Source: a virus. From it: a stretch of 64,000 bases of DNA. Both the position numbers and the translations under genes were made by a program. Below are positions 1 through 64,000 of this stretch, in pieces (positions within the stretch are counted from its first letter, which is position 1; every line of letters starts with the position of its first letter). The stretch is from positions 272,882 to 336,881 of the IMG/VR virus record IMGVR_UViG_3300005529_000001; one strand, given 5' to 3'. The notes under the pieces were generated by a model, which ran no database searches, was not told the origin of the DNA, and saw nothing but the letters and a program-made list of their open reading frames with translations.

Positions 1-395
1 TGTGGGATACCCCTCGCTTGGCCTGCCCCGCCAGCGAGCTCAACAGCCGTTTGTCCTAGGCTACGATCACTGACGAGTTTGGGCAAGGTTGTTACTGCGG
101 TGTCGGCCAAGATCGATTCCATGATCGGGTTACCACCCGCGTTCGCTTTGATCCTGTCTTTTAGTTCTGCGGTCGCTTGGCGACCACCGGGCAAAGGAGT
201 ATCTAGTCGGGGATCAAAACCAGGCTGTCGTCGCCCGCCATTGGTCCTGGTCCTGTTTTCCCGCACTGAGCCTTGGGCCTGTGCGTGAGGGACCAGCCTA
301 GAAGCGCTTGCTTGCACGTTTCCAAGTCCTTCGCTAAGAACCTCGACGATCAGTTCTTTAACTAATGCTTTTAGCTCGCCCCGCGTCAACGGCAT
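1..395 (-). CDS. hypothetical protein, 5'-partial gene (start at 395, runs off window edge)
   Basis: Manual translation of minus strand from ATG at 395-393 is open to position 1 (MPLTRGELKALVKELIVEVLSEGLGNVQAS...); not in ORF track because incomplete. Confidence 0.4.
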   Translation of the reverse strand, partial: MPLTRGELKALVKELIVEVLSEGLGNVQASASRLVPHAQAQGSVRENRTRTNGGRRQPGFDPRLDTPLPGGRQATAELKDRIKANAGGNPIMESILADTAVTTLPKLVSDRSLGQTAVELAGGAGQARGIP

Positions 396-398
396 CTT

Positions 399-893
399 TC
401 ACCTGTTCTTACGTAGGTCTCTCAGAGCTAGTTGCCGTTGTAACGGCCCAACCCTGTCCAACATCAAGATACCGTTAAGATGATCGATCTCGTGTTGTAC
501 AATCCGTGCAGCCCAATCGACAAAAGCTTCTTTGTGAGGTTTGCCCTCAACATCAAGGTACTCCACAACGACCCAAGCATGCCTGGGAACAGCTAATTTG
601 ACCCCAGGTAACGACAAACAACCTTCATCATCTGTCGTCTTGTCGTGTGATGTATCAATGATTATCGGGTTGATTATTGCACGAAGTTCGTTTCCTTGTG
701 CACCTGCGGTCGGATCCATCACCAAGATCTGGATTGTTGAGTTCACTTGGGGTGCCGCGAGTCCCACGCCATCACCAGCGTACATTGCCAGCGTCATCTC
801 CTCAACGAGCTTCGCCAACGTAGCATCAAAACGCTCAACGGGAGCGCAGCTCCACTTGAGATCTGAGCTGGGATACTCAACGATGTTTAGCAT
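399..893 (-). CDS. def: peptide deformylase
   Basis: All three PDF motifs: GVGLAAPQV (motif I), EGCLSLPG (motif II), QHEIDHLNG (motif III). Confidence 0.9.
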   Translation of the reverse strand: MLNIVEYPSSDLKWSCAPVERFDATLAKLVEEMTLAMYAGDGVGLAAPQVNSTIQILVMDPTAGAQGNELRAIINPIIIDTSHDKTTDDEGCLSLPGVKLAVPRHAWVVVEYLDVEGKPHKEAFVDWAARIVQHEIDHLNGILMLDRVGPLQRQLALRDLRKNR

Positions 894-1654
894 CAGCCTG
901 GTCTCTTCTTCCGAGCAGCCAATCGTTCCTTAACATCAGGCTGCTGCATCGCTGCGCGAGTCCGCTCTTTGATCAGTTGCTTTCGCTCATCTGTCATGTT
1001 CGCACGAGCGGTTTGAGACTGCTTCTGACGGTACGCTGGATTGGTGTGGGCTGCTTTGATGTTGGCTCGTCCTTCTACGGACTGCAATCCCGCTAGTTGC
1101 TTCTCATGGACTTCAGGACGTTGCATTGCTTCCATGGTTCGTTCAGAGACCATCTTCCGACGTTCGTCAGATGACATCTGCTCGACAAATTTGGCGTAAC
1201 GCTCGGACTCGTACATTGCTTCAGACGTTCGTTTGGAGATCGTCTCGCGTACTTCGGGGCGTGACATTGCTTCACGTTGACGCTGCTTCCATGATGGATC
1301 AGCGAGGACCATGCCCTCACGGGTGCGCTGAGAGATGAGTTGACGGGTTGCTTCAGACTTAGGACCTGATCCGTTGCCACCCTTCGTCATGTTGTAGCCG
1401 TTTGGCTTCTGCGTGTTGAGTTCCTTGATGTAGTAACGTTCGAAAGACTTAGCCTCCTTGAGTGTTTCAATACCGTCAAGGATCACTTCATGTGTGAACG
1501 CGTCAGGACCGTGTTCACGAATTGCTTTCATGAAGTCTTGCTCACCACCCTTGAAAGCACACGAAACATGTCCATCCCAACGACGTGTCATCGTCTGTTT
1601 GGTATAGCCGATATAACGCATGTTTTCACGGGTGTGACAGTAGATCAGGTACAT
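893..1654 (-). CDS. GIY-YIG homing endonuclease (I-TevI-like) with C-terminal tandem DNA-binding repeats
   Basis: N-terminal YLIYCH..YIGYT..RW..H and YYIKELNTQKPNGYNMTKGG closely parallel I-TevI FWIKELNSKINGYN; C-terminal four repeats of ~SERTxEAMxRPEV. Confidence 0.85.
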   Translation of the reverse strand: MYLIYCHTRENMRYIGYTKQTMTRRWDGHVSCAFKGGEQDFMKAIREHGPDAFTHEVILDGIETLKEAKSFERYYIKELNTQKPNGYNMTKGGNGSGPKSEATRQLISQRTREGMVLADPSWKQRQREAMSRPEVRETISKRTSEAMYESERYAKFVEQMSSDERRKMVSERTMEAMQRPEVHEKQLAGLQSVEGRANIKAAHTNPAYRQKQSQTARANMTDERKQLIKERTRAAMQQPDVKERLAARKKRPG

Positions 1655-1691
1655 GTAATGATCTTACGTCATCTCAACACAAGTGTAACGA

Positions 1692-2108
1692 CTATCCTAC
1701 GCCCGGCCAGTTGGTACCATCGGGCGCCGAGCCCGTGATGTTGAAGAAGTTCTGGAGCGGGATCGTTGTCAAGCCTGCCGCAACAGAAAATGAGCACGGG
1801 CCCGAGGAGCTCTGCAAGAACAGCTGGGTGATCCTCCACTCAAGAGTCAATGTCTGACCCGGCAAGATCGTGGTGTAGTTGGTTGAGTGTGCAAGCCCGT
1901 TGTACGTCACCCCAACCTGAAGGTTGGGACCCTGGGCAATGGTGCCCGTCGAGAGGTTGGTGACACTGACGAACCGGGTCACCATCCCAAACTTGAGCGT
2001 CATCGGGGTGGGCGTTGCGGGCGCGATGGATGATGTCATCCATGGCAAAGCCGAAGACTGGAACTCTGCGGCGTACCCTGCTCCGCCGTATGGATTACCG
2101 AGGGGCAT
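1692..2108 (-). CDS. hypothetical protein (Thr/Gly/Ser-rich, likely virion-associated)
   Basis: 138 aa ORF immediately downstream of prohead protease in same orientation. Confidence 0.4.
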   Translation of the reverse strand: MPLGNPYGGAGYAAEFQSSALPWMTSSIAPATPTPMTLKFGMVTRFVSVTNLSTGTIAQGPNLQVGVTYNGLAHSTNYTTILPGQTLTLEWRITQLFLQSSSGPCSFSVAAGLTTIPLQNFFNITGSAPDGTNWPGVG

Positions 2109-2111
2109 CTG

Positions 2112-2771
2112 TCACCTCACCTTGCACGAAAGAATCTCATTGAGCACCCGGTCAATTCGATCACTACGCTTGAAGACTTCTCGCAGCTCTTCTTCGTCAA
2201 TGACCTTGCCTTCTGGGATCATGAAGGCACCGGGAGTTGAAGGCTCGGACACCATGTCCCAGCAGATCAGTTGGAAATCGTCTTGCACAACGTAGTACTC
2301 GCCCTGCTTCCGCGTAGACCCAACACCGCGAGAGCTGATGCCCAGCTTGATGCCAGACTCCACCAGTCCCTTCAGGATGGCACCAGAAGGCGTCTTGTCA
2401 AGCACTTCAATGGTTCCCACTACTGCACCATTGGCTTCCATGTACGCTTCCGTGACGACGTGTGACACGTTTTTCAGGTTCACCACGCTCGAGTCAGGAT
2501 GGTCCAGCTCGCCGACAGCACGGTGCTCGATGATAAACTTTTGGTAGTTTCTGACCTCACGATCAAGGACAGCTTTCGGATAGATGCGACCGTTCTGGTT
2601 CAACGTATCAGCTTTTTGCAGGATACCCTTCATCAAGATCTTGGGGGCTTGTGGGACCTCAACTGTCCTCCCATCAGCTTCTTTGATCAGCTTTGGGGGT
2701 TGTTCGACCCTCTCGATCTTGAAATCAAAGACATCATAGTTCTCTAGACGCCTTAGCTTAATGTCGCTCAT
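2112..2771 (-). CDS. prohead core protease (T4 gp21 / peptidase S77-like)
   Basis: NGRIYP, GELDHPD, GISSRGVGS and VVQDDF motifs typical of T4-type prohead proteases; positioned after portal/scaffold. Confidence 0.65.
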   Translation of the reverse strand: MSDIKLRRLENYDVFDFKIERVEQPPKLIKEADGRTVEVPQAPKILMKGILQKADTLNQNGRIYPKAVLDREVRNYQKFIIEHRAVGELDHPDSSVVNLKNVSHVVTEAYMEANGAVVGTIEVLDKTPSGAILKGLVESGIKLGISSRGVGSTRKQGEYYVVQDDFQLICWDMVSEPSTPGAFMIPEGKVIDEEELREVFKRSDRIDRVLNEILSCKVR

Positions 2772-3631
2772 GTTTCCTCCGATGTCAGTTCTGAACTGAG
2801 CTTAGTGTACAACATGAACCGAGTCACCGTTGCATCGTCTACGCTCTCAAGCGTCTCGCTCATGATGAGCTGTCGAGCTTCCATCAGCTTCTTGCTGACA
2901 TATTCTGTGTCATTGCTCTGACGAGCATAGTTGTCGATCTTGACCAACAAGTTGTCACGGATCTCTTCAAGCTTCAAATGAATTGACTTTGGATCGTCAT
3001 TGGCAGTTGAGAACGAATAAGCTCGCAGGAGTTGCTTCTGCTCAGAAGAGAGAACGCCAGCGTACTTCTCATTCAGCTTCTTCATCATCAGTTTCATCAA
3101 CAGACGCCCTGAGCCTGGCGTTTCGGCTTCCGTCAACTCCGCATCGGTGGGCTGAACCTTTTCGGACACAAGCCACTTGACAACCGCGTCTTCGTACTGA
3201 GCTAGCCGGCTTAAGTCAGCGCCGGGCGTGCGCCAATCGTTGATCAATGTCTGGATAGTTGCGATTATCTTGTACTCGTTGACGTGCGCATCATAGAAGT
3301 TCTCGTCATTGAGACCCTTGTTGATGGCGCCGATCAACAAAGACTTTTCTTTGTCAAGCAGCTTGACATCATGTGCACGAGCTGCGGACTTTGCTTCTTG
3401 TAGGATCGATGCAGCAACTGCCTCGCTCTTGACGGTCGTTTTCACCAATGAATTGATCAGACGATACTCTTTAAAGAGCTCAGAACCGGGCTTGAAGTGC
3501 CTGCGGATCAACCTCAAAGCCGCGTTAGAACGCCTGGAGTCATTACGAACCACCGCTTGTGAGATGCTGAGAACCAGAAACTCATAGAGGAGACCCGTGT
3601 TGCGCTTTTTGTTGTGACCCCTGCCGCTCAT
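2768..3631 (-). CDS. putative prohead scaffold protein
   Basis: 287 aa charged, predicted helical protein located between portal and prohead protease; no catalytic motifs. Confidence 0.35.
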   Translation of the reverse strand: MSGRGHNKKRNTGLLYEFLVLSISQAVVRNDSRRSNAALRLIRRHFKPGSELFKEYRLINSLVKTTVKSEAVAASILQEAKSAARAHDVKLLDKEKSLLIGAINKGLNDENFYDAHVNEYKIIATIQTLINDWRTPGADLSRLAQYEDAVVKWLVSEKVQPTDAELTEAETPGSGRLLMKLMMKKLNEKYAGVLSSEQKQLLRAYSFSTANDDPKSIHLKLEEIRDNLLVKIDNYARQSNDTEYVSKKLMEARQLIMSETLESVDDATVTRFMLYTKLSSELTSEET

Positions 3632-5778
3632 TCGTCTTCCCCGTCGTCGATGATAAATACATCGCTTTCATGAAGCTGGTGACCGCTCAACGATCCACTC
3701 TCAACAAGCTCTACATCAACTGATCCGTTATTGCCATCGATCTCATCCTGGACATCGCGACCCTCGGACAGGACCTGGTTTGTGTTGTTCCGGGCTGCTT
3801 CCCACGTCTTGGTCATCTTGCCCAGGATGCTAGCAACATCTGGGGGCAACCCCATCCTGTTACCGGCGCTAATGAACTGAGGCGTTTCGTTCAACGTCTG
3901 TTCAATCTGATCTTTGGCCTCAGCAAACGGGTTTGAGATAACGCTCTTCATCCAATCAGCGTCTGTTGGATCTTCCATGGCATGGTTGTCAATACCCGTC
4001 ATCTTGACGAAGTCTGGCAAGTGAGTCTTGCTGGCACCATGAGTCCTACGCCGTGAGCGGTTGTAAAGAGCACGTTGCAGCTGAGACTGTGGCTTGACGG
4101 GAGGATCTTTGCTGTTTCCCGCTACCTTCAATGCAAATGACTCGTTGTCATCACGGTCATCGCCACCCGTCAGGAGCTGATGGCTGGGGTTCTCTTCTTC
4201 TTCGGCTTCTTCCCCAGCGTTTTCTTCAGGCGGCGTTTCTCCGCCGGCTTCTTCTCCACCTGCTTCGCCTCCCTCAGGAGCAGCTCCGCCTCCACCACCT
4301 CCCCCAAAGATGTCGTCAGTGCCTCCGCCAGTGTCTTCACCACCCGCTCCGCCAGCGACTCCCTCGATCGTGTCATCGATTTGTTTCTCCGCCATCCGCT
4401 CTTCATCAAGCGCCTCGACCTGCTCATCGTTAAGGCCCATGATTTCTTTGCGGATGAATTTCTTGCTGACAACGCCCTCAGGGGCTGAGCCGCCGATCTC
4501 GAACTTAGCACGCCACAGCTCGAGCTTCTGCTGTTGAGCGACCGTTGACGGGTTGCTTAGCCGCAACGTAAAGTTCTGCAAATCCTCGCTGTCATAACCG
4601 TGCGCATACAGGTGGATGATCGCTAGCTTGTTCAGCTCAGCCATCATTGTCTTTTGGACAACGTTGATTGTCCGGCTGAAGCGGATGTCTTCCTGAGCAA
4701 GCGTTGCCTTGCTAGAGAGCATCTCATCGTATCCCAAGTAGGCTCTGGGGATCTTAAGAGCCGCAAAGAGCTTTTTCTGGATGTACGCTACGTCCTCGAC
4801 GGCGGCGGTGTTCTGCCCGCCGGCTAACGTGTCGATCTTGGTTCCCGACTCTCCACCACGGACTGGGATGAAGAAGTCCTCCTCGACCGACATTGGATTG
4901 TAACGTAGGTCAACTCGTCCCGTGTTCCGATCAACGACCGGGGTCGTCCTCATCTGTTGGCGTTGTTGCTCGATGTAGGTGTTGACTTCGTTGGCGGGGA
5001 TGTTTGCGACATCAATGTAAAAGACGCGGCGCTCGGGAGCACGAACGACACGGTAAACCAACATCGCGTCCTCGATCAAGATCAACTGGCGCCAGATGCG
5101 GCGCGCTGGCTCGATGATCGAAGAACCATAGGGCAGGAACATGTCGTTGCCCAACAACCGGAAGTGAGTGACTTCCCAGTTTTCAAGCGTTCGGTTACCG
5201 AGAGTCACCCACCGGTAACGGACAGCGAACGGATCGTCCCTATCATAGTTCTCTTCACGCTCAATCTCGTTGACCGGGATCGGGAAAGCATTGATGACAC
5301 CGTATTCAGGAGAAACGTCGTTGTAGAGGAAGAAATCACCATACTTGCAGAGGTTTCGAGCCCACGAACGGAGGTTGAACTCGACGTTCAGGACGTTGTA
5401 AAACAAGTCCTCAAGCAGCTCTTTGATCTTCTCGTTGTCCGAGTAGATGTGAAGGACACGGCCCTTCTCGTCTTGGGCACACGTCTCATCAGCATAGATG
5501 TCCATCGCTGCCGCGATCTCAGGAGTGTACTCCATCTCCTGGAAGTCTTGGTAGCGCATCAAGCGCTCGCTCAGGTTGTACGCATTGGACGTGATCGTCG
5601 CGTACGTTGGTGAGAGTGACTTCTGGAAGAGGAGGGTACCTGATGACTTTGTCTTGTCAGCGACGGCGATCGTCGTGTCAAGGGCGCGGATCTTTCGCTT
5701 GACGACAGGTCCTGAACGGAACAGCCGGGTCAGCCTGCGAAATAAGCTCTTTGGTTCTCTCCTTGCCATCTCGTTCAC
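3628..5778 (-). CDS. portal vertex protein (T4 gp20-like) with internal Gly/Glu low-complexity insertion
   Basis: 716 aa protein directly between large terminase and scaffold/protease; portal-sized, remembered gp20-like overall architecture; acidic G-rich insert ~aa 480-540. Confidence 0.6.
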   Translation of the reverse strand: MNEMARREPKSLFRRLTRLFRSGPVVKRKIRALDTTIAVADKTKSSGTLLFQKSLSPTYATITSNAYNLSERLMRYQDFQEMEYTPEIAAAMDIYADETCAQDEKGRVLHIYSDNEKIKELLEDLFYNVLNVEFNLRSWARNLCKYGDFFLYNDVSPEYGVINAFPIPVNEIEREENYDRDDPFAVRYRWVTLGNRTLENWEVTHFRLLGNDMFLPYGSSIIEPARRIWRQLILIEDAMLVYRVVRAPERRVFYIDVANIPANEVNTYIEQQRQQMRTTPVVDRNTGRVDLRYNPMSVEEDFFIPVRGGESGTKIDTLAGGQNTAAVEDVAYIQKKLFAALKIPRAYLGYDEMLSSKATLAQEDIRFSRTINVVQKTMMAELNKLAIIHLYAHGYDSEDLQNFTLRLSNPSTVAQQQKLELWRAKFEIGGSAPEGVVSKKFIRKEIMGLNDEQVEALDEERMAEKQIDDTIEGVAGGAGGEDTGGGTDDIFGGGGGGGAAPEGGEAGGEEAGGETPPEENAGEEAEEEENPSHQLLTGGDDRDDNESFALKVAGNSKDPPVKPQSQLQRALYNRSRRRTHGASKTHLPDFVKMTGIDNHAMEDPTDADWMKSVISNPFAEAKDQIEQTLNETPQFISAGNRMGLPPDVASILGKMTKTWEAARNNTNQVLSEGRDVQDEIDGNNGSVDVELVESGSLSGHQLHESDVFIIDDGEDE

Positions 5779-5824
5779 CCCTCCATTCTGTCGGGGCCTC
5801 TCTTACCGTATATCACCGGGAGTA

Positions 5825-6142
5825 TCAGGCGGCCTTTTTCTCACCCTTGGAACTGAGAGAAACCACCTTGGGTTCCTTCTTGACACGCGGAACGTAAGAA
5901 GCGGGGGTGCTCAGCATGTTCTCAAGAACCTTCTCAAGCTCACCGAGGTGAGGAGTACAGGCATTGATCGCTGCTGGAGGGGCTTTTTCCTTGAATGATT
6001 CGACGGCCGCCAGGAGCTTGCTAGCAACGCCGACGATGCTGTTGATCGTCTTGTGATCAACCTGCTCGTTCACCGTTCGAACCTCTTCGGCGATGATCTC
6101 CTTGAGCCTCTCGAGCGTCACCTTGGGGGTTTTAGTCGTCAT
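5825..6142 (-). CDS. hypothetical protein
   Basis: 105 aa ORF between terminase and portal, same strand. Confidence 0.4.
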   Translation of the reverse strand: MTTKTPKVTLERLKEIIAEEVRTVNEQVDHKTINSIVGVASKLLAAVESFKEKAPPAAINACTPHLGELEKVLENMLSTPASYVPRVKKEPKVVSLSSKGEKKAA

Positions 6143-6181
6143 CGTGTCATCCTTCTGTGGTTGTAAGTATCCACTCTCGGA

Positions 6182-7828
6182 TCACTTCCTGAGCCAGTCG
6201 AAGTCCGAGACAAAACGACCGTAGGGACTACGTTGCAATTCTTGTGGGTTTCGTGGCCGCATGACGCTGTACGCGTTGACGCCGGCGATGTTCGGGTCGA
6301 CAAGCGGTTGGGCTTCGTTGATGTTCCCGGGCATCTTGTTGATGTCTTTCCTGTCCACGTGGGTGGCAGCTAACATTGCGTATGCCATCTCGCGCGCTTG
6401 TTCGCTGACCTGACCACCACCTTCGATGAGCCATGTTCCGATCGCCAAGCTCAGGACCAGGTCATCCCACGAGTCCTTTCCCGCAAGAGCTTTGTTCCCT
6501 TCCCAGATGAACGACTGGAGCTGGTCAAACAGGCGTCGCGAATATGACCTCAGTTGCTTGTTCCTGATCAACTCTTCTAGCTTAGCCAAGATCTGTGTTC
6601 GGGTCTTCTGGTTTGTGTTTGGAAACCCAGGTAGCTCGTCCTTAGGATCGATGGGCATGTAGTTGAACGGGTCACCCGTGTGCTTGGGATAGTAGAGCTT
6701 TTTGTAGTTGATCTGGTCACGTAGTTTCACACAGACCAGGTATCCGAAGGTGTTTTGTTCTGGGATTATGAGGGCATCGCAGTACTTTTTGCCCCACTCC
6801 GCTAGCAAGTCTGCCAAGTGCTCTGGCGGGATCTTACCCATGTACTCAGCACACACCTCATTGTCAACGGTGTCAATGACATGGAACGCTGAGTAGTCAT
6901 GCGCATCACCACGGCTGACGTCCGCGCTCAACACATAACGGTGACCCGCGACAGGCGGGCTCCAAACCCAGACACCGCCCGCAGGCCCCTCTTTCGAGAT
7001 GGGTGGCATGATCATTTCACGCAGGTAATCGAGCTCTTCGGGCTGGAGGAATGTGTCACCTGATGCAATGAAGTCACACATGAACTCTTGCGCAATCTGA
7101 CGCTTGTTCATGCCCTTTGATTCGTTCTTGAACCATGCTTCATCGTGTTCAGGATGGACGGTCCAGTGAAGCCGGATGGGGTTGAAGCCGTTGAGTCCCG
7201 CTTCGGCTTCCGTCCACAAACGGTAATACTGCCCGCCGACGCCCTTGGGAGTCGATAGCACGATCGCCTTGCCACCCGTCGAGATCGTTGGTTTCAGACC
7301 CGTCCAGATCTCTTCAAAATCACGAATGATAGCAGCTTCATCAACTATCAGAAGCGACAATGCTTCTGATCGGCCCGCATCTTCAGATGTTGGGATGGCA
7401 ACAACCTGCGAGCCGTTGTCAAAAGTAATGGCTTGCTTGGTGGGCTCAAACTTGGGCAGCAACAACCACTTGGGCAAATTGTCAAGGATGACCTTGCACT
7501 TTTTGATCATGTTCATCGCGGTGGGAAGCTTGGTCGCGATGATGAGGATGTTCTGGTCCTTGTAAAAGATGGCGAGCCACGTTGCGTACGCTGCACATAA
7601 CGTAGACAGACCCAGCTGTCTTGACTTCAAGATGATGTTAAGACGGTGTTCTATGAACTGCCTGACGCAGTCATCCTGAAACGGGTACGTTTCAAATGGG
7701 AGCAAGCCTCGAGCGGGGTGCTGGATCTTGCAATACTTCTTCATGAAGTAGACAGGATCCTTGCCACACTTGATTATCTCCTCGATCTGCTCCTGCTTTG
7801 ACAGGGGTTTTGGAGCAGCTTTCGTCAT
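6182..7828 (-). CDS. terL: terminase large subunit (T4 gp17-like)
   Basis: Walker A-like KSRQLGLST (T4 SRQLGKT), Walker B LLIVDEAA, C-terminal RNaseH-like nuclease region (LSADVSRGDAHDYSAFHVID). Confidence 0.9.
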   Translation of the reverse strand: MTKAAPKPLSKQEQIEEIIKCGKDPVYFMKKYCKIQHPARGLLPFETYPFQDDCVRQFIEHRLNIILKSRQLGLSTLCAAYATWLAIFYKDQNILIIATKLPTAMNMIKKCKVILDNLPKWLLLPKFEPTKQAITFDNGSQVVAIPTSEDAGRSEALSLLIVDEAAIIRDFEEIWTGLKPTISTGGKAIVLSTPKGVGGQYYRLWTEAEAGLNGFNPIRLHWTVHPEHDEAWFKNESKGMNKRQIAQEFMCDFIASGDTFLQPEELDYLREMIMPPISKEGPAGGVWVWSPPVAGHRYVLSADVSRGDAHDYSAFHVIDTVDNEVCAEYMGKIPPEHLADLLAEWGKKYCDALIIPEQNTFGYLVCVKLRDQINYKKLYYPKHTGDPFNYMPIDPKDELPGFPNTNQKTRTQILAKLEELIRNKQLRSYSRRLFDQLQSFIWEGNKALAGKDSWDDLVLSLAIGTWLIEGGGQVSEQAREMAYAMLAATHVDRKDINKMPGNINEAQPLVDPNIAGVNAYSVMRPRNPQELQRSPYGRFVSDFDWLRK

Positions 7829-8208
7829 CAGCTGATCTCGAAGACAACCCTCCGGCGGTAGTAAGCAGTCCGCAGCGGGTTATGGACGTTCATGTTGATG
7901 ATCTCCAAGTTGTCTACGCTTGAAAGCTCGGAGACCTTGAGTGTCAACCCAGAGAGATCCTTGTAGCGTGATTTGATGCTTGCCACTTCAGCGTCCAAAA
8001 CCGACTCTGACTCTTGGACATGATCTCTTTTCGTCTGGATCATCTCTTTCTCAGTGACAAACTTTACGATGACAGCGTAAGAAGCCATCATCCGGTCGGG
8101 ACCCAACATGCTCCACTTGACAGAATACGCACAAGTTTTCGGAGTCGAAGACCGTCCCCAAGTCGTGTCTGTCGCCTGTCCGAGGGCGTTGTAATCGATG
8201 TCAGCCAT
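7828..8208 (-). CDS. hypothetical protein; positional candidate for small terminase subunit
   Basis: 126 aa ORF translationally coupled (ATGA overlap) to upstream side of terL; no recognisable motif. Confidence 0.3.
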   Translation of the reverse strand: MADIDYNALGQATDTTWGRSSTPKTCAYSVKWSMLGPDRMMASYAVIVKFVTEKEMIQTKRDHVQESESVLDAEVASIKSRYKDLSGLTLKVSELSSVDNLEIINMNVHNPLRTAYYRRRVVFEIS

Positions 8209-8241
8209 GTGGCGGTGCTCCCGCAGATAAGTATAACCTGC

Positions 8242-8544
8242 TCAGTCTACGTCAAAGGTGATTGCCAGAGGGGGTCTCTGGGCCTCCAGCTGGTTGACTT
8301 GCTCGGCGGTTGGTCTCCAGCCCTCTTTCCACTGCACGGACCTGGGCTGTGCCCAGAACAGAGCGCAACGTTCACAACAGCCCACAGCACGCCAGGAAGC
8401 CTCATCGTCACGCGTCCGCATCAAGCACTTGCAGACTGGACACGCTAGAGGAACGGGCGGCTCAGCGTCCGTTGGGACAATGACGACAAACCCCTCAGGT
8501 TGGTCTTCGATCAGACGGTCTCGGAGGTACGGTCTCCAGGCCAT
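8242..8544 (-). CDS. small Cys-rich (zinc-ribbon-like) protein
   Basis: CPVCKC...CCERC cysteine pairs in 100 aa ORF. Confidence 0.35.
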   Translation of the reverse strand: MAWRPYLRDRLIEDQPEGFVVIVPTDAEPPVPLACPVCKCLMRTRDDEASWRAVGCCERCALFWAQPRSVQWKEGWRPTAEQVNQLEAQRPPLAITFDVD

Positions 8545-11135
8545 GCTTCACTGTACACCACCCGTGCATCCTTCTCGACCTTGTTCACCTCGATGATGTG
8601 GTCAGCAACGTCCTTGACACCCTCGACATGAGTGATAACGATGATGGTCTTGAAGTACCTCTTCAGCGACATCAACAGCCGGTTGCACTGTTCGATCGAG
8701 GCTGGGTCCATCGGGCCAAACGCTTCGTCAATGATGAACATGTCTGTCTTGGGCAACGATGAGAGATTGATCAGGGCGACACGGAGGGCAATGGAGGCCA
8801 CTGTCTTCTCCATGCCCGAGCCTAGCTCGATCGGGCGGCGGCTGTCACCGTAGTTGATGTAAACTTCCATCGCATCGCTATCGTTGTCAACCTCAAGCTC
8901 GATGTTGAAATTGACAATGCCCGTGAGGATCTTGCTGATCTCCGCATTGATGACAGGTAACTGGCTGGTGATGATTAGGTTTGGTATTCCCTTCCGTGAG
9001 AAGGCTTGAGCGATCAACTCATGCGCTTTCATCAAGCCAAGCATCTTTTCACGTTGCTCGCGGTCCTGTTCCAGCTTATCATAGTTAGACTGTTCACGAC
9101 CCTTCTTTGAAGCCAAGTCAAGTCTCTCACTGTCAACCTGACGGAGACGGCGGAGTAGGTCATCTTTCCGGTGACGAAGCGCAACTGCTTCAGCGTTCTC
9201 CTCGTTCTTAAGCGCTTCCTCGAGCTCAATGAGCTTCTGGTTCGCTTCTTTCACCCGAGGATAGAGGACGCTGTTGAGCTCGAGCATCTTCTTGTCATAA
9301 TCACGTTGTTCGTCTGCTAACTTGGTCAACAGGTCACCACGCATGTTACGCAGCTGGAGCAGCTTCGTTACCCGGTTGGACAGGTCCTCGTGGCGTAGCT
9401 CCACGAGCGCGTCATCTGCTTTGTTCAGCTTCTCCAACGCTTTTTCGACACGTTCCTTCTGCGGTTCGACCTTGTCTTTGACTTTATGCGCGTCCTTAAT
9501 GAATCGGCAACCTGGGAACTGATCACCACAGGGCACATCATCCAAGATTTTAAGCGACCGTTGTTGTTGCTTCAACAGGGCAGCTTCCTTTTCATGAACA
9601 ACACGTAGCTGATCGACAGCGGCCTCAAGCGTCTTATAAGCCTCAAGCCTCTTCTTCAGTTCATCAACGTCATTGTCGCGGAGCAAAGCGTCAATGGTGC
9701 TGACCTTCTGTGACTTCTGGCTCATCGAGGTCACCAGGTCACTGATCTGTTCATTGACCTTGGCACCCTGGTCACGCAGTGACTGAAGATATGACCGTTG
9801 TTTCTCGACCTCCGTCGGGGTAACCATCACTACGTCCTTAAAGGACGATTCTTCTCGGGCAACATCGGTGAGCTGGACTTGGATGTCGTGCTTCTCGTGA
9901 TCCTTGATCCCGATCTGGGCATCGAGGCTCTCGAGCGTTTCTTCAAACTTCCGTTGCGCCTCGGGCCAATCACGATCGGGCAATGACTTCAAGGCGGTTT
10001 TGTTAACGTTGACGTCATCCTTGGCTAGGTCATACATCTTGTCAAAGATGTCGAGATCCAAGAATCGTGCCACGGTCTGGCGCCGTTTGGTCGAGCCTTG
10101 GTTGATGTACTGTTTGATGTCGTCCTGTGCAGCGATGCTCGTCAGCAAGGCATCCTCGCCGCTGCCAATCAGCTTCCTGATGACACGGTCAGTGTCCTTA
10201 CGTTCTTCACCACCCAAGTCTTCCAGTTCACCCCCATCGACAATTTTGAAGACATTAAGGTGAGTGTTAGCGTGCTGGCGGCCCCACTTGTCTTCGTGCT
10301 TAACGGTCTGGCGTTCGATGATGTAGTCGCTGCCGCCCGAGTTGATGATGGCTCGGGCGTAAGCGTAGTCGTGCCGCACGTTGACAACATGGAGGTTCTT
10401 GATGCTACCGCGGTCCGACGTGTTGAACAGGACGTACAGGATGGTACCCACCACTGACGACTTGCCCTGACGGTTGGGACCGAAGATGCCGACGATGCCA
10501 TTCAGAGCATCGAAGTTGATGATGTTCCCCTCACCGTACGCGAAACAGTTGTCCCACTTCAGGTTACGAAGTGTCCACTTGGTGTTCCGAGCCACCTCGT
10601 CGTTGCCCAGGACCTTGCCCAGGTAATGGATGATCTGATCACGAACAGCTTGCCATTCTGTCTCAGTAACGTGAGAAGACGTGTGATAGTCCTTCAGCAA
10701 CCGTAACAGGACGTCCGGGTTGCGCAAGTCGTCCTTTGCAAGCGTCGCGGTACCAGCGCTGATCAGCTCCCTATCGAGTTGGTGATCTGTCTTGAAAGTC
10801 ACCTCACTAGCTTTCAGCTGCTCTTGCAGCTGTGACATCAGCTTGGTCACTTCTTTTTGGGCCAGGATCTCTGTCTTGCTCCTGATGCGATACCGCGTAC
10901 CAGGCGGGTAGTTAGCTACCTTCTTCAGGGTCTTCTCAACGTCACCCGCCCAATCAACAGTCACAAACGGTTTCGGATTGGGCAGTTCTTCGAACTTGAC
11001 ATCAAACTTGTCCCTGTTCTCGATGTCCCACAACAGGTAACCGTGAACCAATGACTCGCCATAGTTTTGCTGGACCGGACTGCCGGGGTACGCGACCCAC
11101 GGCCGCTTGACGCGGATCTTGATACGCTTGCTCAA
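8511..11135 (-). CDS. Rad50/SbcC-like recombination ATPase (T4 gp46-like) carrying an N-terminal segment homologous to the C-terminal part of Mre11/SbcD; starts at TTG overlapping upstream TGA
   Basis: N-terminus VAYPGSPVQQNYGE resembles SbcD YxGSPxxxSF segment; then Walker A GPNRQGKSS, long coiled coil, signature LGSGMEKT (LSGGE), Walker B MFIIDEAFG, H-loop ITHVE; GAGGTG SD 5 nt upstream of TTG. Confidence 0.85.
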   Translation of the reverse strand: MSKRIKIRVKRPWVAYPGSPVQQNYGESLVHGYLLWDIENRDKFDVKFEELPNPKPFVTVDWAGDVEKTLKKVANYPPGTRYRIRSKTEILAQKEVTKLMSQLQEQLKASEVTFKTDHQLDRELISAGTATLAKDDLRNPDVLLRLLKDYHTSSHVTETEWQAVRDQIIHYLGKVLGNDEVARNTKWTLRNLKWDNCFAYGEGNIINFDALNGIVGIFGPNRQGKSSVVGTILYVLFNTSDRGSIKNLHVVNVRHDYAYARAIINSGGSDYIIERQTVKHEDKWGRQHANTHLNVFKIVDGGELEDLGGEERKDTDRVIRKLIGSGEDALLTSIAAQDDIKQYINQGSTKRRQTVARFLDLDIFDKMYDLAKDDVNVNKTALKSLPDRDWPEAQRKFEETLESLDAQIGIKDHEKHDIQVQLTDVAREESSFKDVVMVTPTEVEKQRSYLQSLRDQGAKVNEQISDLVTSMSQKSQKVSTIDALLRDNDVDELKKRLEAYKTLEAAVDQLRVVHEKEAALLKQQQRSLKILDDVPCGDQFPGCRFIKDAHKVKDKVEPQKERVEKALEKLNKADDALVELRHEDLSNRVTKLLQLRNMRGDLLTKLADEQRDYDKKMLELNSVLYPRVKEANQKLIELEEALKNEENAEAVALRHRKDDLLRRLRQVDSERLDLASKKGREQSNYDKLEQDREQREKMLGLMKAHELIAQAFSRKGIPNLIITSQLPVINAEISKILTGIVNFNIELEVDNDSDAMEVYINYGDSRRPIELGSGMEKTVASIALRVALINLSSLPKTDMFIIDEAFGPMDPASIEQCNRLLMSLKRYFKTIIVITHVEGVKDVADHIIEVNKVEKDARVVYSEAWPGDRTSETV

Positions 11136-11779
11136 GCAATCACCTCAGCTTCTGGGTATTTTGCGAGTTCGCTCTCGTCAATCTCGAGCTCAACGTCTCG
11201 ACCCGCTAGGAACTGCATCTTGTGAATGTCTCCAAGCAAGACAAAGTCCCAACCACGGAAGAACTCAACCGTGATGCCCTCTTCAACCAACCAGTCACTC
11301 TCGGTTGTTGCTCCCCACACGGGACCGTGATAACACGCGATGTTGATCTTGCCGGGTACGGGCTTTACGTTGTCCCAGTTCGGTTCATCGAACAAGCTGA
11401 AGATGCCCCAGATATATCCGGGCGAAAACTCATACGTACCACTTTCCTTGTAGACGTGAATACGTGGGTTCTTCAACGCTTTGACGATGGGCGTCACCGC
11501 ATCCAAACGTGACAGGTTGACAAGGTTACCGTCGTGGTTTCCGAGAGTAAGATGCAGTTCAGCTGTCTCTGACAACGTTTCAAGCCACCAAACCATCTGT
11601 TCGATATACTCAGGCGACAAGCCTGAGGTCTTGGTGTGAAAGATGTCGCCTCCTACAAAGACGTGGTCAACCTTCTGTTCTTTGACCTGACGTGCAAAAG
11701 CAGAAAACACCTCTCGGTATTCGTCGTGCCTCGATAGTCCTCGCCAGTGAACGTCGGCAGTGTGAGCGATCCTCAACAT
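11132..11779 (-). CDS. Mre11/SbcD nuclease, N-terminal phosphoesterase domain only (T4 gp47-like)
   Basis: Motifs I-V present: AHTADVHW, GGDIFH, GNHD, CYHGP, GDIH; ORF stops (TGA) right after motif V where homologues continue. Confidence 0.85.
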   Translation of the reverse strand: MLRIAHTADVHWRGLSRHDEYREVFSAFARQVKEQKVDHVFVGGDIFHTKTSGLSPEYIEQMVWWLETLSETAELHLTLGNHDGNLVNLSRLDAVTPIVKALKNPRIHVYKESGTYEFSPGYIWGIFSLFDEPNWDNVKPVPGKINIACYHGPVWGATTESDWLVEEGITVEFFRGWDFVLLGDIHKMQFLAGRDVELEIDESELAKYPEAEVIA

Positions 11780-11848
11780 CTGATCTACATCTGATCAGTA
11801 CCGTGCCACCGAAAGGCTGTACAAGATCAAACTCTAGCACGCAAGCGT

Positions 11849-12853
11849 TCAACGTGAAAGAACGGTTCTTGACACAAAATCGAGCTTATCTCGAAACGAT
11901 TCAAACCAAGAAAACGAAGGAGCGGAAGCAATCAGTTGCTTCATCTGTGCCTTCGTTAGGCTACCTGGATCGGCATCTTTGGGCAACCGAACAATTCTGA
12001 CGGGTACATCGTAATCTACTAGCTTCCTCGCAAGGACGGGTACCTTGGTGTACCTCATGTCATCATCCAGAGCTATCACGATGGGCGTGTTATGCGCAAC
12101 GATAGCGTTAAACAACGTGCTCTCTTCGTTAAGATCGCTGCCTAACAGTGGAACAGAATTGTCTGGACACTTCACCAGATCGAAAGGACCCTCACACAAG
12201 ACAAGCTCACGTGTCCAATCGATATTCAGTTCATTGAAGATGATGGGTAGCTTGTCTTCATCTGGGTTGTCATACCGCTGTTTGAACTTGTCGATCGCTC
12301 TCCCCACGAAATAGTTCAACTCCCCCTCGCCGTTGAAAGAGGGCATGATGACCCGTCGTTTCCACCTGGGATCATCGCTATATCCCAGCTTGAAATACCA
12401 GAGATCGCGTTCCGTCAAGCCACGACCCCTTGGCATCGGTTCCATCAAATACCGTCGCATCGCAAGGACATCAGGATCACGTAATGACGCAGTCGCCAGC
12501 AACTTGAAGTCCTTGGGTAAAGCCAGCTTTGGCTTCTCTTCCATGACGTCAATGATGAGACATCTCCGCCGGGGTCCCTCTTGGGCCGGCATGAACTTCT
12601 CAACGTACTCAAGCAGTTTGTCTCTGGTCGAGTATTTCTTCAGCAACGGTGCCAGGGTGTGAGCCTTGTACCCACACGACCAACAATGGCACCTGTCATC
12701 CTCGATCAGGATCGCTAGCTTCTTCTTGCTGTGATCTTTCGGAGCGCAGATGGGACAACGAACGTCAAAATTCTTGCCGTTCCTCGCTAGCTTTCCGCTG
12801 CCAAAACAGCTCTCGATGAACCGAACTTTGTCTGAGATTGTGATCAGACCCAC
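11849..12853 (-). CDS. DNA primase (DnaG/T4 gp61-like)
   Basis: Zinc finger CPICAPKDH...CHCWSCG and TOPRIM-like LCEGPFD. Confidence 0.8.
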   Translation of the reverse strand: MGLITISDKVRFIESCFGSGKLARNGKNFDVRCPICAPKDHSKKKLAILIEDDRCHCWSCGYKAHTLAPLLKKYSTRDKLLEYVEKFMPAQEGPRRRCLIIDVMEEKPKLALPKDFKLLATASLRDPDVLAMRRYLMEPMPRGRGLTERDLWYFKLGYSDDPRWKRRVIMPSFNGEGELNYFVGRAIDKFKQRYDNPDEDKLPIIFNELNIDWTRELVLCEGPFDLVKCPDNSVPLLGSDLNEESTLFNAIVAHNTPIVIALDDDMRYTKVPVLARKLVDYDVPVRIVRLPKDADPGSLTKAQMKQLIASAPSFSWFESFRDKLDFVSRTVLSR

Positions 12854-12868
12854 GCGTCAATCGTAACC

Positions 12869-13495
12869 CTAGTCGTCCTTCTTGGACTTCTTGGGCTTTT
12901 TGACTTGGATAATGGGACCATCGATCGCGGCCGCTCGAGCGATCACGTACGCATCCGTTGCATCACGTGACCAATCAACGATGAGACCGCTCTTCTTCAG
13001 AGGCCACTTAACTTCCTTGAGATCATGTTCCTGCATGTGCTTGAAGACCTGTTCCTTTTGCGACATGCCTGCCACAGAAGTTCGTTGGAGCTTGATCCCC
13101 ACGGCCTTGCGGGCATGGTTAGCACTGATGTATTCAGGAGTAACGTTGTAGATCTTCCGTGCCAAGTTGCTGACAATGCCGTTGAACCGAAGCAACATTG
13201 AGATCGTCTGCGCACTTGACATCCCGGGCCTAAAACCCATCAACGGCTCTTCCAAGACGACGCGGTCAATAACAACGTGATACTGCGCGTTCAGGGTTCC
13301 CTCGATCGCTTTAAGCGCGTGTTCAACCAGATCACACTTGTCCCAGAACGTTTTGCATTTCTTGAACTCGATCCTGTCTAACAGGTAGTGATCACCTGCA
13401 GGCCAATCGCTGTTAAGAACGCAGTACCCCGTACACGAGGTGCTGACGTCAAGGCCCAAGATGACTGCCATGCACAGATCGTGGCCCACAAACAC
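12869..13495 (-). CDS. RuvC-family Holliday junction resolvase-like protein
   Basis: N-terminal ILGLDVSTSCTGYCV resembles RuvC/YqgF catalytic start (IGIDPG..TG); basic C-terminal tail. Confidence 0.55.
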   Translation of the reverse strand: MFVGHDLCMAVILGLDVSTSCTGYCVLNSDWPAGDHYLLDRIEFKKCKTFWDKCDLVEHALKAIEGTLNAQYHVVIDRVVLEEPLMGFRPGMSSAQTISMLLRFNGIVSNLARKIYNVTPEYISANHARKAVGIKLQRTSVAGMSQKEQVFKHMQEHDLKEVKWPLKKSGLIVDWSRDATDAYVIARAAAIDGPIIQVKKPKKSKKDD

Positions 13496-13507
13496 TCACA
13501 GTAAACT

Positions 13508-13906
13508 TTACTTCAACAAGCCAAGGAGCTTCAGCTCCTTCTCGGTCATTATCACCAAAGTGACACCGTGGGCTTGACACCACCCTGCAGCCGCCTTCAG
13601 CTTCTTCTGGACCCGAGCTTGGTCCAACTTCCGTTGGGGCTTGATCTCGACCAAAAGTTGTTGGCCATCTCGTAGTTGGACAAGGAAGTCAGGCCAGTAT
13701 TGTCTGACTTTTCCCGTCTTTTTGTTCGAGATGTACTTGATCGACACATCTTCATACCGGTACCCCACGACGCTGTCATCAGCGTCTAGGTGTTGCATGT
13801 ACGCAAACTCCCATCCCGATCGGTAATGACACTCCTGGCCTGTCTTTGGAGACACATGGATGCCCGTGTGGTAACGCTTCTTCCGTTTTCGCTTTTTAGC
13901 TACCAT
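13508..13906 (-). CDS. PD-(D/E)xK nuclease, TnsA/endonuclease-like (possible freestanding homing endonuclease)
   Basis: YWPDF...LLVEIKP (D...E-x-K) core; same core as C-terminus of ORF 16791..17651. Confidence 0.5.
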   Translation of the reverse strand: MVAKKRKRKKRYHTGIHVSPKTGQECHYRSGWEFAYMQHLDADDSVVGYRYEDVSIKYISNKKTGKVRQYWPDFLVQLRDGQQLLVEIKPQRKLDQARVQKKLKAAAGWCQAHGVTLVIMTEKELKLLGLLK

Positions 13907-13913
13907 GATGTCA

Positions 13914-16772
13914 TCAAAAATCGTGCTTAATCTTGAACATCACACGATCACCCGTCCGTTTTTGGATCGGCTGCGCTAGTGTCGTCTTCATCACCACGTT
14001 CATATCGCTGTCGTGGAAGTTGATGTTGGTAACATAAGAAAAAGTGTTTTCAGGATCGTTTGGGTAACCTGTCGGTGGTACAGCCTTGAAGGCTGGGTTG
14101 CTCGATGAGTTCAGCTGGTTGTTGGGTGCGATGGCGTCAATCTTCATCACGTGGATGTGTTGCTCACCCCGCAAGTACATGCTGTACTGGTTGGCACCAT
14201 AGAAATAGAGGTGCGGGCTCTTGATGACGACCTCCCCCTCATCGTAATAGACATTACCCACGCTGTTCCACGTTGACTGGCTTGTCACGCAATCAGCGCG
14301 ATAGATGTTGCCACGACCATCATCAGCCAGGGTGATGCTGATGGGTCCTACAAAGCTGGCGGTGTTTGACAGAGCGCTAGCACCGTACAGGCTTGAAAAC
14401 AACAGATCAGGGTCGGTAAATGTCAATGTCGTGGGATTGATCCGAAACCCGTAAAACAAGTTGCTAACATCAAAGACAACAACTTCGTTTGATGATGGGT
14501 CTTGTGTCCGTTGGTAGACCGTCAGCGGAGCACCTGCCTCGACGTCCGAACCCGAGGGCACTGTGTTGATGAAGTTGAACATGGCTGGACCCGCCTTTTG
14601 GAAGGGGGTCTCAGGTGTAGCACCGATCTGTGTGTTAGCAAAAGCGTTAACCTGAACAGAGGGTTGCGTCCCATCATCAAATGCACCTGCTCCAAAGAGC
14701 AACGTGCTAGACATCACCATGTTATCAAGGTTGATGAAGCTAAGTTCATTAACACCCAAATCATCGACGGCGGTAACCAAGCTCTCCGATACCAACAACT
14801 GGAAACTGGGAACGAACAGCCCATCATCGCAGGGAAGGATTGTCAAGTTTCGTTTGATGACAAATGGCTGTGAATACAGGAAATCGTTACACGTTTCCGC
14901 GTTGGTTGATGTCTTGATCGCTACGCCAGTCAAATGATGAAGCAATGGGAAGTTTTCGCTAGCTAGGTCTTTGACAAAGTTCTCTAGGTTGATGTAATGA
15001 CCCGCTACTCCAAATGACAACGCAACGCTAAAGGGTTGGGTAGTTGAACCGTTGACCTCTTGGAAAGGTGTGACCAAGATACCACCGTGATCGATGACAA
15101 ACTGACGGTAGGGTGCCTGGTTTGCAAAGAAGGGTGGAACATAAAGGGCATACGTGTTGTCTAGGAATGTCGGACCCACGCTGGTGCTGGTTGCGATGTC
15201 AAGGTCTGACATGTAACACCGACGGATCGCAACGTCATGGAGCTCAGCATTCAACGGGTGATCAAATGCATAAGTTGCAGGTGTTTCAATGCCCGCAATG
15301 GGCCACATGTTGTTGAGGCCATCACGAAGGGCTGGCTGGTTTGCAAAGAACGCAGCCTGCGGGTTACTGCTGTTGTTTGGACCGTTGTAGTAGTTTCCCA
15401 AGACCAGCGTTGCAGGTTGGTCTTGGGTCACTCCCGGGATCTTTCCGTAAGAGTGTGAACCAAAGGTGACGATGTCCTGAAGAGATGGCGTGATCTGGTT
15501 TAGTGGCACCGTGAAAGTGCCAACATCTACGCCATCGACATTAAACGTTCCGACGCCGTTATTGGTGTATGTGGTCCCCCACCTGACGACAACGTGATGC
15601 CAGTGGTTTTGCCACAAGACGTTGTCGTTAGATTGGAAAACCAAGTATGCTGATGGGTGAGCGCTAGCTGACTGGTTTCCAAACGTTCCAGACGCAATGT
15701 ACCAGTCGCCTGACGATGGTTCTTGGTATAAGCTGCTGGGCGGTATGTCAGCAGATGATGATAGCTGCAATTGCAAGCGGAAACCAACAGGACGACCATT
15801 GGTGTCCTTGCTTGATCCAGTCACCAACGACAGACAGAACGTCGATGACAGGTGAAGGATGGTTCCTGCCTTGAACGTTCCGTTTGGGTTATCGGTGCTG
15901 TACCTGGGATTGATGTGGAAATCAAAACTGAACGAGCCCGACGGAGTGTAAGTGCCGCTACAGAAGCCATCGTGCCTGACCAGCAAGCCCTTTCCTCCAT
16001 CGATGTTGGGATACAAAATTGCGCTGTCGGATGGCACCACAGATGCTGTGAAGAAATTCAATGAGTTGTAGTTTGTGTAAGCCCAATGTGCGGTTGGGTA
16101 GACGCTGCGGTAGAAAGTGTTGAGTTGGTCTTTGATGACTAGCTTCCGCAGAGTGTTGCTGTTGAAATCGGGCGGGGGACTGAAGCGTTGTGGATCAAGA
16201 ACTTCTTTCAATCGTGCAGCTTGCGGTTGAGCTGCGCAAGCGTTCATGTATTGTTGCATGATCGCTGGAAAGCTAGCGACCAACTGAGCGTTAGAGATCG
16301 TTCCATGGATCAACGAGAGGTATGTCCCATCTCCTGGAAGCAACGTGCTTCCCGATTTCATGTAGATGGTCCCACTCACCGTCACAGAAGTTGGGTTTGA
16401 GAGAACGAAACTCGATGGCGTCAATGCAGGATCACCCGCGGAAGGAAACTGGATCCCAACGAGCTTTCCGTTCGCAAAGGTGCAATAAAAGTTGCCATTG
16501 AACGGAACCGAGACGGAGAAATACGGGTTCCGCAGGCTCTTTGCAACAAAGGTGACCTGGCGTAACAGCGATGATAAGTCAGCATCGTCATGAGCCGACT
16601 CAACAAACGAGGAATCAGGCTGGACGTCTTTCTGGATCAGCGAGTGTCTCGGAAAGAGGTAAACGGAACCCGTTGACCCGTGGAGCGATGAGGACGTGTA
16701 TGACCTGATCGGGTTAGTAACGACGGTGAATGTTTCAACGTCTGATGGGTCTACGGCGTAGATCGATGGCAT
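13914..16772 (-). CDS. large virion structural protein, paralog of ORF 17648..18892 at both termini (candidate contractile-sheath family member with insertion domains)
   Basis: N-terminal AVDPSDVETFTVV vs paralog EILPSDIKTA; C-terminal ENTFSYVTNINFHD...PIQK...DRVMFKIKHDF vs EQTFTYVTSVGMYD...PVQK...RDLTFRVRLDF; Ser/Thr/Asn-rich. Confidence 0.5.
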   Translation of the reverse strand: MPSIYAVDPSDVETFTVVTNPIRSYTSSSLHGSTGSVYLFPRHSLIQKDVQPDSSFVESAHDDADLSSLLRQVTFVAKSLRNPYFSVSVPFNGNFYCTFANGKLVGIQFPSAGDPALTPSSFVLSNPTSVTVSGTIYMKSGSTLLPGDGTYLSLIHGTISNAQLVASFPAIMQQYMNACAAQPQAARLKEVLDPQRFSPPPDFNSNTLRKLVIKDQLNTFYRSVYPTAHWAYTNYNSLNFFTASVVPSDSAILYPNIDGGKGLLVRHDGFCSGTYTPSGSFSFDFHINPRYSTDNPNGTFKAGTILHLSSTFCLSLVTGSSKDTNGRPVGFRLQLQLSSSADIPPSSLYQEPSSGDWYIASGTFGNQSASAHPSAYLVFQSNDNVLWQNHWHHVVVRWGTTYTNNGVGTFNVDGVDVGTFTVPLNQITPSLQDIVTFGSHSYGKIPGVTQDQPATLVLGNYYNGPNNSSNPQAAFFANQPALRDGLNNMWPIAGIETPATYAFDHPLNAELHDVAIRRCYMSDLDIATSTSVGPTFLDNTYALYVPPFFANQAPYRQFVIDHGGILVTPFQEVNGSTTQPFSVALSFGVAGHYINLENFVKDLASENFPLLHHLTGVAIKTSTNAETCNDFLYSQPFVIKRNLTILPCDDGLFVPSFQLLVSESLVTAVDDLGVNELSFINLDNMVMSSTLLFGAGAFDDGTQPSVQVNAFANTQIGATPETPFQKAGPAMFNFINTVPSGSDVEAGAPLTVYQRTQDPSSNEVVVFDVSNLFYGFRINPTTLTFTDPDLLFSSLYGASALSNTASFVGPISITLADDGRGNIYRADCVTSQSTWNSVGNVYYDEGEVVIKSPHLYFYGANQYSMYLRGEQHIHVMKIDAIAPNNQLNSSSNPAFKAVPPTGYPNDPENTFSYVTNINFHDSDMNVVMKTTLAQPIQKRTGDRVMFKIKHDF

Positions 16773-16790
16773 GATTCCTGTCTAACTACC

Positions 16791-17651
16791 CTACACCACG
16801 ATCCCAAGGTCCCTCATGACCTGTCGGGTGATGTGGCGGTAATCGTTGAACCCGTTGGCCCGACTGTACTCTCGACCCGCCGCAGCGGTGTTCATCACCC
16901 GCTCCGTCAGCAGGAACTCTTCTGGTTTGACCTCCCAGATCTCCTTTGAACCATCGGTAAAGTAGACGATGAAGTCGGGCACGTGCCATCGCTTGTTGTT
17001 GTTATAGTAGTATGGGATCTTCAGGCTCTCGTATTCCCAGCCCTCGACCGTCGGGCTGGCGTCAAGGAACTTCATCGCCGCTTCCTCCCAGCTCGACTTG
17101 AAGAAGTGTTCCTTGGTATTCTTCACCGACACGTAGGTTCCCTTCTTGTTCTGGGTGCCGTAGGACCGGAACCTGCCCTCAGTGATCGCCTGTGCCTTCT
17201 TCTCTGACATCTTGGCGCGCGTCTCTTCCGAGTGCTTGCGGCCGTACATGCCGTTGTTGGTGCCAGACCGCTTCTCACCCTTCGAGACCTCGCTCAGGTG
17301 GCGTTTCGTCTCCTCGGTGTGGCTCTTCCCCAGCCAGGGTCGCCATTCTCCTCGGGCTGCCTTTTCTTGGATCGTGGCTTTCGCTTTGGCGTGTGACGCA
17401 GGCGAGTTCAGTGCCTGGATCGACTTCTGCCACGTCTCCGGGTGATCGTGCTTGTACTTGCCACGACACTTGTTGTCGCAGAAGTGCATCACTCCGCGAT
17501 CCCTGGTCTTTGACCCTTCGATGATCGCTTCACAGGCATCACACTTGAAGCGATGGACAATGCTCTTGCGGTTGGTGACGAGAGATCGCCGCTCGATAAT
17601 CTCCAGGAGCATGGCAATAAGTACCACGCACACTGGCGTTAGCAACGTCAA
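16791..17651 (-). CDS. homing endonuclease-like protein: NUMOD3 DNA-binding repeats fused to PD-(D/E)xK nuclease domain
   Basis: Two GKSHTEETKRHLSEVSKG / GRKHSEETRAKMSEKK NUMOD3-type repeats; C-terminal WHVPDFIVYF..EIWEVKP nuclease core; sits between two paralogous structural genes. Confidence 0.65.
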   Translation of the reverse strand: MTLLTPVCVVLIAMLLEIIERRSLVTNRKSIVHRFKCDACEAIIEGSKTRDRGVMHFCDNKCRGKYKHDHPETWQKSIQALNSPASHAKAKATIQEKAARGEWRPWLGKSHTEETKRHLSEVSKGEKRSGTNNGMYGRKHSEETRAKMSEKKAQAITEGRFRSYGTQNKKGTYVSVKNTKEHFFKSSWEEAAMKFLDASPTVEGWEYESLKIPYYYNNNKRWHVPDFIVYFTDGSKEIWEVKPEEFLLTERVMNTAAAGREYSRANGFNDYRHITRQVMRDLGIVV

Positions 17652-18892
17652 AAATCGAGGCGAACCCTAAAGGTCAGATCCCTCTCAGGCGACTTCTGGA
17701 CGGGCCTGGACAACTTGGCGACCGCCAACAGGTTGTCGTTTGCGTCATACATGCCGACACTGGTGACGTACGTGAACGTCTGCTCGGTGTCTTCCTGACC
17801 CACATCGATGACAACGATGCGGTTTGTCGTGTCGGTGAACGTTGGGTTCGATGTGTAGTTGAACTCATCAGCTTCACACCTGCAGAAGATCAACGTTGAG
17901 TTGATGTTAGTGATGTTCTGAAACGTCAATGCTGTCTGTGATCCAGACCCCATGCGACAGGAAGCGATGTGATCAACGATGTTATCGATCGAGGCGCTGA
18001 CCATAAAGTCAGGGATGAACGCTGACTTGAACTGCGTCTGGGTACCCGAAGCTCCAAGGACTGTCGTTCCTGGCGGGGCCATCGCATCAATGGTTCCAGA
18101 AACGAATTGCGATCCTGACGTGATCTTTGACATGTCAAGGACCAGGACCCCGCGATCATAGAACATCAAGCCCACGTTACGGGCGGTGTTTGCGCTGTCA
18201 ACGACGTTGCCGACCTGCCCACCAAACGTCGACAGTTTGTTGGTCGCTGCTCCGATGTCAGTGTAGATAGCAGACCCTGACGTTGACGTGATAAATAGGT
18301 TGGGAACGCAGAGGTTGTTGGTCTCAGCTGGGTGAGTGCCGTCTCCAGTGCCAGCTGCTGATTCGTTGATCGACGCCGTCTGGAAGAAACGCATTGCGAA
18401 CGTTTCACGCTTGATGCTGTCACGTGCAAACAGACGCTTGAACGCAACGAACAACGTGACATCCATCTGATCAGCGGGGTTGCTCGAATCGATCGGTGAC
18501 GTGAACTTGCTTGTGGGTGAACCCAACAACGCGGTGGCAAACTGCCGGTAGACATCCATCTTCTCACGAACCATCAGCGATGAAGATGGGAACAGCTCCT
18601 TGCCAGCTGAGTCAACGCCAGTCTGGCTGGTCAGCTCAGTTGCTCCGCCCGGTTGCAAACCAACCGTCATGTCAAAGATGGAGTTGGCAGTTTGAAGGGT
18701 AAAATCCTGATCGTAAACAGTCTGGAACAGAGAGCTAGTGACTCCGGGACCGACGCCTCCCGTCACAAACACCTGGTACTTGCGACGAGAGACTGAACCG
18801 CTGATGTCCTGTTGAAGAACATCGATCAACTGGTTCAAGAACGATCTAGCGGTCTTGATATCGCTGGGAAGAATCTCTTTGAACGTTGCCAT
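17648..18892 (-). CDS. virion structural protein, shorter paralog of ORF 13914..16772 (candidate sheath-family)
   Basis: Shared N- and C-terminal motifs (see 13914..16772); 414 aa is minimal-sheath size. Confidence 0.5.
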   Translation of the reverse strand: MATFKEILPSDIKTARSFLNQLIDVLQQDISGSVSRRKYQVFVTGGVGPGVTSSLFQTVYDQDFTLQTANSIFDMTVGLQPGGATELTSQTGVDSAGKELFPSSSLMVREKMDVYRQFATALLGSPTSKFTSPIDSSNPADQMDVTLFVAFKRLFARDSIKRETFAMRFFQTASINESAAGTGDGTHPAETNNLCVPNLFITSTSGSAIYTDIGAATNKLSTFGGQVGNVVDSANTARNVGLMFYDRGVLVLDMSKITSGSQFVSGTIDAMAPPGTTVLGASGTQTQFKSAFIPDFMVSASIDNIVDHIASCRMGSGSQTALTFQNITNINSTLIFCRCEADEFNYTSNPTFTDTTNRIVVIDVGQEDTEQTFTYVTSVGMYDANDNLLAVAKLSRPVQKSPERDLTFRVRLDF

Positions 18893-18909
18893 GTATCAGG
18901 TCGCTCCGA

Positions 18910-19626
18910 TCACAGTTTCTGGTTGATGATGACAGCAATGTCTTGCACCGCGCCTGACTGGACGCCTGTCACCTTCATGTATGTCTTGATGAGCGTCTTA
19001 TCAGCGGTTGTCCCATAGACCTGAAACACTGCGTTAGACAGTGACTTGACGCTGATTGTGAACTGGACGCTGGATCCACCGAATGAGTTCTCAGCGGGTG
19101 ACCGGGTCAGGATGTACGTGGCACGCTGGTTACCGTCCACGTTCTCAGGAGTATTCTGCAAGATCTGAACGAACAGGTTGGGAACGTCGAGAATGAACGT
19201 CTGATCCCGAAGCTCAACATCGATCGTCGACTCATTCTGGATTGTCTGTTGGACGGTTACTGCAGCTGTCTTTTGGGTGTTGAGACCCAGGGTGATTGTC
19301 TCGTTGAGACCACTGACGTTGGCGTCGCCCGACAATGACAGCGCGGGCATGTATAGGAGGTTTGGGTTGCTGACACTGATCAACTTGTATTTTTGCGCGA
19401 TAGCCTGGTTCGTCAGAGCTTCAAAGATCGAGGTGTTCTTTTCGATCTTTTCTGCACCGACAGTGCGGCCGTACTTGGTGACGATGCCGTAGTTTACCTC
19501 GTCATCGCCGAGAGCAAACTTGTGAATCGAGAATGACCCGTCATTACGAGCCAAAAACTGTCGCCCGACGTCTGTCAGGACAGCGTCCAGAATGATGTTG
19601 TTGCTGCTGTTGTCGAGGAAGCCCAT
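18910..19626 (-). CDS. structural protein with tail-tube-like N-terminus; N-terminal paralog of ORF 28805..29827
   Basis: MGFLDNSSNNIILDAVLTDVGRQFLARNDGSFS vs MSGILDNKTRVLDTILTIEGRRQLSRGGVDISY; loosely resembles T4 gp19 FARPNLFQVEI start. Confidence 0.4.
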   Translation of the reverse strand: MGFLDNSSNNIILDAVLTDVGRQFLARNDGSFSIHKFALGDDEVNYGIVTKYGRTVGAEKIEKNTSIFEALTNQAIAQKYKLISVSNPNLLYMPALSLSGDANVSGLNETITLGLNTQKTAAVTVQQTIQNESTIDVELRDQTFILDVPNLFVQILQNTPENVDGNQRATYILTRSPAENSFGGSSVQFTISVKSLSNAVFQVYGTTADKTLIKTYMKVTGVQSGAVQDIAVIINQKL

Positions 19627-19637
19627 TTGCCTAGCCC

Positions 19638-20126
19638 TTACGTATTCCCCTCGTGAGCATCAACCGCCACATTCGGGGATGTCAAAAGCCTGACCTTCAA
19701 GTACTTGCGGTTTGGTGAACCATCGTGTAGTTCCACACTCTCGGGCACGATGGGCCAATACATGAACGTCGTCCGGACCCCGGGTTGATCGATGTGTCCC
19801 AGGAGCAATTCAACCGCTAGTTCGACTCGATCTTCGAATTTTCCTTCTGGTATGACGAGACGATACGTGTTGACCATCCCAGTCAGTCGGTTCCTGATCT
19901 TCCTGGGCCCATCATCATCTATGACTTCGTCCTCAACTTCATAAGCAAACGTAGGTGCAGATAGAGCTCGAACCTGGACGTGCTCGGGAACTCGTTTTTC
20001 AAGCTGTGCAAAGACAGCTTGGTTCAGCTCGTTGATCCATGGCATCTGGTCAACAAAGTCTTGCGAGATGTAAGGTCGTTCAGCCCAGTTTTTCCAGAGC
20101 TGCTGGAACAGGTTCATGCCATCCAT
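19638..20126 (-). CDS. hypothetical structural-module protein
   Basis: 162 aa ORF in structural operon. Confidence 0.4.
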   Translation of the reverse strand: MDGMNLFQQLWKNWAERPYISQDFVDQMPWINELNQAVFAQLEKRVPEHVQVRALSAPTFAYEVEDEVIDDDGPRKIRNRLTGMVNTYRLVIPEGKFEDRVELAVELLLGHIDQPGVRTTFMYWPIVPESVELHDGSPNRKYLKVRLLTSPNVAVDAHEGNT

Positions 20127-20178
20127 CCTACTCCCCCGACACGATCTTGAAACTTGAGCTTGCTACGTTGTGCTGTCT

Positions 20179-22155
20179 TTACCTGGGCTTCAACTCGAGC
20201 GCGGTGTTTGTCCGCCGCTGTCCAAAGAAGAATTGCGGGCTTGACAACGTTTTTGTCAAGCCCATCTTTAGCTGATCATCGATTGTGATGTCGATGTCTT
20301 GGCTCTTCCCGTTGTCAAGGTTGATGAACTGCAACTTGTAGGAGCCACCCTTTTGTTTGGTGGCGATCACGTGTTCCATGCGGTTTTGATCATCATACAA
20401 GTAGTAGTACTCGGGATTGAAATAGAGCTTGCACGTCGTTGACTGTTGGCCTTGCACTTTGATCGTGTTGGTAAACACATCCCCGTCAAGATACAAGTTC
20501 GGGTAAGGTTTGGGAGCTCCCAAGTGAGAGACATGTTCTTTTTGCAACACGTTTTTGAATGGGTCCCACCACACCCGGTACTGGGCGCCTAGTGCTGATG
20601 TCTGTCCGTGAGCATCAATGCACGCTACGGTGTAGATGAAACCCTTTTCTTTGGTAATCTGTGTTTGCCAGTTGAAATCATCATCTGTGTAAAACTGACA
20701 GGGTGATGTCAGGTATTCAATCAGGTGTGGGTCAGGGTTTTCGTTGTCTGGGAATTTGACATCGCTATCATCGAAATTGTACTGCTTTTGCAACTGGAAC
20801 GGGTGATTTACCGTGTTTCGCCTGAAGACCTGGAACTGTTTGACATCGCGTTGAGACCAGACCGGGAACGCCCACACGACAGTCAACTTGTTCGTTTCGT
20901 AGTTCCAGATGAAATCTACGTCGGGTGGAGGAGGAGGGGGATCAAGAACTGTCGTGCTAACATAGACCTTGTTGGATGGCTTGCTTGACACAAGAACCTT
21001 GACAGTTGCGATATCACCGCTAACATCATCCACTGCGGGTAACGTTAGCTGAGCAATAGTGCGGATCTGGTAGCTGTAACGAGTGTGAAACTTGACCTTG
21101 AAGTCAGCTGACGTGCTAACGTGAGAAGACTCGATGATGATCGGATCACACTTGACTGATGTTCCATCTGCTTTGATCTCAACCTTGTCTATGATGAAAC
21201 CCACAAGCTCAGCTGAGTATTTCTCATGATGTGCTGCCGTTGAACGGCGCTTGACTTCAATGAAAGGAACGAACGTCTTGTAGTCTTGTTCAGACACCGC
21301 TGGGTTAAACCGTTGGTTCACAGCGTGTTTTACTTGCTTGGCATATGTGTGCATGTTTGACACATCAGCAGCTGACGTTGAAGTGGGATCGCTGATTGTC
21401 TTTTGCACCAGATCTTGCATCAGCTTGCTGTTGATCTGAGCGTTTATGCCCACTCTCTTCAAACGCTCAAAGTAGTTGTTGATGACTCGTGATTGAACCT
21501 TGGGTCGAGCTAACGGCGCCGCAGCACGAGAAGTTGCTTGTTTTGACGTCTTGGGCGGCGTGTAAAACGTCGCACCGTATGCCTGATTTGGTTGTGCCAG
21601 CGCCCTTGATATGAAATGAGGTTGGATCGTCTTGGGTAACGTTACCGTCATCTGTTGCGCAGCTTTGTAATGACTGGTGTTCTGTGCTGACTCGTTTTCT
21701 AGAGTCGCTGTCGCAAGAGTTCCTGACACGAGATAGTGAACCTTGTTGTCGATCTCACCATCATGGAAGCTAACTGCAACGAACCCATCAATTGAGAAGT
21801 AATCTTCATCAACGATCTTGTTGATGTTGTCTTGGATCAACGTCCCATATTGAGCACCTGTGGTTCGATTCTTGTTGTTTCGTTGTTCTAGGTCACTAAC
21901 CGCGTTTCCAACCGTGGCCAGTTTTGGGAGAGAGAACGCGAAGTTGACCTCACGAGGCACACGAGTCAATGACCACTGGATGAACTGGGCATCAATCGTA
22001 GCCGCTGGACGAGCAAGCGCCTCGGAAGGGACTCCTCCGCTGTCATTGACGCACTCATCCGTGGTGAAGAAGTTGTACTTGTAATCAGCCGTCAGGTTTT
22101 TGACCCGAGGTACCTCTACAACGTAGACAAGTTTAGAAGGTTGACTTATGCTCAT
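20179..22155 (-). CDS. virion structural protein (baseplate/tail-associated, function unknown)
   Basis: 658 aa ORF, poly-Pro linker PPPPPP, in structural operon. Confidence 0.5.
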   Translation of the reverse strand: MSISQPSKLVYVVEVPRVKNLTADYKYNFFTTDECVNDSGGVPSEALARPAATIDAQFIQWSLTRVPREVNFAFSLPKLATVGNAVSDLEQRNNKNRTTGAQYGTLIQDNINKIVDEDYFSIDGFVAVSFHDGEIDNKVHYLVSGTLATATLENESAQNTSHYKAAQQMTVTLPKTIQPHFISRALAQPNQAYGATFYTPPKTSKQATSRAAAPLARPKVQSRVINNYFERLKRVGINAQINSKLMQDLVQKTISDPTSTSAADVSNMHTYAKQVKHAVNQRFNPAVSEQDYKTFVPFIEVKRRSTAAHHEKYSAELVGFIIDKVEIKADGTSVKCDPIIIESSHVSTSADFKVKFHTRYSYQIRTIAQLTLPAVDDVSGDIATVKVLVSSKPSNKVYVSTTVLDPPPPPPDVDFIWNYETNKLTVVWAFPVWSQRDVKQFQVFRRNTVNHPFQLQKQYNFDDSDVKFPDNENPDPHLIEYLTSPCQFYTDDDFNWQTQITKEKGFIYTVACIDAHGQTSALGAQYRVWWDPFKNVLQKEHVSHLGAPKPYPNLYLDGDVFTNTIKVQGQQSTTCKLYFNPEYYYLYDDQNRMEHVIATKQKGGSYKLQFINLDNGKSQDIDITIDDQLKMGLTKTLSSPQFFFGQRRTNTALELKPR

Positions 22156-25100
22156 GTCCCCTCATCAAATGTTTCGATCGTGATAAAGTACTTGTCAGCG
22201 ATCAGATCGCCCTCTGAAATATCACGATCTCGGTAACGGAACCTGTTGACGTTGGATGCTGCGCGGCCTTGGGTAAAGGGACGAGAACCCGGGGTTATGG
22301 TGCGATCAGCGATGGGATTAGCGTTGAACGCTGCGTCATCATTTTCAGTCATTGAAATGATCTCTCCGTTCCCAACCATCAGGCTCAACGCTTCACGTCC
22401 ATATGGTGTCTGGGTTGTTTGCTCAACATCCACTTCAAAATCAGCTGGATCTACGATCAAATTGAAGACCCTATCAAACTGTTTCGGAACGACAACTTTT
22501 TGATTCAAAGCACTTGGATCAGATGCTGACGTCAATGTATATGAGAGCCCGCTGATCGTTCGCATGTTTTCTAGAACGAGCGGCACGTTTCGAGGAGTAA
22601 TGGTTGCTAAGTTTGTCTCTAGGTTACCAACAACTGCTGATTGTGCAAGCGTTTTGATTGTGGTGGTTGCCGGTTGTATTGATCTGACTTGTGATGACAA
22701 GCTACTAAAGCCTGCAACGCCAGCCGGGTTACTTAGTTTTGGTTGTGAAATAGCCAGGGGTGCAACGCTGCCCTTTGGGGCGACAGACGAAGCAAGAGCA
22801 GTCGTAGAAAACAAGAGACCACCCACGGGAGCCGTTGGGTGCGTTGAGTTGGTCGCGGGAACGACTGCTTTAGCTTGCACCATGTCCGCGATGTGCGCAA
22901 CAACGTGTTCCGTCAGGGTCTTGACAAAGCTCGCGTCCAGAGGACGTGGGATGTTTGCCATGTCAAAATTGTACTCGGCGACGTTGATTCCCGTCATCAG
23001 CTTGATGTAAGCCTCAAGGATCTGGCTCACAACATGGTTCTGAAGCAACTCTGCTTTCTGTTGTGTCGTCATGAATGAATATGAGTCATCGTTCAGAGCA
23101 ACGCTGACATTCTTCAAACCATCATTTTGTGCAACAACTGCCGATGCATACTCAACGCCCTTGACAATTGATTGGGAGGTACTGGTATTGGCGTTCTGAC
23201 TGAAATCCATCGTAGGAATTGAGTTGACAATGTCATGCAATGAGGGCCTGTCAGGCAAGGGCAACCAGTTGCCAGTCGCTGACCTAACAGAAAACCTTGA
23301 CATCTCAAACAGAAAACGTTGCGGCTTGTAGATGATGTCGCCATTCACCATGTCTACCTTATAGACACAGACTTGTACGATGTCATTCCGCCTGTTCGTA
23401 AATGATGCTCGGTTTTGTTGTTGGATGTTTACTTTCTGCTTGATTCTTTGGGTGAAGCCTTGCGGGATACCGACGGTCAATATCCGTTTGTTTTGACCCC
23501 TCGCTGAGGAAAACTCAGCCGTTCCAAGGTATCCGTAAATGGCGCTGCGCATGGCTGGTGGCACATCAGACTCATCCAAGATCTTTAGCTCATGTGTGCT
23601 ATCCACGTCAGCCTGTGCAATTCTTTGCAGGGGTGGAATGTCTTGTGTTGCAGCCCGAATCAGGTTTGTCGTGGTCGCAGCCAACATCATGATCTGCTGC
23701 TCGCTAAGGAGCATGCTCAACAACTGTTTACGATCGCCCAAAATACCTGCTACTTGTTGCAATGTTTGGGTTGCAACCGGCGTCTTCAAGTAGTTGCTGA
23801 TTCCCTTTAGGCTTCCGCTAAGCGTCTGCATGATGTTAAGAATGCACATTACCAGACGTTGAATCCGAACGTTCTCCTGCGATGCTCGACTCATCAATTC
23901 ATTGACTGAATCTAGGTGATCGATCGACGTTTGTGAAACAACATAGCTTGTTGAATCCTGAAAGAAAAGATTGAATCCCGAATATGTGACACCAGTCAAG
24001 CTAAGGTTGCCGTAACGAGCAATGGCAGAAATGACAAGATCAAAAGCAACCATCGCAACGACCGTGTCGAGGTAACCCCCGTACACAGAAACCCCACCGT
24101 TAAATGCTTGCGTTGATCTAAACCTGTCAATGATCTCACCCATGATTGTGATGACGTAATTTGTCAAGGGTGTTCCAGCCTTAAGAGCCGTGGCTATGCC
24201 CGATGGGTTAAGAGCGCTGGAGTTGTTTACACGAAACGGATCAAACCCAGGTTCGCTAAGAGACTGGACGTTGGTACGACTCCTAGGCAATGCGTTCTGA
24301 AGTGCAATATTGATCTGTATGACTAGTGCATCGACCAAGGGTGTATTATCTGCGGTCACTGGTGAGCTAAAGAACGGCACCAGCATGTTATAGGACCGCG
24401 AGATCTTTGATATGACATACAAGAACAGCGCTGATTTTACGTTGTTGTCTTGTCGAGCAAGTGAAAAGACAGACGCCAGTCTATCGTCTTGGAGCATTTT
24501 TGACGTCTGCCCACTTGCATCAACCAGGGGTGACTTGATTGAGTTCAATAGATCGACGGTTGTGTTGAGAATACTGCCCTCGACAAGCTTTGCAGCGTCA
24601 GCTGAAACGACATCTACATAGGGCTTTTGCAACAGATTCATTGCATCGCTAACGATATTAAAGGAACTGAATGCGTTATCAAGAACACCGACCAGCTGAT
24701 CAATGTTGCCCGTGTTAAAAGCCTGTCCATCAGTCTGCAGCAACTGATCAAAGTAGAAATCACCGCCAGGTGTCAACGTTCCCGTATCACCTTCCACATA
24801 CTTGGACTCAAACGTCAAGACTCCAGTTGAACCTGCTACCTGTTGAGCGACAGACGTCAGAGCCGAATTGGCTTGTGACGGGAAATCAGTGATGTTGTTT
24901 CCAAACTGTCCCAAGACGCTATCAAACAACGTCGTGTTTGCTTGACCAGAAGTCACAGTGTAGTTGTAAACGCCCTGAAGCATCCTCTTCAAGGGAAGCC
25001 CCGTCAACCCAAAAGAGTACCTAAACTCCATTGACAACAGGTTGGCTAGAGCGGCGATCCGGGCTTCCTCATCCTTGAACAGGACATTCTGGTAGATGGA

Positions 25101-26318
25101 CGTAAAGGCTGGATTTATGGCATTGATCGTTTGCGCAATCAGGCTAGGTTGCAAGGCAACCAGCTCCGACAATGGTGGAAGATTGGGAAGGTTCGTTGAC
25201 AGAGCAAACCTAGTCACGTTAGGGTTGAGAATCGTTGTCGGGTTGGTATCATTTCTTTGGTATGATGGATCGATGTCAAGAAATGGCAATGTATGAAACT
25301 TCAAAGCATACGAAAGCTCCAGAACCAACTGCATCCAAATTTTAGAAGAAGAGTAGATGTTCCGCAAGTTTTCAGCTTTGTAACCTAACTCAGACAACGA
25401 ATCAACCGCGTTGAATTGCAATGGATGAAAGTTGGATAGGTGAAGTGGAATCACCTTCTTCATCTTAGATGTGGTCGGTTTGGCTGACACTGTTGCTTGT
25501 GTGTAGTTCGCTTGCAACAAGCTGCCGACCTGGCTGGGATCGACCGTATAGATGTCATGTCGAAGATCGAGTTGTGATTTTTGGGCCTCGATTATCCTAA
25601 CAAGGTTCAACAAAAACGAGGAGTTCTCTGATAGGCTGTTCAGCGCATTTTGAAGCGTGTTTGTACGACTGGAAAACTCTTGTTCGATCTTAGCGTAACG
25701 ACTCTTGAGCGTTTTTACCAGAGCTTGGCTGTTGTGTGATCGCAGATTACGCATCTGCATCTGAGCGTCAAGGAACCTGCCCGCGTCAGTCATGTAGGGA
25801 TCGAGCCCAGCAGCATCAAATGCTGTGATGTAATGCGGGGCGGTGTGAATGACATCGCGGTTAAACAGAGGTTCAAAATTGGTCATCATGATGACCTCTG
25901 GTCGTTCTTGCGCAATGCCAGTCAGCTGTTCATACGGCTGGAATTTAGCGGTGGTAGTCGTAAACCCACTGTTGAGTCTAGGATCATACGCTTTCCCAGC
26001 GTCCAGTTGCAACTGGTATGTTGGTAGAACGGTGTTGAAACGAGTCAACAACGGAAGAACGATCGGATTCCCACTGATCAGGTGTTGGCCTATTTCCAAC
26101 AAACTTGGCGTTGAAAACCGTTCGATGTTGTTCAGGCTGGGCAACAGGATCGGGTGTAACAGGCTGACTTCGTGCGTTGGCAGAACGCCTAGTGAAGACG
26201 GGTGGGTCGTCGTTGTTTGGTTTGTTGCTTGGGTTACAACAGATTGCACTAGGGGTTGAACGTGAACGCTTCCCAGGTTTGCAAATGAACTGTTGTTGAC
26301 ACGTAAGGTCGCAATCAT
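22152..26318 (-). CDS. very large virion structural protein (1388 aa; baseplate/tape-measure-like candidate)
   Basis: Uninterrupted 4.2 kb ORF, helical N-terminal region, Ser/Thr/Asn-rich. Confidence 0.5.
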   Translation of the reverse strand: MIATLRVNNSSFANLGSVHVQPLVQSVVTQATNQTTTTHPSSLGVLPTHEVSLLHPILLPSLNNIERFSTPSLLEIGQHLISGNPIVLPLLTRFNTVLPTYQLQLDAGKAYDPRLNSGFTTTTAKFQPYEQLTGIAQERPEVIMMTNFEPLFNRDVIHTAPHYITAFDAAGLDPYMTDAGRFLDAQMQMRNLRSHNSQALVKTLKSRYAKIEQEFSSRTNTLQNALNSLSENSSFLLNLVRIIEAQKSQLDLRHDIYTVDPSQVGSLLQANYTQATVSAKPTTSKMKKVIPLHLSNFHPLQFNAVDSLSELGYKAENLRNIYSSSKIWMQLVLELSYALKFHTLPFLDIDPSYQRNDTNPTTILNPNVTRFALSTNLPNLPPLSELVALQPSLIAQTINAINPAFTSIYQNVLFKDEEARIAALANLLSMEFRYSFGLTGLPLKRMLQGVYNYTVTSGQANTTLFDSVLGQFGNNITDFPSQANSALTSVAQQVAGSTGVLTFESKYVEGDTGTLTPGGDFYFDQLLQTDGQAFNTGNIDQLVGVLDNAFSSFNIVSDAMNLLQKPYVDVVSADAAKLVEGSILNTTVDLLNSIKSPLVDASGQTSKMLQDDRLASVFSLARQDNNVKSALFLYVISKISRSYNMLVPFFSSPVTADNTPLVDALVIQINIALQNALPRSRTNVQSLSEPGFDPFRVNNSSALNPSGIATALKAGTPLTNYVITIMGEIIDRFRSTQAFNGGVSVYGGYLDTVVAMVAFDLVISAIARYGNLSLTGVTYSGFNLFFQDSTSYVVSQTSIDHLDSVNELMSRASQENVRIQRLVMCILNIMQTLSGSLKGISNYLKTPVATQTLQQVAGILGDRKQLLSMLLSEQQIMMLAATTTNLIRAATQDIPPLQRIAQADVDSTHELKILDESDVPPAMRSAIYGYLGTAEFSSARGQNKRILTVGIPQGFTQRIKQKVNIQQQNRASFTNRRNDIVQVCVYKVDMVNGDIIYKPQRFLFEMSRFSVRSATGNWLPLPDRPSLHDIVNSIPTMDFSQNANTSTSQSIVKGVEYASAVVAQNDGLKNVSVALNDDSYSFMTTQQKAELLQNHVVSQILEAYIKLMTGINVAEYNFDMANIPRPLDASFVKTLTEHVVAHIADMVQAKAVVPATNSTHPTAPVGGLLFSTTALASSVAPKGSVAPLAISQPKLSNPAGVAGFSSLSSQVRSIQPATTTIKTLAQSAVVGNLETNLATITPRNVPLVLENMRTISGLSYTLTSASDPSALNQKVVVPKQFDRVFNLIVDPADFEVDVEQTTQTPYGREALSLMVGNGEIISMTENDDAAFNANPIADRTITPGSRPFTQGRAASNVNRFRYRDRDISEGDLIADKYFITIETFDEGT

Positions 26319-28795
26319 GGTGCATCTACAATTACGGTGTTGGTCGTCACCGCGGTACCTACTTTGTAGTCATTCATCACAGGAATGATGACATAACTAA
26401 TGGGACCATTGTCCAGGTGTGAGATGGTGTGGAAAAACTGACATGCACCATACGGAAAATCAGAGTGCGCTTTGCCCAAAACGGAGCGCACTCCATTCAC
26501 GATCTTCAAGATGATGAAATGATCAACTTGAGTGATGTCACCCTGGACTTGCCAGGTCAATATGTTAAGAGCTCGATTGAATGGCGTAGCGGTTTGCTTT
26601 ACGATTTTTGCAGCATCATTGTCGAATGACACATCAACCGTTGTTACCGCGCCCACGATCCCGAATGACATCGGGTCTTTTGCATAACGTTTTGCTGCGC
26701 CAGTGGATGAAACGATCACTCCACGCGTTAGAGTCAATGGGTGCAGGAACTTTGCTGGACTCCATGCATATGATTTTCTCGTGATTGGATCGGTTGAGAT
26801 TTTGGTGAAGTTATCAAACAACGTTTCAGCCGCTCTCAGAAGCGGATAGATTTCATATCTGTAGACGTGACCGTATTGTAACGCTGACACAGCTTGCGCT
26901 TTCCTGAGAAGGCTATCACTAAAATTGGGTGTTGTCACAGTACCAAAGCTCTCACGGATGCCTGTCGTTAGATCAACACGTTGGATTTGGTATGCTATCA
27001 GATTGGATAACTGGTCACGTTGGTTGGCGATATCTCCGCTGAAGAACTGAGATAGGTCCTGGTTCGATAACATCTGTTTGATGTTATCCATGTTTGTGTT
27101 TACCGTCGATGTGTTGATGACGAAGGACACGTCGGGTGTGGTGTCATGCTGAACCAGCAGGTCAGTTACCGACGTATCAACTTGCCCCGGAGCGGGTTTG
27201 ATGAACTCAATTGTCACATCACCAAAATCCTCAATGTCACCGTCCAGATAGATCAAACGAGCAACGTATCGGTAAACGTTTCTCTCCTTGACATCAGTGT
27301 CCAACGTTATCACGAGGTTTGCTTGCCTTGCTGCATCATCAACAAACCCGACATCACCATTGACAATGTCATACTGTCCGGCTGGTTGGTGGGTGGTCAG
27401 GTTCCACTTGAGAAATTGAATCGCAATGCAACGAGTTGGAATGCTTCGAGCCTCGAGTTGGATACCCTTGTCAACCTGAAGACCTGTTAGAGCAACGCTT
27501 CGGAGCGGAGTATAGCGCGGTGGACGGAGAACGACGTTAGAATAATCGAAACCCTGAGCATTCTGTGCACCAACAGAAATTGCACGATAAATTGCTGCTG
27601 ACGAGAGCGGTACGTCAACTTTGACCTGAAGGGCTTTTTGCTTTGATGTTAGAGAATACGTTCCGATCAACGAATAGTTGTCAACGTCTTGTGCCGCAGC
27701 AAAGATAGTCTTCTTGTAGATCTGAACTGACGTTGCCCCCGGATCAGTCTGGTTTATCTGGAGCGTACCGTATGTTGAGTTGGGTGCAAGAGACGCCTTC
27801 AAGATGGGTGGCGTTTTGGGAGTGTTGTAAATTTGCAACTCTCTTGAGATGTTTAGTGTTTTTACGACTGAGTTCACTGGTTCATTGCTATCAGCATTGA
27901 TCAGGTCAAACTGAACAAATGCATTGGTTAGATCAGCATTTTCTAGCCTGAGCAACGCCGCTGGGACGACAATGTATTCAGTGATTTCTTGGATCGTTTG
28001 GGTGACGTTTTGGATCACCCGAACTAAGTCTTGATCAGCAAGATCATCAGTCGTTGTGGGAGGTATGTTTGTCGTCGGCGGGAACAAGTAAAAATTCAGC
28101 AGCTGAGAAACAGGATCGGTGATTGACTCAAGAGCACGTTGGGTGTTAGAGAAGCCCTGTCTTGTTGCAGTCGAAGACTGGCTCCTCGGTGTCAAGTCCA
28201 TGATGTACGAAGGATCAATTCCCTGTCTGACAACCATGTCCTGCATCACTTGTTGCGGGCTCAGAGCGGCGCTGCCCGACAGCGCGACCGACACATCAGG
28301 AACAAGTAATGAGTTAGCGACCCGTTGTAGGATTGGCTGTGGGTTCGCGCTTTGCTTGACATCACTAGCTAACACAGTCTGGAGTTGTGGACCATTCAGT
28401 TGTGGGATTGTGGTCGGATCAACCTGAGCTAGCAACTGTTGGATCACTTCGTTGTTTACGTACGATAGGATGTTGCTGTTGGTCTGAGCGACAACATATC
28501 CCAAACGTTGTTGAGCTGCTTGTTTAGCGTTCAACAACAAACCGCGGATGTTATCAACCAGAGCTTGGGTGTCAACAATTCCACGTTGGGTCAACCCTAA
28601 CAATGGCAATCGTGGGATGAATCTGCTGATGACCTGAATGTTCACGACTCGGGCGTGATTGTTCATCGCCTGGCTTGGGTTTACAGAATACGTGAAAGCA
28701 AACTCGAGATCGCCGTTCGCATGGACGTTCACAAGCTGAGCATAATCATCAGCTACAGTCACCAGATTTGCTGTCTGTTGGTACCTGAAGAACAT
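26315..28795 (-). CDS. large virion structural protein (826 aa)
   Basis: Long ORF overlapping neighbours by 4 nt in structural operon. Confidence 0.5.
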   Translation of the reverse strand: MFFRYQQTANLVTVADDYAQLVNVHANGDLEFAFTYSVNPSQAMNNHARVVNIQVISRFIPRLPLLGLTQRGIVDTQALVDNIRGLLLNAKQAAQQRLGYVVAQTNSNILSYVNNEVIQQLLAQVDPTTIPQLNGPQLQTVLASDVKQSANPQPILQRVANSLLVPDVSVALSGSAALSPQQVMQDMVVRQGIDPSYIMDLTPRSQSSTATRQGFSNTQRALESITDPVSQLLNFYLFPPTTNIPPTTTDDLADQDLVRVIQNVTQTIQEITEYIVVPAALLRLENADLTNAFVQFDLINADSNEPVNSVVKTLNISRELQIYNTPKTPPILKASLAPNSTYGTLQINQTDPGATSVQIYKKTIFAAAQDVDNYSLIGTYSLTSKQKALQVKVDVPLSSAAIYRAISVGAQNAQGFDYSNVVLRPPRYTPLRSVALTGLQVDKGIQLEARSIPTRCIAIQFLKWNLTTHQPAGQYDIVNGDVGFVDDAARQANLVITLDTDVKERNVYRYVARLIYLDGDIEDFGDVTIEFIKPAPGQVDTSVTDLLVQHDTTPDVSFVINTSTVNTNMDNIKQMLSNQDLSQFFSGDIANQRDQLSNLIAYQIQRVDLTTGIRESFGTVTTPNFSDSLLRKAQAVSALQYGHVYRYEIYPLLRAAETLFDNFTKISTDPITRKSYAWSPAKFLHPLTLTRGVIVSSTGAAKRYAKDPMSFGIVGAVTTVDVSFDNDAAKIVKQTATPFNRALNILTWQVQGDITQVDHFIILKIVNGVRSVLGKAHSDFPYGACQFFHTISHLDNGPISYVIIPVMNDYKVGTAVTTNTVIVDAP

Positions 28796-28804
28796 CTGAT
28801 TACC

Positions 28805-29827
28805 TCACTGAAAGACCAAAGTGAACAGGTGAATGAACGTGTCAGTTCCTTTTTCATCAACAGTCACTTTGCCAACGAAATAGATGTGTGCAGTTGAGTG
28901 TTCGGGATCTCCTGTCCGGTGCCTACCGTAGTCAACGATGTCGAGCTTTTTGAGAGTGTCATAGTTCTGTTCAAAGAACTGTCCGACTAGGTTGTTTGTT
29001 GTTGACGTGGGGTCAAAATTGATCTGCTTCATGTAACCCCAAGCTTCGTAACACCGAAGCTCAAAAGCGATTTGCTCATATCGCAATGCAGAAAACCAGA
29101 ACCAAGTGTAGATGCCCCAGGGAACATACGATCCCAAAAAGCTAACCTTGTTGACGTCCTGGATGCCCCAATCACCCAATGATGATTCGTCAATAACCTT
29201 GTTGATTGGTGGCAAGTACTTGAAGTTGGGCAAGTGACTGAACCGAGGATCGCTAAAAATGCTGTCTAACGTGTTGACATGCGTTGTGTATTGAGCTGGG
29301 TTCCTGATGGGTCTTTGATCGTTGATTTGGAACGTGATCGATGATGGACCTGCCAAAAACTGATCGTCTTCAAAGAATGAATCGACAGTCGACAAGACAC
29401 GCAACTTAGAGAAGTTGTCTGCTGAAGCTCCCAACAAGTCATTGGCCGCGGCGATGAAGGCTGTACCTTTGACCGCAGACGTTCCCTCACCGACCCCACC
29501 AATGAGCGAGCTCGTTACGCCCGTGTACGTGTAATCGATGATCTTTCCAAAACCCGTGTTGACCCCTGATGAATTCCTAAATGGCAAGACATTGCCCGAG
29601 TCATCAGCCTGGAACGTGATGTCATCCTGGGGCAGTTGACAAGACTCGAGGTAGATCCTTTGGGTCGCGTCCTGGCTACCGCTCGCAACATCAGCTGCGT
29701 AGTGCGTCAAGCCATCGGAAAATGACACGTACGAGATGTCAACACCGCCTCGTGACAGCTGTCGCCTGCCCTCGATCGTCAGGATGGTGTCAAGGACACG
29801 TGTCTTGTTGTCTAGGATTCCCGACAT
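28805..29827 (-). CDS. structural protein, N-terminal paralog of ORF 18910..19626 (tube/baseplate-tube-like candidate)
   Basis: Shared N-terminal LDN..LD..LT..GRRQL motif; first gene of structural operon with purine-rich RBS. Confidence 0.45.
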   Translation of the reverse strand: MSGILDNKTRVLDTILTIEGRRQLSRGGVDISYVSFSDGLTHYAADVASGSQDATQRIYLESCQLPQDDITFQADDSGNVLPFRNSSGVNTGFGKIIDYTYTGVTSSLIGGVGEGTSAVKGTAFIAAANDLLGASADNFSKLRVLSTVDSFFEDDQFLAGPSSITFQINDQRPIRNPAQYTTHVNTLDSIFSDPRFSHLPNFKYLPPINKVIDESSLGDWGIQDVNKVSFLGSYVPWGIYTWFWFSALRYEQIAFELRCYEAWGYMKQINFDPTSTTNNLVGQFFEQNYDTLKKLDIVDYGRHRTGDPEHSTAHIYFVGKVTVDEKGTDTFIHLFTLVFQ

Positions 29828-29853
29828 CTTTCTCTACGACAAATATACCCCGA

Positions 29854-29868
29854 GCCCCATCCAGGGGC
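29854..29868 (-). terminator. GC-rich hairpin (GCCCC-ATCCA-GGGGC) between phoH-like gene and structural operon
   Basis: Perfect 5-bp GC stem with 5-nt loop, followed on minus strand by TATATTT; 27 nt upstream of structural operon start. Confidence 0.3.
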
Positions 29869-29916
29869 CGACTCGAGGCTTCACGAGATCAGATGTTGAG
29901 CATCATTTGGTTGCCG

Positions 29917-31377
29917 TCAGAGGATCTTAGACGCAAGAGTGGCAAGCTCCGATCTCTCGCCCTTGATGAGGGTGACATGGCCGGCGATAGGGTAATCTTT
30001 GAACCGCTCGACGGCGTAAGTCAACCCGTTAGTGAAAACATCCACATGAACGTTGTCAATCTGCTCAATATCACCCGTCAAGATGATTTTGGTGCCATCT
30101 CCCACACGAGTAATGATCGTCTTCAGCTCGTGCATCGACAGGTTCTGGGCTTCGTCGATGACAATGAAGGCGTTCGGGATCGACCTTCCCCTGATGAAAG
30201 TGATCGCTTCAATCTCAATGAGACCACGCTCCTGCATCAGGTTCAGGTACATGTTATCGTCAAACGCTTGCTTTTCGTTGCCTGCACGCCGCTGTCTCTT
30301 GGGACGGTTCCTCTTGGTGTCCATCAGGAAGTTGAGGTTGTCACGGACGGGAGCGATCCACGGTTCCATCTTCTCCTCAAGGGTCCCTGGCAAAAAGCCA
30401 ATGTCCTTACCAACGGGCTGGACTGGACGGGTGACGATCAGCTTGTCATACCGTGCAACAGCTGGGTTTCCTAACGTCTTCAGTTGCTCGAGACCTGCCG
30501 CAAGCGCGAGCAGCGTCTTGCCCGTGCCAGACGGGCCCACCAGCGTCAACAGCTTGATCTTTTCATCAAACAACAAATCAAGCGAGAACTGCTGTTCTTT
30601 GTTCCTGGGAGTCAAGCCAAACGCTTGTTCGATTTTCTCGACGGGAACAAGTGGCTTCTTGGGATCAATGCACTTCGCCAGGGCTGACTTGGTAGGTCGG
30701 CCATCGTCAAAAGCGTGCTTGATGACAACGATCTGGTTTGGGTACAGCTGATGATTACTTGTCAGGTCAAGCTCACCATGCTTGTAGAAGTGATCAATTC
30801 GTTCTTCTTCGAGCTCAATCACTTCAACGCCACGGTAAAATTTCTGCGGGCTGTCAACAGCCACACGCATCTTTTTGTAGTCTTCACACTTGACACCGAT
30901 GCTGTCACACTTGATCCTGACGTTGATGTCCTTTGACACCAAGATAGAACCATCGACGTGTTTGGCATAAGCGATGATCATGTTGTCAGGCTTGCCCAGT
31001 TCTAGCCCAGGCAACTGGACGTCTTTGATGGCGTCCATTCGCCCTACCTTTAGGGTCCCACCCTCGTGCAGCTGGACACCTGCGTAGAGACCGCCTCGTT
31101 CTCGAAGAGTGTCGAGCGATCGGGTCACTTGACGCGCATTACGTCCGACTTCATCGGGTCGGCTCTTGTGACGATCTAGCTCTTCTAAGACAATCATCGG
31201 GATGATGACGTCATTTTCTTCAAATGAAAAGATCGAGTTCGGATCGCTTAGAAGGACGTTGGTATCAAGGACGTACGTCTTCTTCTGGCTCATGAGATTT
31301 ATTGTTCTTTCTGTTGGTGCGTTGTGCACTGTTGGTTCTTTCCCTTTGGTTTCTTGAACATAGAAAGGGCCAACCAT
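29917..31377 (-). CDS. phoH: PIN-domain PhoH-like ATPase (PhoH2/YlaK-type)
   Basis: N-terminal PIN (YVLDTNVLL..D..E), C-terminal P-loop GPSGTGKT and PhoH-like DEAQN box (VIDEAQNLS). Confidence 0.85.
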   Translation of the reverse strand: MVGPFYVQETKGKEPTVHNAPTERTINLMSQKKTYVLDTNVLLSDPNSIFSFEENDVIIPMIVLEELDRHKSRPDEVGRNARQVTRSLDTLRERGGLYAGVQLHEGGTLKVGRMDAIKDVQLPGLELGKPDNMIIAYAKHVDGSILVSKDINVRIKCDSIGVKCEDYKKMRVAVDSPQKFYRGVEVIELEEERIDHFYKHGELDLTSNHQLYPNQIVVIKHAFDDGRPTKSALAKCIDPKKPLVPVEKIEQAFGLTPRNKEQQFSLDLLFDEKIKLLTLVGPSGTGKTLLALAAGLEQLKTLGNPAVARYDKLIVTRPVQPVGKDIGFLPGTLEEKMEPWIAPVRDNLNFLMDTKRNRPKRQRRAGNEKQAFDDNMYLNLMQERGLIEIEAITFIRGRSIPNAFIVIDEAQNLSMHELKTIITRVGDGTKIILTGDIEQIDNVHVDVFTNGLTYAVERFKDYPIAGHVTLIKGERSELATLASKIL

Positions 31378-31405
31378 TACATTCTAATCATCTGGTGGGT
31401 TATCC

Positions 31406-31693
31406 ATGCAAGAAGGCAAGAAACGTCTGAAGATCATTCAGCCCAACGTTACGGGCAACCGCGTCGTTGATGGGACAACGTGTTTTGCAGTACAAGCCAA
31501 GGCCGGGATAGACTGCCAGCGAAAACGATGTCCGCATTGGATCCAGTTCAAGGAGGGTCACAATTGCGTTCACATCGCTTCTCAAAACGGCCCACACACT
31601 CTTCAACGAATCGGACAGATCTATGGGCTAACTCGCATGCGTATCTGTCAGATCGAGAAGGCCATTTTTGAAAAGATCCGCCGCGTCAGCTGA
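31406..31693 (+). CDS. small protein with sigma-70 region 4.2-like HTH and N-terminal Cys/His cluster
   Basis: TLQRIGQIYGLTRMRICQIEKAIFEKIRR parallels sigma70 TLEEVGxxFxVTRERIRQIEAKALRKLR; upstream C..C..C.H...H.C.H. Confidence 0.55.
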   Translation: MQEGKKRLKIIQPNVTGNRVVDGTTCFAVQAKAGIDCQRKRCPHWIQFKEGHNCVHIASQNGPHTLQRIGQIYGLTRMRICQIEKAIFEKIRRVS

Positions 31694-32219
31694 CGGGCTC
31701 TTCTTTTTCACCAGGCTTCTCTTCGACTTTCGGCTCGTTCTTGGCCGCTTCGACAACGGGTGCCAGTTTTACTTCGTCAGTTGGTTTCTCAACTGGCTTG
31801 GAAGCTTCGACTGTTGGAACAGGCTTCGCTTCAAGCTTGACAACATCAACGGACTTAGCGGTTTCTTTGTTGCTCTCAGAGACGACAGGAGCCGGCTTAG
31901 AAATTACGACTTTCTTGGGTAGCTCGACCTTCTTTGTGGGCATCGAAACAACTGGAGCTACCGTTGTTGGGGTCTCGACAGCCTCCAGAGAGGCCGCCTG
32001 ATGGAAACCCATGTGATATTGGTTACCTGCCGGCTTGGCTCCCGCCTTGGGATTTGGGGTGATGCGCCCAGCCTTGTCGGTGATGGACCAAGCTTTGGTT
32101 GGGTCAAGGTTGAGATCGTGAATGTCGGCTAGGACTGCGCGAGGTGCGGGCATCTGTTGTCTCCGCCTGTAAATAGGCTTCAGAGACGACGAAGCCCCAG
32201 CGATCACCGCCAGGGCCAA
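31686..32219 (-). CDS. low-complexity KPV/PVV-repeat protein
   Basis: 177 aa, C-terminal repeats of K-P-V/E-x motifs; lysine-rich. Confidence 0.4.
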   Translation of the reverse strand: MALAVIAGASSSLKPIYRRRQQMPAPRAVLADIHDLNLDPTKAWSITDKAGRITPNPKAGAKPAGNQYHMGFHQAASLEAVETPTTVAPVVSMPTKKVELPKKVVISKPAPVVSESNKETAKSVDVVKLEAKPVPTVEASKPVEKPTDEVKLAPVVEAAKNEPKVEEKPGEKEEPVS

Positions 32220-32251
32220 GCCACAGTAGGTATCCGAGAGATCGAAGCTGT

Positions 32252-32482
32252 TTAAGCAGCCTTCTTGTCCTTCTTCGGTTTCGAAGCCTTCGAAGCCTTG
32301 TCTGTCTCGACCGTCATCTTGACAAGCGAAGCCGCAAGGCTCTTCAGCTCACGCAGGCCCTTACGAGCACGGACGCCTGCAGCAGCTGTGCCCCGAGCGT
32401 TCTTGACCACGTCAAGCTCAAGCTCTTCAACGAGCTTCTTCAGTTCAGTCCACTTCTCGAGAACGAGATTGGTGCCTTCCAT
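32252..32482 (-). CDS. histone H1-like (Hc1-family) DNA-binding protein
   Basis: NARGTAAAGVRARKGLRELKSL matches Hc1 core NKAAAQRVRTESIKLEK; Lys-rich tail KASKASKPKKDKKAA. Confidence 0.6.
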   Translation of the reverse strand: MEGTNLVLEKWTELKKLVEELELDVVKNARGTAAAGVRARKGLRELKSLAASLVKMTVETDKASKASKPKKDKKAA

Positions 32483-32528
32483 TGGTAGTGTCCTCCAGCC
32501 ATAAGTATACAGCCTGACGACTAGCCGT

Positions 32529-32572
32529 AAAACAAATGGCGGCTTCAGCGCGCGCGAGAGCCCTACTGAAGC
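32529..32572 (-). terminator. putative intrinsic terminator downstream of helicase gene
   Basis: Inverted repeat GCTTCAG...CTGAAGC (minus-sense) followed by ATTTGTTTT. Confidence 0.35.
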
Positions 32573-34248
32573 GCTGAGGAAAACTCCGCCGGAAACATCT
32601 TAGCGTTGGTCCGGAAGAACCGCTCCCAATCACTGTCAAGGATGTATGACGTGGCATGGTCGGTGTCATTGCGGATCGATCTCCCAAAGGCTTGGATGAC
32701 TGCTCGGGCCGTCATCATCGCGTACCAGTTGGAGTTCTTGGCTTTTCGCAACTGGATGACTCGGTCACCCAAGTATGGGAACGGAACCTTGCAGAGGATC
32801 TGGAACCTGCTTGCGTCATCGGCGAGGTCAACGCCCTCAGTCATCGACGGGCTGATGAGGACAGTGGGCTCATCGCTAGCCATGTGTCGTTCAATGGTTT
32901 CATCGCGGTTCTCGCTGTTGTGTAACAACAACCGTTTGTTCTTCAGTTTCTCGACCAGGTACTGAGCGATCCGGTAGTTGACACAGTGGATGATGCCTTT
33001 TTCCTTGGCATGGAGGTCGAGCAAGTCCTTCACAGTCGACGCCAATACGGGCAATGTCGCATCGATCTGGTTCATCGACATGCTACCAACACCAAGGTAG
33101 TGGATGGGACGGTTCTCTTTCGGGAACGGTGAGGGTAGTTGTAAGTACGCCGCGTCGTTTGGGTCAATGCCCACCGACTTGCAGAAAGTGTCCTTGTCAA
33201 CAACGGTCGCTGACATCAGGAGAGTTCGAGTCCCATAGTGATACAGGTGACTCTCACCGAAAGCGGCGACGTCGACAGGCTTGAATTCAAACTTGCGGCC
33301 GCCACGAGTCCCCTCAGGGGCCTTCACGAAATTCATGACCCAACTGTCTGGGGAATACGACTCAATGAAGCGATTGACTTTACAGATGTGCTTGTCAAGC
33401 ATCTCGTACCGCTTGCTCATCTCGCCAAGGCCTGACGTGACGTTACCGCTAAAGTGTTTGGAGAGCTCTTTCTCGAGCCCCTTCATCTGCCTTGCGACGG
33501 TGTTCTTGTATGGTCCTTTCACCCACTCGAAGACCCGTTCAGGCGAGTCGAGCCTGGGGACTTTGCAACCCAGGGCCTTGGCGAACTTCTCAGAAAAGGT
33601 GACCTCGACGAACTTACCAAGCTCGCTTTCGATATTGTGACACTCGTCAATGACCAGCAATGCACGTGGTTGGAGCTGCTTGGCATACATCGTCTCAGCC
33701 AAAAAGTACGAGTTGTTGGTGATTCCGATCGGGTGCTCAAGGAACTCTGACTTGTCGATCATGTATGGGCACGAACCCCGGCAACACTTGTGGAAGTCGG
33801 TCCCCTCCAGCTGCTTACCCAGCTGCTTGAGCAGGCGTCGGCTCTCGGCACACGATTGGTCGCTGTAGAATCTGCACTCGTAGTTAGAAGCCGACTTCAG
33901 AGACCGCATTAGGTTCCGGCCGCTGCTCGGGCCAAAGTCCTTCATGTATTGCTCTTGCAAAATCTTCTGGGTCGTCAGGACGTATGCACCCGACGTCTCA
34001 ACATCGTCCCCATCTTCAAAACCCGGGAGAGGAGGCGCGAATGTGCGTTCGCCCTGTGCTTCAAGAACACGAGCTAACGTGATGCCGATGGCACTCTTTC
34101 CGCAGCCGGTACCCAGCTCTAAAATAACAAACCGCTTCTTCTGGTTCAAGAAGGCATCCAGGGCGAACTCGATCGCTTGGTGTTGCTCTTGCCTTACCGA
34201 TGAGAAGGGAAAGTATGGGCGGTAATCGGGCACTGGCATGTCAGCCAC
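32563..34248 (-). CDS. DinG/XPD (Rad3)-family Fe-S helicase
   Basis: Walker A GTGCGKS, DEAH-type VIDECHN, four Cys (CRFY..QSC..KCCRGSCPY) at Fe-S position. Confidence 0.8.
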   Translation of the reverse strand: MADMPVPDYRPYFPFSSVRQEQHQAIEFALDAFLNQKKRFVILELGTGCGKSAIGITLARVLEAQGERTFAPPLPGFEDGDDVETSGAYVLTTQKILQEQYMKDFGPSSGRNLMRSLKSASNYECRFYSDQSCAESRRLLKQLGKQLEGTDFHKCCRGSCPYMIDKSEFLEHPIGITNNSYFLAETMYAKQLQPRALLVIDECHNIESELGKFVEVTFSEKFAKALGCKVPRLDSPERVFEWVKGPYKNTVARQMKGLEKELSKHFSGNVTSGLGEMSKRYEMLDKHICKVNRFIESYSPDSWVMNFVKAPEGTRGGRKFEFKPVDVAAFGESHLYHYGTRTLLMSATVVDKDTFCKSVGIDPNDAAYLQLPSPFPKENRPIHYLGVGSMSMNQIDATLPVLASTVKDLLDLHAKEKGIIHCVNYRIAQYLVEKLKNKRLLLHNSENRDETIERHMASDEPTVLISPSMTEGVDLADDASRFQILCKVPFPYLGDRVIQLRKAKNSNWYAMMTARAVIQAFGRSIRNDTDHATSYILDSDWERFFRTNAKMFPAEFSSALQ

Positions 34249-34279
34249 ACCATACCCAACGCTGTGTGGTTTCTACAAC

Positions 34280-34885
34280 TCAGGCACCGATGATCTTGTC
34301 AACAATGCCTAGCTTGATCGCGTCTTCGGGTGTCAAAAAGTAGTCAAGCATCGGGCGCATAAAGTCCTTCTCTACTTTCTCCTTTGACATCTTTGTCTCT
34401 TTCACGAGAGCGCTGACCATCAGCTCCTGGAGCCGGCGCGCTTCTTTTGTCTCGTTTTCCATCTCAAAGATGTTTCCCATGACGCCTCCTGAGATCGGGT
34501 GGATCATGATGCGTGCAGATGCACCGATCAACCGCTTGCCCTTGACTCCAGATGCCAGCAAGAGCACGCCTGCCGACATCACCTTTCCCAAACCCACCGT
34601 GTGAACGGGACACGGCAAAAACTTGAGGATGTCATAGAGAGAAAACATCTCGTCAACGCTGCCACCGTAGGTTGACACAACAAGATAGATCGGGTTCCGA
34701 TTCAGGTTAGCGAGGTGTAGTAATTGCGCGATAACATTCGCAATCGAGTGTTCGCTGACCTCGCTATGCAAGTACACGATCCGAGTGTTGTCTACTTGCG
34801 ACGCTAGAGCACGAGTGAGATGCTCGATCTGATCTTCTTCTTCCGCAGTGACACGGTTCCGGTTTTCAAGCGTCGCTCGACCCAT
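34280..34885 (-). CDS. clpP: ClpP-family serine protease
   Basis: GKVMSAG (Ser), IMIHP (His), downstream Asp region; ClpP-sized (201 aa). Confidence 0.8.
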   Translation of the reverse strand: MGRATLENRNRVTAEEEDQIEHLTRALASQVDNTRIVYLHSEVSEHSIANVIAQLLHLANLNRNPIYLVVSTYGGSVDEMFSLYDILKFLPCPVHTVGLGKVMSAGVLLLASGVKGKRLIGASARIMIHPISGGVMGNIFEMENETKEARRLQELMVSALVKETKMSKEKVEKDFMRPMLDYFLTPEDAIKLGIVDKIIGA

Positions 34886-35120
34886 CTGGACCTCCCATTA
34901 CAAACAGATCTTCGCCACCCAACTCACGAACGAGCTTGGTGATCGCCTTCATCTGTTCAACATTCTCGAGTTCTGAGCTCAACAGGTAGACAAGAAACAA
35001 CGTCTGACGTTGTGTCAAGCCTCCTTGCAAGTTGATTTCACGCACAATCTGGCGACAGTGCTCGTTTTCTTCGGCACGTTTTTCAGATTGCATCTGCCCA
35101 TAGCGCACCGCGTCAGTCAC
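34866..35120 (-). CDS. hypothetical protein
   Basis: 84 aa ORF coupled to clpP. Confidence 0.35.
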   Translation of the reverse strand: MTDAVRYGQMQSEKRAEENEHCRQIVREINLQGGLTQRQTLFLVYLLSSELENVEQMKAITKLVRELGGEDLFVMGGPDGSSDA

Positions 35121-35587
35121 TTGACGACCTCTTCTTCACGTTCAAACCCGGCAACATCAAACATGTTTTCACCCAAGATACGAACGTACTTACCGGAACG
35201 GGTTCCAGCATCAGTGTCAGATGCCAAAACCACGAACTCTCCCCACTTCTTGTTGTCATAGATGTGTTTAGCCATCTCCCACGTTGGAAGGTCACAATCA
35301 CTGCCCTCCAAGATGTCAGCCAACCTGGGTGCAAGCGATGCTTTGATATCAGCGATCGTCACAATTGAGTTCATCGATTCCTTGCCGCTGATGATCTCTG
35401 AACGGTTGATCTCCACCACACGGTGGACGATGCCACAGTTATTGCACTGAGCATACTTTGGGATCACAGTATCATCGTCAGCAACGACAGAAAACACGGT
35501 GAACTGGTGCAAGGGTGGCGAGGCTGCCCGTTTGAACTGCGGCAACGTGCAACGACACGTCACCAGGTGCTTCAAGCCCATTGACAT
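35117..35587 (-). CDS. hypothetical zinc-ribbon-containing protein
   Basis: CRC...CNNC cysteine pairs; 156 aa. Confidence 0.4.
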   Translation of the reverse strand: MSMGLKHLVTCRCTLPQFKRAASPPLHQFTVFSVVADDDTVIPKYAQCNNCGIVHRVVEINRSEIISGKESMNSIVTIADIKASLAPRLADILEGSDCDLPTWEMAKHIYDNKKWGEFVVLASDTDAGTRSGKYVRILGENMFDVAGFEREEEVVK

Positions 35588-35616
35588 CAGTTCACCCTCT
35601 CAGGGCGTGCCATGCT

Positions 35617-35656
35617 GCCGCCAGCCTGGTTTTCAGGGGCGGCCTGCGTTTTTTTT
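35617..35656 (+). terminator. strong intrinsic-terminator-like hairpin + T8 tract on plus strand
   Basis: GCCGCC..CCTG-GTTTT-CAGG..GGCGGC 10-bp GC-rich stem with 2-nt bulge then CTGCG + TTTTTTTT (35649-35656). Confidence 0.45.
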
Positions 35657-35923
35657 CGCTGTTGACTGTTCACGAGCAAGGGCGGCGGGAGCCGCAACGA
35701 CGGCCTGGTCAACAACCTTGCAGTATGACCGGAACCCACGATGGTAGCCTTCCTCAAGGGAGGCGTTGATGATCGCCATCAACTTTGTGACTTCCTCGGG
35801 CTTGATGTCAAGCTGCGAAGCTCGCAATGCTTGCGTCACGTTCGTTGACACGGCGTCTTTCATGCCCTCCATCAACGTCCAAGAGGCTTTGCTCAGCATG
35901 TCGCGCGGGTTCTTCTCTCCCAT
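35633..35923 (-). CDS. hypothetical protein
   Basis: 96 aa ORF; 3' end overlaps plus-strand terminator-like hairpin. Confidence 0.35.
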   Translation of the reverse strand: MGEKNPRDMLSKASWTLMEGMKDAVSTNVTQALRASQLDIKPEEVTKLMAIINASLEEGYHRGFRSYCKVVDQAVVAAPAALAREQSTAKKNAGRP

Positions 35924-35985
35924 GGTGCACCTTCCAACATTCTAGCTGCCTACTTAGAGCCAGTAAACCAGCAGAGGGGATCTCG

Positions 35986-37416
35986 ATGGCACCATCGCTC
36001 AAAGAACGGTACGACCAACGCCAGCTGCAACTGCTCCAGGAACACACCAGAGCAGCTGACGCGCAACTGTTGCAAGAACAACAAACCGCTGAGTTGTTGC
36101 TCGAAGCGATGGATCCTGAAGACTTGCAAAAAGTCACCGCGATCGTTCAGAAACTAGACACGATCAAATCTCCAGAGCTTCCTCACCTGTCACAAGCGAT
36201 CGAACAAGCCCAGGCTGAACTAAACAAGTACACGGGTGGTGGGCCCATTGCTGCGGCTTGGTCCAAGCTAAAGACCAAGGTCGGTATCGATAACCCGGTC
36301 GTCAAGGTCACCACGTTTGCCGACGCTCTCGAGCGTGGGTTTTCACAGATCCCAACGATCTTGAAAAACAATGGGGTTGACCTCGCAAAAACGGATCTCA
36401 ACAAGAGCTTGTCGACCACGTTACAAACACAACAGCCCACTGGTGCTGGTGATGGTGAAGGCGGGACCAAGTCAAACGTTACAGGCAAAGCGAATGACAA
36501 GGAAGACCTTGAATACAAGCCCACGCCCAAGAAGATCGGGGCCAAGAGCGATGAAGAGCTGGGCAAAGCTCGCTTTGGTGACAACAGGAAGAACGACGAG
36601 ACCCACTACGACATTCCAGGTCCATCTGGGACCCAACCCGGGACCAAGCCAGGAACTGCCCCTGCAACGGCAAAGAAACCGCCGCCAGCACAGCGCACAG
36701 GAGGCCAGGACCAGCCACCAAAACCCGCTCCTGGGGTGAAAAAACCGCTAGCAGCTAGCAGGAAGATCTCATCGGCTGACGAGGGACACAACCTTGATGA
36801 GGCAGGGCCGAGCGCGAGCGTTTCGGGTGATCAAAAGCTGAAGAACATTGTCGCTCAAATACGCAAAGCCCTAGCGCCGGGAGGCTTGTTTGGGGCATTC
36901 AAACGAATCCCATACATCGATAGCGCTGCGCTTGCTCAAGAGCTTGTCCAAGCGCCAATCAAGGTCTTTTCGAACGTTGCAAAACGCATCCAAGCAGGAG
37001 CAAAAGCATCTGAGATCGCGCCTGACATGCGTAACCAGATCCAGGGCCAGGGTGACCAACAGACAAAGCACGCGAACACAGCGACTCCCACCAAACAAGC
37101 TGGGCAATCGCAACCCGGACAGCCAGCCAAGCCGACCACGGCTACGACTGACACGACGAGCACCGGACAGCAGCCTCCCAAGGGTCCGGGTGAAAAACGT
37201 GGTGGTGGAGCCGAAGCGAAAAGCCCGAGCGAAGCGGGCGGAACATCTCCCTCTCAAAAAGCCCAGCAGTTTCGTTCGGGTCTTGACAAGATCTACAAGG
37301 GAGCCGGCGTTGATGCCAACATGGGCCAGAAGCTCTTGAAGTACCTCATCAACAACAAACTCCTGGACCGCGGTGCCGTTGAAACACACGGTGCTGGTGA
37401 ACCAAAAGCAGCCTAG
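35986..37416 (+). CDS. intrinsically disordered Pro/Lys/Thr/Gly/Gln-rich protein with N-terminal coiled coil
   Basis: ATG 35986 with AGAGGGGA RBS; 1.4 kb stop-free frame in ~52% GC DNA; opposing-strand ORFs fragmented. Confidence 0.5.
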   Translation: MAPSLKERYDQRQLQLLQEHTRAADAQLLQEQQTAELLLEAMDPEDLQKVTAIVQKLDTIKSPELPHLSQAIEQAQAELNKYTGGGPIAAAWSKLKTKVGIDNPVVKVTTFADALERGFSQIPTILKNNGVDLAKTDLNKSLSTTLQTQQPTGAGDGEGGTKSNVTGKANDKEDLEYKPTPKKIGAKSDEELGKARFGDNRKNDETHYDIPGPSGTQPGTKPGTAPATAKKPPPAQRTGGQDQPPKPAPGVKKPLAASRKISSADEGHNLDEAGPSASVSGDQKLKNIVAQIRKALAPGGLFGAFKRIPYIDSAALAQELVQAPIKVFSNVAKRIQAGAKASEIAPDMRNQIQGQGDQQTKHANTATPTKQAGQSQPGQPAKPTTATTDTTSTGQQPPKGPGEKRGGGAEAKSPSEAGGTSPSQKAQQFRSGLDKIYKGAGVDANMGQKLLKYLINNKLLDRGAVETHGAGEPKAA

Positions 37417-38609
37417 GACAGGTAAGCACCGAGCTGAGACAGGGTCTTGATGCACCTGTCGGCATGCACGCGCGCTGACATCTCAGTCGCCACAAGCTCA
37501 CCTGTTTCAGTCACGCCAAAATCTACGGCAGACTTGATGGCACGAAGCGCGTTGTCGATGGCTTGCGAACAGACAACATAGTCTCTGTCATCAGGCAACC
37601 TGATGATGACATGGTTTGGGCTCAATGACTTGATCCGCTTGTCAAGGAGCTTTCCCTTGTCATCGACTTGTTCGTCTTCACGGCGCTTACGTAAGTTAGC
37701 GACATGTACAGCGACCTGGGCATGGGTGGAGGTGTTTGCAACGATCGTCCGGCCCTTGAAAACAGTGACCTGTTCAACGTAAGGTGCATCATGAAACTTG
37801 ATCGAACTGATCAGATCACCCTTGAGGCTTGACACTAGGTCAGCCCCACAAACAACCGAGAGATCGACCAAAGAGTTCATCCCGTCAAGATCAAACGGGG
37901 CGCTGATGGGCAACATCCTCAAGCTACCACGGTCATAGTTGACCTTCAAGGTGTGCTTGACATCATTGCTCATCCCACGAAGGAAAACAACGACGGGTTC
38001 TTTTGCTGTAGCAGCAGCTTCAAGCAAGTGATGGATCTCGGACACTTCTTCAACATACCCGTCGATGCAAACCACTCGCGGATGGACAAAGCTGGCGTCG
38101 ATGGGCAAGATCGGGACCAAATCAAACGTGTAACCCCTCACAAGCTCAACGGAAGGAGTGAGGGAGTGTGTCTTCTCGATGATGATGCGGCCGCCGTAAC
38201 CAGCTAGCTCGAGAGCACGTTCTAACATCTTTGTGGTACGAACTCCCGCTCGAGAAGCATGGGCGTTGACGAGGCTTCTCACGTCAGCGGCAGTGGCTGA
38301 CCTGGGTTCCAATTGGGTGGGACGCGGGGGTACTTCAAGTGCACCCAATTTTTCAAGAACGAGGTCAACGGTGCGGTCAAAGCCCCCGGGACCCAATTTT
38401 TCTGCATGGAGGGCGTGGGTCATGATAGTTTCATGGACCGACCTGTCAAACTCAGAAGACATCTTCGAGTTGAAAACGACCTGCATGTGAGAGTGGACCA
38501 GCAAGCGGTCTTTCTCACGGACCAACGCCGCCCTGACATCCTTCATGGCAACAAGCCGAGCACGCACTCTCCTGAGCGTTGCTGCTGAATCAATGTTGAC
38601 GTCTCCCAC
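37413..38609 (-). CDS. GroEL-like chaperonin homolog, truncated (no C-terminal equatorial segment) with degenerate ATP-binding motif
   Basis: Apical region KEPVVVFLRGMSNDVKHTLKVNYDRGSLRMLPISAPFDLDGMNSLVDLSVVCGADLVS aligns to GroEL [59 protein letters not shown]; intermediate-domain match; DGTTT position reads AADVRS; ends near GroEL ~415. Confidence 0.65.
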   Translation of the reverse strand: MGDVNIDSAATLRRVRARLVAMKDVRAALVREKDRLLVHSHMQVVFNSKMSSEFDRSVHETIMTHALHAEKLGPGGFDRTVDLVLEKLGALEVPPRPTQLEPRSATAADVRSLVNAHASRAGVRTTKMLERALELAGYGGRIIIEKTHSLTPSVELVRGYTFDLVPILPIDASFVHPRVVCIDGYVEEVSEIHHLLEAAATAKEPVVVFLRGMSNDVKHTLKVNYDRGSLRMLPISAPFDLDGMNSLVDLSVVCGADLVSSLKGDLISSIKFHDAPYVEQVTVFKGRTIVANTSTHAQVAVHVANLRKRREDEQVDDKGKLLDKRIKSLSPNHVIIRLPDDRDYVVCSQAIDNALRAIKSAVDFGVTETGELVATEMSARVHADRCIKTLSQLGAYLS

Positions 38610-38626
38610 CTGGAGACTCTACACCC

Positions 38627-39058
38627 TTACTGTGTGTAGTGGATAAGAAGGTGACCGGTGAGGATATCAAAAACGAGCTTCCCAGCTCCCGTAAGAGCAG
38701 CCGTTCCCGCGAGACCCAAGAGCCCCTTGATGACCCAGTTTGCGGTGTTGATCCAGTTCAACGCACCCTTGACCTTCTGGTAAAGGCCCTCGTCCTTGTC
38801 ATAGATCGCTTTGTGAACCTCATCCAGCTTTTTCACCTGGGTGTCCTGGCCCATCTTGACGTCTTTGAGATCGGTCTCAATCGTGTCGATCTTGCTGATT
38901 TTTTCCATGAGGTGATCGAAACCACCGTTCAGGACATGGGCGTCTTCGAGCTTCCTGTCAAGCTTGGCCAGGACATCATCCTGTGCCGCAAGACGCTCAA
39001 CGATCTCCGACGTTGTTGGCTTTCTACCCGGGACTAGTGCAGCTTTCTTGGTGGCCAT
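38627..39058 (-). CDS. coiled-coil protein with C-terminal transmembrane anchor
   Basis: C-terminal hydrophobic NWVIKGLLGLAGTAALTGAGKLVFDIL. Confidence 0.45.
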   Translation of the reverse strand: MATKKAALVPGRKPTTSEIVERLAAQDDVLAKLDRKLEDAHVLNGGFDHLMEKISKIDTIETDLKDVKMGQDTQVKKLDEVHKAIYDKDEGLYQKVKGALNWINTANWVIKGLLGLAGTAALTGAGKLVFDILTGHLLIHYTQ

Positions 39059-39286
39059 GCTCTCTCGCGACGCGCGTTAAAGACCCTGATCCCTAGAGAT
39101 CTTTACCACTCTGACCACTTAATCCTCTGATCCGCTTTCCGCTAAGATCCTCAGATCTACATGGAGGAGTGACAGTTGGACACCGAACCGCGGGGTCCTA
39201 CGCTAAGTATTGCAACATATTGAAGATCTGTAGAGACTACTGACAACCTGAACAGACACGCATGGGAGAGCTACAATCTGCTCACC
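39059..39286. promoter_or_regulatory. divergent intergenic region with repeated AGATCT/GATCC motifs
   Basis: 228 bp non-coding gap between divergently oriented genes; AGATCT x3, GATCC x3. Confidence 0.3.
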
Positions 39287-41197
39287 GTGTTTGATTTCAA
39301 CCAAAGCATCTTCGGGTCCGAAATAACCATCCCACATACTGCAAGGGTGATCTTTGTCTCTGACATGTTCGTAGAAGACTATGTCGGGGGTGCAGAGCTG
39401 ACAAGCCAAGCCTTGCTTGACGCAGCGCCTTTCGAGGTTTTCAAGCTGCATTCCAAAGATGTCAGCATGCAACTGTTGCAAGCGGGTGCTGACAAGTTCT
39501 GGATCTTTGGAAATTTCTCACAGATGAACCCGCAACTGATCCCAACCATCGTTGGGAACCTGAGATATTCCATCCTCGAGTACGACTTCAAGTACTGCCG
39601 CGCTAGGTCACCCGAAAAGCACTTCGCTGAGCATGGCATGCCCTGTGATTGCCACGATCAGATAAATGGGAAGATCATCAGCGCCTTCTACTACGGTAGC
39701 ATGGGACTCTGGTGGATGTCTCAAAAGCAGAAAGAGCGATACCTCCAGCTGTTCCCATTCCTTGCAGAGCGAAGCAACACCGTCCTGTCCAGCGTCTTCG
39801 ACGCCAAGACGCTTGGCATGCTCAAGGCATTGCGGGTCCAGCGTGAAAAGTGTGGAGACAAAAACGGGTGGGTCGTCCTGGGCAGCGAGTCATGGATCAA
39901 GGGCGCTGATGACGCAAAAGCTTGGTGCGAAGCAAACGGGAAAGACTACCAAGTCCTGTGGGGCGAGCCTTACGCCCTTGTTCTCAAGAAGTTGTCGATG
40001 GCCGAGGGCTTCGTCTACCTGCCCAAGGGAGGCGATACCTGTCCCCGGATGGTCATCGAAGCAAAGCTGCTCGGTTGCAAGCTGCAGCTGAATGACAACG
40101 TGATGCACAAGGATGAAGAGTGGTTTGACACTGATGATCTTGACAGCATCAGCGACTACCTTTTCGTCTCTCCCCAGACGTTTTGGAACGGCATCCGTGA
40201 GATGATGAACTACCAGCCCAAGATCTCGGGCTACACCACGACATACAACTGCATCAAGCAAGCGTACCCGTTCGAGCAGTGCATCCAATCGATGCTCGCT
40301 TTCTGTAACGAGGTCTGCGTCATGGACGGTGGTTCAAGCGATGGAACGTACGAGAAACTCAGCGAGATGGCTGAGAAAGAACCTCGTTTGAAGATCAAGA
40401 CCCGCCAGCTTGACTGGTCTACCAAACGTCACCCGGTCTTCGATGGCATACAAAAAGCTGAAGCTCGTAAGATGTGTACGGGTGAGTTCTGTTGGCAGAT
40501 GGACAGCGATGAGGTTGTTCACGAGAGCGACGGAAAGAAGATCAGCGACCTGTGCCGGATGTTGCCCAAGGGTGTTGACGTCATGTGCTTGCCCGTCATT
40601 GAATATTGGGGTGGCTATGACAAGGTTCGCATGGACATCCAACCCTGGAAGTGGCGTTTGAGCCGTAACCTTCCTCACATCACCCACGGCATCCCGGTAG
40701 AACTGAGAGCCACAGACGCCGAAGGCCAGCTCTATGCCAAGCCGGGTACCGACGGTTGTGACATGATTGACCAGGATGGCAACAGATTGCCCGTTCTCAA
40801 CTTCTATACTCCTGACGTCGAACAGGTTCGCCAGGTTGGCATGCTGGGAAATGCAGAAGCCCAACGCCAGTACGAAGCTTGGCTGAACAACGTTGCGCTC
40901 AACCTTCCATGCGTTTACCACTACTCTTGGTTCGATCTGCCCCGGAAGATCCGGCTTTACCGTGACTACTGGCAGAACCACTGGAACGCCCTGTGGGACC
41001 GCGACACTTCAGACACCGCAGCGAACAACATGATGTTTGGCAAGCCCTGGAGCGAAGTTACCGATGAAGACATTGCCCAACGTGCCGCTGAGATGAAAGA
41101 GAAGCTGGGCGGTTGGATCTGGCACAAGCCGTGGGATGGGAAAGCGATGACGCCCCACGTGACCATTCACAAGACACCACCTAGGATCATGCAATGA
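39287..41197 (+). CDS. two-domain glycosyltransferase (N-terminal GT4/GT-B, C-terminal GT2/GT-A)
   Basis: N-term RVIFVSD...GGAE and GGDTCPRMVIEAKLLGC; C-term MDGGSSDGT and DSDE (DxD); start uncertain (GTG 39287 vs TTG 39176 with GGAGGA RBS). Confidence 0.7.
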   Translation: MFDFNQSIFGSEITIPHTARVIFVSDMFVEDYVGGAELTSQALLDAAPFEVFKLHSKDVSMQLLQAGADKFWIFGNFSQMNPQLIPTIVGNLRYSILEYDFKYCRARSPEKHFAEHGMPCDCHDQINGKIISAFYYGSMGLWWMSQKQKERYLQLFPFLAERSNTVLSSVFDAKTLGMLKALRVQREKCGDKNGWVVLGSESWIKGADDAKAWCEANGKDYQVLWGEPYALVLKKLSMAEGFVYLPKGGDTCPRMVIEAKLLGCKLQLNDNVMHKDEEWFDTDDLDSISDYLFVSPQTFWNGIREMMNYQPKISGYTTTYNCIKQAYPFEQCIQSMLAFCNEVCVMDGGSSDGTYEKLSEMAEKEPRLKIKTRQLDWSTKRHPVFDGIQKAEARKMCTGEFCWQMDSDEVVHESDGKKISDLCRMLPKGVDVMCLPVIEYWGGYDKVRMDIQPWKWRLSRNLPHITHGIPVELRATDAEGQLYAKPGTDGCDMIDQDGNRLPVLNFYTPDVEQVRQVGMLGNAEAQRQYEAWLNNVALNLPCVYHYSWFDLPRKIRLYRDYWQNHWNALWDRDTSDTAANNMMFGKPWSEVTDEDIAQRAAEMKEKLGGWIWHKPWDGKAMTPHVTIHKTPPRIMQ

Positions 41198-41538
41198 GAG
41201 AAATGACCCCTGTTGTCGTCGAGTCCCCGTACGCAGGTGACATCGAAAAGAACATGCGCTATCTACGTGCATGCATGCGTGACTGCCTGGTCAACCACCA
41301 GGAAGCTCCTTATGCCAGCCACGCTCTGTACACCCAGCCAGGAGTGCTGCGTGATGAGGTGCCAGAAGAGCGCCAGCACGGCATTGAAGCGGGTTTCGCT
41401 TTCCGACCGCTGATGAAAAAGACCGTCGTCTACACCGACCTTGGGTACAGCTCTGGCATGAAGTATGGCATCAAGCATGCTGAAGAGATCGGTCATCCAA
41501 TCGAGTATCGCACCCTGGGTGGCGAGTGGGCACAATGA
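41194..41538 (+). CDS. DUF4406-like / nucleoside 2-deoxyribosyltransferase-fold protein
   Basis: VVVESPYAGD...N...VVYTDLGYSSGMKYGIKHAEEIGHPIEY. Confidence 0.4.
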   Translation: MREMTPVVVESPYAGDIEKNMRYLRACMRDCLVNHQEAPYASHALYTQPGVLRDEVPEERQHGIEAGFAFRPLMKKTVVYTDLGYSSGMKYGIKHAEEIGHPIEYRTLGGEWAQ

Positions 41539-41747
41539 ACTCATCGCTCTCTTATGAGAAGCTGGTCATGTTCTTGTATCTGCTGATGCGTGACGTAGCA
41601 CCAACAGGCTTTGTCGTCAGCGCTCTCAGGGAAACGGTGAAAGCTGTCGCAGAGACTGAAGTCACGCCCGAGAGCCCAAATACATACTCCAGCAAGGAGT
41701 TACAAGCATATGCTGAGAGGTTGGCAACGGAAATGGTGACGGGATGA
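41526..41747 (+). CDS. hypothetical protein
   Basis: 73 aa ORF in plus-strand operon. Confidence 0.35.
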   Translation: MGTMNSSLSYEKLVMFLYLLMRDVAPTGFVVSALRETVKAVAETEVTPESPNTYSSKELQAYAERLATEMVTG

Positions 41748-41956
41748 CGATCCGTCAACGTGTCATCCATGTGTTGCTCGACTCAAGCACGCCACGAACT
41801 GCATCAGACATCTACCACGTCCTGAACAACAGCGGGTATGTCAAGCTGTCATCCTTGTCCGGCATCTTGAAGAGGATGTATGATGCTGGAGAGCTACGAC
41901 GAGTTGATGAATACGGCCCCCGCGGTGGGTACGGCTACTTGGTGAATCACTCATGA
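41744..41956 (+). CDS. small winged-helix DNA-binding protein
   Basis: 70 aa; TASDIYHVL..SSLSGILKRMYDAGEL helix-turn-helix-like. Confidence 0.4.
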   Translation: MTIRQRVIHVLLDSSTPRTASDIYHVLNNSGYVKLSSLSGILKRMYDAGELRRVDEYGPRGGYGYLVNHS

Positions 41957-42681
41957 GACACGTCAACATCAAACAAAAGCTTGAGGAAATCGGCGTCTCG
42001 CTTGATTCGATCATGATGGGTGACTTCGATTACATCGGAGAATACACTGCCAAACGTGATAGGAAGCCGAACGATGCCAACTACAAGAAGTACGGCGCGT
42101 ATTACCGCTCCAACTATGAACGGGGGATTCTAATCTACTACCTAATCCGCCAGTTCAACCTAAGGTCATTCCTTGAGGTTGGTTTTGGTCGCGGTTATGG
42201 GACGTTTTGTGCTGCACGAGCTTTCCATGACGCAGGAATCGAGGGAAAAGTCCTAACCATCGACCCCGCTCTTGACGAGAAATACCTGACTGCACTCCAA
42301 CAGGTCTTTCCCAAAGAGTGGTTCAAGTGCATCCAGTTTGCCAAGGGCACGTCACAAGCGATACTTCCTCAGGTCAAAGATCACTATGATCTTGTCTATG
42401 TTGATGGCGACCATTCGTATGACGGCACCAAACATGACTGGGAGAAGACCAAAGACTTGTGGGACAAGTTCTTGCTGTTTGACGATTACCACCTCCCCAC
42501 GAAAGACGACCCAGGCATCCAGTGCTCACGACTGATCGATGAGATCGACGATCCATCAAAGGAACTCATCATCATGGACCGCCGGATGTTTTTCGATGAC
42601 CGCCGCTTCACCGATGATCAGATCGATTACGGTCAGGTGTTATTGAGCAAACCAGGAACGGGCCGTGATGATTGGGAATGA
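41953..42681 (+). CDS. class I SAM-dependent methyltransferase (O-methyltransferase/Methyltransf_24-like)
   Basis: Motif I LEVGFGRGYGT; LVYVDGDHSYD. Confidence 0.65.
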   Translation: MRHVNIKQKLEEIGVSLDSIMMGDFDYIGEYTAKRDRKPNDANYKKYGAYYRSNYERGILIYYLIRQFNLRSFLEVGFGRGYGTFCAARAFHDAGIEGKVLTIDPALDEKYLTALQQVFPKEWFKCIQFAKGTSQAILPQVKDHYDLVYVDGDHSYDGTKHDWEKTKDLWDKFLLFDDYHLPTKDDPGIQCSRLIDEIDDPSKELIIMDRRMFFDDRRFTDDQIDYGQVLLSKPGTGRDDWE

Positions 42682-43033
42682 TAAATGCGTAGTCCCACCT
42701 GATGGGTGGTATTGCACTCGCAAAGCGGGTCATGACGGTCCCTGCGCTGCGTTGCCTGTCGTTGACGTTGAGAAACCTAATGATGTTGCGTTCTCGTATT
42801 CGGTCACCAAAAAGCAAGTCGCGCAAGCCAAGGTGTGGGTGGAGAAACATGACCTTGAGAAGCACGCAAAGGCAATGAAACCCTACGGCGAGGGTGGCAA
42901 GCTGATCCGTTACAGCGGAGCTATCGGCGGGGCATATACGTGGGAGTTCACTCCAACCAGCTTGGGAATCGCCGTAAACCTTCGATGTTCATGCGGAGAG
43001 AAGTTTGATGTCACGGACTATGATCTCTGGTGA
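42665..43033 (+). CDS. hypothetical Cys-rich protein
   Basis: 122 aa. Confidence 0.35.
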   Translation: MMIGNDKCVVPPDGWYCTRKAGHDGPCAALPVVDVEKPNDVAFSYSVTKKQVAQAKVWVEKHDLEKHAKAMKPYGEGGKLIRYSGAIGGAYTWEFTPTSLGIAVNLRCSCGEKFDVTDYDLW

Positions 43034-43760
43034 GAATCGCTTTGTCTTTGTTGCGCCGATGTACAATGCATCGGCAACACTAGACCAGTGTCTCGCTAGC
43101 TTGGTGGGCCAGTCTTACAAGAACTGGAAGATCATTCTTATTGATGACGTGTCTGACCAACACGAGGTGATGAAAGAAGCTGAGATCATCCGTCGGTGGC
43201 GACCCATGTGTTATAGCGGTGGCATGCAGATCGTGGATGTCTGGAACGATGAGAAGAAATGGGAGGTTGCCAACGTCCTACATGGCATCAGCATGTGTGA
43301 ACCCAATGACATCGTCTGTCGCATGGACGCCGATGACTGGTTGACGGAGCTTGATGCGCTGTGCATGCTTAACGCAGCATACACCCAGATGAAGTGTGAC
43401 TGCTTATGGACTGCACACAGGTGGGGTTTTAGCGACAAGAACATCAGCGGGCCCATGTCAGACGGCACCGATCCCTACAAACACCCTTGGGTATCAAGCC
43501 ACCTGAAAACGTTCCGAAAGAGCCTCATCGATGGTGTCAATGACCAGAACTTTAGGGGTGAGGACGGGAGTTACATCCGACGTGCTGGTGACCAGGCAAT
43601 CTACTTGCCGGTCTTGCAACATGCCCAAAAGAGACTGTTTGTCCCCAGGGTCATGTACCACTACACGATAGACGATGTTCCAGAAACGTACCAGACTGAT
43701 GATGCACGCTTCCAGCGTGATGAAGCATTGTTTCTTCGAGCGAGGGGCTATGTACAGTGA
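43005..43760 (+). CDS. GT2-family glycosyltransferase
   Basis: FVFVAPMYNASATLDQCLASLVGQSYKNWKIILIDDVSD. Confidence 0.7.
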   Translation: MMSRTMISGENRFVFVAPMYNASATLDQCLASLVGQSYKNWKIILIDDVSDQHEVMKEAEIIRRWRPMCYSGGMQIVDVWNDEKKWEVANVLHGISMCEPNDIVCRMDADDWLTELDALCMLNAAYTQMKCDCLWTAHRWGFSDKNISGPMSDGTDPYKHPWVSSHLKTFRKSLIDGVNDQNFRGEDGSYIRRAGDQAIYLPVLQHAQKRLFVPRVMYHYTIDDVPETYQTDDARFQRDEALFLRARGYVQ

Positions 43761-44334
43761 TGATTTCTTCAAGGCTTATGCGGATTACCTGAAAGAGCCC
43801 ATTGTCCGTAAGAACCACGACCGCATCTTCCGTGATTGGTTCGAAGAGACGTGCCCATGTCAGCTCAAGGTCGTCGACATTGGTTGTGGTTTAGGTGAGT
43901 TCCACCAACATGGTTTCAAGTTGCAGTATGTAGGACTTGATCTCAACCCACGTGTCAACGCTGATACTTTGAAGGTCGACTACACTAAGCGTGAATGGGT
44001 GAAGGACCTGCCCTTCCTACCCAATGCATTCGTCAGCTTGTTCTCGTTGGAGCCCATGCTCGATGTAAGCGAACGGTATTCCTACTACGACTGGCTTTTT
44101 GATGCCATTCCAACGCTTCAATTCGGTCTGTCAGCCGGTTTCTACTACGCCAGCAAGGCCGATCACTTCATGGTCGGTGAGGCAGGCGATATCACCAGCT
44201 ACCAGACTATTGAGAAGCTCGGCGAGCACGGCAAGGGCTCATACCACGAGGAATGGACGGTCATGCACACGCCATCTGTCATGTTCGGACAAGATGTGGT
44301 CGAGATCTGGAAAAAATTCACGAGGAAAGTATGA
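43750..44334 (+). CDS. SAM-dependent methyltransferase
   Basis: Motif I VVDIGCGLGEF; start re-set to ATG 43750. Confidence 0.6.
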   Translation: MYSDDFFKAYADYLKEPIVRKNHDRIFRDWFEETCPCQLKVVDIGCGLGEFHQHGFKLQYVGLDLNPRVNADTLKVDYTKREWVKDLPFLPNAFVSLFSLEPMLDVSERYSYYDWLFDAIPTLQFGLSAGFYYASKADHFMVGEAGDITSYQTIEKLGEHGKGSYHEEWTVMHTPSVMFGQDVVEIWKKFTRKV

Positions 44335-44567
44335 GAAGGTTCTACCTACAACGCAACCAGGACGCCTCGGGCGTCTCGGGCCTGGGTAAGGTCGCTGAGG
44401 GTTGCCAGTTTGACACGGGTTGGTGTGCGTTGATCTGGCTGACGGGTAAGTCAGCGATGAGTTACTATCCAGACATCGAAACAATCATCATGATCCACGG
44501 TCATAATGGGATGACACAGGTCACTTGGGTCGATGACGAAAGCTCGAACGTTGTCATTGAACGTTGA
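44331..44567 (+). CDS. hypothetical protein
   Basis: ATGA-coupled 78 aa ORF. Confidence 0.3.
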   Translation: MRRFYLQRNQDASGVSGLGKVAEGCQFDTGWCALIWLTGKSAMSYYPDIETIIMIHGHNGMTQVTWVDDESSNVVIER

Positions 44568-44797
44568 ATGGTCCAGTGAAAATGAATCTAAAAGTGATCT
44601 TCGAAGCAGCAAACGGTGAACGTGTAGAACGTGAGCTCAAGACGGCGTGGTCTACCGAAGTGATGCGTGACCTAAAGTCGTACAAGGGGATCACGGTGGG
44701 GGAGGACATGAAACAGATCCTCGCAAATACGATCGCAGAATGTATCAACCCTGAGTTCGTCATGAGCGTGCTGACTGAGTTTGAAAACAAGACGTAG
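44564..44797 (+). CDS. hypothetical protein
   Basis: 77 aa. Confidence 0.3.
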   Translation: MNGPVKMNLKVIFEAANGERVERELKTAWSTEVMRDLKSYKGITVGEDMKQILANTIAECINPEFVMSVLTEFENKT

Positions 44798-44835
44798 TGA
44801 ACCCATCCACTTTAGAGTGGTATGGTAAGGGAAAC

Positions 44836-45060
44836 ATGCTACGAATCGTTGTGACGGGACACCCAGCTGAGGGCAAGACGACGATCGCGATGATCATCGA
44901 GAAAGCTCTCAAAGACCACGGTATCTTGGTCAAGAACCTAGACCCCGACGTCGTCTACGGGTCAAGCAATCCCGACCTCCAGTCCAACCGAATCGAAACA
45001 CTTCGAGTTCGTTCTAGGGCTGAAAACGTTCACATCGAGACCGACCAGGTTCACAAATGA
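44836..45060 (+). CDS. small P-loop NTPase-like protein
   Basis: VVTGHPAEGKTT Walker A; start at ATG 44836 with AAGGGA RBS. Confidence 0.4.
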   Translation: MLRIVVTGHPAEGKTTIAMIIEKALKDHGILVKNLDPDVVYGSSNPDLQSNRIETLRVRSRAENVHIETDQVHK

Positions 45061-46013
45061 GAATGTATATCAACCGTTTGCCTGTCAGCGGGCCCTGGGG
45101 AGGTGGCAACCTTTTTGTCAGCGCGTTTCACAAGCGTGCTCCTGCCCTGGGCGAGAACAGGGACATTGAGCTGGTCATGGACGAAACTGGGCGCACGCCC
45201 ATTGACGTCATCCTGCTCGCGGGCTTGGATAACGACGGCACGGGCATCAGCGTTGACCAAGCGGTGATGTACCAGATGTACGTGAAACCCGACTGCAAAA
45301 TCGTCCTCCGCGTCAACGAAAATGACGCTCGGAAGGGCACCACGCACATGGATGACATGTTGGTCAGGGTGTCAGAGCACCTGGATGGGACAGTCTTTGT
45401 CTCTCATTACTTGCAAGACTACTTCAACGAACGTGGGTGGAAGTGTCCAAACCAGGCTGTCATCTACAACGGCGTTGCTCACGATGTCTTTTCGCCACAA
45501 CCCAAGTTTGACGACAACAAGCTCCACATCGTGGCACATCACTGGAGCGATAACCGGATGAAGGGTGCCGACATCTACGAGCAGCTCGACGTTTTCGTGG
45601 GAGAGCGGCCTGACAAGTTTGCTTTCACCTACATCGGTCGGCACCAGTGTGACTTCAAGAACACCACCGTGGTGAAGCCGCTTGCGGGCAAGGCTCTTGG
45701 CCAGGAGTTGGGAAAGCATGACGTGTACGTCAGCGCTAGCCGGTTTGATCCGGGCCCGAATCACATCCTCGAGGCGTTGTCATGTGGTTTGCCCACCTGG
45801 GTCCATCGTGACGGTGGTGGATGCGTTGAGTTCGCTGGTGATGACCATGCCTATGAAAACTGGGATCGGTTGCAGGAGATCTTGCGAGCTCCAAACCCAG
45901 TGGCGCCCAACTCAAACGCGGTGAAGCTTCGAACGTGGCAGGAGTGCGTCCAGGAGTATATTGACTACCTGGAGACCACATGGAAGGCCACATCAGGTTC
46001 GCAGAGCTCCTAG
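45057..46013 (+). CDS. GT-B (GT1/GT4-like) glycosyltransferase
   Basis: C-terminal DPGPNHILEALSCGLP resembling E-x7-E donor-binding motif. Confidence 0.55.
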   Translation: MRMYINRLPVSGPWGGGNLFVSAFHKRAPALGENRDIELVMDETGRTPIDVILLAGLDNDGTGISVDQAVMYQMYVKPDCKIVLRVNENDARKGTTHMDDMLVRVSEHLDGTVFVSHYLQDYFNERGWKCPNQAVIYNGVAHDVFSPQPKFDDNKLHIVAHHWSDNRMKGADIYEQLDVFVGERPDKFAFTYIGRHQCDFKNTTVVKPLAGKALGQELGKHDVYVSASRFDPGPNHILEALSCGLPTWVHRDGGGCVEFAGDDHAYENWDRLQEILRAPNPVAPNSNAVKLRTWQECVQEYIDYLETTWKATSGSQSS

Positions 46014-46378
46014 AGCTCCACATCACCAACCAGATCAACAAGAAGTTCGTTAATGCAACCGCTGATAACAAGACGCTGCACGAGATGCGAGACGTGGTCA
46101 AGGACCAGGTCTTCACCGTGTTTGGCAAGTCATCACACAAAGTGACTGAAGCGGGTCTCAACTGGCTTGTCAACCAGATCTTCAAGAACTTGCAACTCAG
46201 CAGCAAAGACGCTGATGGCAAGACAACCAAGACAGCCGTCTATGAGCTCGTCATCTTCAACGAGTACAACCTGGCTGATCTGCCGTACAGTGACATCCAA
46301 CTCTTGCGAAACCTCTTCAGCCAAGCTCCGTACGGGCAGCAACTTGAAGAAGAATACAAGAGCCGGAGCGCAGCATGA
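45980..46378 (+). CDS. hypothetical protein (possible tandem paralog of next ORF)
   Basis: 132 aa; shares SKD..GK-containing segment with 46375..46767. Confidence 0.3.
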   Translation: MEGHIRFAELLELHITNQINKKFVNATADNKTLHEMRDVVKDQVFTVFGKSSHKVTEAGLNWLVNQIFKNLQLSSKDADGKTTKTAVYELVIFNEYNLADLPYSDIQLLRNLFSQAPYGQQLEEEYKSRSAA

Positions 46379-46767
46379 GCGAGTCAAAGATCAAGCCCGG
46401 CCAGTTTCACCAGGTGTTTTCCCAGCTCTTGGGCCAAAAGCTGAAACGCTTTGAGTCCAAAGATGGCGCGAAGGTTGACCTCAACCTTGTCACTTGTGTT
46501 GAGATCTACACAGAGATTTTCGAGACCTGTGTTGAAGTCATCACCACATCAGAGATCGAGCTGACCAATGAGGGGATGAACTACCTCGCACAACAGTACT
46601 ATGACGGCGTCCTGATCAACGGTCACCAAGAGCTCGATCCTGAGATCTTTAGCCAACGGGCAAAGGTCGAGAACATGGAGACAGAAGAGCTGACATTGTT
46701 GGCCGTCTTGCTGTCTGCTACTGACTTTGCTCTGCCCGTCCTTGAGGAGATCAGGAAGCGACAATGA
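46375..46767 (+). CDS. hypothetical protein
   Basis: 130 aa. Confidence 0.3.
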   Translation: MSESKIKPGQFHQVFSQLLGQKLKRFESKDGAKVDLNLVTCVEIYTEIFETCVEVITTSEIELTNEGMNYLAQQYYDGVLINGHQELDPEIFSQRAKVENMETEELTLLAVLLSATDFALPVLEEIRKRQ

Positions 46768-47066
46768 ACGATCACTTGCCCGGCATCCATTACGCGTGTC
46801 CTGTGTCGAGCTCGACAGACGTCGATCGGGTCTATAACTCCATCGATGACATGCTCCTGACTGGACATGCTAACAAGGTGGACGAACTGCTGACACAGGT
46901 TGACGTCACCAAGTGTTCGATCACCATCATGCTGTCTTACCTGACCATCACTCTTGTGTGGAAAGACGCACTAAAGAACCGTGCAGCTCTCTATGATCGG
47001 ATCTATGACCGCATCGGATTGGTTGACCTTACACGACGGGAGAGCTTGCTACAGGGACTCAAGTGA
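46764..47066 (+). CDS. hypothetical protein
   Basis: 100 aa. Confidence 0.3.
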   Translation: MNDHLPGIHYACPVSSSTDVDRVYNSIDDMLLTGHANKVDELLTQVDVTKCSITIMLSYLTITLVWKDALKNRAALYDRIYDRIGLVDLTRRESLLQGLK

Positions 47067-47998
47067 AGATACACTTCGATAACGTCAACTTAGACGCTCG
47101 AACAGGCCCGAACACGTTTGCTAGTCGACTAGCAAGAAAACTGTTCGAGATGGGACATTCTTGCCAGTTTGATGCCAAAGATGCCGACCTGAGCCTTGTT
47201 TTCATCGAACCCTCAGGAGCTTCCTTAGCAGCCAAAGTCGTCCAGCGGTTAGATGGTCTGTGGTTCAAGCCTTGGGAATTTGAGACAAAGAATGCTCGCA
47301 TCAAAGAGCTGTACCAAAAAGCCGACGCCATAGTCTTCCAGTCGGAGTTTGACCGTCAGTTCACCGAAAAACACTGGGGTTTGCAAGCGGCAACAGTCAT
47401 TCACAACGGCATTGAGCTAAACCCAGTCAAGCAGCTAACGATCCCGAAGCTAGTCGAGATGCGAGAAGCTTACGACCAGATCTATGTCTGTTCCAGCAAC
47501 TGGCACGCTCAAAAACGCCTTGAGACCAACGTCAGGCTGTTCAATCACCTGCGTAGCAAACACCCGAACTCGTGTCTCATCATTATGGGTGACCATCCTG
47601 ACTATCGAGCAACGGGCCCCCATACCTTCTACACCGGTCCGGTGGGCCCCGAAGTCTACAACCAGATCTACTCAGCAGCAAACTGGATGCTTCACCTAGC
47701 CTGGGCTGATCACTGTCCAAACGTGGTAGTTGAAGCTTTGGCCCAGGGCACGCCCGTTGTTTGCAGCAACGTGGGTGGAACCCAAGAACTGGTTGGCAAG
47801 TATGGCAAGGTTCTCGTAGACCAACCTTATGATTACGAGCTTTCTGATTATGATAACCCGCCGACCATCAACATTGAACAGGTCGATGACCTCCCCGACC
47901 GACAGAAGCTGGATTACACGGGCGTCGCCAACCTGATCGACATCAACACGGTGGCGAGGCAGTACGAGCTGATGTTTGAGGAGGTGGTTTCTCGCTGA
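47063..47998 (+). CDS. GT4-family glycosyltransferase
   Basis: HCPNVVVEALAQGTPVVCSNVGGTQELV (EX7E-type motif). Confidence 0.7.
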   Translation: MKIHFDNVNLDARTGPNTFASRLARKLFEMGHSCQFDAKDADLSLVFIEPSGASLAAKVVQRLDGLWFKPWEFETKNARIKELYQKADAIVFQSEFDRQFTEKHWGLQAATVIHNGIELNPVKQLTIPKLVEMREAYDQIYVCSSNWHAQKRLETNVRLFNHLRSKHPNSCLIIMGDHPDYRATGPHTFYTGPVGPEVYNQIYSAANWMLHLAWADHCPNVVVEALAQGTPVVCSNVGGTQELVGKYGKVLVDQPYDYELSDYDNPPTINIEQVDDLPDRQKLDYTGVANLIDINTVARQYELMFEEVVSR

Positions 47999-48601
47999 TT
48001 GGTGTACATTTGTTCTATGGGCAAGACGCGAAACGGCTTTGCGACGTGTACAGATTGCGGAGACGTTCGCTTCATGAAACGTCTAAGCTCGTCTGGATTT
48101 CGACTCTGTCGTAAGTGTGCTGCCAAACTGACAAATGCTCGAAGCAACTCTGCCTCGAAAGGCGGAAAAGTAGGCGGGAAACGAACGGCTGATCTGGGAA
48201 AATTGCAGGTTGCTGGACAGTTTGCTCACACTCCAGAAGCGGAGCGTAAGCGACACGAAACGTTGAAACGCATGGGCAAACTCTTTTCTTCCAAACCAGA
48301 AGAACATCTTCATAAATTGCTCATTGATCGGTTCGGTCCAGAAGATGTCGACCACCACATAATCGTGGCAGGGTTTCGGATCGACTTTTACGTCAAAAGT
48401 ATCAATACTTACATCCAGTTGGATGGCGCTTACTGGCACGGACTTCAACAACCCTACGATCAGTTGAAAGGTACACCCAAAGCGAAGTACGATCGAGACA
48501 GACGATGTGATGCCTACTTCACCGAAGTTGGAGTCCGTCTCGTCAGGATCATTGATACTGAGCTAGCGAAGGACGCTCAACATGCCCTCCAACGGATCTG
48601 A
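47999..48601 (+). CDS. DUF559/Vsr-like endonuclease domain protein with N-terminal zinc ribbon (homing endonuclease-like insertion)
   Basis: CTDCG...CRKC plus FRIDFYV...IQLDGAYWHG core. Confidence 0.5.
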   Translation: MVYICSMGKTRNGFATCTDCGDVRFMKRLSSSGFRLCRKCAAKLTNARSNSASKGGKVGGKRTADLGKLQVAGQFAHTPEAERKRHETLKRMGKLFSSKPEEHLHKLLIDRFGPEDVDHHIIVAGFRIDFYVKSINTYIQLDGAYWHGLQQPYDQLKGTPKAKYDRDRRCDAYFTEVGVRLVRIIDTELAKDAQHALQRI

Positions 48602-49637
48602 AAAAATTTACGTTCTCCCGCCCCAAGAGGACTGGATTGTGGATCGTATGACTGATGAGTGGTATACACACAACGCTGACATCAGCACCAGGAGTCCCCA
48701 AAAAGCTGATGTCATTTGGTTGATGGCAGATTGGGCTTGGCAGGCGTTGTGGCACGTCGGTCTTCTCAAAAACAAGAAGGTGTTGACGACTGTCCATCAC
48801 ATTGTGCCCGAGAAGTTCGGTCCTATGGAACGGGCTGACTTCGAACTTCGCGACACTGTTACTACTGCCTACCATGTCTTCAACCAGTACACCCACGATT
48901 TCATCCGGCCTCTGACCCTGAAACCCATCCACCTCATCAAGTACTGGGCAAATCAGGATCTGTGGAGACCTACTGGGACGAAGGAAGAATTCAGGAAAAA
49001 GTACAAACTTCCGCTAGATGTCTTTCTAGTAGGATCGTTCCAGAGAGATACTGAGGGTTCAAGTTTGGTGCTACTTGATCCAAAGCCTAAACTTGAAAAG
49101 GGCCCTGACAAATTTGTCGATTACGTGAAGATGCTTTCACAATATCGTGCTCAACACCAGATGTCGCCCGTTGCTGTCTTGTTGGGTGGATGGAGACGGC
49201 AATACATCACGACTCGTCTGCGCACGGAAGCTCCACACATCATGGTGTTTTCAACGGCTCCTGAAGATCGTATGCAGAAATGGTTTGAATACCCACAACC
49301 CGTTCCAGTTGTATGGACCTCGGCGAAATTGGTGCAGTCTCAACCTGTACCTCTGAAAGATTTTTTGCCCCCTCTCGAAACCATCAACGAGCTGTACCAG
49401 TGTCTTGACCAGTACGCGGTGACCGCGCGCCAAGAGGGCGGTCCCCAAGCCTTGATCGAGTGTGGCTTGCTGGGAGTGCCCACCGTGTCCACGCCAGTGG
49501 GCATTGCGGAGCAGGTGTTGCCACCATCAGCGATCTGTGAAAACGTTTTCTCCGCCTCACCTGCGGTCCCCAACGTCGAGAACTGGAAGCTACCGGGCGG
49601 GTTTGAACTATATAGGGAGTTGTTGCAGTCGTTATGA
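48582..49637 (+). CDS. GT-B (GT4-like) glycosyltransferase
   Basis: EGGPQALIECGLLGVPTVSTPVG. Confidence 0.55.
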   Translation: MPSNGSEKIYVLPPQEDWIVDRMTDEWYTHNADISTRSPQKADVIWLMADWAWQALWHVGLLKNKKVLTTVHHIVPEKFGPMERADFELRDTVTTAYHVFNQYTHDFIRPLTLKPIHLIKYWANQDLWRPTGTKEEFRKKYKLPLDVFLVGSFQRDTEGSSLVLLDPKPKLEKGPDKFVDYVKMLSQYRAQHQMSPVAVLLGGWRRQYITTRLRTEAPHIMVFSTAPEDRMQKWFEYPQPVPVVWTSAKLVQSQPVPLKDFLPPLETINELYQCLDQYAVTARQEGGPQALIECGLLGVPTVSTPVGIAEQVLPPSAICENVFSASPAVPNVENWKLPGGFELYRELLQSL

Positions 49638-50449
49638 GCGTAGCTTTTTTGCTTGTCACCTGCTGTCTTGAGCAGTCTCGTGCCGATCTCCTCGACAGGG
49701 TGGTCGAGAACCTGTGCGAACAAGCGCCTGAACTGCGAGAGACGATGCTTGTTTTTGACAACGCATCGACTGTCCCTGGCGTCAGGACCTTGCTGACATC
49801 AAACTTCCGTCATGTCCGTCAAGCTGACAGGAACGTCGGCTACTGGTCTGCGGTCGACTGGTGGCTCACGGTGCTCGATTCGGCACCCAAGAAGCCCGAC
49901 TTCACGTACATCATTGAGAGCGACATGATCCACTACAACTTCAATAAGCTGTGGGAATGTGCCGTCTACCTCGAACGAAACCCAGATGTGGGTTCGTGCC
50001 GGCTGCACCAGTACTCAGTCGTAGACAGGCACCTCTACAACAAAGACAGACCCCTGCCTGACAGCAAGCGCAATCTGTGGCAATCGCATCAAAACAAAGT
50101 GACGGGCGAGCAAGTCATCTTTTCACAATCAGAGGGTGACATCTGGACATCAACGTTCTTGACACAGCTCCCGGCACTGAACCGTTTTGAGACGATGAAA
50201 GAAGTCTTCCAAACGCTCCGAAGCTCTCCGATGTTTTCTGAGCTCGATTTCCAGATGAATTACTGGAAACGTTACCATCGAACAGCTATCCTCGACGGCG
50301 GGATCTTTCACTGTGATCTGAACCCACATGATGCTGGGACGCTAACTGGTTCGTGGTCATCGCCTGAACAACTAAAGCAGATCGGGTACAAGACCACGAG
50401 GATCGCAACAATCACTCCGCAAGACCAGTACACCGTTTGCTCGCTGTGA
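49634..50449 (+). CDS. putative GT-A (GT2-like) glycosyltransferase
   Basis: MLVFDNAST and ESDM acidic motif. Confidence 0.4.
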   Translation: MSVAFLLVTCCLEQSRADLLDRVVENLCEQAPELRETMLVFDNASTVPGVRTLLTSNFRHVRQADRNVGYWSAVDWWLTVLDSAPKKPDFTYIIESDMIHYNFNKLWECAVYLERNPDVGSCRLHQYSVVDRHLYNKDRPLPDSKRNLWQSHQNKVTGEQVIFSQSEGDIWTSTFLTQLPALNRFETMKEVFQTLRSSPMFSELDFQMNYWKRYHRTAILDGGIFHCDLNPHDAGTLTGSWSSPEQLKQIGYKTTRIATITPQDQYTVCSL

Positions 50450-50462
50450 TACAGTTCACAGG

Positions 50463-51503
50463 ATGTCTGGGACCCTTATCTTTGGCGGCACTGGTTCGCT
50501 CGGTCGCAAGCTGATTGAACGTCTCCTTCCCAAGGGAGACGTTGCTGTCTACTCACGTGATGAAGCGAAACACTGGACTATTCGAAATGAACTTTCGGGG
50601 TTCATTGAGAAAAGCTTGCCCTGGAAGCTTCAGTTCTTTGTGGGTGACGTCAGGGACAAAACTCGAGTCGAAGACGTCATTCGTCAGTACAACCCTGATA
50701 CGATCATCATTGCTGCGGCGCTGAAACAAGTAGACACTTGTGAGCTCAGCCCCAACGAAAGCGTGTTGACAAACCTGATTGGGACTCAGAACGTCATCGA
50801 CGCAGTCAACAAGTCACGGTTCTCCCCTGGTGTCTCAGTCATGTTCGTCAGCACCGACAAAGCTTGCGCACCTGTCAACGTCTATGGAATGTGCAAAGCA
50901 ATCTCAGAACGCGTCGTGACAAGCCAGGCTCGTACGGGGCTATCAAACGTCAGGTACCTAGCGGTCCGTTATGGCAACGTTCTCGAGTCTAGAGGTAGCA
51001 TCATACCGTTGTTCAAACACCAGTGTGAGAAAGGCGAGTTCTTGACGGTCACCGATCCCGAGATGACGCGGTACGTGATGACGCTAGATGACAGCGTGGA
51101 TCTTATCCAAAAAGCAATAGAGTTTGGAATCTCAGGTGAGACGTGGATCCCGTGTCTTCCAGCAATGAAGATCGGTGACCTTGCTGACATTTTTTCTCAA
51201 CGATATAACAAACCCGTCAAGGTCATTGGTTTACGGCCGGGAGAGAAGAAACACGAAGACCTGGTCAACGAGTCGGAGTCAGTTAGGACGCGTAAAATCA
51301 ATCCACCCGTGGGATTTAACTACGTCATCGACCCCGCGTTTCGTTCCGGCAATGGTCAACGGTTCACTTACTCTAGCTCGGACCTGGTCATGAATCGTGA
51401 AGATCTAGAGGTGTACCTCAACAAGCTTGGCATCTTTGACAAGCCGTTAGACCAGTTCAAGGGCCTTGCCATCGAAGAGATCGTCACCAACCGAAAGGAA
51501 TGA
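50463..51503 (+). CDS. UDP-GlcNAc 4,6-dehydratase-like protein (PseB/FlaA1/PglF/CapD family)
   Basis: GGTGSLGRKL Rossmann motif, YSRDEAK, YxxxK region. Confidence 0.7.
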   Translation: MSGTLIFGGTGSLGRKLIERLLPKGDVAVYSRDEAKHWTIRNELSGFIEKSLPWKLQFFVGDVRDKTRVEDVIRQYNPDTIIIAAALKQVDTCELSPNESVLTNLIGTQNVIDAVNKSRFSPGVSVMFVSTDKACAPVNVYGMCKAISERVVTSQARTGLSNVRYLAVRYGNVLESRGSIIPLFKHQCEKGEFLTVTDPEMTRYVMTLDDSVDLIQKAIEFGISGETWIPCLPAMKIGDLADIFSQRYNKPVKVIGLRPGEKKHEDLVNESESVRTRKINPPVGFNYVIDPAFRSGNGQRFTYSSSDLVMNREDLEVYLNKLGIFDKPLDQFKGLAIEEIVTNRKE

Positions 51504-52650
51504 CATGAAGACGTACCCGCTGTTCAAAGTCCACGTTCCCAAAGAGGAAGCTTTGGCCCAGTTGGGTCAGGTCTTCGACTCGGGTTTCATCAACGAAGGT
51601 ACGCAGGTCACCGCCCTGACCAGCCAGCTGTCTGAGTACCTAGAAAGCAATCACCTCATCCTGGTGAACAGCTGCACTAGCGCCTTGTTCATGGCGCTAA
51701 AACTCGCTGGGGTCGGTCCTGGAGACGAGGTCATCAGCACGGCGATGACGTGTGTGGCAACCAACGCTGCCATCGCAATGACAGGCGCTAAGATTGTCTG
51801 GGCTGACGTAGATCCTGAGAGCGGGATGCTTGATCCTTACAGCATCATGGAGAAGATCACTCCTCACACCAAAGCAGTCATGGCGGTGGCTTGGGCGGGA
51901 ACCCCACCTCACATGTTCATGTTGAAAAACACGTGCAAGGCATTTCATGTCAAGCTGATCTTGGATGCTGCACACGCGTTCGGCGCCTATTACAAAAATG
52001 CTCCCGTTCACGAGTGGGCTGACTACACTTGTTACTCATTCCAGGCTATCAAACACTTCACTACGGGGGACGGCGGCGCTCTTATCTGTACCGACAAGGC
52101 TGATTACCAGCGATCTAAGTCGATGAAATGGTTCGGGCTTGACCGTGACAAAACCAAGGATGCTGCGGGCAACTGGAAAGGCCAGCAGTGGGACACCGAC
52201 ATCGAGGAGATCGGCTACAAGTTTAACATGAACAACGTTTGTGCAGCCATCGGTCTGTCGCAGATGAAGCACGTTGACATGATCGTGGACGGCCACGTCA
52301 GGAACGGGGGCCGATATGACATGCTGTTCCTCGACTACGAGCCCGTTAGGCCAATCACGCGGCCAGACGGTAGCATCTCGGCACACTGGGTCTACACCAT
52401 GAAGGTGAACCCCGACAAGTGCAAGCTGTCACGTGACGATCTGTTGAAAGCTCTCAACGCTGAGAAGATCATGGCGGGAGTGGTACACGTTCCGAACGAC
52501 GATTACACCTGCTTTCAGGACATCAAAGACCATAACCTGAAGGGTCTCAAGCAGTTTGCACCCCACCAGTTCTCATTACCGTGTGGGTGGTGGCTTGAAG
52601 AGGAAGACATCCGTCACATCGCCAAGCGTGTCAAGGAACTCACACAATGA
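51504..52650 (+). CDS. DegT/DnrJ/EryC1-family PLP-dependent sugar aminotransferase (PseC/PglE-like)
   Basis: SFQAIKHFTTGDGGALI with conserved Lys; start re-set to ATG 51504. Confidence 0.7.
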
Positions 52651-53171
52651 GAGTTGATGTCCCGGACCAATATTACTTGCGTCCCGTTGAAAACGATGAT
52701 CACCCATTTCTTGTTGACTTGCACAATGATGAGCTGGTCCTCAGGAACTTGACACATCCAGAAGCCATCACTATGGAACAACACATGAAGTGGTGGGAGA
52801 AAACCAAAGCCGATCGGAAACAGCTTAGGTTGATCTTTGTGACAGACGGTCACCGGACGGGTGTTGCCAAGTTCTATGATTATGATGCCATCAACCGGAC
52901 GATTGTCCTGGGAGGCGACATCCACAAAGCACACAGGGGTCATGGGCTCGCTAAGTACATGTGGACGTTGATGCTTGAACGTTGTTTCGAGAGCTTCCAC
53001 GTTCACCGCGTTGGCCTGACGACCGCCGAATACAACGTGATCGGTCAAAGCGTCTACAAAAACTTGGGCTTCATGGAAGAGGGCCGGATCAAAGAATCGT
53101 TGTACCGTGATGGAAAGTTCTATGATCAGATCTGCATGTACCTAACAGAACACGATTGGGCGCTTCAGTGA
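52647..53171 (+). CDS. GNAT-family N-acetyltransferase (PseH-like candidate)
   Basis: GNAT motif A RGHGLAKYMW; follows dehydratase + aminotransferase. Confidence 0.6.
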   Translation: MRVDVPDQYYLRPVENDDHPFLVDLHNDELVLRNLTHPEAITMEQHMKWWEKTKADRKQLRLIFVTDGHRTGVAKFYDYDAINRTIVLGGDIHKAHRGHGLAKYMWTLMLERCFESFHVHRVGLTTAEYNVIGQSVYKNLGFMEEGRIKESLYRDGKFYDQICMYLTEHDWALQ

Positions 53172-53902
53172 ACGAACTGCCTCGTATCTTTGTGGGTACC
53201 ATGTACACCCAAGAGGGTGAGTTTGAGGGCTGTCTCAAACAGATCCGTGCGCAACAGGACGTCGTTGTTGCGCATGTCATCATTGCTAACATGCGTGAGA
53301 AAGAGGCACACAACGCTCTGTGGCACGCCTGGCGTCACCAGGGCTCAAGCCACGATCTCTTTGTTAAGGTCGATGCTGACACCATCCTAGCTTCACCACA
53401 CACGCTAAGGCTGATCTGGGAACAGTTCAATAACAACCCACGAGTCACGGGTCTCCAGGCACCGTTACATGATTACATGACTGATGGCCTGATCAACGGG
53501 CTCAATGCATTCTCAACCAAGGTCGTCTTCAATGATACCCAAGACGAACTGTACTGCGACAGGCAAGTGGACACGAACCATGATGTCGTCCTACGAGAGA
53601 AAGACCTACCATCAACGTTGATCCCGGCAGGTTTTCACTGTTGGAACTCGACTGACTCACAAGCTTTTCATTATGGCCTCCATCGGATGTTGAAGGGGCA
53701 ACGAACAACCATCGACAAAGTCAGAATGGCTTGGAACCGTGACCATGACAGACCAAGAGCTTGGGCTCTGATCGGCGCAAAGATGGCGGACCAGTTTACC
53801 ATCAATCGTCAGTTCAACTACAACGATCCGACGTTCAAAACAGCATTCGCTGAGGCAAATACACGTTATGATGAGCTCACCCAGAATCTTGCAGTTGGTT
53901 GA
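53156..53902 (+). CDS. hypothetical protein, possible GT-A-like glycosyltransferase
   Basis: VKVDADT acidic motif. Confidence 0.3.
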   Translation: MGASVNELPRIFVGTMYTQEGEFEGCLKQIRAQQDVVVAHVIIANMREKEAHNALWHAWRHQGSSHDLFVKVDADTILASPHTLRLIWEQFNNNPRVTGLQAPLHDYMTDGLINGLNAFSTKVVFNDTQDELYCDRQVDTNHDVVLREKDLPSTLIPAGFHCWNSTDSQAFHYGLHRMLKGQRTTIDKVRMAWNRDHDRPRAWALIGAKMADQFTINRQFNYNDPTFKTAFAEANTRYDELTQNLAVG

Positions 53903-54809
53903 CACCCTCGAGTACGCCAAGACCAACTGCTTCCAACACCAGTTGCTAAAGAGCCTACGAGGCATTGCACAAACAGAAACGTGTGCCTTGCCAGCGCTGG
54001 AACGTGCCCTGGACATGGATGACCGTCCTGTCATCGTTTGCCTGAAACAACGAACCCTGGCACAAAATCTGGACGTGCTCAAAGATCATTTAGGAGACAC
54101 GCCCATTGTCATATACGATCAGGACCCGTGGCAAGCCTACATGGATGATCCTGGTTATGTTGGCAAGGGAGTCTATGAACGCGCTGTCGAGCAACTAAAT
54201 GTCAAAGCGATCTGCGTTACCACCCAATGGTGGGCTGATTTCTTAGCGCACCGCGGTTTACCTGGCATTTTCGTCAACATGTGGATGTTACCCGAGTATT
54301 GCACCGAAACGCCAACATACGAAGACAGATCAATATCTGTAGGTTTCGTCGGCAGCCTGCATCCGCACCGTCAAAAGCTGTTTGACCAGCTCGAAGACAT
54401 GGGCATCATCGTCAACGTCCAAGGGGGAGGTCTGTCTTACCAGAGCTATTTGAACGAGCTATCAAAGATCCGTGTCTTCATCCATAGCGAAGATTGCCCA
54501 ATCATGTGTGAAAAGCAAGAACTCAACCTGAAAGACGCCCTGTGGATCAAAGACATTGAAGCCGCGGCTCGGGGTTGTTTCACCATTCGTAATGCGGGCG
54601 CGGGTTTCTTATCGTATTATGATGGGTGTTTGACGTCGTTTCTCTACGAAAACGTCGAAGACATCCCAAACATCCTGAGTGACATCCAGAAAATGGATCC
54701 CACGTCAAGGCAGTTGCTAATCAACAGCGCCGTCAGGTACATCCGTGAGTCAAACAAGTGGGAAGAAACGGCACGCACGTTGGTTACTTTGGCAACAGAG
54801 GGAACATGA
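53868..54809 (+). CDS. hypothetical GT-B-fold-like protein
   Basis: 313 aa; size/position compatible with PseG-type UDP-sugar hydrolase. Confidence 0.3.
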   Translation: MMSSPRILQLVDTLEYAKTNCFQHQLLKSLRGIAQTETCALPALERALDMDDRPVIVCLKQRTLAQNLDVLKDHLGDTPIVIYDQDPWQAYMDDPGYVGKGVYERAVEQLNVKAICVTTQWWADFLAHRGLPGIFVNMWMLPEYCTETPTYEDRSISVGFVGSLHPHRQKLFDQLEDMGIIVNVQGGGLSYQSYLNELSKIRVFIHSEDCPIMCEKQELNLKDALWIKDIEAAARGCFTIRNAGAGFLSYYDGCLTSFLYENVEDIPNILSDIQKMDPTSRQLLINSAVRYIRESNKWEETARTLVTLATEGT

Positions 54810-56083
54810 AAATAGGGTTCATGGGTCTGGGCAAGCTCGGGTTACCCGTTGCCCTGGCGGTGGAAGCCGCGGGCCACGAGGTGATGGGTTATGATCCTGG
54901 CGCTCAAGTTGTTGACATCATATCGACAAAGAAGCTACCGTATGTCGAAGAGAACGCCCAACCGTTGCTCGACAACACCAAGCTCCGGCTAGTAGGTCCC
55001 GGTGACCTGGTCGAACAGTGCGACTTGATCTTCGTAGCTGTCCAGACGCCCCACCACCCACGTTATGAGGGAGTCAGTCGCCTTCCGACCAAGCGAGTCG
55101 ATTTTGATTACACCTGGCTAAAGCAGTCGATCACCCAGCTCGCTGATGCTGCGGCCCAGAAAGCGAAGACGACCCGTGTTGTTGTCATCTCAACGGTGCT
55201 TCCCGGGACGATCGAACGTGAGATCTTCCCAATCATGCATGCGTACGGAAACTTCATCAAGCTGTGTTACAACCCGTTTTTCATCGCGATGGGAACCACG
55301 ATCCGTGACTTCACCAACCCAGAATTTGTTCTCTTTGGGGTAGACGATCACGAAACAGCAACCCTTGCTGAAACGTTTTACAAGACCATCCACGCTCGTC
55401 CCTTCTACAAGACGGGAATCAAGGAAGCTGAGCTGATCAAGGTTGCTTACAACACATTCATCAGCACAAAGATCGGGTTTGTCAACACGTTGATGGAGAT
55501 CTGTCACAAGACGGGTGTCAATGTCGATGCGGTCACAGACGGCTTGAAGCTAGCTAACGAACGTCTGATCAGCACCCGCTACATGACGGCTGGCATGGGC
55601 GATGGTGGCGGGTGTCACCCTCGCGATAACATCGCGTTGTCTTGGCTCGCTCGTAAGCTTGAATTGGGCTTTGATTTCTTTGAAGCGATCATGCTTTCCA
55701 GAGAACGACAGACGGATTGGTTTGCTGATGTGCTTGAAGAGCAGATCGAACAATGCCGGAAGATGGGCTGGAACCCGCCCGTTGTCATCCTCGGTCTATC
55801 TTTCAAACCGGAGACAAACCTGGTCACGGGCAGCCCGGCAATCTTGCTTGCAAACGTCATAGCGGAGCGTGGCATCACTCCCATGTTCTATGATCCCATT
55901 GTCAACCCCAATGACCGGACCCGGACGCTTCCCCCACCACCTGCTCTGTTTTTTGTGGGTACCAAGCACGCTGAGTTTGCAAACATAAAGTTTAGCGTAG
56001 GATCGATCGTTATCGACCCACACCGGTACATCCCCGATCAGCAAGGCGTCACTGTCATCAGGTTGGGTGATGGGACCAAGTGA
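54806..56083 (+). CDS. UDP-sugar 6-dehydrogenase family protein
   Basis: KIGFMGLGKLGLPVA NAD-binding motif; catalytic Cys GGGCHPRDN. Confidence 0.7.
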   Translation: MKIGFMGLGKLGLPVALAVEAAGHEVMGYDPGAQVVDIISTKKLPYVEENAQPLLDNTKLRLVGPGDLVEQCDLIFVAVQTPHHPRYEGVSRLPTKRVDFDYTWLKQSITQLADAAAQKAKTTRVVVISTVLPGTIEREIFPIMHAYGNFIKLCYNPFFIAMGTTIRDFTNPEFVLFGVDDHETATLAETFYKTIHARPFYKTGIKEAELIKVAYNTFISTKIGFVNTLMEICHKTGVNVDAVTDGLKLANERLISTRYMTAGMGDGGGCHPRDNIALSWLARKLELGFDFFEAIMLSRERQTDWFADVLEEQIEQCRKMGWNPPVVILGLSFKPETNLVTGSPAILLANVIAERGITPMFYDPIVNPNDRTRTLPPPPALFFVGTKHAEFANIKFSVGSIVIDPHRYIPDQQGVTVIRLGDGTK

Positions 56084-56774
56084 GTTTTTGGTCTCAGTCC
56101 TTGTCCCAACTCGAAACAGGGTCAAGTTGTTAGAGAAATCGTTGCGTTCGTTAAAAGACAACGCTCGGCTTGATTTCAAGCAGAAAATTGAGATCATCAT
56201 AAAGCTCGATGAAGATGATGTAGCGACCCAAAACTGGGTGATACAAAACAACGCCGAGCTGTGGACAACGCTGTTACCTGGGCCGCGCGGGCGCGGTTAC
56301 GCTGACCTCCACGTCTACTACAATGACATGTGTCGTTTGGCTCGGGGCGAGTTCTTGTTCCTCTGGAACGATGATGCTGAGATGTTGACGCCGGGCTGGG
56401 ACCTGGAGATCAACCGACAACTTGATGGCAAGCCGTGTTACTTGCAATCTGAAGTCAGCGACATTCGTGGACGTGACGCTTTCTTGTTTCCTATCGTTCA
56501 CAGGTCATGGTACGACAGCTGCGGTCACTTCTCGATGTCACCGCACAATGACACGTACGTGTTTAACGCATTCATCAAGTACCCGCAGCTGTTCCGTAAA
56601 ACGGCGATCGTGGTGCGACACGCCGCGTTACAAAATTTGCATGACATCACCAGCTTAGAAGCACGAGGGTGGTGGCCGACAACCAAGAGAGGTTGGGGCA
56701 GCCCGGAAGTCCAGGACTCGCTAGCGTCTGACATCAAACGCTTGGGAGAGCTGGTGAAACAGTATAAGCTGTAA
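56067..56774 (+). CDS. GT2-family glycosyltransferase
   Basis: VLVPTRNR and NDDAEM (DxD). Confidence 0.6.
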   Translation: MMGPSEFLVSVLVPTRNRVKLLEKSLRSLKDNARLDFKQKIEIIIKLDEDDVATQNWVIQNNAELWTTLLPGPRGRGYADLHVYYNDMCRLARGEFLFLWNDDAEMLTPGWDLEINRQLDGKPCYLQSEVSDIRGRDAFLFPIVHRSWYDSCGHFSMSPHNDTYVFNAFIKYPQLFRKTAIVVRHAALQNLHDITSLEARGWWPTTKRGWGSPEVQDSLASDIKRLGELVKQYKL

Positions 56775-56790
56775 AGATTACATTCTACGC

Positions 56791-57771
56791 ATGAAGAGCA
56801 TCGCCGTCGTGGGCCAGGGTTTCGTTGGTGGATCGCTAACGACAGTTTTTGCAGAGCGTGGCTTTGACGTGTATGCTTATGACAAAGCGGGCAAGATCGC
56901 TACGGGTGCTAAGGTTCCTCGCTTCCATGGCCACGGAACTGGGCCTGATGGAATCGAAGCTACATCTGTCAAGGGCTTGGTCTTTGCGATGGATGAATTG
57001 GGTAAGGCTTTCAGCAACGTCTACTTCGTGTGCTTGCCGACCCCCATGTTCGAGGACGGCGAGGCTGACCTGTCGATCGTTGAGGGCGTCCTCGCTGAGC
57101 TCGCCGAAGCGCACAAGGTCCTGGAGCGTTGGGGGATCGCGGTCGTCAAATCGACGGTCCCGCCGGGCTCAGTCGAGCGATGGAACAAGGCTTTCAACTC
57201 ACAGGGTCTCTACATCGTCTTCAATCCAGAATTCCTGACAGAGGCCAACGCCCTGGACGACATGCGCAACCAGGATCGGATCATCCTGGGCGGGCCCCGC
57301 CCCTACATCAACATTGTCAAGCTGCTGTTTCAGACGGCGTTCAAGGGCGTCCCCGTCATCAAGACCTCATCGACGACGGCGGAGATGGTGAAGTACACCA
57401 TCAACTGCTTCCTGGCGACCAAGGTCGCCTTCGCCAACGAGATCGCGCAGATCACTGAAGCGCTGGACGCTGACGGTCTTAACGTCGACTATGACAAAGT
57501 GGTTGAGTACGCCAAGCTCGACAAGAGGTTGGGCAACAGCCATTGGGCAGTACCAGGGCCCGTGCCCACGCACGATGGGCGATACGTGCGCGGTTTCGGA
57601 GGGCACTGTTTCCCCAAAGACTTGAATGCGCTTGTTTTCGTTGCGAAACAACTCGGGGTTGACCCGAAAGTCCTCACCAGTGTCTGGGCCAAGAACCTTG
57701 AGGTCCGCGGGCCCGAAGACCGCGACTGGGAACACATGCAAGGCCGAGCTGTCAGCAAGAAAAAGAAGTGA
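56791..57771 (+). CDS. UDP-glucose/GDP-mannose dehydrogenase family protein (second copy, shorter)
   Basis: VVGQGFVGG and catalytic Cys GGHCFPKD. Confidence 0.65.
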   Translation: MKSIAVVGQGFVGGSLTTVFAERGFDVYAYDKAGKIATGAKVPRFHGHGTGPDGIEATSVKGLVFAMDELGKAFSNVYFVCLPTPMFEDGEADLSIVEGVLAELAEAHKVLERWGIAVVKSTVPPGSVERWNKAFNSQGLYIVFNPEFLTEANALDDMRNQDRIILGGPRPYINIVKLLFQTAFKGVPVIKTSSTTAEMVKYTINCFLATKVAFANEIAQITEALDADGLNVDYDKVVEYAKLDKRLGNSHWAVPGPVPTHDGRYVRGFGGHCFPKDLNALVFVAKQLGVDPKVLTSVWAKNLEVRGPEDRDWEHMQGRAVSKKKK

Positions 57772-57877
57772 AACATTCAGTTTGGGCTGAATAGGGTATG
57801 CTCAAGACGGGAATCCCACCGTCGCCTTGACGTTGAAGCCAGTGAGGCTGAGTCAGGGACTCAACACGGAGAGTGTC

Positions 57878-58885
57878 ATGAGCGAGTTTGGAATTGTCAT
57901 CATGCGGGCACAGCCCTTTCACAATGCGCACCTGGAATTGGTGCGTTTTGCGCTTAAGGAAGCGCAAAAAGTAGTCATCATCCTGGGAAGTGCCAACGCG
58001 CCCCGGGACACAATGAACCCCTTCACCGCCGACCAACGGCGTGACATGGTCAGGAGTTGCCTGACTGCCGACGAGCTCTCTCGTGTCGAGATCATCTCCG
58101 CGAAAGACTACCTCTCAAACAACATGTGGATCGCAGCGGTCCAAAACTCGGTCGATGCTGTCACGGGCGGGTCCAGTGATATCAAGCTGATCGGTCACAA
58201 GAAAGACGCCTCAAGCTTCTACTTGAAGCTGTTTCCACAGTGGAGCTTCCATGAGACGGGAGCTTTCTCTGAGCTCAATGCGACGAGCGTCAGGGAGAAC
58301 CTGTTCCGACAGGATAAGATCACCATCAAGACGCAGGTGCCGAAGCCGGTCTACGACTACCTGTGCTCTTGGATGGAGAGCGCTGAGTACAAGCGCCTCC
58401 ATGGTGAGTACAAGAACGTACAAGAAGAACATGCCGCTTGGGAGGAGAGCCCTTACGTCCCCACCTTCGTGACGACAGACGCCATCGTCATCTGCAGCGG
58501 TCACATCCTCATCGGCCGCCGGGGTGGAGCTTACGGCAAGGACCTGCTGGCTTGGCCAGGTGGGTACCTAGAGCAAGACAAGTCAATCCTGGACTCTTGC
58601 ATCCGTGAGCTCCGGGAGGAGACGAAGCTCAAGGTCTCGACCGAAGACCTGAAGAAGGCGGTCATCGATAAGGACGTTTTCGATGACCCCCGGCGCGACC
58701 AACGCGGGCGTGTCATCACCCATGCCTTCTGTTTCAAGCTGCCCGATGGGCGGCTACCTGAGGTCCAGGGTGCGGACGACATGGCCAAGGCATGGTGGAT
58801 GACCATCAACGAGTTCTACACCCGAGAGCTCGAGTTCTTCGCAGACCATTTCAAGATGGGCTGCCGTTTCATCAATCGATTTTAA
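57878..58885 (+). CDS. nadM: bifunctional NMN adenylyltransferase / Nudix hydrolase (NadM-Nudix)
   Basis: H-x-G-H type PFHNAHL; Nudix box PGGYLEQDKSILDSCIRELREETKL. Confidence 0.85.
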   Translation: MSEFGIVIMRAQPFHNAHLELVRFALKEAQKVVIILGSANAPRDTMNPFTADQRRDMVRSCLTADELSRVEIISAKDYLSNNMWIAAVQNSVDAVTGGSSDIKLIGHKKDASSFYLKLFPQWSFHETGAFSELNATSVRENLFRQDKITIKTQVPKPVYDYLCSWMESAEYKRLHGEYKNVQEEHAAWEESPYVPTFVTTDAIVICSGHILIGRRGGAYGKDLLAWPGGYLEQDKSILDSCIRELREETKLKVSTEDLKKAVIDKDVFDDPRRDQRGRVITHAFCFKLPDGRLPEVQGADDMAKAWWMTINEFYTRELEFFADHFKMGCRFINRF

Positions 58886-58941
58886 AAAGTTCCGCCCGAT
58901 CGAGCCAGAGAGGCCCGCGAGGCGCATCACGGAGAGTGAAT

Positions 58942-60393
58942 ATGAGAACCACATACATCAGGACGTACCTTAGAAAACCCGACCTCGAGCTCAGCGCGAT
59001 CGAGGACACTGACTCGTATAAATTCAGCCACTTCCCCATGTACCCGGGCATGTCGTACATGGAGAGTTATCTCGAGGCTCGGGGCGGCGAGTTCGACACC
59101 TGTACCCTGTTTGGGTTGCAGTACGTCATCCACAAGTACATCGCCAAGCGTGTGACAGCAGCTGATGTCGAACGTGCTGAAGCCTTCGCCCTGGCACACG
59201 GTGAGCCGTTCAACCGCAAAGGTTGGATGCACATCGTCACGAAGTACCACGGTTACCTTCCCATCACCATCCGCGCCATCCCAGAGGGCATGGTGGTGCC
59301 CGTCAAGAACGCCGTGATGATTGTCAGGAGCCCGGTCGATCCCGAGTGTGCCTGGATCACTAACTGGTTGGAGACGTTGCTGTCCAGGGTCTGGTACCCG
59401 TCGACGGTCGCCATCGCGAGTCGCGAGATCAAGAAGGTCTGGAAGCATTACCTCGACCTGACCAGCGACACCCCCGAGGAGATCAGCTTTAAACACCATG
59501 ACTTCGGTTCGCGTGGCGTCACCAGCCAGGAGCAGGCGATGCTCGGCGGCGCGGCCCACCTGCTTAACTTCCTCGGTAGCGATACCATCGCGGGCATCCG
59601 CATGGCGAATCACTATTACGACGAAGCCATGGCGGGTTTCAGCATCCCAGCCACCGAGCACTCGACGATCACCATCTTCGGTCGTGACCACGAACGTGAT
59701 GCCCTCAAGCTCTGGATCCAGAAGATGCTGGTCGAGCGTCAGGTCCCCGAAGGGCTGCCCAAGCTCGCTGCTTGCGTTGGCGACTCTTACGACATTTACC
59801 GTTTCACGGAGATGGTTTGCGAACCCGAGATCTACGCCATGATTAAGGGTTCGGGCGGCACCCTGGTCGAGCGCCCCGATTCGGGCGACCCGATCGAGGT
59901 GCTTCTCAGGATCCTCGGCATCATGGAGGATCGCCTCCCAAAGGGTGAGATCACTGTCAACTCTAAGGGTTTCAAGGTGTTGCCTGCGTGCCTCCGTCTC
60001 ATCTGGGGCGATGGCATCAACCGTCGCAGCATGAAGACGATCCTGAAGGCAATCACAGACGCAGGATGGAGCGCCTCAAACCTGGCTTTCGGTTCGGGCG
60101 GTGGCCTGCTGATGGATTTCAACCGCGACACCCAGAAATGGGCGTTCAAGCTGTGCTACGCCATCGTGGACGGCACACCGCGCAAGGTGTCGAAGGACCC
60201 GATCACCGACCCGGGCAAGCGCTCGAAAGAGGGTCACCTCGATTTGATCGTCACCCCAAATGGCGTCGAAACGGTCACTATTCCAGACAATGTTGCAGCT
60301 CATCACAACAGCGTCATGGTGACCTACTACGATGGTGGTGACATCACATTCCACACCGACATGACCGCCTGCCGGACAAGGATGGCGATCTGA
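58942..60393 (+). CDS. nadV: nicotinamide phosphoribosyltransferase (NadV/NAMPT)
   Basis: NAMPT-like regions GSDTIAG, HSTITIFG, GSGGGLLMD; ATG 58942 with GGAGAG RBS. Confidence 0.8.
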   Translation: MRTTYIRTYLRKPDLELSAIEDTDSYKFSHFPMYPGMSYMESYLEARGGEFDTCTLFGLQYVIHKYIAKRVTAADVERAEAFALAHGEPFNRKGWMHIVTKYHGYLPITIRAIPEGMVVPVKNAVMIVRSPVDPECAWITNWLETLLSRVWYPSTVAIASREIKKVWKHYLDLTSDTPEEISFKHHDFGSRGVTSQEQAMLGGAAHLLNFLGSDTIAGIRMANHYYDEAMAGFSIPATEHSTITIFGRDHERDALKLWIQKMLVERQVPEGLPKLAACVGDSYDIYRFTEMVCEPEIYAMIKGSGGTLVERPDSGDPIEVLLRILGIMEDRLPKGEITVNSKGFKVLPACLRLIWGDGINRRSMKTILKAITDAGWSASNLAFGSGGGLLMDFNRDTQKWAFKLCYAIVDGTPRKVSKDPITDPGKRSKEGHLDLIVTPNGVETVTIPDNVAAHHNSVMVTYYDGGDITFHTDMTACRTRMAI

Positions 60394-60412
60394 GGTGTTG
60401 TAGAATCTATGG

Positions 60413-60847
60413 ATGGATTACACCGCAAGCAAGATCGCCGATCACCTGTTCCAAGGCGGACGACCACCCCCGGGTGACGGCCTGAAAAACGCCGGGGTAG
60501 ACGTCCTAGTCCTCTGTGCCAGAGAGTGGCAAGAGAGCGCGCTCTACCCCGGACTCATCGTCATCAAAGCTCCTGGTGATGATGATCGACGTGAACATCG
60601 GTTAATGCAGTCCATCGACAAGTGGAAGCTCGCCGCAGAACTCTCAGCCGAACATGTCATGGCAGGTCGCAACGTCTTGATCACTTGCATGCAGGGACTC
60701 AATCGTTCAGGACTAGTCATGGCTATGACGTTACGGATTCTGACGGGATGGTCGGGAAAGAAGATCGTCGAGCACATCCAGAATCACCGCGAGCATGCCT
60801 TGTTCAACGATACGTTCGTTCGTTACATTGAGACCAACTACCCATGA
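60413..60847 (+). CDS. dual-specificity/tyrosine protein phosphatase
   Basis: CX5R catalytic loop CMQGLNRSG. Confidence 0.7.
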   Translation: MDYTASKIADHLFQGGRPPPGDGLKNAGVDVLVLCAREWQESALYPGLIVIKAPGDDDRREHRLMQSIDKWKLAAELSAEHVMAGRNVLITCMQGLNRSGLVMAMTLRILTGWSGKKIVEHIQNHREHALFNDTFVRYIETNYP

Positions 60848-61350
60848 TCAACTACCTTGTCGGAGACGCAACTGATCCACGGGTTACGGGCAACAAGATC
60901 ATCGCTCATGTCTGCAATGACATTGGTGGCTGGGGCAGAGGGTTCGTCTTGTCGGTGTCCAAGAAGTGGTCCGAGCCCGAAGCGGTTTACCGTCAAGGGA
61001 AAGACCTGACCTTGGGATCTGTCATGTTTGTCCCGGTATCCCACACCGATACAACCATCCAGGAGACGATCTACGTCGCAAACATGATTGGCCAGCGCGG
61101 TGTCATTGCAGCCGAAGACGGCACCCCACCCATCCGTTACGAAGCCATCGAAACGTGCTTGGGACGCGTCAGAGCGTTTGCGTTGCAGCTCGGTGGAGCA
61201 AGCGTCCACATGCCCCGGATCGGTTGCGGCCTGGCAGGAGGTAAATGGAGCAAGATGGAACCCATCATCGAGCGAGCGCTTGATGGCATCGACACATACG
61301 TGTATGATTTTGACACGAAAGACTCCCGGACTGTTTCCTGGAACAAGTGA
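60844..61350 (+). CDS. macro domain protein (ADP-ribose binding / mono-ADP-ribosylhydrolase-like)
   Basis: IIAHVCNDIGGWGRGFV and VHMPRIGCGLAGG. Confidence 0.75.
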   Translation: MINYLVGDATDPRVTGNKIIAHVCNDIGGWGRGFVLSVSKKWSEPEAVYRQGKDLTLGSVMFVPVSHTDTTIQETIYVANMIGQRGVIAAEDGTPPIRYEAIETCLGRVRAFALQLGGASVHMPRIGCGLAGGKWSKMEPIIERALDGIDTYVYDFDTKDSRTVSWNK

Positions 61351-61503
61351 CACGGGATGAATAGAGTATGACCATGAGCACCGAGAAACTCGTCCGAGTC
61401 CTCTGAATGCAAGGCGGTTGAACCGCGGACACGAGGACCTCCTCTGTTGAAACAACTCCGAATTTTCGTTGAGAGTTTCGACATTGTCAAGTAGAGGTTC
61501 ATC

Positions 61504-61986
61504 ATGTCATATCACATCGGCCTGCGGGTGCTGCGGGCAAAAATCAGGGGCTTTCAGGCCGCTGGTAGCACCATCGCGTCACGCATCTCGAAGTCCGAGA
61601 AGGACCGCAAGAACCGTCTCTGGAACGAGAAGCGGCTCCTCGGCGTTCACTGTCGTGCTCACCTGGTTGCATATGGGCTGCTCCGTGGGGTACCGTATGA
61701 CCAGATCGAGAAATGCGCACCAAACAACAAGCTAAACCCACAGCTCGTCCTCGACATCATGCTGGCTCACAACGGCTGGGACGCAAAACGAGGGTACGTC
61801 AAGTACGACCTAGCGGTGGTCGAAAAGCTGCTGGCTCCTGCTTCAAACGAGACTGGGAGCGTGCAGGAAAGCCCAACGGTTGTTGCTGCCCCAGCTGCCT
61901 CGCCGAACTCGGGCGTAGTCCACGTGGTCAAGAGCTTGCTAGGCTTGTCCGCGAGGTCTCAAACCGCCCCAAGAAGCGCCCAGTGA
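61504..61986 (+). CDS. hypothetical protein
   Basis: 160 aa. Confidence 0.35.
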   Translation: MSYHIGLRVLRAKIRGFQAAGSTIASRISKSEKDRKNRLWNEKRLLGVHCRAHLVAYGLLRGVPYDQIEKCAPNNKLNPQLVLDIMLAHNGWDAKRGYVKYDLAVVEKLLAPASNETGSVQESPTVVAAPAASPNSGVVHVVKSLLGLSARSQTAPRSAQ

Positions 61987-61994
61987 GACAGGCC

Positions 61995-62351
61995 ATGGCC
62001 ACCATCAAAGAGGGTGACAAGCTTTACGTGGTGACCCGGAGAGACATCTCTCCAGGCTATCAGGGCGTCCAATCACAACATGCAGCCATCCAGTTTGCGT
62101 TTGACCATCCCGAACGTGGGACGGAGTGGTTCAAGAACTCGAACTACTTGGCATGGCTGTCGGTCGAGAATGAGGTTGAGCTGATGAAGCTCATCACTGA
62201 TGCTGCGGACGTCGGGCTCAAATGGTCAGCGTTCAGGGAGCCCGACGTGGGTGGCCAGATCACTGCGATCGCGCTCGAGCCCCACCCACGGACTGCCGCG
62301 CTGTGCAAAGCATTGCCGCTTGCGCTTAGAGAACTGGAACAGGTGAAGTGA
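61995..62351 (+). CDS. peptidyl-tRNA hydrolase, PTH2 family
   Basis: KLYVVTRRDISPGYQGVQSQHAAIQFA parallels PTH2 [25 protein letters not shown]. Confidence 0.6.
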   Translation: MATIKEGDKLYVVTRRDISPGYQGVQSQHAAIQFAFDHPERGTEWFKNSNYLAWLSVENEVELMKLITDAADVGLKWSAFREPDVGGQITAIALEPHPRTAALCKALPLALRELEQVK

Positions 62352-62352
62352 C

Positions 62353-62712
62353 ATGGACCAAGCACTTAATACCATCGTCTATGACGATTTCGCCAGAGTT
62401 GACATGCGTGCGGGCCTCATCACAGCCGCAGAGGCTTTGCCAAAGTCAGAGTTGCTGAAGCTCCAGGTTGACTTCGGTGAGCTAGGAACTCGGCAGGTCC
62501 TTGCTCGTCTCGGCAAGAGCTACGAGCCAGCAACTCTTGTCAACCTCACCGCAGCGTTCGTCGTCAACTTGCCCCCACGTACCATGAAGGATCTTGAGAG
62601 TAACGGCATGATCCTTGCGGCAGAAGTCAAGGATTCTGATGTTCCTGCTCCACACCGCGTTGCCGTGGTGTTGCTCCCCGGGACAGTCCGACCAGGAACG
62701 AGGTTGGGATGA
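62353..62712 (+). CDS. tRNA-binding domain protein (Trbp111/CsaA/MetRS C-terminal 'Myf' domain)
   Basis: VDMRAGLITAAE...LKLQVDFGELGTRQVLARLGKSY...NLPPRTMKDLESNGMILAAE. Confidence 0.75.
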   Translation: MDQALNTIVYDDFARVDMRAGLITAAEALPKSELLKLQVDFGELGTRQVLARLGKSYEPATLVNLTAAFVVNLPPRTMKDLESNGMILAAEVKDSDVPAPHRVAVVLLPGTVRPGTRLG

Positions 62713-63335
62713 CAGAGAACCGCGCGACGTTCTTCGCTAGGTTGGAACCTGTGTTGGCTCCGAGCGACCTGCTCGATGTCCAACTCGCTTACACCCTGGC
62801 GAAATTCGGCCATCGGGCTCAGGCTCGCAAGGAGCTGGGGCCTGCAGGCAAAGCAGTGCGTTATTTCGAGCACTGCCGTCGTGTCGCGCTCATCCTCATT
62901 GATGAGGTCAAGATCGTCGAACCTGGGCTTGTCATCACCGCCCTTCTACATGATTGTCCGGAAGACACTAAGGATGTCAATCCCGCCATCATTGAGCACT
63001 GCTTTGGGCACAAGGTCGTCACCAGTGTCAAGGTCCTGAGCAAGACGCCCAAGGAAGGCTACAACGAGCGATTTTGGGCTTGTTCGCTTTGGCAGCCCTA
63101 CATCATCAAGGGATGTGATAGGCTTGACAACCTGAGGTCACTGTACTGCTGCCCGGATGACTTCCGAGCCAAACAGGTGGCTGAGACACGGGAGAAGTAC
63201 TTCCCGCTGTTCGACCGGATGATGCACCTGGTCCCCATCAAACACCGCGAACGAGCGGCATGGCTTCGCGACGCGGTGCGTCGCGAGACCGAACGCCAAG
63301 CAACGTTACTGGAGGCGTCACATGAAGAAGTCTGA
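62709..63335 (+). CDS. HD-domain small alarmone hydrolase (SpoT/Mesh1-like (p)ppGpp hydrolase)
   Basis: HCRRVALIL...LLHDCPEDT and CDRLDNLRS (cf. ADRLHNMRT). Confidence 0.7.
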   Translation: MTENRATFFARLEPVLAPSDLLDVQLAYTLAKFGHRAQARKELGPAGKAVRYFEHCRRVALILIDEVKIVEPGLVITALLHDCPEDTKDVNPAIIEHCFGHKVVTSVKVLSKTPKEGYNERFWACSLWQPYIIKGCDRLDNLRSLYCCPDDFRAKQVAETREKYFPLFDRMMHLVPIKHRERAAWLRDAVRRETERQATLLEASHEEV

Positions 63336-63750
63336 GCTGGAACACTTCATCACCCTGACCCTGGGTGACTGGTCACATGACGGTCACAGCCAGACTGACG
63401 TCATCACCGTCAGGTGTAACGTCGACAAGAAGGACCTCGAGAAAGCATATAAAAAGGGCACCAAGAAATTAGGTTTCGATCTCACCGAAGATGTCTGCGC
63501 CGACTACGAAGACATGTCGGCATCAGCCGACGTCATCGAAAAGCTCAAAACTGCTGGTATCAAGCCCGAAGATTTCATCGAGAACGAAGATGAAGATGAC
63601 GAGGGATGGTCATTCGCCTACAATGTCGAAGCCTTCGCCAGTCTCTGGCTGCGTATCGCTCAGTTGGGCGATCCCGATCTCAAGTACGAGCTCGTCGAAA
63701 CCAACCCGAACAATATTAACATCGGAGGTTACGGCCTATTTGGATCTTGA
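63322..63750 (+). CDS. hypothetical acidic protein
   Basis: 142 aa. Confidence 0.35.
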   Translation: MKKSELEHFITLTLGDWSHDGHSQTDVITVRCNVDKKDLEKAYKKGTKKLGFDLTEDVCADYEDMSASADVIEKLKTAGIKPEDFIENEDEDDEGWSFAYNVEAFASLWLRIAQLGDPDLKYELVETNPNNINIGGYGLFGS

Positions 63751-63757
63751 ACATAAC

Positions 63758-63830
63758 GGGTCCGTAGCTCAATGGCAGAGCAGCTCGATTTCAACCGAGT
63801 GTGTTGCGGGTTCAAGTCCCGTCGGGCCCC
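63758..63830 (+). tRNA. tRNA-like gene, 73 nt, 8-nt anticodon loop AUUUCAAC; anticodon ambiguous (UUC/Glu or UCA register)
   Basis: Acceptor GGGUCCG/CGGGCCC, D-arm GCUC-AAUGGCA-GAGC, T-arm GCGGG-UUCAAGU-CCCGU; only good anticodon stem GCUCG/CGAGU forces 8-nt loop. Confidence 0.6.
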
Positions 63831-63836
63831 CAAAAA

Positions 63837-63910
63837 GCTCCCGTAGCTCAGAGGCAGAGCAGCCGGATTTCAACCCGATGCGGTCGTGGGTTCGATCCCC
63901 ACCAGGAGCG
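63837..63910 (+). tRNA. tRNA-like gene, 74 nt, same AUUUCAAC anticodon-loop, weaker stems
   Basis: D-arm GCUC-AGAGGCA-GAGC, T-arm GUGGG-UUCGAUC-CCCAC, acceptor with one C-A mismatch; anticodon stem imperfect. Confidence 0.45.
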
Positions 63911-63913
63911 CAA

Positions 63914-64000
63914 ATGAGGATCAGGGGACCACAACCCGGAAAACAAGTCATTCGCTGTAGCGGTTGTGATCGTGAATGTGATGCAGTTGATCTCATCGTG
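63914..64000 (+). CDS. 3'-partial ORF (MRIRGPQPGKQVIRCSGCDRECD...), zinc-ribbon-like start
   Basis: ATG at 63914 open to window end. Confidence 0.25.
   Translation, partial: MRIRGPQPGKQVIRCSGCDRECDAVDLIV

Follow-up and report, generated by a model that had tools for sequence, protein, structure and literature searches.

The RNR of phage Aeh1 is, to our knowledge, essentially the only example in which biochemistry has explained how an essential phage gene fragmented by a mobile endonuclease is rescued by charged tails. The Aeh1 arrangement NrdA-a/MobE/NrdA-b is the closest precedent for the locus presented here (Friedrich et al. 2007; Crona et al. 2011, PMC3045599). There, the gene of an essential enzyme, uninterrupted in relatives, is cut within its catalytic domain between adjacent β strands, the upstream product has gained a C-terminal tail and the downstream product an N-terminal tail of opposite charge, a free-standing endonuclease gene in the gap overlaps the downstream fragment, and neither RNA nor protein splicing takes place. 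The authors of that work (PMC3045599) predict further cases, which they expected to be hard to find, and discuss T4 topoisomerase II (gp39/MobA/gp60), a DNA-metabolism enzyme split by a mobile endonuclease gene and bearing oppositely charged tail-like extensions. In the fractured genes of Dassa et al. (2009, PMC2677866), the gene is likewise split, its ends are electrostatically complementary, and an endonuclease gene can occupy the gap.

We describe a locus in a 64,000-nt stretch of viral DNA (the window; positions 272,882 to 336,881 of IMG/VR record IMGVR_UViG_3300005529_000001) that shares these features with Aeh1 NrdA, except that the gap endonuclease gene is found in relatives (L002, L025, and L096) and not in the window. 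Other differences are that the predicted enzyme is Mre11-Rad50 and not RNR; that the charge order is reversed, with an acidic upstream piece and a basic downstream piece; that the nucleases are of the PD-(D/E)xK type with zinc ribbons, not HNH like MobE; that the endonuclease gene is missing, through loss or from the outset, in the window and in most split relatives; and that dozens of lineages, not a single phage, have the split. In addition, the tails are homologous to an unbroken hairpin of some continuous relatives and are thus not clearly derived from a mobile element. Unlike in T4, where the split enzyme is a different one, the translational bypass of gene 60 has no counterpart here; unlike in fractured genes, there is no intein, and with short ends devoid of splicing residues the two chains should not become joined. 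With the canonical pairs (E. coli SbcD/SbcC, T4 gp47/gp46, and T5 D12/D13) the locus has both enzymatic modules in common, namely the SbcD-like fold with its phosphoesterase motifs and capping domain and the Rad50 ABC ATPase with its coiled coil; the part it presumably plays in DNA end processing and recombination is also shared. In those pairs, the gene boundary has a complete Mre11 on one side and a complete Rad50 on the other; here the boundary falls within the Mre11 nuclease domain, with the remaining Mre11 joined to the Rad50 N terminus, and the immediate relatives are single-chain fusions.

Both genes are located on the minus strand. ORF A (11132..11779; 215 aa) encodes the N-terminal part of the Mre11/SbcD nuclease domain, including phosphoesterase motifs I–V, and ends in GDIHKMQFLAGRDVELEIDESELAKYPEAEVIA, followed by a TGA at 11134..11132. 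ORF B (8511..11135; 874 aa) opens with the residues MSKRIKIRVKRPWVAYPGSP and encodes the remaining Mre11 and a complete Rad50. The TTG start codon of ORF B (11135..11133) overlaps the stop codon of ORF A in a 4-nt TTGA (11132..11135, minus strand; gcTTGAgc), one of eight 4-nt overlaps among the 48 ORFs in the window, and a Shine-Dalgarno-like GAGGTG (11141..11146, minus strand) that is kept in relatives can be found 5 nt 5′ of this start; a promoter and terminator scan of the coding strand between A and B found none. A TGA in the frame of ORF B is located 12 nt upstream of the TTG, leaving a stretch open in both frames of only about 12 nt. The first-pass annotation had placed motifs I–V in an ORF ending at a TGA, with a second ORF beginning at an overlapping TTG preceded by GAGGTG at 5 nt, a shared open region of only ~10 nt, and a complete Rad50 with a Walker A motif near residue 225; coordinates, domain match and signal positions agree with this description, the doubly open stretch measuring slightly longer and the Walker A sequence GPNRQGKSS falling at residues 219–227.

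ORF A matches the Pfam family Metallophos (PF00149; E = 5e-12). When ORF A is aligned with fused relatives, nine of its residues (D9, H11, D45, N81, H82, D83, H151, D184, and H186) are the same throughout and cover all predicted metal ligands; motif V reads GDIH instead of GHxH. Residues 14–215 of ORF B (10491..11096, minus strand) complete the nuclease domain with its last strands (AYPGSPVQQNYGE) and add the capping domain and a helical linker to Rad50, and G18, E27, and W36 in the Mre11 part of ORF B are invariant and common to the fused forms. The Mre11 nuclease domain is hence shared out between ORF A and ORF B, rather than contained in one polypeptide, and this division is conserved. AlphaFold yielded the complete nuclease and capping fold only when A and B residues 2–216 were joined (pLDDT 88.5, pTM 0.81), the input being an artificial direct concatenation of A and B that forces both ends to be neighbours. 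The best Foldseek matches of the joined model were E. coli SbcD (7yzo_A, 4lu9, and 6s6v; E about 1e-13) and T. maritima Mre11.

The Rad50/SbcC part of ORF B (8511..10490, minus strand) contains Walker A (10455..10481), a long coiled coil and, between 8601 and 8828, the signature motif, Walker B, and the H-loop. Its invariant residues include G224, K225, and S226, G774 and E776, D803 and E804, and H836. The coiled coil carries an invariant PCGDxFPxC motif (9507..9530) whose cysteines, C536 and C543, are six residues apart, which differs from the classical CxxC zinc hook. ORF B matched PHROG 77 (SbcC-like; E = 2e-50) and, by profile, E. coli SbcC (6s6v_C; E = 5.5e-30); in Pfam, AAA_23 scored above its cut-off while SMC_N and SbcC_Walker_B remained below theirs.

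A nucleotide search of 8400..12000 against cultured phage genomes gave no match, and all relatives come from protein-level searches only. A total of 347 homologues of ORF A were identified; the best 120 are all stand-alone proteins (201–233 aa; 67–90% identity), on contigs of up to 361 kb. The two-gene structure is present in more than 100 protein clusters and at least 10 independent assemblies, drawn from JGI, ENA, Logan, and IMG/VR. A and B are adjacent or overlap by 4 nt, with identical gene order, in L004–L009 and L090–L093. The start codon of B in the relatives is TTG, GTG, or ATG (TTGA, GTGA, or ATGA overlap), an in-frame 3-nt indel directly follows the start position, and both the Shine-Dalgarno sequence and the upstream stop in the B frame are conserved. 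Both reading frames presented evidence of purifying selection, including the extra tails (pN/pS of 0.34 for the A tail and 0.46 for the B head, as compared to 0.27–0.40 for the remainder of the genes); synonymous sites are saturated and amino-acid change is low in both genes and tails, and the B head differs between the window and L010 by three synonymous and no nonsynonymous changes. The split is thus real and conserved. A scan of bacterial and archaeal genomes with ORF A recovered a single MAG contig, with 39% identity and without a host clue. As a separate matter, an odd tRNA anticodon arm was sought in viral contigs; its three matches were all due to chance and none is a tRNA.

Among the relatives, Mel-JY01 (1066 aa) and LR756501 (1202 aa) encode Mre11-Rad50 as single fused ORFs. 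About 1040 clusters at 50% identity match a query representing the distal part of Mre11, and in 109 of the best 150 representative clusters the A domain is part of the same protein; about 65 of 80 IMG/VR loci are also fused. Comparison of these sequences indicates that the ancestor is one fused Mre11-Rad50 polypeptide and not separate mre11 and rad50 genes; the unsplit state in relatives is this single fused chain, and not the conventional Mre11 followed by a separate Rad50 that the first-pass annotation had named as the outcome refuting it. The literature searched yielded no relevant report of natural Mre11-Rad50 fusions in phages; a description of single-chain fusions as a large family in big phages was not found there, nor was one of an Mre11-Rad50 whose nuclease domain is assembled from two chains.

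The split forms carry about 35 additional residues at the break, as compared to most fused forms. In the window these residues form an acidic A tail of 21 residues (11135..11197, minus strand; residues 195–215, DVELEIDESELAKYPEAEVIA; net charge −7) and a basic B head of 13 residues (11097..11135, minus strand; MSKRIKIRVKRPW; net charge +6); the mean charges over 15 split loci are −6.9 and +4.9, respectively. Tails are found in every split locus and are missing from nearly all fused forms, including those with a short loop. In the concatenated AlphaFold model, they are predicted to form a long β hairpin (strand 189–200, helix 202–207, and strand 219–230), with the A tail as outgoing strand and short helix, the B head as return strand, and the break between 215 and 216, suggesting that the tails pair. 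This predicted pairing and the purifying selection on the tails are indirect evidence that assembly or activity may require them. Motifs I–V all fall within ORF A, consistent with a break after motif V; the break is, more precisely, at the tip of this inserted hairpin, which is absent from most fused forms. Four fused relatives (P0146, P0248, P0139, and P0259) contain the same hairpin unbroken. The tails are therefore sequence of the host protein and not clearly brought by a mobile element, and the split could have come from point mutations at the hairpin tip.

Three relatives (L002, L025, and L096), in which the A and B parts are about 0.9–1 kb apart, contain another gene exactly in the gap, a free-standing nuclease-like gene with zinc ribbons and a PD-(D/E)xK-type domain. 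The gap of L002 holds a 305-aa ORF with a TnsA-like match (PF08722; E = 6e-6), that of L025/L095 a 300-aa ORF with Vsr and DUF559 matches below the Pfam cut-offs, and that of L096 a 324-aa ORF with 39% identity to the L025/L095 homologue. This free-standing gene was missed by the first-pass annotation, of whose two alternatives that of a genuine split is borne out. The domain matches of these gap genes are weak; the genes may be homing endonucleases that created or spread the split. Neither a nuclease gene nor a remnant was seen in the gap of the window or of its close clade, and the 4-nt overlap in the window leaves no room for one; the link to a homing endonuclease is thus made, for the window, only by homology of the tails and the site. 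The gap is without a gene in 9 of 10 split loci of the IMG/VR set and in all of the window's clade; in P0035 and P0096, two slightly longer A homologues, no hidden gene was found in the gap.

The B region of L025 is 84% identical to that of the fused, hairpin-less L022 but only 52% identical to any other split form. Where L022 has 51 nt, L025 has a single block of 1050 nt that comprises the hairpin, the break, and the nuclease gene. Split forms are dispersed over a tree built from the B protein region, which requires at least 17 changes of state (17–23 in every bootstrap tree), and all 60 bootstraps place L025 with L021 and L022; these are neighbour-joining trees of one protein region, in which six truncated fused loci were scored as fused and not as split. 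A single clade of split forms is unsupported by the bootstrapped trees. The dispersed distribution could also have arisen if the gene recombined internally or if the split was lost repeatedly.

We favour, with a probability of about 0.7, a two-chain Mre11-Rad50 that is reassembled through complementary tails and linked to homing-endonuclease activity. A different origin, which we consider rather unlikely, is that no mobile element was involved in the split: a long hairpin would have been inserted in the fused protein, point mutations at its tip would have supplied a stop codon, a ribosome-binding site, and a start codon, nuclease genes would have colonised the spot later, and the scatter would reflect ordinary phage recombination. 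The homologous unbroken hairpin in the four fused proteins and the mostly empty gaps are consistent with this course of events, as is the statement in PMC3045599 that free-standing endonuclease genes are usually located between genes. Against it stands the single 1050-nt block that separates L025 from its 84%-identical fused relative, and the presence of two nuclease genes only 39% identical in the same gap of divergent hosts points to a site-specific association; 17 or more changes of state are also a large number for unbiased recombination. It is far less probable that A is a small phosphoesterase working alone, with the Mre11-like start of B a decaying remnant. Although all predicted metal ligands are indeed in A, the last strands of the fold are missing from it, and these strands and the capping domain, encoded in B, retain G18, E27, and W36 and are constrained (pN/pS of 0.38 for the Mre11 part of B); the combined model, moreover, is a complete SbcD-like fold.

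The reading-frame relationship between the genes invites two further explanations. A programmed −1 ribosomal frameshift fusing A and B into a full-length protein would fit the position of B in the −1 frame relative to A and would give a product resembling the single protein of relatives, but it is very improbable, since the 12-nt doubly open stretch (GGTGATTGCTTG) contains no X XXY YYZ slippery heptamer, the conserved features are instead a B-frame stop just upstream, a ribosome-binding site, and a TTG, GTG, or ATG start, and in L002, L025, and L096 a gene intervenes between the two parts. Slightly less credible again is that the real phage has one continuous gene, and that the break reflects a frameshift from sequencing or assembly or a mutation that recently inactivated it; a single-base frameshift was the second option left by the first-pass annotation along with a genuine re-partitioning. 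The one-base shift between frames and the short shared open stretch would be expected from such an event; however, the start codon varies at a conserved position behind a conserved ribosome-binding site, both genes and tails present the substitution pattern of selected frames, and the persistence of the split in more than 100 clusters from independent metagenomes excludes a sequencing frameshift. The re-partitioned Mre11-Rad50 of that annotation stands, its split as well as its 4-nt overlap and Shine-Dalgarno sequence being kept at 67–90% amino-acid identity in unrelated metagenomes, and the alignment with relatives that it had called for confirms the conservation. The least probable of the explanations considered is that the tails are split-intein halves that ligate A and B by protein trans-splicing. 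In fractured genes, a homing endonuclease gene does occupy the gap of a split gene whose halves are electrostatically complementary (PMC2677866 and PMC3045599). At 21 and 13 residues, though, the tails are far below the length of intein halves, the A tail has no starting Cys/Ser and the B head no ending His-Asn followed by Cys/Ser/Thr, no intein family was matched in Pfam, and four continuous proteins contain the homologous hairpin as a normal element.

In the favoured two-chain arrangement, the 215-aa chain A would contribute all metal-binding motifs of the Mre11 nuclease, and the 874-aa chain B the strands that end this same nuclease domain, plus the capping domain, the linker, and the whole Rad50 ATPase. 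Translation of B would be coupled to that of A via the Shine-Dalgarno sequence and the TTG overlapping the TGA of A. The nuclease domain, broken at the tip of the inserted β hairpin, would be rebuilt non-covalently, with the acidic outgoing strand VELEID of A and the basic return strand IKIRVKR of B pairing in a zipper-like manner, and A and B may together form the active enzyme. The split allele would probably be a product of homing-endonuclease activity, and the window a version without the nuclease gene that has long been stable. More tentatively, and with somewhat less than even odds, hairpin, break, and nuclease gene may constitute a mobile "split-and-zip" cassette that homes between single-chain Mre11-Rad50 genes of large phages, each time making two chains and delivering complementary charged strands, with loss of the nuclease leaving a stable two-gene allele as in the window.

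Public data contain a short loop, a long unbroken hairpin, a split hairpin with a nuclease gene, and a split hairpin without one; because all these stages are available, where the tails came from and in which direction events ran can be tested by comparison and simple co-expression. Both the single-chain and the two-chain variants could serve structural work, also as a natural example of protein-fragment complementation. The solution of the Aeh1 type appears here in another core enzyme, Mre11-Rad50. If the mobile cassette is real, then the family, with at least 17 independent transitions and all intermediates kept in metagenomes, would be the first family-wide natural record of mobile endonucleases fragmenting essential genes without killing them.

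Two open reading frames on the minus strand together encode Mre11 and Rad50. ORF A (11132..11779; 215 aa; Pfam Metallophos, E 5e-12) ends in ...LLGDIHKMQFLAGRDVELEIDESELAKYPEAEVIA-TGA, while ORF B (8511..11135; 874 aa; Rad50/SbcC matches) starts at a TTG (11135..11133) that overlaps the ORF A stop as gcTTGAgc; GAGGTG is located 5 nt upstream of this TTG, and the nearest upstream stop in the frame of ORF B lies 12 nt before its start. The first-pass annotation of these ORFs was correct in every element (i.e., coordinates, TGA/TTG overlap, GAGGTG spacing, and short shared open region). Since 4-nt gene overlaps are frequent in the window (8 cases among 48 ORFs), the A/B overlap is consistent with ordinary translational coupling. 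ORF B, which has the N terminus MSKRIKIRVKRPWVAYPGSPVQQNYGE and a Walker A motif at residues 219-227, matches a PHROG SbcC-like family (E 2e-50) and, in Pfam, AAA_23 above its cut-off and SMC_N and SbcC_Walker_B below theirs.

A protein search identified 347 homologues of ORF A; the best 120, found in JGI, ENA, NCBI, and Logan assemblies (contigs up to 361 kb), were all stand-alone proteins of 201-233 aa with 67-90% identity. The relatives' contigs are about 340-360 kb and come from environmental metagenomes. In the loci fetched for five of these 120 homologues, A adjoins a gene for an 858-873-aa B. The A/B overlap is 4 nt in the relative loci L004-L009 and L090-L091, the genes abut in L092-L093, and the window and these loci share the order TnsA-like gene, ~205-aa gene, primase-like gene, A, B, 126-aa gene, and terminase. 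The junction DNA of split loci aligns as GAAGCTGAGGTGATnnnGTGAGC, with an in-frame 3-nt indel directly after the B start in one relative; the window and L010 start B with TTG, L004, L007, L014, L090, and L092 with GTG, and L011, L025, and L096 with ATG. In the window's clade, synonymous change has reached saturation (pS about 0.7) and nonsynonymous change is low, with pN/pS values of 0.27 for the A core, 0.34 for the acidic C-terminal tail of A, 0.46 for the basic N-terminal head of B, 0.38 for the Mre11 part of B, and 0.40 for its Rad50 part; low values in all five regions indicate that selection maintains A and B as well as the added residues at the break. Of the two explanations initially offered, genuine two-gene re-partitioning is thus borne out by the recurrence of the arrangement, gene order, and junction DNA in relatives, while a single-base frameshift in a once-continuous mre11 gene is contradicted by a split kept across independent assemblies and by selection on both genes, tail, and head.

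Single-chain forms predominate in the wider family. Microcystis phage Mel-JY01, the nearest annotated phage, encodes a single 1066-aa protein (L001 2359..5559) with an N-terminal Metallophos domain and Rad50 behind it, and LR756501, a 735-kb metagenomic phage, encodes a single fused protein of 1202 aa (L003 2404..6012). When the first 215 residues of B were searched against one representative protein per 50%-identity cluster, 1040 clusters matched; among the best 150, the A domain was present in the same protein in 109 (~1035-1090 aa, match beginning near residue 200), 25 were full-length B-only proteins (~850-875 aa, matching from residue 1), and seven were B-only proteins with incomplete sequence. 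Similarly, a profile of B was used to fetch 80 IMG/VR loci, about 65 of them fused and 10 split. This fused majority in both sets indicates that single-chain fusion of Mre11 and Rad50 is the background state of the family; the window is in the minority with the chain cut in two.

These natural single-chain fusions form a large family in large phages (about 1035-1200 aa) in which motif V is GDIH, not GHxH; we found no description of the family in the literature searched. Split and fused relatives share the Rad50 coiled-coil apex (9507..9530, minus strand; ORF B residues 536-543), an invariant PCGDxFPxC-FIKDAH with a Cys pair six residues apart, as opposed to the classical CxxC zinc hook. Directly after B, and overlapping its end by 34 nt, a 100-aa ORF (8242..8544, minus strand) with a zinc-finger-like CPVC...GCCERC had no Pfam match; a 99-aa ORF after B in L025 (6445..6744) is clearly similar to it. 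The gene just upstream of A (11849..12853, minus strand), also with no Pfam match, is primase-like by synteny with a Mel-JY01 gene annotated as DNA primase-like (its L007 counterpart has a faint DnaG_N match), and the order primase-like gene then Mre11-Rad50 is kept across the window and phages of 190-735 kb. A 132-aa ORF two genes upstream of A (13508..13906, minus strand) strongly matches the TnsA-like endonuclease N-terminal domain (PF08722, E 2.8e-18); L004-L009 and L090-L093 have a counterpart at the same position, and the gene in the A/B gap of LR756508 is of the same nuclease superfamily. In two tandem tRNA genes (63758..63831 and 63837..63911, plus strand; Rfam tRNA, 52 and 47 bits), the best pairing of the anticodon stem leaves an 8-nt loop, AUUUCAAC; ARAGORN reported a 4-base anticodon 'ttca' and assigned no amino acid. 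Both genes resemble tRNA-Glu(UUC) with an additional A, or else UGA/quadruplet readers. Most ORFs of the window (38 of 48) stop at TGA, and a quadruplet reading of UGAG at the A/B junction would miss the frame of B.

In fused forms, 14-26 residues separate motif V (GDIH) from the next conserved strand (YPGS); all split forms have ~35 extra residues here, shared out as A tail (consensus [DE]VE[LI]EID-x-[DE]L-xx-YP-x-AEVI) and B head (M-x-K-x-IKI+VK+PW). Both alternate hydrophobic and charged residues in a beta-strand pattern, with net charges of -7 (tail) and +6 (head) in the window and means of -6.9 and +4.9 across 15 split loci. An AlphaFold2 model of A joined directly to B residues 2-216, an artificial fusion that places both ends side by side by construction, was built from aligned homologues of three kinds (A-only, B-only, and fused) and had high confidence (pLDDT 88.5, pTM 0.81). 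Residues 189-200 (QFLAGRDVELEI) and 219-230 (IKIRVKRPWVAY) each form a strand, and the two are predicted to pair in a long hairpin, whose tip holds a short helix (202-207) and the break (215|216); the strands and helix (blocks 181-210 and 221-230) have a mean pLDDT of 85-90, and block 211-220, which includes the break, has 76. The best Foldseek matches of the whole model are E. coli SbcD and T. maritima Mre11 (E about 1e-13), and a sequence profile matches SbcC and Mre11 structures, indicating that A and the first 215 residues of B make up one complete Mre11. A homologous long hairpin is unbroken in four fused representatives, e.g., the cluster representatives P0146 (...FRDCIKTIDASEIFRYPNAQIIDELNDNKLQIIAKKPW...) and P0248 (...YRDVKIDINPNDMHAYPASEVVGTRGENVTIQTQMPW...). 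Strand charges are weak in three of the four (-2/+1, -3/0, and -2/+1), which, on just four examples, weakly suggests that strong charge complementarity accompanies the split state.

In three relatives, A and B have tails of the same kind, and another gene sits precisely in the gap. These three putative nucleases, so classified by weak domain matches, are a 305-aa ORF in L002 (LR756508) that combines zinc-ribbon repeats with a TnsA-like PD-(D/E)xK domain (PF08722, E 6e-6), a 300-aa ORF in L025 (identical to L095) whose zinc ribbons are similar and whose Vsr/DUF559 matches are sub-threshold, and a 324-aa homologue of the latter (39% identity) in L096, on a 201-kb contig. Approximately 100 further relatives of the L025/L096 nuclease sit in unrelated contexts, as expected for a free-standing endonuclease family. 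The B region of L025 shares 84% identity with that of the fused short-loop locus L022 and no more than 52% with any other split form; several further split forms also lie nearest to fused ones. At the DNA level, 51 nt of L022 are replaced in L025 by 1050 nt (tail, stop, nuclease gene, and head), with 76-79% identity on either side. In crude bootstrapped neighbour-joining trees of the B protein region alone, each of the 60 replicates placed L025 with L021 and L022 and required 17-23 split/fused changes; the trees show that the split state does not track the gene tree and are silent on the direction of change. L021 and L022, both fused, are ~99% identical elsewhere and show 82-93% nucleotide identity flanking the site of the L025 cassette (about 150-300 nt per side; alignment columns 450-585 and 1575-1850), a dip that may reflect a local recombination or gene conversion hot spot.

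The most economical account of these data is a four-step history, in which an ancestral single-chain Mre11-Rad50 would have gained a longer hairpin after motif V; a break at the hairpin tip would then have arisen in association with a site-specific free-standing endonuclease gene; homing-like recombination would have carried hairpin, break, and nuclease gene together into other alleles; and many lineages, the window's among them, would lack the nuclease gene and retain a compact two-gene allele with translational coupling. The enzyme would stay functional through non-covalent assembly of its nuclease domain from the two chains, with the oppositely charged hairpin strands of the model probably assisting. 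Experiments have shown this solution for the Aeh1 ribonucleotide reductase (RNR), an enzyme split by mobE that needs its oppositely charged tails for activity, and the same has been suggested for T4 gp39/gp60 (PMC3045599). L025 and L096 further resemble Aeh1 (PMC3045599) in that the gene in the gap runs into the beginning of the downstream fragment. Specific observations contradict each of four other readings, namely sequencing error, a programmed frameshift, a split intein, and an independent role for A. The main alternative to the four-step history is that point mutations broke a pre-existing hairpin and endonuclease genes arrived afterwards; this would alter the history of the split, not the working of the window's enzyme.

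Follow-up and report, generated by a model that had tools for sequence, protein, structure and literature searches.

A putative free-standing homing endonuclease that joins a zinc ribbon and NUMOD3 repeats to a TnsA/gp4-like nuclease domain in an uncultured, distantly T4-like phage

We analysed a window of 64,000 nucleotides (the whole stretch of DNA considered here; positions 272,882 to 336,881 of IMG/VR record IMGVR_UViG_3300005529_000001) that comes from an uncultured, distantly T4-like jumbo phage. No match was found when the region was compared at the DNA level with 50,697 phage records, the best terminase match was approximately 40% identical (Flavobacterium and Microcystis phages), and the phage is without a close cultured relative. 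The locus of interest is a gene cassette on the minus strand, set between the genes for a 414-aa and a 952-aa protein, and the features at and around it are as follows (source of each call in brackets).

17648–18892, minus strand: upstream flanking gene, encoding a highly conserved 414-aa protein of the structural gene block (probe for related loci)
16773–17647, minus strand: inserted cassette of 875 bp, from the stop codon of the 414-aa gene to the ATG of the 952-aa gene (locus comparison)
16791–17612, minus strand: gene for a 273-aa protein with a zinc ribbon, two NUMOD3 repeats and a TnsA/gp4-like PD-(D/E)xK nuclease domain (domain calls, aligned starts)
17352–17612, minus strand: its N-terminal domain, residues 1–87, with a CxxC...CxxxC zinc ribbon (C24, C27, C45 and C49; alignment, model)
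17184–17333, minus strand: two NUMOD3 helices in a flexible linker region (Pfam, profile match, model)
16794–17141, minus strand: C-terminal PD-(D/E)xK nuclease domain, residues 158–273 (Pfam, alignment, Foldseek, model)
17085–17087, 16974–16976, 16932–16934 and 16926–16928, minus strand: catalytic codons for E176, D213, E227 and K229, respectively (alignment)
13914–16772, minus strand: downstream flanking gene, encoding a 952-aa protein (ORF list, comparison)
13508–13906, minus strand: 132-aa single-domain TnsA-like nuclease, orthologue of T4 gp4 (Pfam, PHROG, fixed position)
893–1654, minus strand: free-standing GIY-YIG homing-endonuclease-like gene between a 138-aa gene and a peptide deformylase gene (Pfam, PHROG)
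47999–48601, plus strand: restriction-fold (REase_MTES_1575-like, Vsr-like) homing-endonuclease-like gene (Pfam below threshold, PHROG)

An earlier note, made from the sequence, had read the central gene as the mechanical open reading frame 16791–17651 (minus strand), which encodes 286 amino acids and opens with TTG at 17651. That frame is present, but its true start is most likely the ATG at 17612, which yields 273 amino acids, because all 30 aligned homologues share this methionine and a database protein of 100% identity (P0001, 273 aa) begins at the same ATG. The note had also overlooked the four-cysteine zinc ribbon at the N terminus. Across 31 sequences, C24, C27 and C49 do not vary and C45 is at least 90% conserved; the domain was modelled by AlphaFold (AF2) with a pLDDT of 82–93, weakly matched the profiles of zinc ribbons of the L24e and MYM types, and is presumed to be a DNA-binding module. 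The NUMOD3 assignment stands well above threshold (PF07460; E = 1.2e-12, 48 bits against a cut-off of 20.4) and covers two stretches, with helices at residues ~94–112 (GKSHTEETKRHLSEVSK) and ~119–143 (NNGMYGRKHSEETRAKMSEKKAQAI). This region also matched the profile of the I-TevI DNA-binding domain (1i3j; E = 0.04), and in the model its helices (residues 100–111 and 129–145) have a lower pLDDT (59–74), as expected of an extended linker.

The C-terminal domain matched the Pfam family Tn7_TnsA-like_N (PF08722; E = 4e-9, 37.3 bits against a cut-off of 26.5) and contains the motifs SSWEE, VPDF and EVKP, which bears out the combination of NUMOD3 with a TnsA-like PD-(D/E)xK core, and the motifs, that the note had recognized. 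E176, D213, E227 and K229 are invariant in the 31-sequence alignment, which reaches homologues of down to 27% identity, and the window copy spans the full length and has lost none of the residues that are invariant in the family. The AF2 model has a pLDDT of 84.5 overall and 89–97 in the nuclease domain, and its best Foldseek match is TnsA (1t0f/1f1z; E = 1.6e-5), followed by Card1, Exo5, the Cas4 family and NucS; a profile search recovered T7 endonuclease I (E = 8e-4) and TnsA. Structure comparison and profile search thus confirm the predicted restriction-endonuclease fold, with an intact E...PD...ExK active site in the modelled protein. Homologues are numerous: the family comprises 229 clusters at 50% identity (E ≤ 1e-30) and, among the 150 family matches listed, most align from approximately profile position 20 to the C terminus.

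The same nuclease core was correctly said to stand alone in the 132-aa ORF (Tn7_TnsA-like_N, E = 2.8e-18, 66.7 bits against a cut-off of 26.5), and the cores of the two proteins are 35% identical over 102 aa (E = 9e-18). The further claim that this ORF is a homing insertion does not hold. The ORF matches PHROG 218, 'head closure' (E = 5.8e-26), is 33% identical to the T4-type gp4 of phage NC-G (E = 2e-18), and occupies a fixed position between the 952-aa gene and a RuvC-like gene in 63 of 66 loci (48 of 51 clusters); it matched 2,091 phage records, and those listed are mostly annotated as head completion or closure. It is the orthologue of the head-completion nuclease gp4 (PMC1189080, PMC7824862), a core gene and no part of any mobile element; T4 gp4 is described, in PMC7824862 with reference to Benler 2020, as a nuclease needed for head completion. 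PF08722 itself matches a T4-type gp4 (E = 3e-24), and the nuclease core of the 273-aa protein is 36% identical to a T4-type gp4. In the tree of nuclease domains, this clade's gp4 orthologues form a group separate from the homing-endonuclease-type domains (bootstrap 82/100); support for the deeper division of gp4 as a whole from the homing-endonuclease-type domains reaches only 11/100, so no direction of descent between the two can be claimed. Annotation calls for caution on two counts: when a T4-like phage carries a short TnsA-like ORF, this will usually be gp4 rather than a mobile element, and conversely 'head completion/closure' labels are spreading onto mobile nucleases.

Since the 132-aa ORF is core gp4, the window carries three homing-endonuclease-like insertions and not four, as had been counted. 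The GIY-YIG gene was identified correctly (Pfam GIY-YIG, E = 1.2e-8; PHROG homing endonuclease) and is a sporadic insertion: it is missing in the four closest relatives, is found at the same site in L103/L104 and in a few more loci (L109, L116, L120 and L129), and lies at another site in L147, L150 and L151. The label DUF559 given to the gene at 47999–48601 was approximately right as to its restriction fold, but the family matched is REase_MTES_1575 and the match lies below the cut-off (27.4 against 38.2 bits); we take this family to belong with Vsr/DUF559 (Pfam clans). PHROG 'HNH/homing endonuclease' families were matched too. In the 21 related loci sampled through one of its flanking genes, this gene is always missing from the site (21/21), and in about nine the two flanking genes adjoin each other directly; one locus (L181) has a 35% match approximately 2.6 kb upstream of the site. 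It is likewise a sporadic insertion.

To determine occupancy of the site of the 273-aa gene, related loci were collected through the flanking 414-aa gene (the best 80 of 286 IMG/VR relatives, 60–89% identity); because loci were found by way of this neighbouring structural gene, the sample is not biased towards the nuclease. The 75 loci compared form 61 clusters after dereplication at ≥97% identity. No insert is present at the site in 45 loci (36 clusters), a TnsA-like nuclease gene of some kind occupies it in 14 (12 clusters), and 16 (13 clusters) have other inserts there. Where the site is empty, 6–100 bp separate the 414-aa and 952-aa genes. Its state varies among the five closest relatives, whose flanks are 83–89% identical: L010 and L011 have two small ORFs there, L012 has two small ORFs unlike these, L013 has a TnsA-like gene of 397 aa that belongs to another subfamily, and in L014 the gap is empty and measures 6 bp. 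Among the 75 flank-sampled loci, copies of the window gene's subfamily are confined to a second site, which lies between the 952-aa gene and gp4 (L012, L019, L026, L036 and L038). In L023, a copy of this subfamily is broken into two frames, and in one lineage (L016, L017, L067 and L074) 22 nt of the 'empty' gap match exactly the final 12 nt of the 16791 ORF and the 10 nt downstream. The 273-aa gene is therefore a sporadic intergenic insertion, as had been proposed and as a homing endonuclease should be, whereas the pattern that the note had set against homing—conservation as a core gene in all relatives—is that of the 132-aa ORF. A core status of the 273-aa gene had been entertained and was rejected: all four loci found through the nuclease itself had the gene at the same site, which was sampling bias, and the flank probe reversed the picture.

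Comparison of a locus with the gene (L006) and one without it (L069), which are 80–86% identical overall, shows a clean exchange of an 863-bp cassette for 39 bp, and the 100-nt tract to the right of the cassette is 98% identical against a background of ~80%. We looked for co-conversion in the flank of the 273-aa gene in the window and saw no donor-like tract; the 3′ end of the 414-aa gene is there nearest to that of the gene-less L010–L012. In four relatives with an orthologue at the same site, the gene is 48–66% identical and the flanking genes 65–80%. The 414-aa and 952-aa proteins have in common a C-terminal domain of ~100 aa, and neither gave a match in Pfam, PHROG or PDB sequence searches. 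Genes resembling gp46/47 and RuvC adjoin the region. In relatives, a late-promoter-like motif, GTATARTTA, lies upstream of the 952-aa gene; this motif is not present in the window.

The same domain architecture occurs in cultured T4-like phages. In Proteus phage PM2 a 291-aa ORF with this architecture lies between the split-intein halves of a fractured uvsW, in which Pfam finds the intein domains, and in Krischvirus TB34 and Shewanella phage Thanatos-2 it lies inside a split terminase gene, where Pfam finds no intein domains. Fractured genes and split-intein positions are classic contexts of homing endonucleases (PMC2677866). Proteus phage PM2, Krischvirus, Shewanella phage Thanatos-2 and Bacillus phage Moonbeam offer tractable cultured examples.

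We propose that 16791–17612 encodes a putative free-standing homing endonuclease, that is, one without intron or intein, and put the probability of this reading at roughly 80%, given the domain matches, the invariant residues, the modelled fold and the occurrence in fractured genes together with the empty sites, the second site, the broken copy and the 22-nt remnant. The gene has the traits of such elements: polymorphism of the site, a modular nuclease, and two sites with decay and loss. The zinc ribbon and NUMOD3 repeats would lie extended along a long target of relaxed specificity, as those of I-TevI do, and would thereby place the nuclease so that an allele lacking the gene is cut at or close to the junction where the 414-aa gene ends (3′) and the 952-aa gene begins (5′). 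When carrier and non-carrier infect the same cell, the recombination machinery of the phage, for which the gp46/47-like and RuvC-like genes nearby may stand, would repair the break with the gene-bearing genome as template, so that the gene and nearby markers would be copied into the recipient. A carrier would be immune either because the insertion parts the target halves or because its own flank differs. TnsA cleaves a single strand and T7 endonuclease I acts in a structure-specific manner, so sequence-specific double-strand cleavage cannot be assumed from the fold; the enzyme may make a double-strand break, either as a dimer or through sequential nicks, or may do no more than nick. The divergence of same-site copies in step with the flanks would also fit vertical inheritance within a sub-lineage.

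Other explanations were weighed against homing. The gene might be a domesticated accessory nuclease that does not home and acts in the degradation of host or competitor-phage DNA, in superinfection exclusion or in the processing of DNA for packaging. Such a role would suit the strict retention of active site and full length in 31 homologues down to 27% identity, same-site copies that diverge with their flanks, the lack of a visible co-conversion tract in the window and the non-selfish nuclease role that PMC7824862, with reference to Benler 2020, gives to the sister family gp4. A domesticated gene would nevertheless have to be missing from the five closest relatives and most of the clade, to occupy two different intergenic sites, to leave a broken copy and a 22-nt remnant, and to lodge in fractured genes with split inteins—a useful gene is unexpected between the intein halves of uvsW—and we consider this explanation unlikely. 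That the gene was once mobile and is by now inactive or in decay is more doubtful still: homing endonuclease genes commonly decay after fixation, and the L023 copy illustrates such decay, but the window copy is full length and all invariant residues are intact.

Two further readings start from the names attached to the nuclease domain. The identity of its core to the gp4 orthologue of the window (35%) and to a T4-type gp4 (36%), together with its place within the structural block, could suggest a second, longer gp4 paralogue that acts in head completion or DNA-end processing. Most relatives, however, lack the 273-aa gene and yet keep gp4, the gp4 orthologues of the clade form their own group (82/100), and DNA-binding modules added to a nuclease are typically seen in homing endonucleases, which makes a paralogue very improbable. 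Both its Pfam name and its best fold match in the PDB link the domain to TnsA, but Pfam finds no TnsA C-terminal domain at E ≤ 1, no TnsB- or TnsC-like neighbours are present, the flanks are conserved phage structural genes and the inserted unit is a single-gene cassette of 875 bp; we therefore regard the chance that the gene is the TnsA component of a Tn7-like transposon as negligible.

If the gene is a homing endonuclease, the wider question is whether it belongs to a lineage that had gone unrecognized. It is the catalytic domain that defines a family of homing endonucleases; only a handful of families are known, and each has been a source of tools and has deepened the understanding of selfish DNA. 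A family of TnsA/gp4 type with N-terminal NUMOD3 would be one more, and the suggestion in the earlier note of a possibly new family is plausible for this catalytic domain. In the open-access literature, we found no paper on NUMOD3 with TnsA or on NUMOD with PD-(D/E)XK; this is weak evidence of novelty, as it concerns open-access papers only. The larger proposal—an abundant metagenomic lineage with gp4/TnsA-family catalysis and zinc-ribbon plus NUMOD3 targeting, which would drive the fracture of uvsW in PM2 and the splitting of terminase genes—seems to us evenly balanced between right and wrong. If true, one nuclease family would serve as core virion-assembly enzyme, transposase subunit and selfish homing enzyme.

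Among known systems, T4 gp4 shares the PF08722 nuclease family and 33–36% identity with both proteins of the window, but is a single-domain core gene in a fixed position, whereas the 273-aa protein has three modules and is sporadic. Tn7 TnsA is the best match of solved structure (E = 1.6e-5) and has the same pattern of catalytic residues, but the 273-aa protein, the product of a phage gene cassette, has neither the C-terminal domain of TnsA nor its TnsB and TnsC partners. A precedent for homing with a canonical PD-(D/E)xK active site is I-Ssp6803I, as cited in PMC3424549 and PMC2677866; that enzyme is intron-encoded, has no NUMOD modules and belongs to PF11645, which the 273-aa protein does not match. 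With I-TevI and the Seg and Mob enzymes of T4, the 273-aa gene has in common a free-standing, intergenic and sporadic occurrence in a T4-like phage and a modular DNA-binding region of zinc finger and NUMOD3 minor-groove helix (the 1i3j profile match), and the SegB-type mechanism, in which the gene-less allele is cleaved and then repaired by recombination (PMC2330249), would be expected for it. In those enzymes, however, an N-terminal GIY-YIG or HNH nuclease precedes a C-terminal DNA-binding region; in the 273-aa protein, the order is reversed and the nuclease is of PD-(D/E)xK type. The same design is seen in the EDxHD or Vsr-like homing endonucleases (I-Bth0305I), which carry N-terminal NUMODs (tandem NUMOD3 in two members) and a C-terminal restriction-fold nuclease; phages have them as free-standing genes, within introns and between the halves of split inteins (PMC2677866, PMC3239194). 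The statement that NUMOD3 normally accompanies GIY-YIG or HNH is thus outdated, fusions of tandem NUMOD3 or NUMOD2 to a Vsr-like nuclease having been described in 2009 and 2011 (same sources); NUMOD with a restriction-fold nuclease was already known, and a TnsA/gp4-type catalytic domain in a homing role is, on weak evidence, apparently undescribed in the open-access literature. The 273-aa protein, known here from its sequence, differs from the EDxHD enzymes in an additional N-terminal zinc ribbon and in a catalytic domain that resembles TnsA, gp4 and T7 endonuclease I, with E...PD...ExK in place of EDxHD; Pfam matched PF08722 and gave no Vsr/DUF559 match at E ≤ 1. It resembles them in the order of NUMOD and then nuclease, reversed relative to GIY-YIG and HNH enzymes, and in the position of its PM2 relative between the split-intein halves of uvsW.

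We further characterized the nuclease gene annotated at 16791..17651 (-) in the window, and its presence was confirmed. The product combines NUMOD3 (E 1.2e-12, two stretches) with a Tn7_TnsA-like_N domain (E 4e-9), both over the curated Pfam cut-offs, and PHROG 15427 ('endonuclease') covers almost its whole length. The most likely length of the product is 273 aa (16791..17612), because P0001, an identical database protein, and all aligned homologues (30/30) start at the ATG at 17612. In an alignment of 31 sequences, the catalytic-site residues E176 (SSWEE), D213 (VPDF), E227 and K229 (EVKP) are invariant at identities down to 27%; in the N-terminal domain, C24, C27 and C49 are invariant and C45 is near-invariant. 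This four-Cys domain, overlooked in the earlier note, is a predicted zinc ribbon. An AlphaFold2 model computed from the homologue alignment had a mean pLDDT of 84.5 (nuclease domain, >89; NUMOD3 region, 59-74, as expected if the latter is a flexible DNA-binding linker). Foldseek searches of the PDB ranked Tn7 TnsA first (1t0f, 1f1z; E ~2e-5, probability 1.00), followed by further PD-(D/E)xK nucleases, and a profile search with the family recovered T7 endonuclease I (8e-4) and TnsA, with a weak match to the I-TevI DNA-binding domain. The Pfam matches, invariant active site and TnsA-like fold bear out the architecture proposed earlier, NUMOD3 joined to a TnsA-like PD-(D/E)xK nuclease.

The genes around the nuclease are those of a distant T4-like myovirus:

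2112-2771, gp21-like prohead protease
3628-5778, portal
6182-7828, large terminase
8511-11779, gp46/gp47-like SbcCD
11849-12853, primase
12869-13495, RuvC-like resolvase
13508..13906 (-), 132-aa ORF with a TnsA-like core
13914..16772 (-), 952-aa protein, downstream flank of the nuclease gene
16791..17612 (-), 273-aa nuclease
17648..18892 (-), 414-aa protein, upstream flank

A DNA-level search of phage records with the region gave no match; the closest matches of its terminase (~40% identity) are in Flavobacterium and Microcystis phages, and P0001 is encoded on a metagenomic contig of 369,506 bp. Auxiliary genes encode a peptide deformylase (399-893), a PhoH-like protein (29917-31377), a protein with a GroEL-like chaperonin fragment match (37413-38609) and a ClpP-like protease (34280-34885), the second protease of the window besides the prohead protease. 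The 414-aa and 952-aa flanking proteins had no match in Pfam, PHROG or the PDB; they have in common a C-terminal domain of ~100 aa (26% identity, E 1e-8; 17648-17950 and 13914-14210), both ending in ...DF, and five places in Microcystis phage Mel-JY01 match the 414-aa query.

The contigs found via the nuclease (L003, L005, L006 and L007) all carry a same-site copy (4/4, 48-66% identity), giving a first impression of a conserved gene. This impression was misleading, and was overturned by sampling through the neighbouring 414-aa gene, independently of the nuclease. Among the best 80 of 286 IMG/VR relatives obtained in this way (60-89% identity), counts were restricted to the 75 loci that have both flanking genes (61 clusters after dereplication at 97% identity). 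The site is empty, with the flanking genes 6-100 bp apart, in 45/75 loci (36/61 clusters), and holds some TnsA-like nuclease gene in 14/75 (12/61) or unrelated inserts in 16/75 (13/61). None of the 14 same-site TnsA-like genes belongs to the window's own subfamily, as recognised by strong NUMOD3 and nuclease scores; members of the subfamily in this unbiased set all lie at a second site, flanked by the 952-aa gene and the 132-aa ORF (L012, L019, L026, L036 and L038). A second-site copy in L023 (5829-6373) is split into two overlapping frames (136 aa and 81 aa) and is apparently a decaying pseudogene. The five closest relatives (flank 83-89% identical to the window) show several site states: L010 (1827-2467) and L011 (8604-9241), the two closest, have two small ORFs, one for a Cys-rich protein of 75-77 aa (MxxHYCINCPRC...) and one for a protein of 131-132 aa, without a Pfam match for either; L012 has a different pair of small ORFs; L013 has a 397-aa TnsA-like gene of another subfamily; and L014 has a gap of 6 bp. 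Comparison of the flanks thus upholds sporadic insertion, as the earlier note had claimed.

Traces of gain and loss were also found. In four loci (L016, L017, L067 and L074), the 'empty' 74-bp gap contains 22 nt, ATCGTGGTGTAGGGTAGTTAGA, that match window 16781-16802 exactly (E 3e-9 in this small search), a stretch made up of the final 12 nt of the nuclease ORF and the 10 nt after it; the simplest reading is a deletion footprint of the cassette. L006 (carrier) and L069 (non-carrier) are 80-86% identical throughout, three clean insertions apart, and the 863-bp nuclease cassette of L006 stands in place of 39 bp of L069. The first 100 nt right of the cassette boundary (L006 10825-10925, L069 4920-5020) are 98% identical against a background of ~80%, which may reflect a short conversion tract or a conserved target. 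All intergenic gaps in the block (5/5) are bimodal (tens of bp or 0.4-2 kb), which makes the block a series of hot spots for insertion. Many loci have an ORF of ~200 aa after gp4, in the gap to the RuvC-like gene (L016, L027, L031, L042, L044, L050 and others), or of ~300 aa before the 414-aa gene, in the gap after the 238-aa gene (L016, L018, L025 and others); one of these extra ORFs has a NUMOD3-like match.

The 132-aa ORF has a different history. Its TnsA-like core (Pfam, E 2.8e-18) is 35% identical to that of the 273-aa protein over 102 aa, and it matches PHROG 218 ('head closure', E 5.8e-26). It also matches 2091 phage records, chiefly from T4-like coliphages, cyanomyoviruses and their relatives; among the matches listed, the usual annotation is head completion or closure. 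The T4-type phage NC-G has a gp4 with a PF08722 match of its own (3e-24), and the ORF shares 33% identity with it (E 2e-18). A TnsA/T7-endonuclease-I-like PD-(D/E)xK nuclease was predicted for T4 gp4 in 2005 (PMC1189080), and according to PMC7824862, which cites Benler et al. 2020, gp4 is a hallmark protein of the T4-like ('group 2') jumbo phages and its nuclease activity is needed for morphogenesis. The ORF occupies its slot between the 952-aa and RuvC-like genes in 63/66 loci (48/51 dereplicated clusters). It is gp4, a conserved core gene and not a homing endonuclease; the earlier note had counted it as an insertion, while itself taking conservation in relatives as the mark of a core gene. 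In three more distant relatives (L078, L087 and L089), no gp4 orthologue was detectable in this slot, nor any TnsA-like domain across the 17-kb locus; their gp4 may be located elsewhere or be too divergent for detection.

Two other genes had been proposed as insertions, and both proposals held. The GIY-YIG gene at 893..1654, confirmed as such, is sporadic: the four closest relatives lack it, its neighbours lying directly next to each other there, whereas L103/L104 (63% identity) and a few other loci have it at the site seen in the window, and L147/L150/L151 have it at another one. The gene at 47999..48601 encodes a restriction-fold protein (REase_MTES_1575 match under the cut-off) and is not at this site in 21/21 related loci, with the neighbours abutting in ~9. 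Given the distributions of the four genes among relatives, the window carries three sporadic homing-endonuclease-like insertions and one core nuclease, rather than four insertions.

The 273-aa family is large, with 229 clusters (50% identity) at E<=1e-30 among 1.84 billion representatives in a search with the profile of its alignment; most of the 150 matches listed run from roughly position 20 of the profile to the C-terminus. Its functional naming is inconsistent: full-length structural matches in BFVD are phage proteins called 'endonuclease', 'NUMOD3', 'TnsA N-terminal domain-containing', 'endonuclease I' or 'Holliday junction resolvase', and those limited to the nuclease domain 'head completion nuclease'. 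When nuclease domains were compared in a neighbour-joining tree, the gp4 orthologues of the clade grouped together (bootstrap 82/100), with the homing-endonuclease-type domains outside this group; the node that places T4-type gp4 with respect to the latter has a bootstrap of only 11/100. Copies of the window's subfamily from both insertion sites are intermixed, which suggests site switching.

With an intact active site, sporadic multi-site distribution, decay and loss, the 273-aa gene behaves as a mobile gene. What is established for I-TevI, the T4 Seg/Mob enzymes and I-Bth0305I suggests how homing would proceed: an extended site would be bound by the zinc ribbon together with the NUMOD3 helices, and the PD-(D/E)xK domain would cut an allele lacking the gene close to where the two conserved flanking genes meet; repair by recombination in a mixed infection would then copy the nuclease gene into the recipient, the carrier being protected by the insertion itself or by flank differences. 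Caution is warranted on this putative homing activity, because no co-conversion tract was found in the window's flank, and its fold relatives TnsA and T7 endonuclease I do not make sequence-specific double-strand breaks.

A restriction-fold nuclease with NUMOD modules on its N-terminal side has precedents in the Vsr-like EDxHD family, some members of which have tandem NUMOD3 (PMC2677866, PMC3239194). In a census of PD-(D/E)xK families, Vsr/DUF559 and Ssp6803I are the only homing endonucleases, and TnsA (PF08722) features solely as a transposase (PMC3424549); our search of the open-access literature for NUMOD3 with TnsA, or for a TnsA-like homing endonuclease, found nothing relevant. The general plan is thus known, and what appears to be new is a TnsA-type catalytic domain in a putative homing role.

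Cultured phages lend support to this hypothesis and allow it to be tested directly. Krischvirus TB34 and Shewanella phage Thanatos-2 have a large terminase whose ATPase domain is split at Pfam Terminase_6N position 106/107, with a TnsA-like domain fused to the end of the N-terminal fragment and no intein domain found by Pfam in the split genes; L007, a relative of the window phage, has a similar split terminase followed by a TnsA-like ORF:

L002 (Escherichia phage TB34), 1705-4852, split terminase locus
L001 (Thanatos-2), 467-3567, split terminase locus
L007, 19673-20834, split terminase locus

Proteus phage PM2 (L193, MF001355.1) encodes a 291-aa relative that shares the layout of the 273-aa protein: its N-terminus is rich in Cys and is followed by a NUMOD3-like motif and SSWE...DF...EIRP, in which EIRP replaces ExKP at the catalytic Lys position. 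This ORF is located between two uvsW fragments (L193 1320-4052); an intein N-terminal splicing (Hint) domain closes the N fragment, and an intein C-terminal part opens the C fragment. This is the 'fractured gene' arrangement described by Dassa et al. 2009 (PMC2677866), in which a free-standing homing endonuclease lies between split-intein halves.

What the first reader, a model, noticed from the sequence alone, without database searches (positions are those of the whole stretch)
31406..31693. Lone plus-strand mini-protein with sigma-70 region 4.2 HTH and a Cys/His cluster
In a 35-kb minus-strand block, one 95-aa gene points the other way. Its C-terminus closely parallels the -35-binding helix-turn-helix of sigma70 region 4 (…TRMRICQIEKAIFEKIRR vs …TRERIRQIEAKALRKLR), preceded by C-x10-C-x4-C-x-H…H-x-C-x-H. 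A free region-4 module could compete with host sigma for the beta-flap or -35 elements (an anti-sigma/appropriator-like host shut-off factor), or act as a minimal late sigma.
Basis: seen in the sequence. Interest (0 to 1): 0.6.

Follow-up and report, generated by a model that had tools for sequence, protein, structure and literature searches.

The report
Four-cysteine stand-alone sigma region 4 protein
A very large uncultured T4-like phage carries a conserved 95-residue gene for a free-standing copy of the promoter-reading tip (region 4) of the bacterial sigma factor, with half of it rebuilt around four invariant cysteines; it is most likely a small metal-stabilised DNA-binding transcription regulator and belongs to a widespread family that nobody has described.

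Summary
ORF 31406..31693 (+) is a real gene under purifying selection. It is the only plus-strand gene in a 35.5-kb minus-strand block of a 369.5-kb T4-like phage contig.

- **Sigma match:** residues 62-92 match Pfam Sigma70_r4 above threshold (34.7 vs 24.1 bits), covering only the 4.2 helix-turn-helix. The closest solved relatives are primary sigma factors.
- **Cysteines:** C26, C37, C42 and C54 (C-x10-C-x4-C-x11-C) are invariant across 116 very divergent relatives.
- **Family:** about 370 clusters at 50% identity, all small proteins, with no Pfam, PHROG or PDB counterpart for the cysteine half. A bacterial branch aligns without gaps to RpoD region 4, which places the cysteines in region 4.1.
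- **Context:** in all 84 related loci the gene sits divergently from a PIN-PhoH gene. It has its own sigma70-type promoter with an unusual -35 box, T(G/A)(T/A)ACA, shared with the first gene of the plus-strand block.

It cannot be a sigma factor because it lacks region 2. Two -35-contact residues differ from host sigma (E585M, R588C), so it is not a plain decoy for consensus -35 elements.

The best reading is a sequence-specific transcription regulator. Whether it docks on RNA polymerase is untested.

The parts
31406..31693 (+). Gene for the 95-aa Cys4 + sigma region 4 protein (stop codon included)
   Evidence: ORF. Pfam Sigma70_r4 hit. 201 homologues in the 90%-identity clusters and 370 clusters at 50% identity. 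Excess of third-position and synonymous changes.
31406..31477 (+). Residues 1-24: basic N-terminal tail (MQEGKKRLKIIQ...), predicted disordered. It is conserved only within the jumbo-phage branch and is absent in many relatives.
   Evidence: pLDDT 47-48 for residues 1-20. Column conservation. Many distant members start 1-3 residues before the first Cys.
31481..31567 (+). Residues 26-54: Cys4 module (C26, C37, C42, C54; W45 and N53 nearly invariant). It is colinear with sigma region 4.1.
   Evidence: Invariant in 116 divergent sequences. The 10/4/11 spacing is kept in 200 of the 235 family sequences in which the motif was scored. Gapless alignment of bacterial member P0225 with RpoD 532-613. 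pLDDT about 90. No Pfam or PDB sequence match for this half.
31589..31681 (+). Residues 62-92: helix-turn-helix homologous to sigma70 region 4.2 (recognition helix TRMRICQIEK)
31354..31383 (+). The gene's own sigma70-type promoter: -35-like box TTGAACA (31354-31360), 17-nt spacer, -10 TACATT (31378-31383). GGTGGG (31394-31399) lies 6 nt before the ATG, where a ribosome-binding site would be expected.
   Evidence: T(G/A)(T/A)AC-N16-18-TAnnnT is present in 50 of 69 distinct upstream regions of the homologues, against 3.0 +/- 1.6 in shuffles and 0-4 upstream of seven neighbouring gene families. The A that follows AC is invariant, 50/50.
39249..39277 (+). Second promoter of the same class (TGAACA-N17-TACAAT), in front of the first gene of the plus-strand block (39287..41197)
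   Evidence: Only 3 matches to this class in the 64-kb window; 2 of them lie directly upstream of plus-strand gene starts. Conserved upstream of the homologous gene in 12 of 15 distinct relatives, against 0.4 in shuffles.
31685..31694 (.). Palindrome GTCAGCTGAC, in which the stop codons of the gene and of the convergent minus-strand ORF 31686..32219 overlap (8-nt overlap)
   Evidence: Sequence. The overlap is also seen in relatives, 17 nt in L002. No terminator-like site follows the gene on the plus strand before about 32247.
29917..31293 (-). Divergent neighbour: a PIN + PhoH fusion ATPase. Its start is probably at 31293, not 31377.
   Evidence: Pfam PIN_4 and PhoH. The relatives' product is 463 aa with a 116-nt intergenic gap. 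Adjacent and divergent in all 84 loci.

Best explanation
The gene encodes a stand-alone sigma70 region 4 domain of about 70 residues.
- The 4.2 helix-turn-helix is kept.
- The 4.1 half has been rebuilt as a four-cysteine metal site. This is inferred to be a structural Zn site; an Fe-S cluster is not excluded.
- In this phage branch a disordered basic tail precedes the domain.

It is a core gene of a large lineage of T4-like jumbo phages. It is expressed from its own sigma70-type promoter, against the direction of the surrounding operon.

Its most likely function is that of a sequence-specific DNA-binding transcription regulator. It would read a short asymmetric -35-like element with the 4.2 recognition helix. 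The equivalents of R584, R586 and Q589 are kept. E585->Met and R588->Cys give it a specificity different from host sigma.

The best candidate target is the T(G/A)(T/A)ACA box found at its own promoter and at the promoter of the plus-strand gene block. The protein would then set the timing of that promoter class, including its own (autoregulation).

Shown: homology, the invariant Cys4, conservation and synteny, and the promoter class.
Inferred: metal binding, DNA binding, the identity of the target, and the direction of regulation.
For: - Region 4.2 homology is above the Pfam threshold, and primary sigma region 4 is the closest solved relative.
- 108 of 116 family members hit Sigma70_r4; no other family is hit consistently.
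- The four Cys are the only invariant columns at 20% mean column identity. Their spacing is kept in 200 of 235 sequences.
- The AlphaFold model built from the 116-sequence alignment is confident for residues 25-95: block pLDDT 90-97, five models at 81-82.4.
- Only the HTH superposes on sigma domain 4 structures, at 1.5-1.6 A.
- Recognition helices differ between subfamilies (TRMRICQIEK, SFVRVKQIED, TRERVRQIEA), as expected for proteins with their own DNA targets.
- The promoter box T(G/A)(T/A)ACA is conserved, asymmetric and specific to this gene and the plus-block leader. It is distinct from the TTTAC class that drives Hc1 and the minus block.
- A weak anecdote from five variant-helix relatives. 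The three that keep the R584 equivalent keep 'ACA' in the box. The two with R->K have lost it.
- Established knowledge: R584 contacts the C:G pair of TTGACA, and R588 and E585 read the TTG half (Campbell et al. 2002; Gardella 1989; Siegele 1989).
- Precedent: small phage proteins with Sigma70_r4 similarity (the LtrA family) activate late operons (PMC3753634).
Against: - There is no experimental datum of any kind, and the host is unknown.
- Both promoter classes match TTGACA at 4 of 6 positions. Host sigma70 alone could read both, so the box need not be this protein's target.
- If the protein were needed to activate its own promoter class, its first expression would need another route.
- An isolated sigma region 4 binds DNA only weakly as a monomer (established knowledge). 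No dimerisation element or dyad symmetry was found.
- The covariation between helix and box rests on five hand-read AT-rich intergenic regions.
- In other phage lineages the homologue sits inside co-directional operons without its own promoter. The arrangement seen here is therefore not universal.
Confidence: 0.5

Rival explanations
1. Trans-acting replacement of host sigma region 4 ('sigma-4 swap'). The protein docks on the RNA polymerase beta-flap in place of host sigma70 region 4, as T4 gp33 or AsiA/MotA do functionally. It then redirects the holoenzyme to promoters that carry the T(G/A)(T/A)ACA box.
For: - It is a whole region 4 in length: the bacterial member aligns without gaps with RpoD 532-613.
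- Two -35-like classes share the same -10 type and spacing in one phage lineage, which suggests two -35 readers.
- The box keeps ACA, read by the retained R584 equivalent. It is degenerate or shifted in the TTG half, where E585 and R588 are replaced.
- T4-like phages are known to remodel sigma region 4 or the flap for middle and late transcription (established knowledge).
Against: - Region 4.1 is rebuilt, and the C-terminal tail after RKLRH is absent in the phage branch. Both contribute to flap binding in sigma70 (established knowledge).
- No gp55-, gp33- or sigma-like partner was found among the proteins of the window that were scanned.
- The gene's own promoter belongs to the class it would activate.
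- No interaction was tested.
Confidence: 0.2
2. Decoy or anti-sigma-like host shut-off factor. The free region 4 titrates the beta-flap, activators that contact sigma region 4, or host -35 elements, and so lowers host transcription.
For: Genuine region 4 homology. The bacterial branch keeps the exact host-type recognition helix and tail (TRERVRQIEAKALRKLRHP...). Phage proteins that imitate pieces of sigma have been proposed before (T4 Srd/Srh, from memory).
Against: - The phage branch has changed two base-contacting residues and lacks the tail.
- Recognition helices diversify between subfamilies, which a decoy of a conserved host surface would not need.
- There is no zf-HC2 anti-sigma motif and no match to any anti-sigma family.
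Confidence: 0.08
3. Redox- or metal-sensing switch. The four cysteines hold an Fe-S cluster or a labile metal, and its state controls DNA binding. This would tie phage gene timing to host physiology, by analogy with WhiB-like proteins and with the Cys-rich extensions of the sigma factors CorE, CorE2 and OrbS.
For: The four invariant Cys include no CxxC zinc knuckle. An invariant Trp and Asn lie next to the ligands. Precedent: metal-binding Cys motifs next to region 4.2 control sigma activity (PMC9023288).
Against: - The spacing C-x10-C-x4-C-x11-C matches none of the known Fe-S or CorE/OrbS motifs (PMC9023288; established knowledge of Wbl proteins).
- C26 and C54 lie at the starts of helices 26-33 and 55-60 and C37 and C42 in the loop between them (secondary structure), an arrangement equally compatible with a structural Zn staple.
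- Nothing distinguishes the metals computationally.
Confidence: 0.1
4. A DNA-binding protein with a non-transcriptional role, for example nucleoid or genome organisation together with the neighbouring Hc1 histone-like protein, or replication or packaging site recognition.
For: Strict synteny with Hc1, a helicase and PhoH in 84 loci. Homologues in other phages lie among replication and nucleotide-metabolism genes.
Against: Synteny is conserved for the whole block, not specifically for this pair. The sigma 4.2-type HTH is known almost only from promoter recognition.
Confidence: 0.07

Closest known systems
Region 4 of primary (group 1) sigma70-family sigma factors (Pfam PF04545)
   Same: Homologous helix-turn-helix: 43% identity over 35 residues to RpoD. 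The equivalents of T583, R584, R586, Q589 and E591 are kept. The whole domain has the same length as region 4.1+4.2.
   Different: - It is stand-alone, with no regions 1-3.
- Region 4.1 is replaced by a Cys4 site.
- E585->M and R588->C.
- There is no C-terminal tail in the phage branch.
- The Pfam match covers only profile positions 19-49.
LtrA (Sigma70_r4-like), RinA, ArpU and LtrC late-transcription activators of Gram-positive phages (PMC3753634, PMC3152322)
   Same: Small phage-encoded proteins. LtrA has limited similarity to sigma region 4. They act as promoter-specific transcription activators without being sigma factors.
   Different: No Cys4 module is described for them. They sit upstream of terS in temperate siphoviruses. 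The PHROGs and NCBIfam scans of this protein listed only sigma-factor families and no RinA/ArpU/Ltr family. Here the gene lies far from the terminase gene (6182..7828) in a T4-like jumbo phage.
T4 gp33, and the AsiA/MotA 'sigma appropriation' system
   Same: They are phage devices in T4-like viruses that occupy or remodel the sigma region 4 / beta-flap position to change promoter class. This is a functional analogy for the rival reading.
   Different: There is no sequence or fold similarity. gp33 does not bind DNA. MotA and AsiA are unrelated folds (established knowledge).
ECF sigma factors with Cys-rich extensions next to region 4.2 (CorE, CorE2, OrbS; PMC9023288)
   Same: A cluster of four or five cysteines sits directly beside a region 4.2 HTH, binds metal and controls activity.
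   Different: Their motifs are C-terminal, with different spacings (C-x4-C-x2-C-x-C; C-x2-C-x3-C-x5-C), and lie within complete sigma factors. Here the site is N-terminal to the HTH and replaces region 4.1.
WhiB-like (Wbl) [4Fe-4S] proteins
   Same: Similar size and four invariant Cys. They are part of the sigma region 4 machinery, and the PDB entries that hit the query are Wbl:sigmaA4 complexes.
   Different: The query matches the sigmaA region 4 chain, not the Wbl chain. There is no C-x2-C-x5-C motif and no WhiB Pfam hit. Wbl proteins occur only in Actinobacteria (PMC6282962).

Membership tests
Sigma70_r4 domain (Pfam PF04545) | HMM score at or above the curated gathering threshold | tested here: met
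   34.7 bits against 24.1, E=1.2e-8. 108 of 116 relatives also match.
Sigma70_r4 domain (Pfam PF04545) | Match over the whole domain, including the region 4.1 helices (profile positions 1-18) | tested here: not met
   Only profile positions 19-49 of 50 are matched. The N-terminal half is the Cys4 module. It is colinear with region 4.1 in the bacterial member, but its sequence is not recognisably similar.
Sigma70-family sigma factor (functional sigma) | Region 2 (core binding, -10 recognition and melting) present | tested here: not met
   The protein has 95 aa. All Pfam and NCBIfam matches are confined to residues 60-94 and to the C-terminal end of the sigma models.
Sigma70-family sigma factor (functional sigma) | -35-contacting residues of region 4.2 (R584, E585, R586, R588, Q589) conserved | tested here: inconclusive
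   R77, R79 and Q82 are kept. E585->M78 and R588->C81, nearly invariant within the jumbo-phage branch. The positions vary in other branches.
Zinc-binding anti-sigma factors (ZAS, zf-HC2) | H-x3-C-x2-C motif and a zf-HC2 profile match | tested here: not met
   The motif is absent from the sequence. There is no such Pfam hit even at E<=10.
WhiB-like proteins | C-x(n)-C-x2-C-x5-C cluster motif and a WhiB profile match | tested here: not met
   The spacing is C-x10-C-x4-C-x11-C. There is no WhiB hit. Structural and sequence hits are to the sigma chain of the Wbl complexes.
RinA / ArpU / Ltr phage late activators | Profile match to these families; position upstream of terS | tested here: not met
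   PHROGs listed only phrog_351 (sigma factor) over the HTH plus two weak unknown-function families. NCBIfam listed sigma families plus one weak putative-regulator model. The terminase gene is 23 kb away.
T4 gp33 / AsiA / MotA | Sequence or fold similarity; binding to the beta-flap or sigma region 4 | tested here: not met
   No sequence or fold match in PHROGs, PDB or BFVD. Binding cannot be tested with these tools.
Cys4 metal-binding domain (generic) | Four invariant ligands with conserved spacing; metal actually bound | tested here: inconclusive
   Invariance and spacing are met. The metal's identity and occupancy cannot be tested here.

The most novel reading that the evidence does not exclude
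A phage-encoded, trans-acting replacement for host sigma region 4. The Cys4-stapled mini-domain takes the region 4 position on RNA polymerase, or pre-binds the promoter. It reads a T(G/A)(T/A)ACA box in place of the host -35 element. One promoter class of a jumbo T4-like phage would thereby be switched on or off, with the Cys4 site possibly acting as a redox or metal switch. Bacterial members with a host-identical recognition helix would then be a previously unrecognised class of free 'sigma-4' regulators in cells.
Probability: 0.15. Interest if true: 0.85.

Novelty: new variant of a known kind. Interest (0 to 1): 0.58.

Why it matters
Phages are known to retarget host RNA polymerase with whole sigma factors, with region-2-only proteins (T4 gp55), and with unrelated proteins that remodel region 4 (AsiA, gp33). 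A free, metal-stapled region 4 would be a missing piece of that repertoire: the -35-reading module used on its own.

The family is large, about 370 clusters at 50% identity. It is a core gene of an uncultured lineage of 300-370-kb phages, it also has bacterial members, and it has no entry in Pfam, PHROGs or the PDB for its cysteine half.

It also gives a compact, easily testable system: a 70-residue protein, a 7-bp box, and two promoter classes with the same -10 element. That system could show how -35 specificity can be re-engineered and whether region 4 can work in trans.

Tried and rejected
- **Cultured-phage relatives.** tblastn of the protein and of an AT-rich relative against 50,697 GenBank phage records found nothing. 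A bacterial-type member hit only RpoD genes carried in phage or contaminant records.
- **Cys half alone.** A sequence search of this half against the PDB gave only chance hits.
- **Bacterial homologues in GTDB representatives.** A degenerate DNA pattern gave 3 hits, all with in-frame stops, so all chance.
- **Palindromic operator.** TGTACA looked like one, but the flanks show no dyad symmetry beyond chance. This idea was rejected.
- **Box as a genome-wide motif.** There are only 3 full promoter matches in 64 kb. The bare heptamer TTG(T/A)ACA occurs 21 times against 13.6 +/- 4.1 expected. It is not a dispersed repeat.
- **Partner proteins.** Pfam and PHROGs scans of most window proteins found none that resemble gp55, gp33 or a sigma factor. 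The other 305 kb of the contig could not be read.
- **Defence-system models.** PADLOC gave no hit for this protein.
- **Literature.** Full-text searches found no description of this family.
- **Source names.** The databases call members only 'hypothetical' or generic 'sigma subunit'.

Full report
**1. The observation**

The ORF is exactly as described: 31406..31693 on the plus strand, ATG to TGA, 95 residues. Every other plausible gene between 399 and 35923 is on the minus strand. The independent gene calls on the parent contig agree.

The ORF is translated. Against a relative with 94% protein identity (L005), the differences at codon positions 1/2/3 are 5/3/40. Of the changed codons, 35 are synonymous and 6 are not. 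Four other gap-free comparisons behave the same way; the comparison with L057 was misaligned and is ignored.

**2. The sigma similarity is real but partial**

- Pfam Sigma70_r4 scores 34.7 bits (cut-off 24.1, E=1.2e-8). [quoted passage not shown]
- PHROGs and NCBIfam hits also fall only on that stretch; those at E<=0.01 are sigma-factor models.
- A profile of the family finds primary sigma factors as the closest solved proteins.
- BLASTP against a 613-residue RpoD aligns T76 R77 M78 R79 I80 C81 Q82 with T583 R584 E585 R586 I587 R588 Q589.

By established knowledge, R584 reads the C:G pair of TTGACA, R588 and E585 read the TTG half, and R586 and Q589 make further contacts. The protein keeps three of these five positions and has changed two.

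**3. The cysteines**

Among 121 close homologues, C26, C37, C42 and C54 are invariant. H44 is kept in 97/121 and H52 in 102/121. H56 is kept in only 18/121.

In an alignment of 116 much more distant members (mean column identity 20%), the four Cys are the only invariant columns. W45 and N53 are at least 90% conserved. The spacing 10/4/11 is kept in 200 of 235 sequences. C81 in the recognition helix is conserved only in the jumbo-phage branch, so it is not a ligand.

Invariance of this kind points to a metal site. There are no CxxC knuckles. The motif matches none of the Fe-S or sigma-extension motifs known to me or described in PMC9023288. I infer a structural Zn staple, and I cannot exclude an Fe-S cluster.

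**4. Structure**

With 64 close sequences the AlphaFold model was mediocre (pLDDT 70). With 116 diverse sequences it became confident: mean 82.4, blocks from residue 31 onward at 90-97, and five models within 81.0-82.4. Residues 4-15 are disordered. Helices lie at 26-33, 55-60, 66-73 and 77-94.

**5. Origin**

Some family members keep the canonical primary-sigma sequence TRERVRQIEAKALRKLRHP.... One of them, P0225, aligns without a single gap with RpoD residues 532-613 at 40% identity. Its cysteines fall in region 4.1. The protein is therefore a complete region 4 in length, with 4.1 rebuilt around the metal site.

P0225 and P0271 are encoded in bacterial chromosomes.
- P0225 lies after an rRNA operon, 3 nt upstream of an EngB-like GTPase gene.
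- P0271 lies between panC and an enoyl-CoA hydratase gene.

The family is therefore not purely viral.

**6. Size and distribution of the family**

There are 201 hits in the 90%-identity clusters. There are 370 clusters at 50% identity with E<=0.001; apart from a few outliers the listed members are 41-170 residues long. Contigs reach 357 kb in the homologue table.

The window itself is part of a 369.5-kb metagenome contig. It carries a T4-type portal and large terminase, an SbcC-like ATPase (an SbcD-like ORF next to it was read by eye), PIN-PhoH, ClpP, an Hc1 histone-like protein and a DinG-type helicase. The nearest cultured terminase is only 38.6% identical, in Flavobacterium phage immuto. 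No cultured phage has a detectable homologue of the protein.

**7. Context**

In all 84 related loci the order is PIN-PhoH (-) | this gene (+) | variable ORF (-) | Hc1 (-), normally followed by the helicase and ClpP (-), which a few loci lack. These comprise 4 loci found by exact look-up and 80 from IMG/VR. The order holds down to 43% identity of the protein and 39% of PhoH. This gene is always the one pointing the other way.

In other phage lineages, homologues with different recognition helices sit co-directionally among replication and nucleotide-metabolism genes.

**8. Promoters**

The 60-125-nt gap upstream of the gene carries a conserved sigma70-type promoter: T(G/A)(T/A)AC-N16-18-TAnnnT.
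- It is present in 50 of 69 distinct sequences, against 3.0 +/- 1.6 in shuffles.
- It is present in 0-4 sequences upstream of each of seven neighbouring gene families.
- The base after AC is A in 50/50, so the box is T(G/A)(T/A)ACA. Its flanks show no dyad symmetry.

The same class precedes the homologues of the 636-residue gene that opens the plus-strand block: 12 of 15, against 0.4 in shuffles.

Hc1 instead has TTTAC-N16-18-TAnnnT: 53 of 71, against 0.8 in shuffles. From memory, this resembles the T4 early -35 consensus. The two classes exclude each other.

In the 64-kb window the TTTAC class occurs exactly twice, at 35967 and 32531. Both sites lie directly upstream of minus-strand gene starts. 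The TrwACA class occurs three times, and two of those sites lie directly upstream of plus-strand starts, at 31355 and 39249.

No promoter of either class lies on the minus strand between Hc1 and this gene in 71 of the 73 distinct loci; the other two have one match each. PhoH is therefore probably transcribed by read-through, antisense to this gene. This is an inference.

**9. What it most likely does**

It cannot be a sigma factor, because it has no region 2.

It is unlikely to be a plain decoy.
- Its base-contacting residues differ from host sigma.
- Recognition helices diversify between subfamilies.
- The parts of region 4 that hold the beta-flap are rebuilt or missing.

The economical reading is a metal-stabilised, sequence-specific DNA-binding regulator. 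The TrwACA box is the best candidate target. The invariant ACA half fits the retained R584 equivalent, and the degenerate upstream half fits the loss of E585 and R588.

Five variant-helix relatives gave a weak hint of covariation. ACA was kept in the three with Arg and lost in the two with Lys. These were hand-read AT-rich regions, so I give this little weight.

Host sigma70 could read both promoter classes, since each matches TTGACA at 4 of 6 positions. The target assignment therefore remains an inference. The sigma-4 swap is the more exciting rival. It is not excluded, and it is not supported by any partner found in the window.

**10. Comparison with known systems and novelty**

The closest relative by homology is primary sigma region 4.

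The closest in concept are these.
- The LtrA, RinA and ArpU late activators (PMC3753634, PMC3152322).
- T4 gp33 and AsiA/MotA.
- The Cys-rich extensions of CorE, CorE2 and OrbS (PMC9023288).
- Wbl proteins (PMC6282962).

The defining features of each were tested where possible and are not met, apart from the Sigma70_r4 score itself. Full-text searches found no description of the family.

I rate it a new variant of a known kind: a known HTH in a new, widespread architecture with an unknown role.

Noticed in passing
window 32504-32531 (-), 35940-35967 (-), 31355-31383 (+), 39249-39277 (+): There are two mutually exclusive sigma70-type promoter classes with the same -10 type and spacing, segregated by strand. 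TTTAC-N16-18-TAnnnT precedes Hc1 and the first gene of the minus block. T(G/A)(T/A)ACA-N15-17-TAnnnT precedes the mini gene and the first gene of the plus block. Both are conserved in relatives.
   Followed up: yes
window 32252-32482 (-): A homologue of the chlamydial histone H1-like protein Hc1 (Pfam PF07432, E=1e-9) is a conserved gene of this phage lineage. It is present in 82 of the 84 loci; the other two contigs end before its position.
   Followed up: partly
window 31686-32219 (-): This convergent ORF overlaps the mini gene's stop by 8 nt inside the palindrome GTCAGCTGAC, and both proteins end in VS. Its C-terminal half is a low-complexity K/P/E/V/A-rich sequence that is poorly conserved between relatives. 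It has no family match. The mini gene's transcript would run antisense through it up to hairpins at about 32247-32297.
   Followed up: partly
window 29917-31377 (-): The PIN + PhoH fusion (PhoH2-like) probably starts at 31293 rather than 31377. Relatives encode 463 aa and leave a 116-nt gap. No promoter of either class lies upstream of it on its own strand, so it seems to be transcribed through the antisense of the mini gene.
   Followed up: partly
L085 8001-8297; L096 7001-7276: Bacterial chromosomal members of the family (P0225, P0271) keep the exact primary-sigma recognition helix and C-terminal tail together with the Cys4 module. One lies just after a 23S rRNA 3' end and 3 nt upstream of an EngB-like GTPase gene. 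The other lies between panC and an enoyl-CoA hydratase gene. The organisms were not identified.
   Followed up: partly
window 1-64000; densest at 39001-39250: GATC occurs 559 times (8.7 per kb), roughly twice the 3.9 per kb expected for equal base frequencies. The densest 250-nt bin lies in the 228-nt divergent intergenic region between the minus and plus gene blocks. A GATC-rich stretch is visible at the same place in L002.
   Followed up: no
window 399-893, 893-1654, 16791-17651, 37413-38609: Within or beside the structural block are a peptide deformylase gene, a GIY-YIG homing endonuclease gene and a second endonuclease-like gene. A truncated GroEL-like gene (398 aa, phrog_5725) lies between the two blocks.
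   Followed up: no
L059 about 11390-11500 (upstream of the homologue of 39287..41197): The leader region of the plus-block gene in one AT-rich relative consists of tandem copies of GATACAATTAGA-like units. They were seen only in a printed sequence.
   Followed up: no
window 31406-31693, antisense frames; L002, L006, L009: The strand opposite the mini gene is open over the whole gene length (96 codons) in several relatives. This is probably a codon-usage effect in GC-rich genomes and was not analysed further.
   Followed up: no
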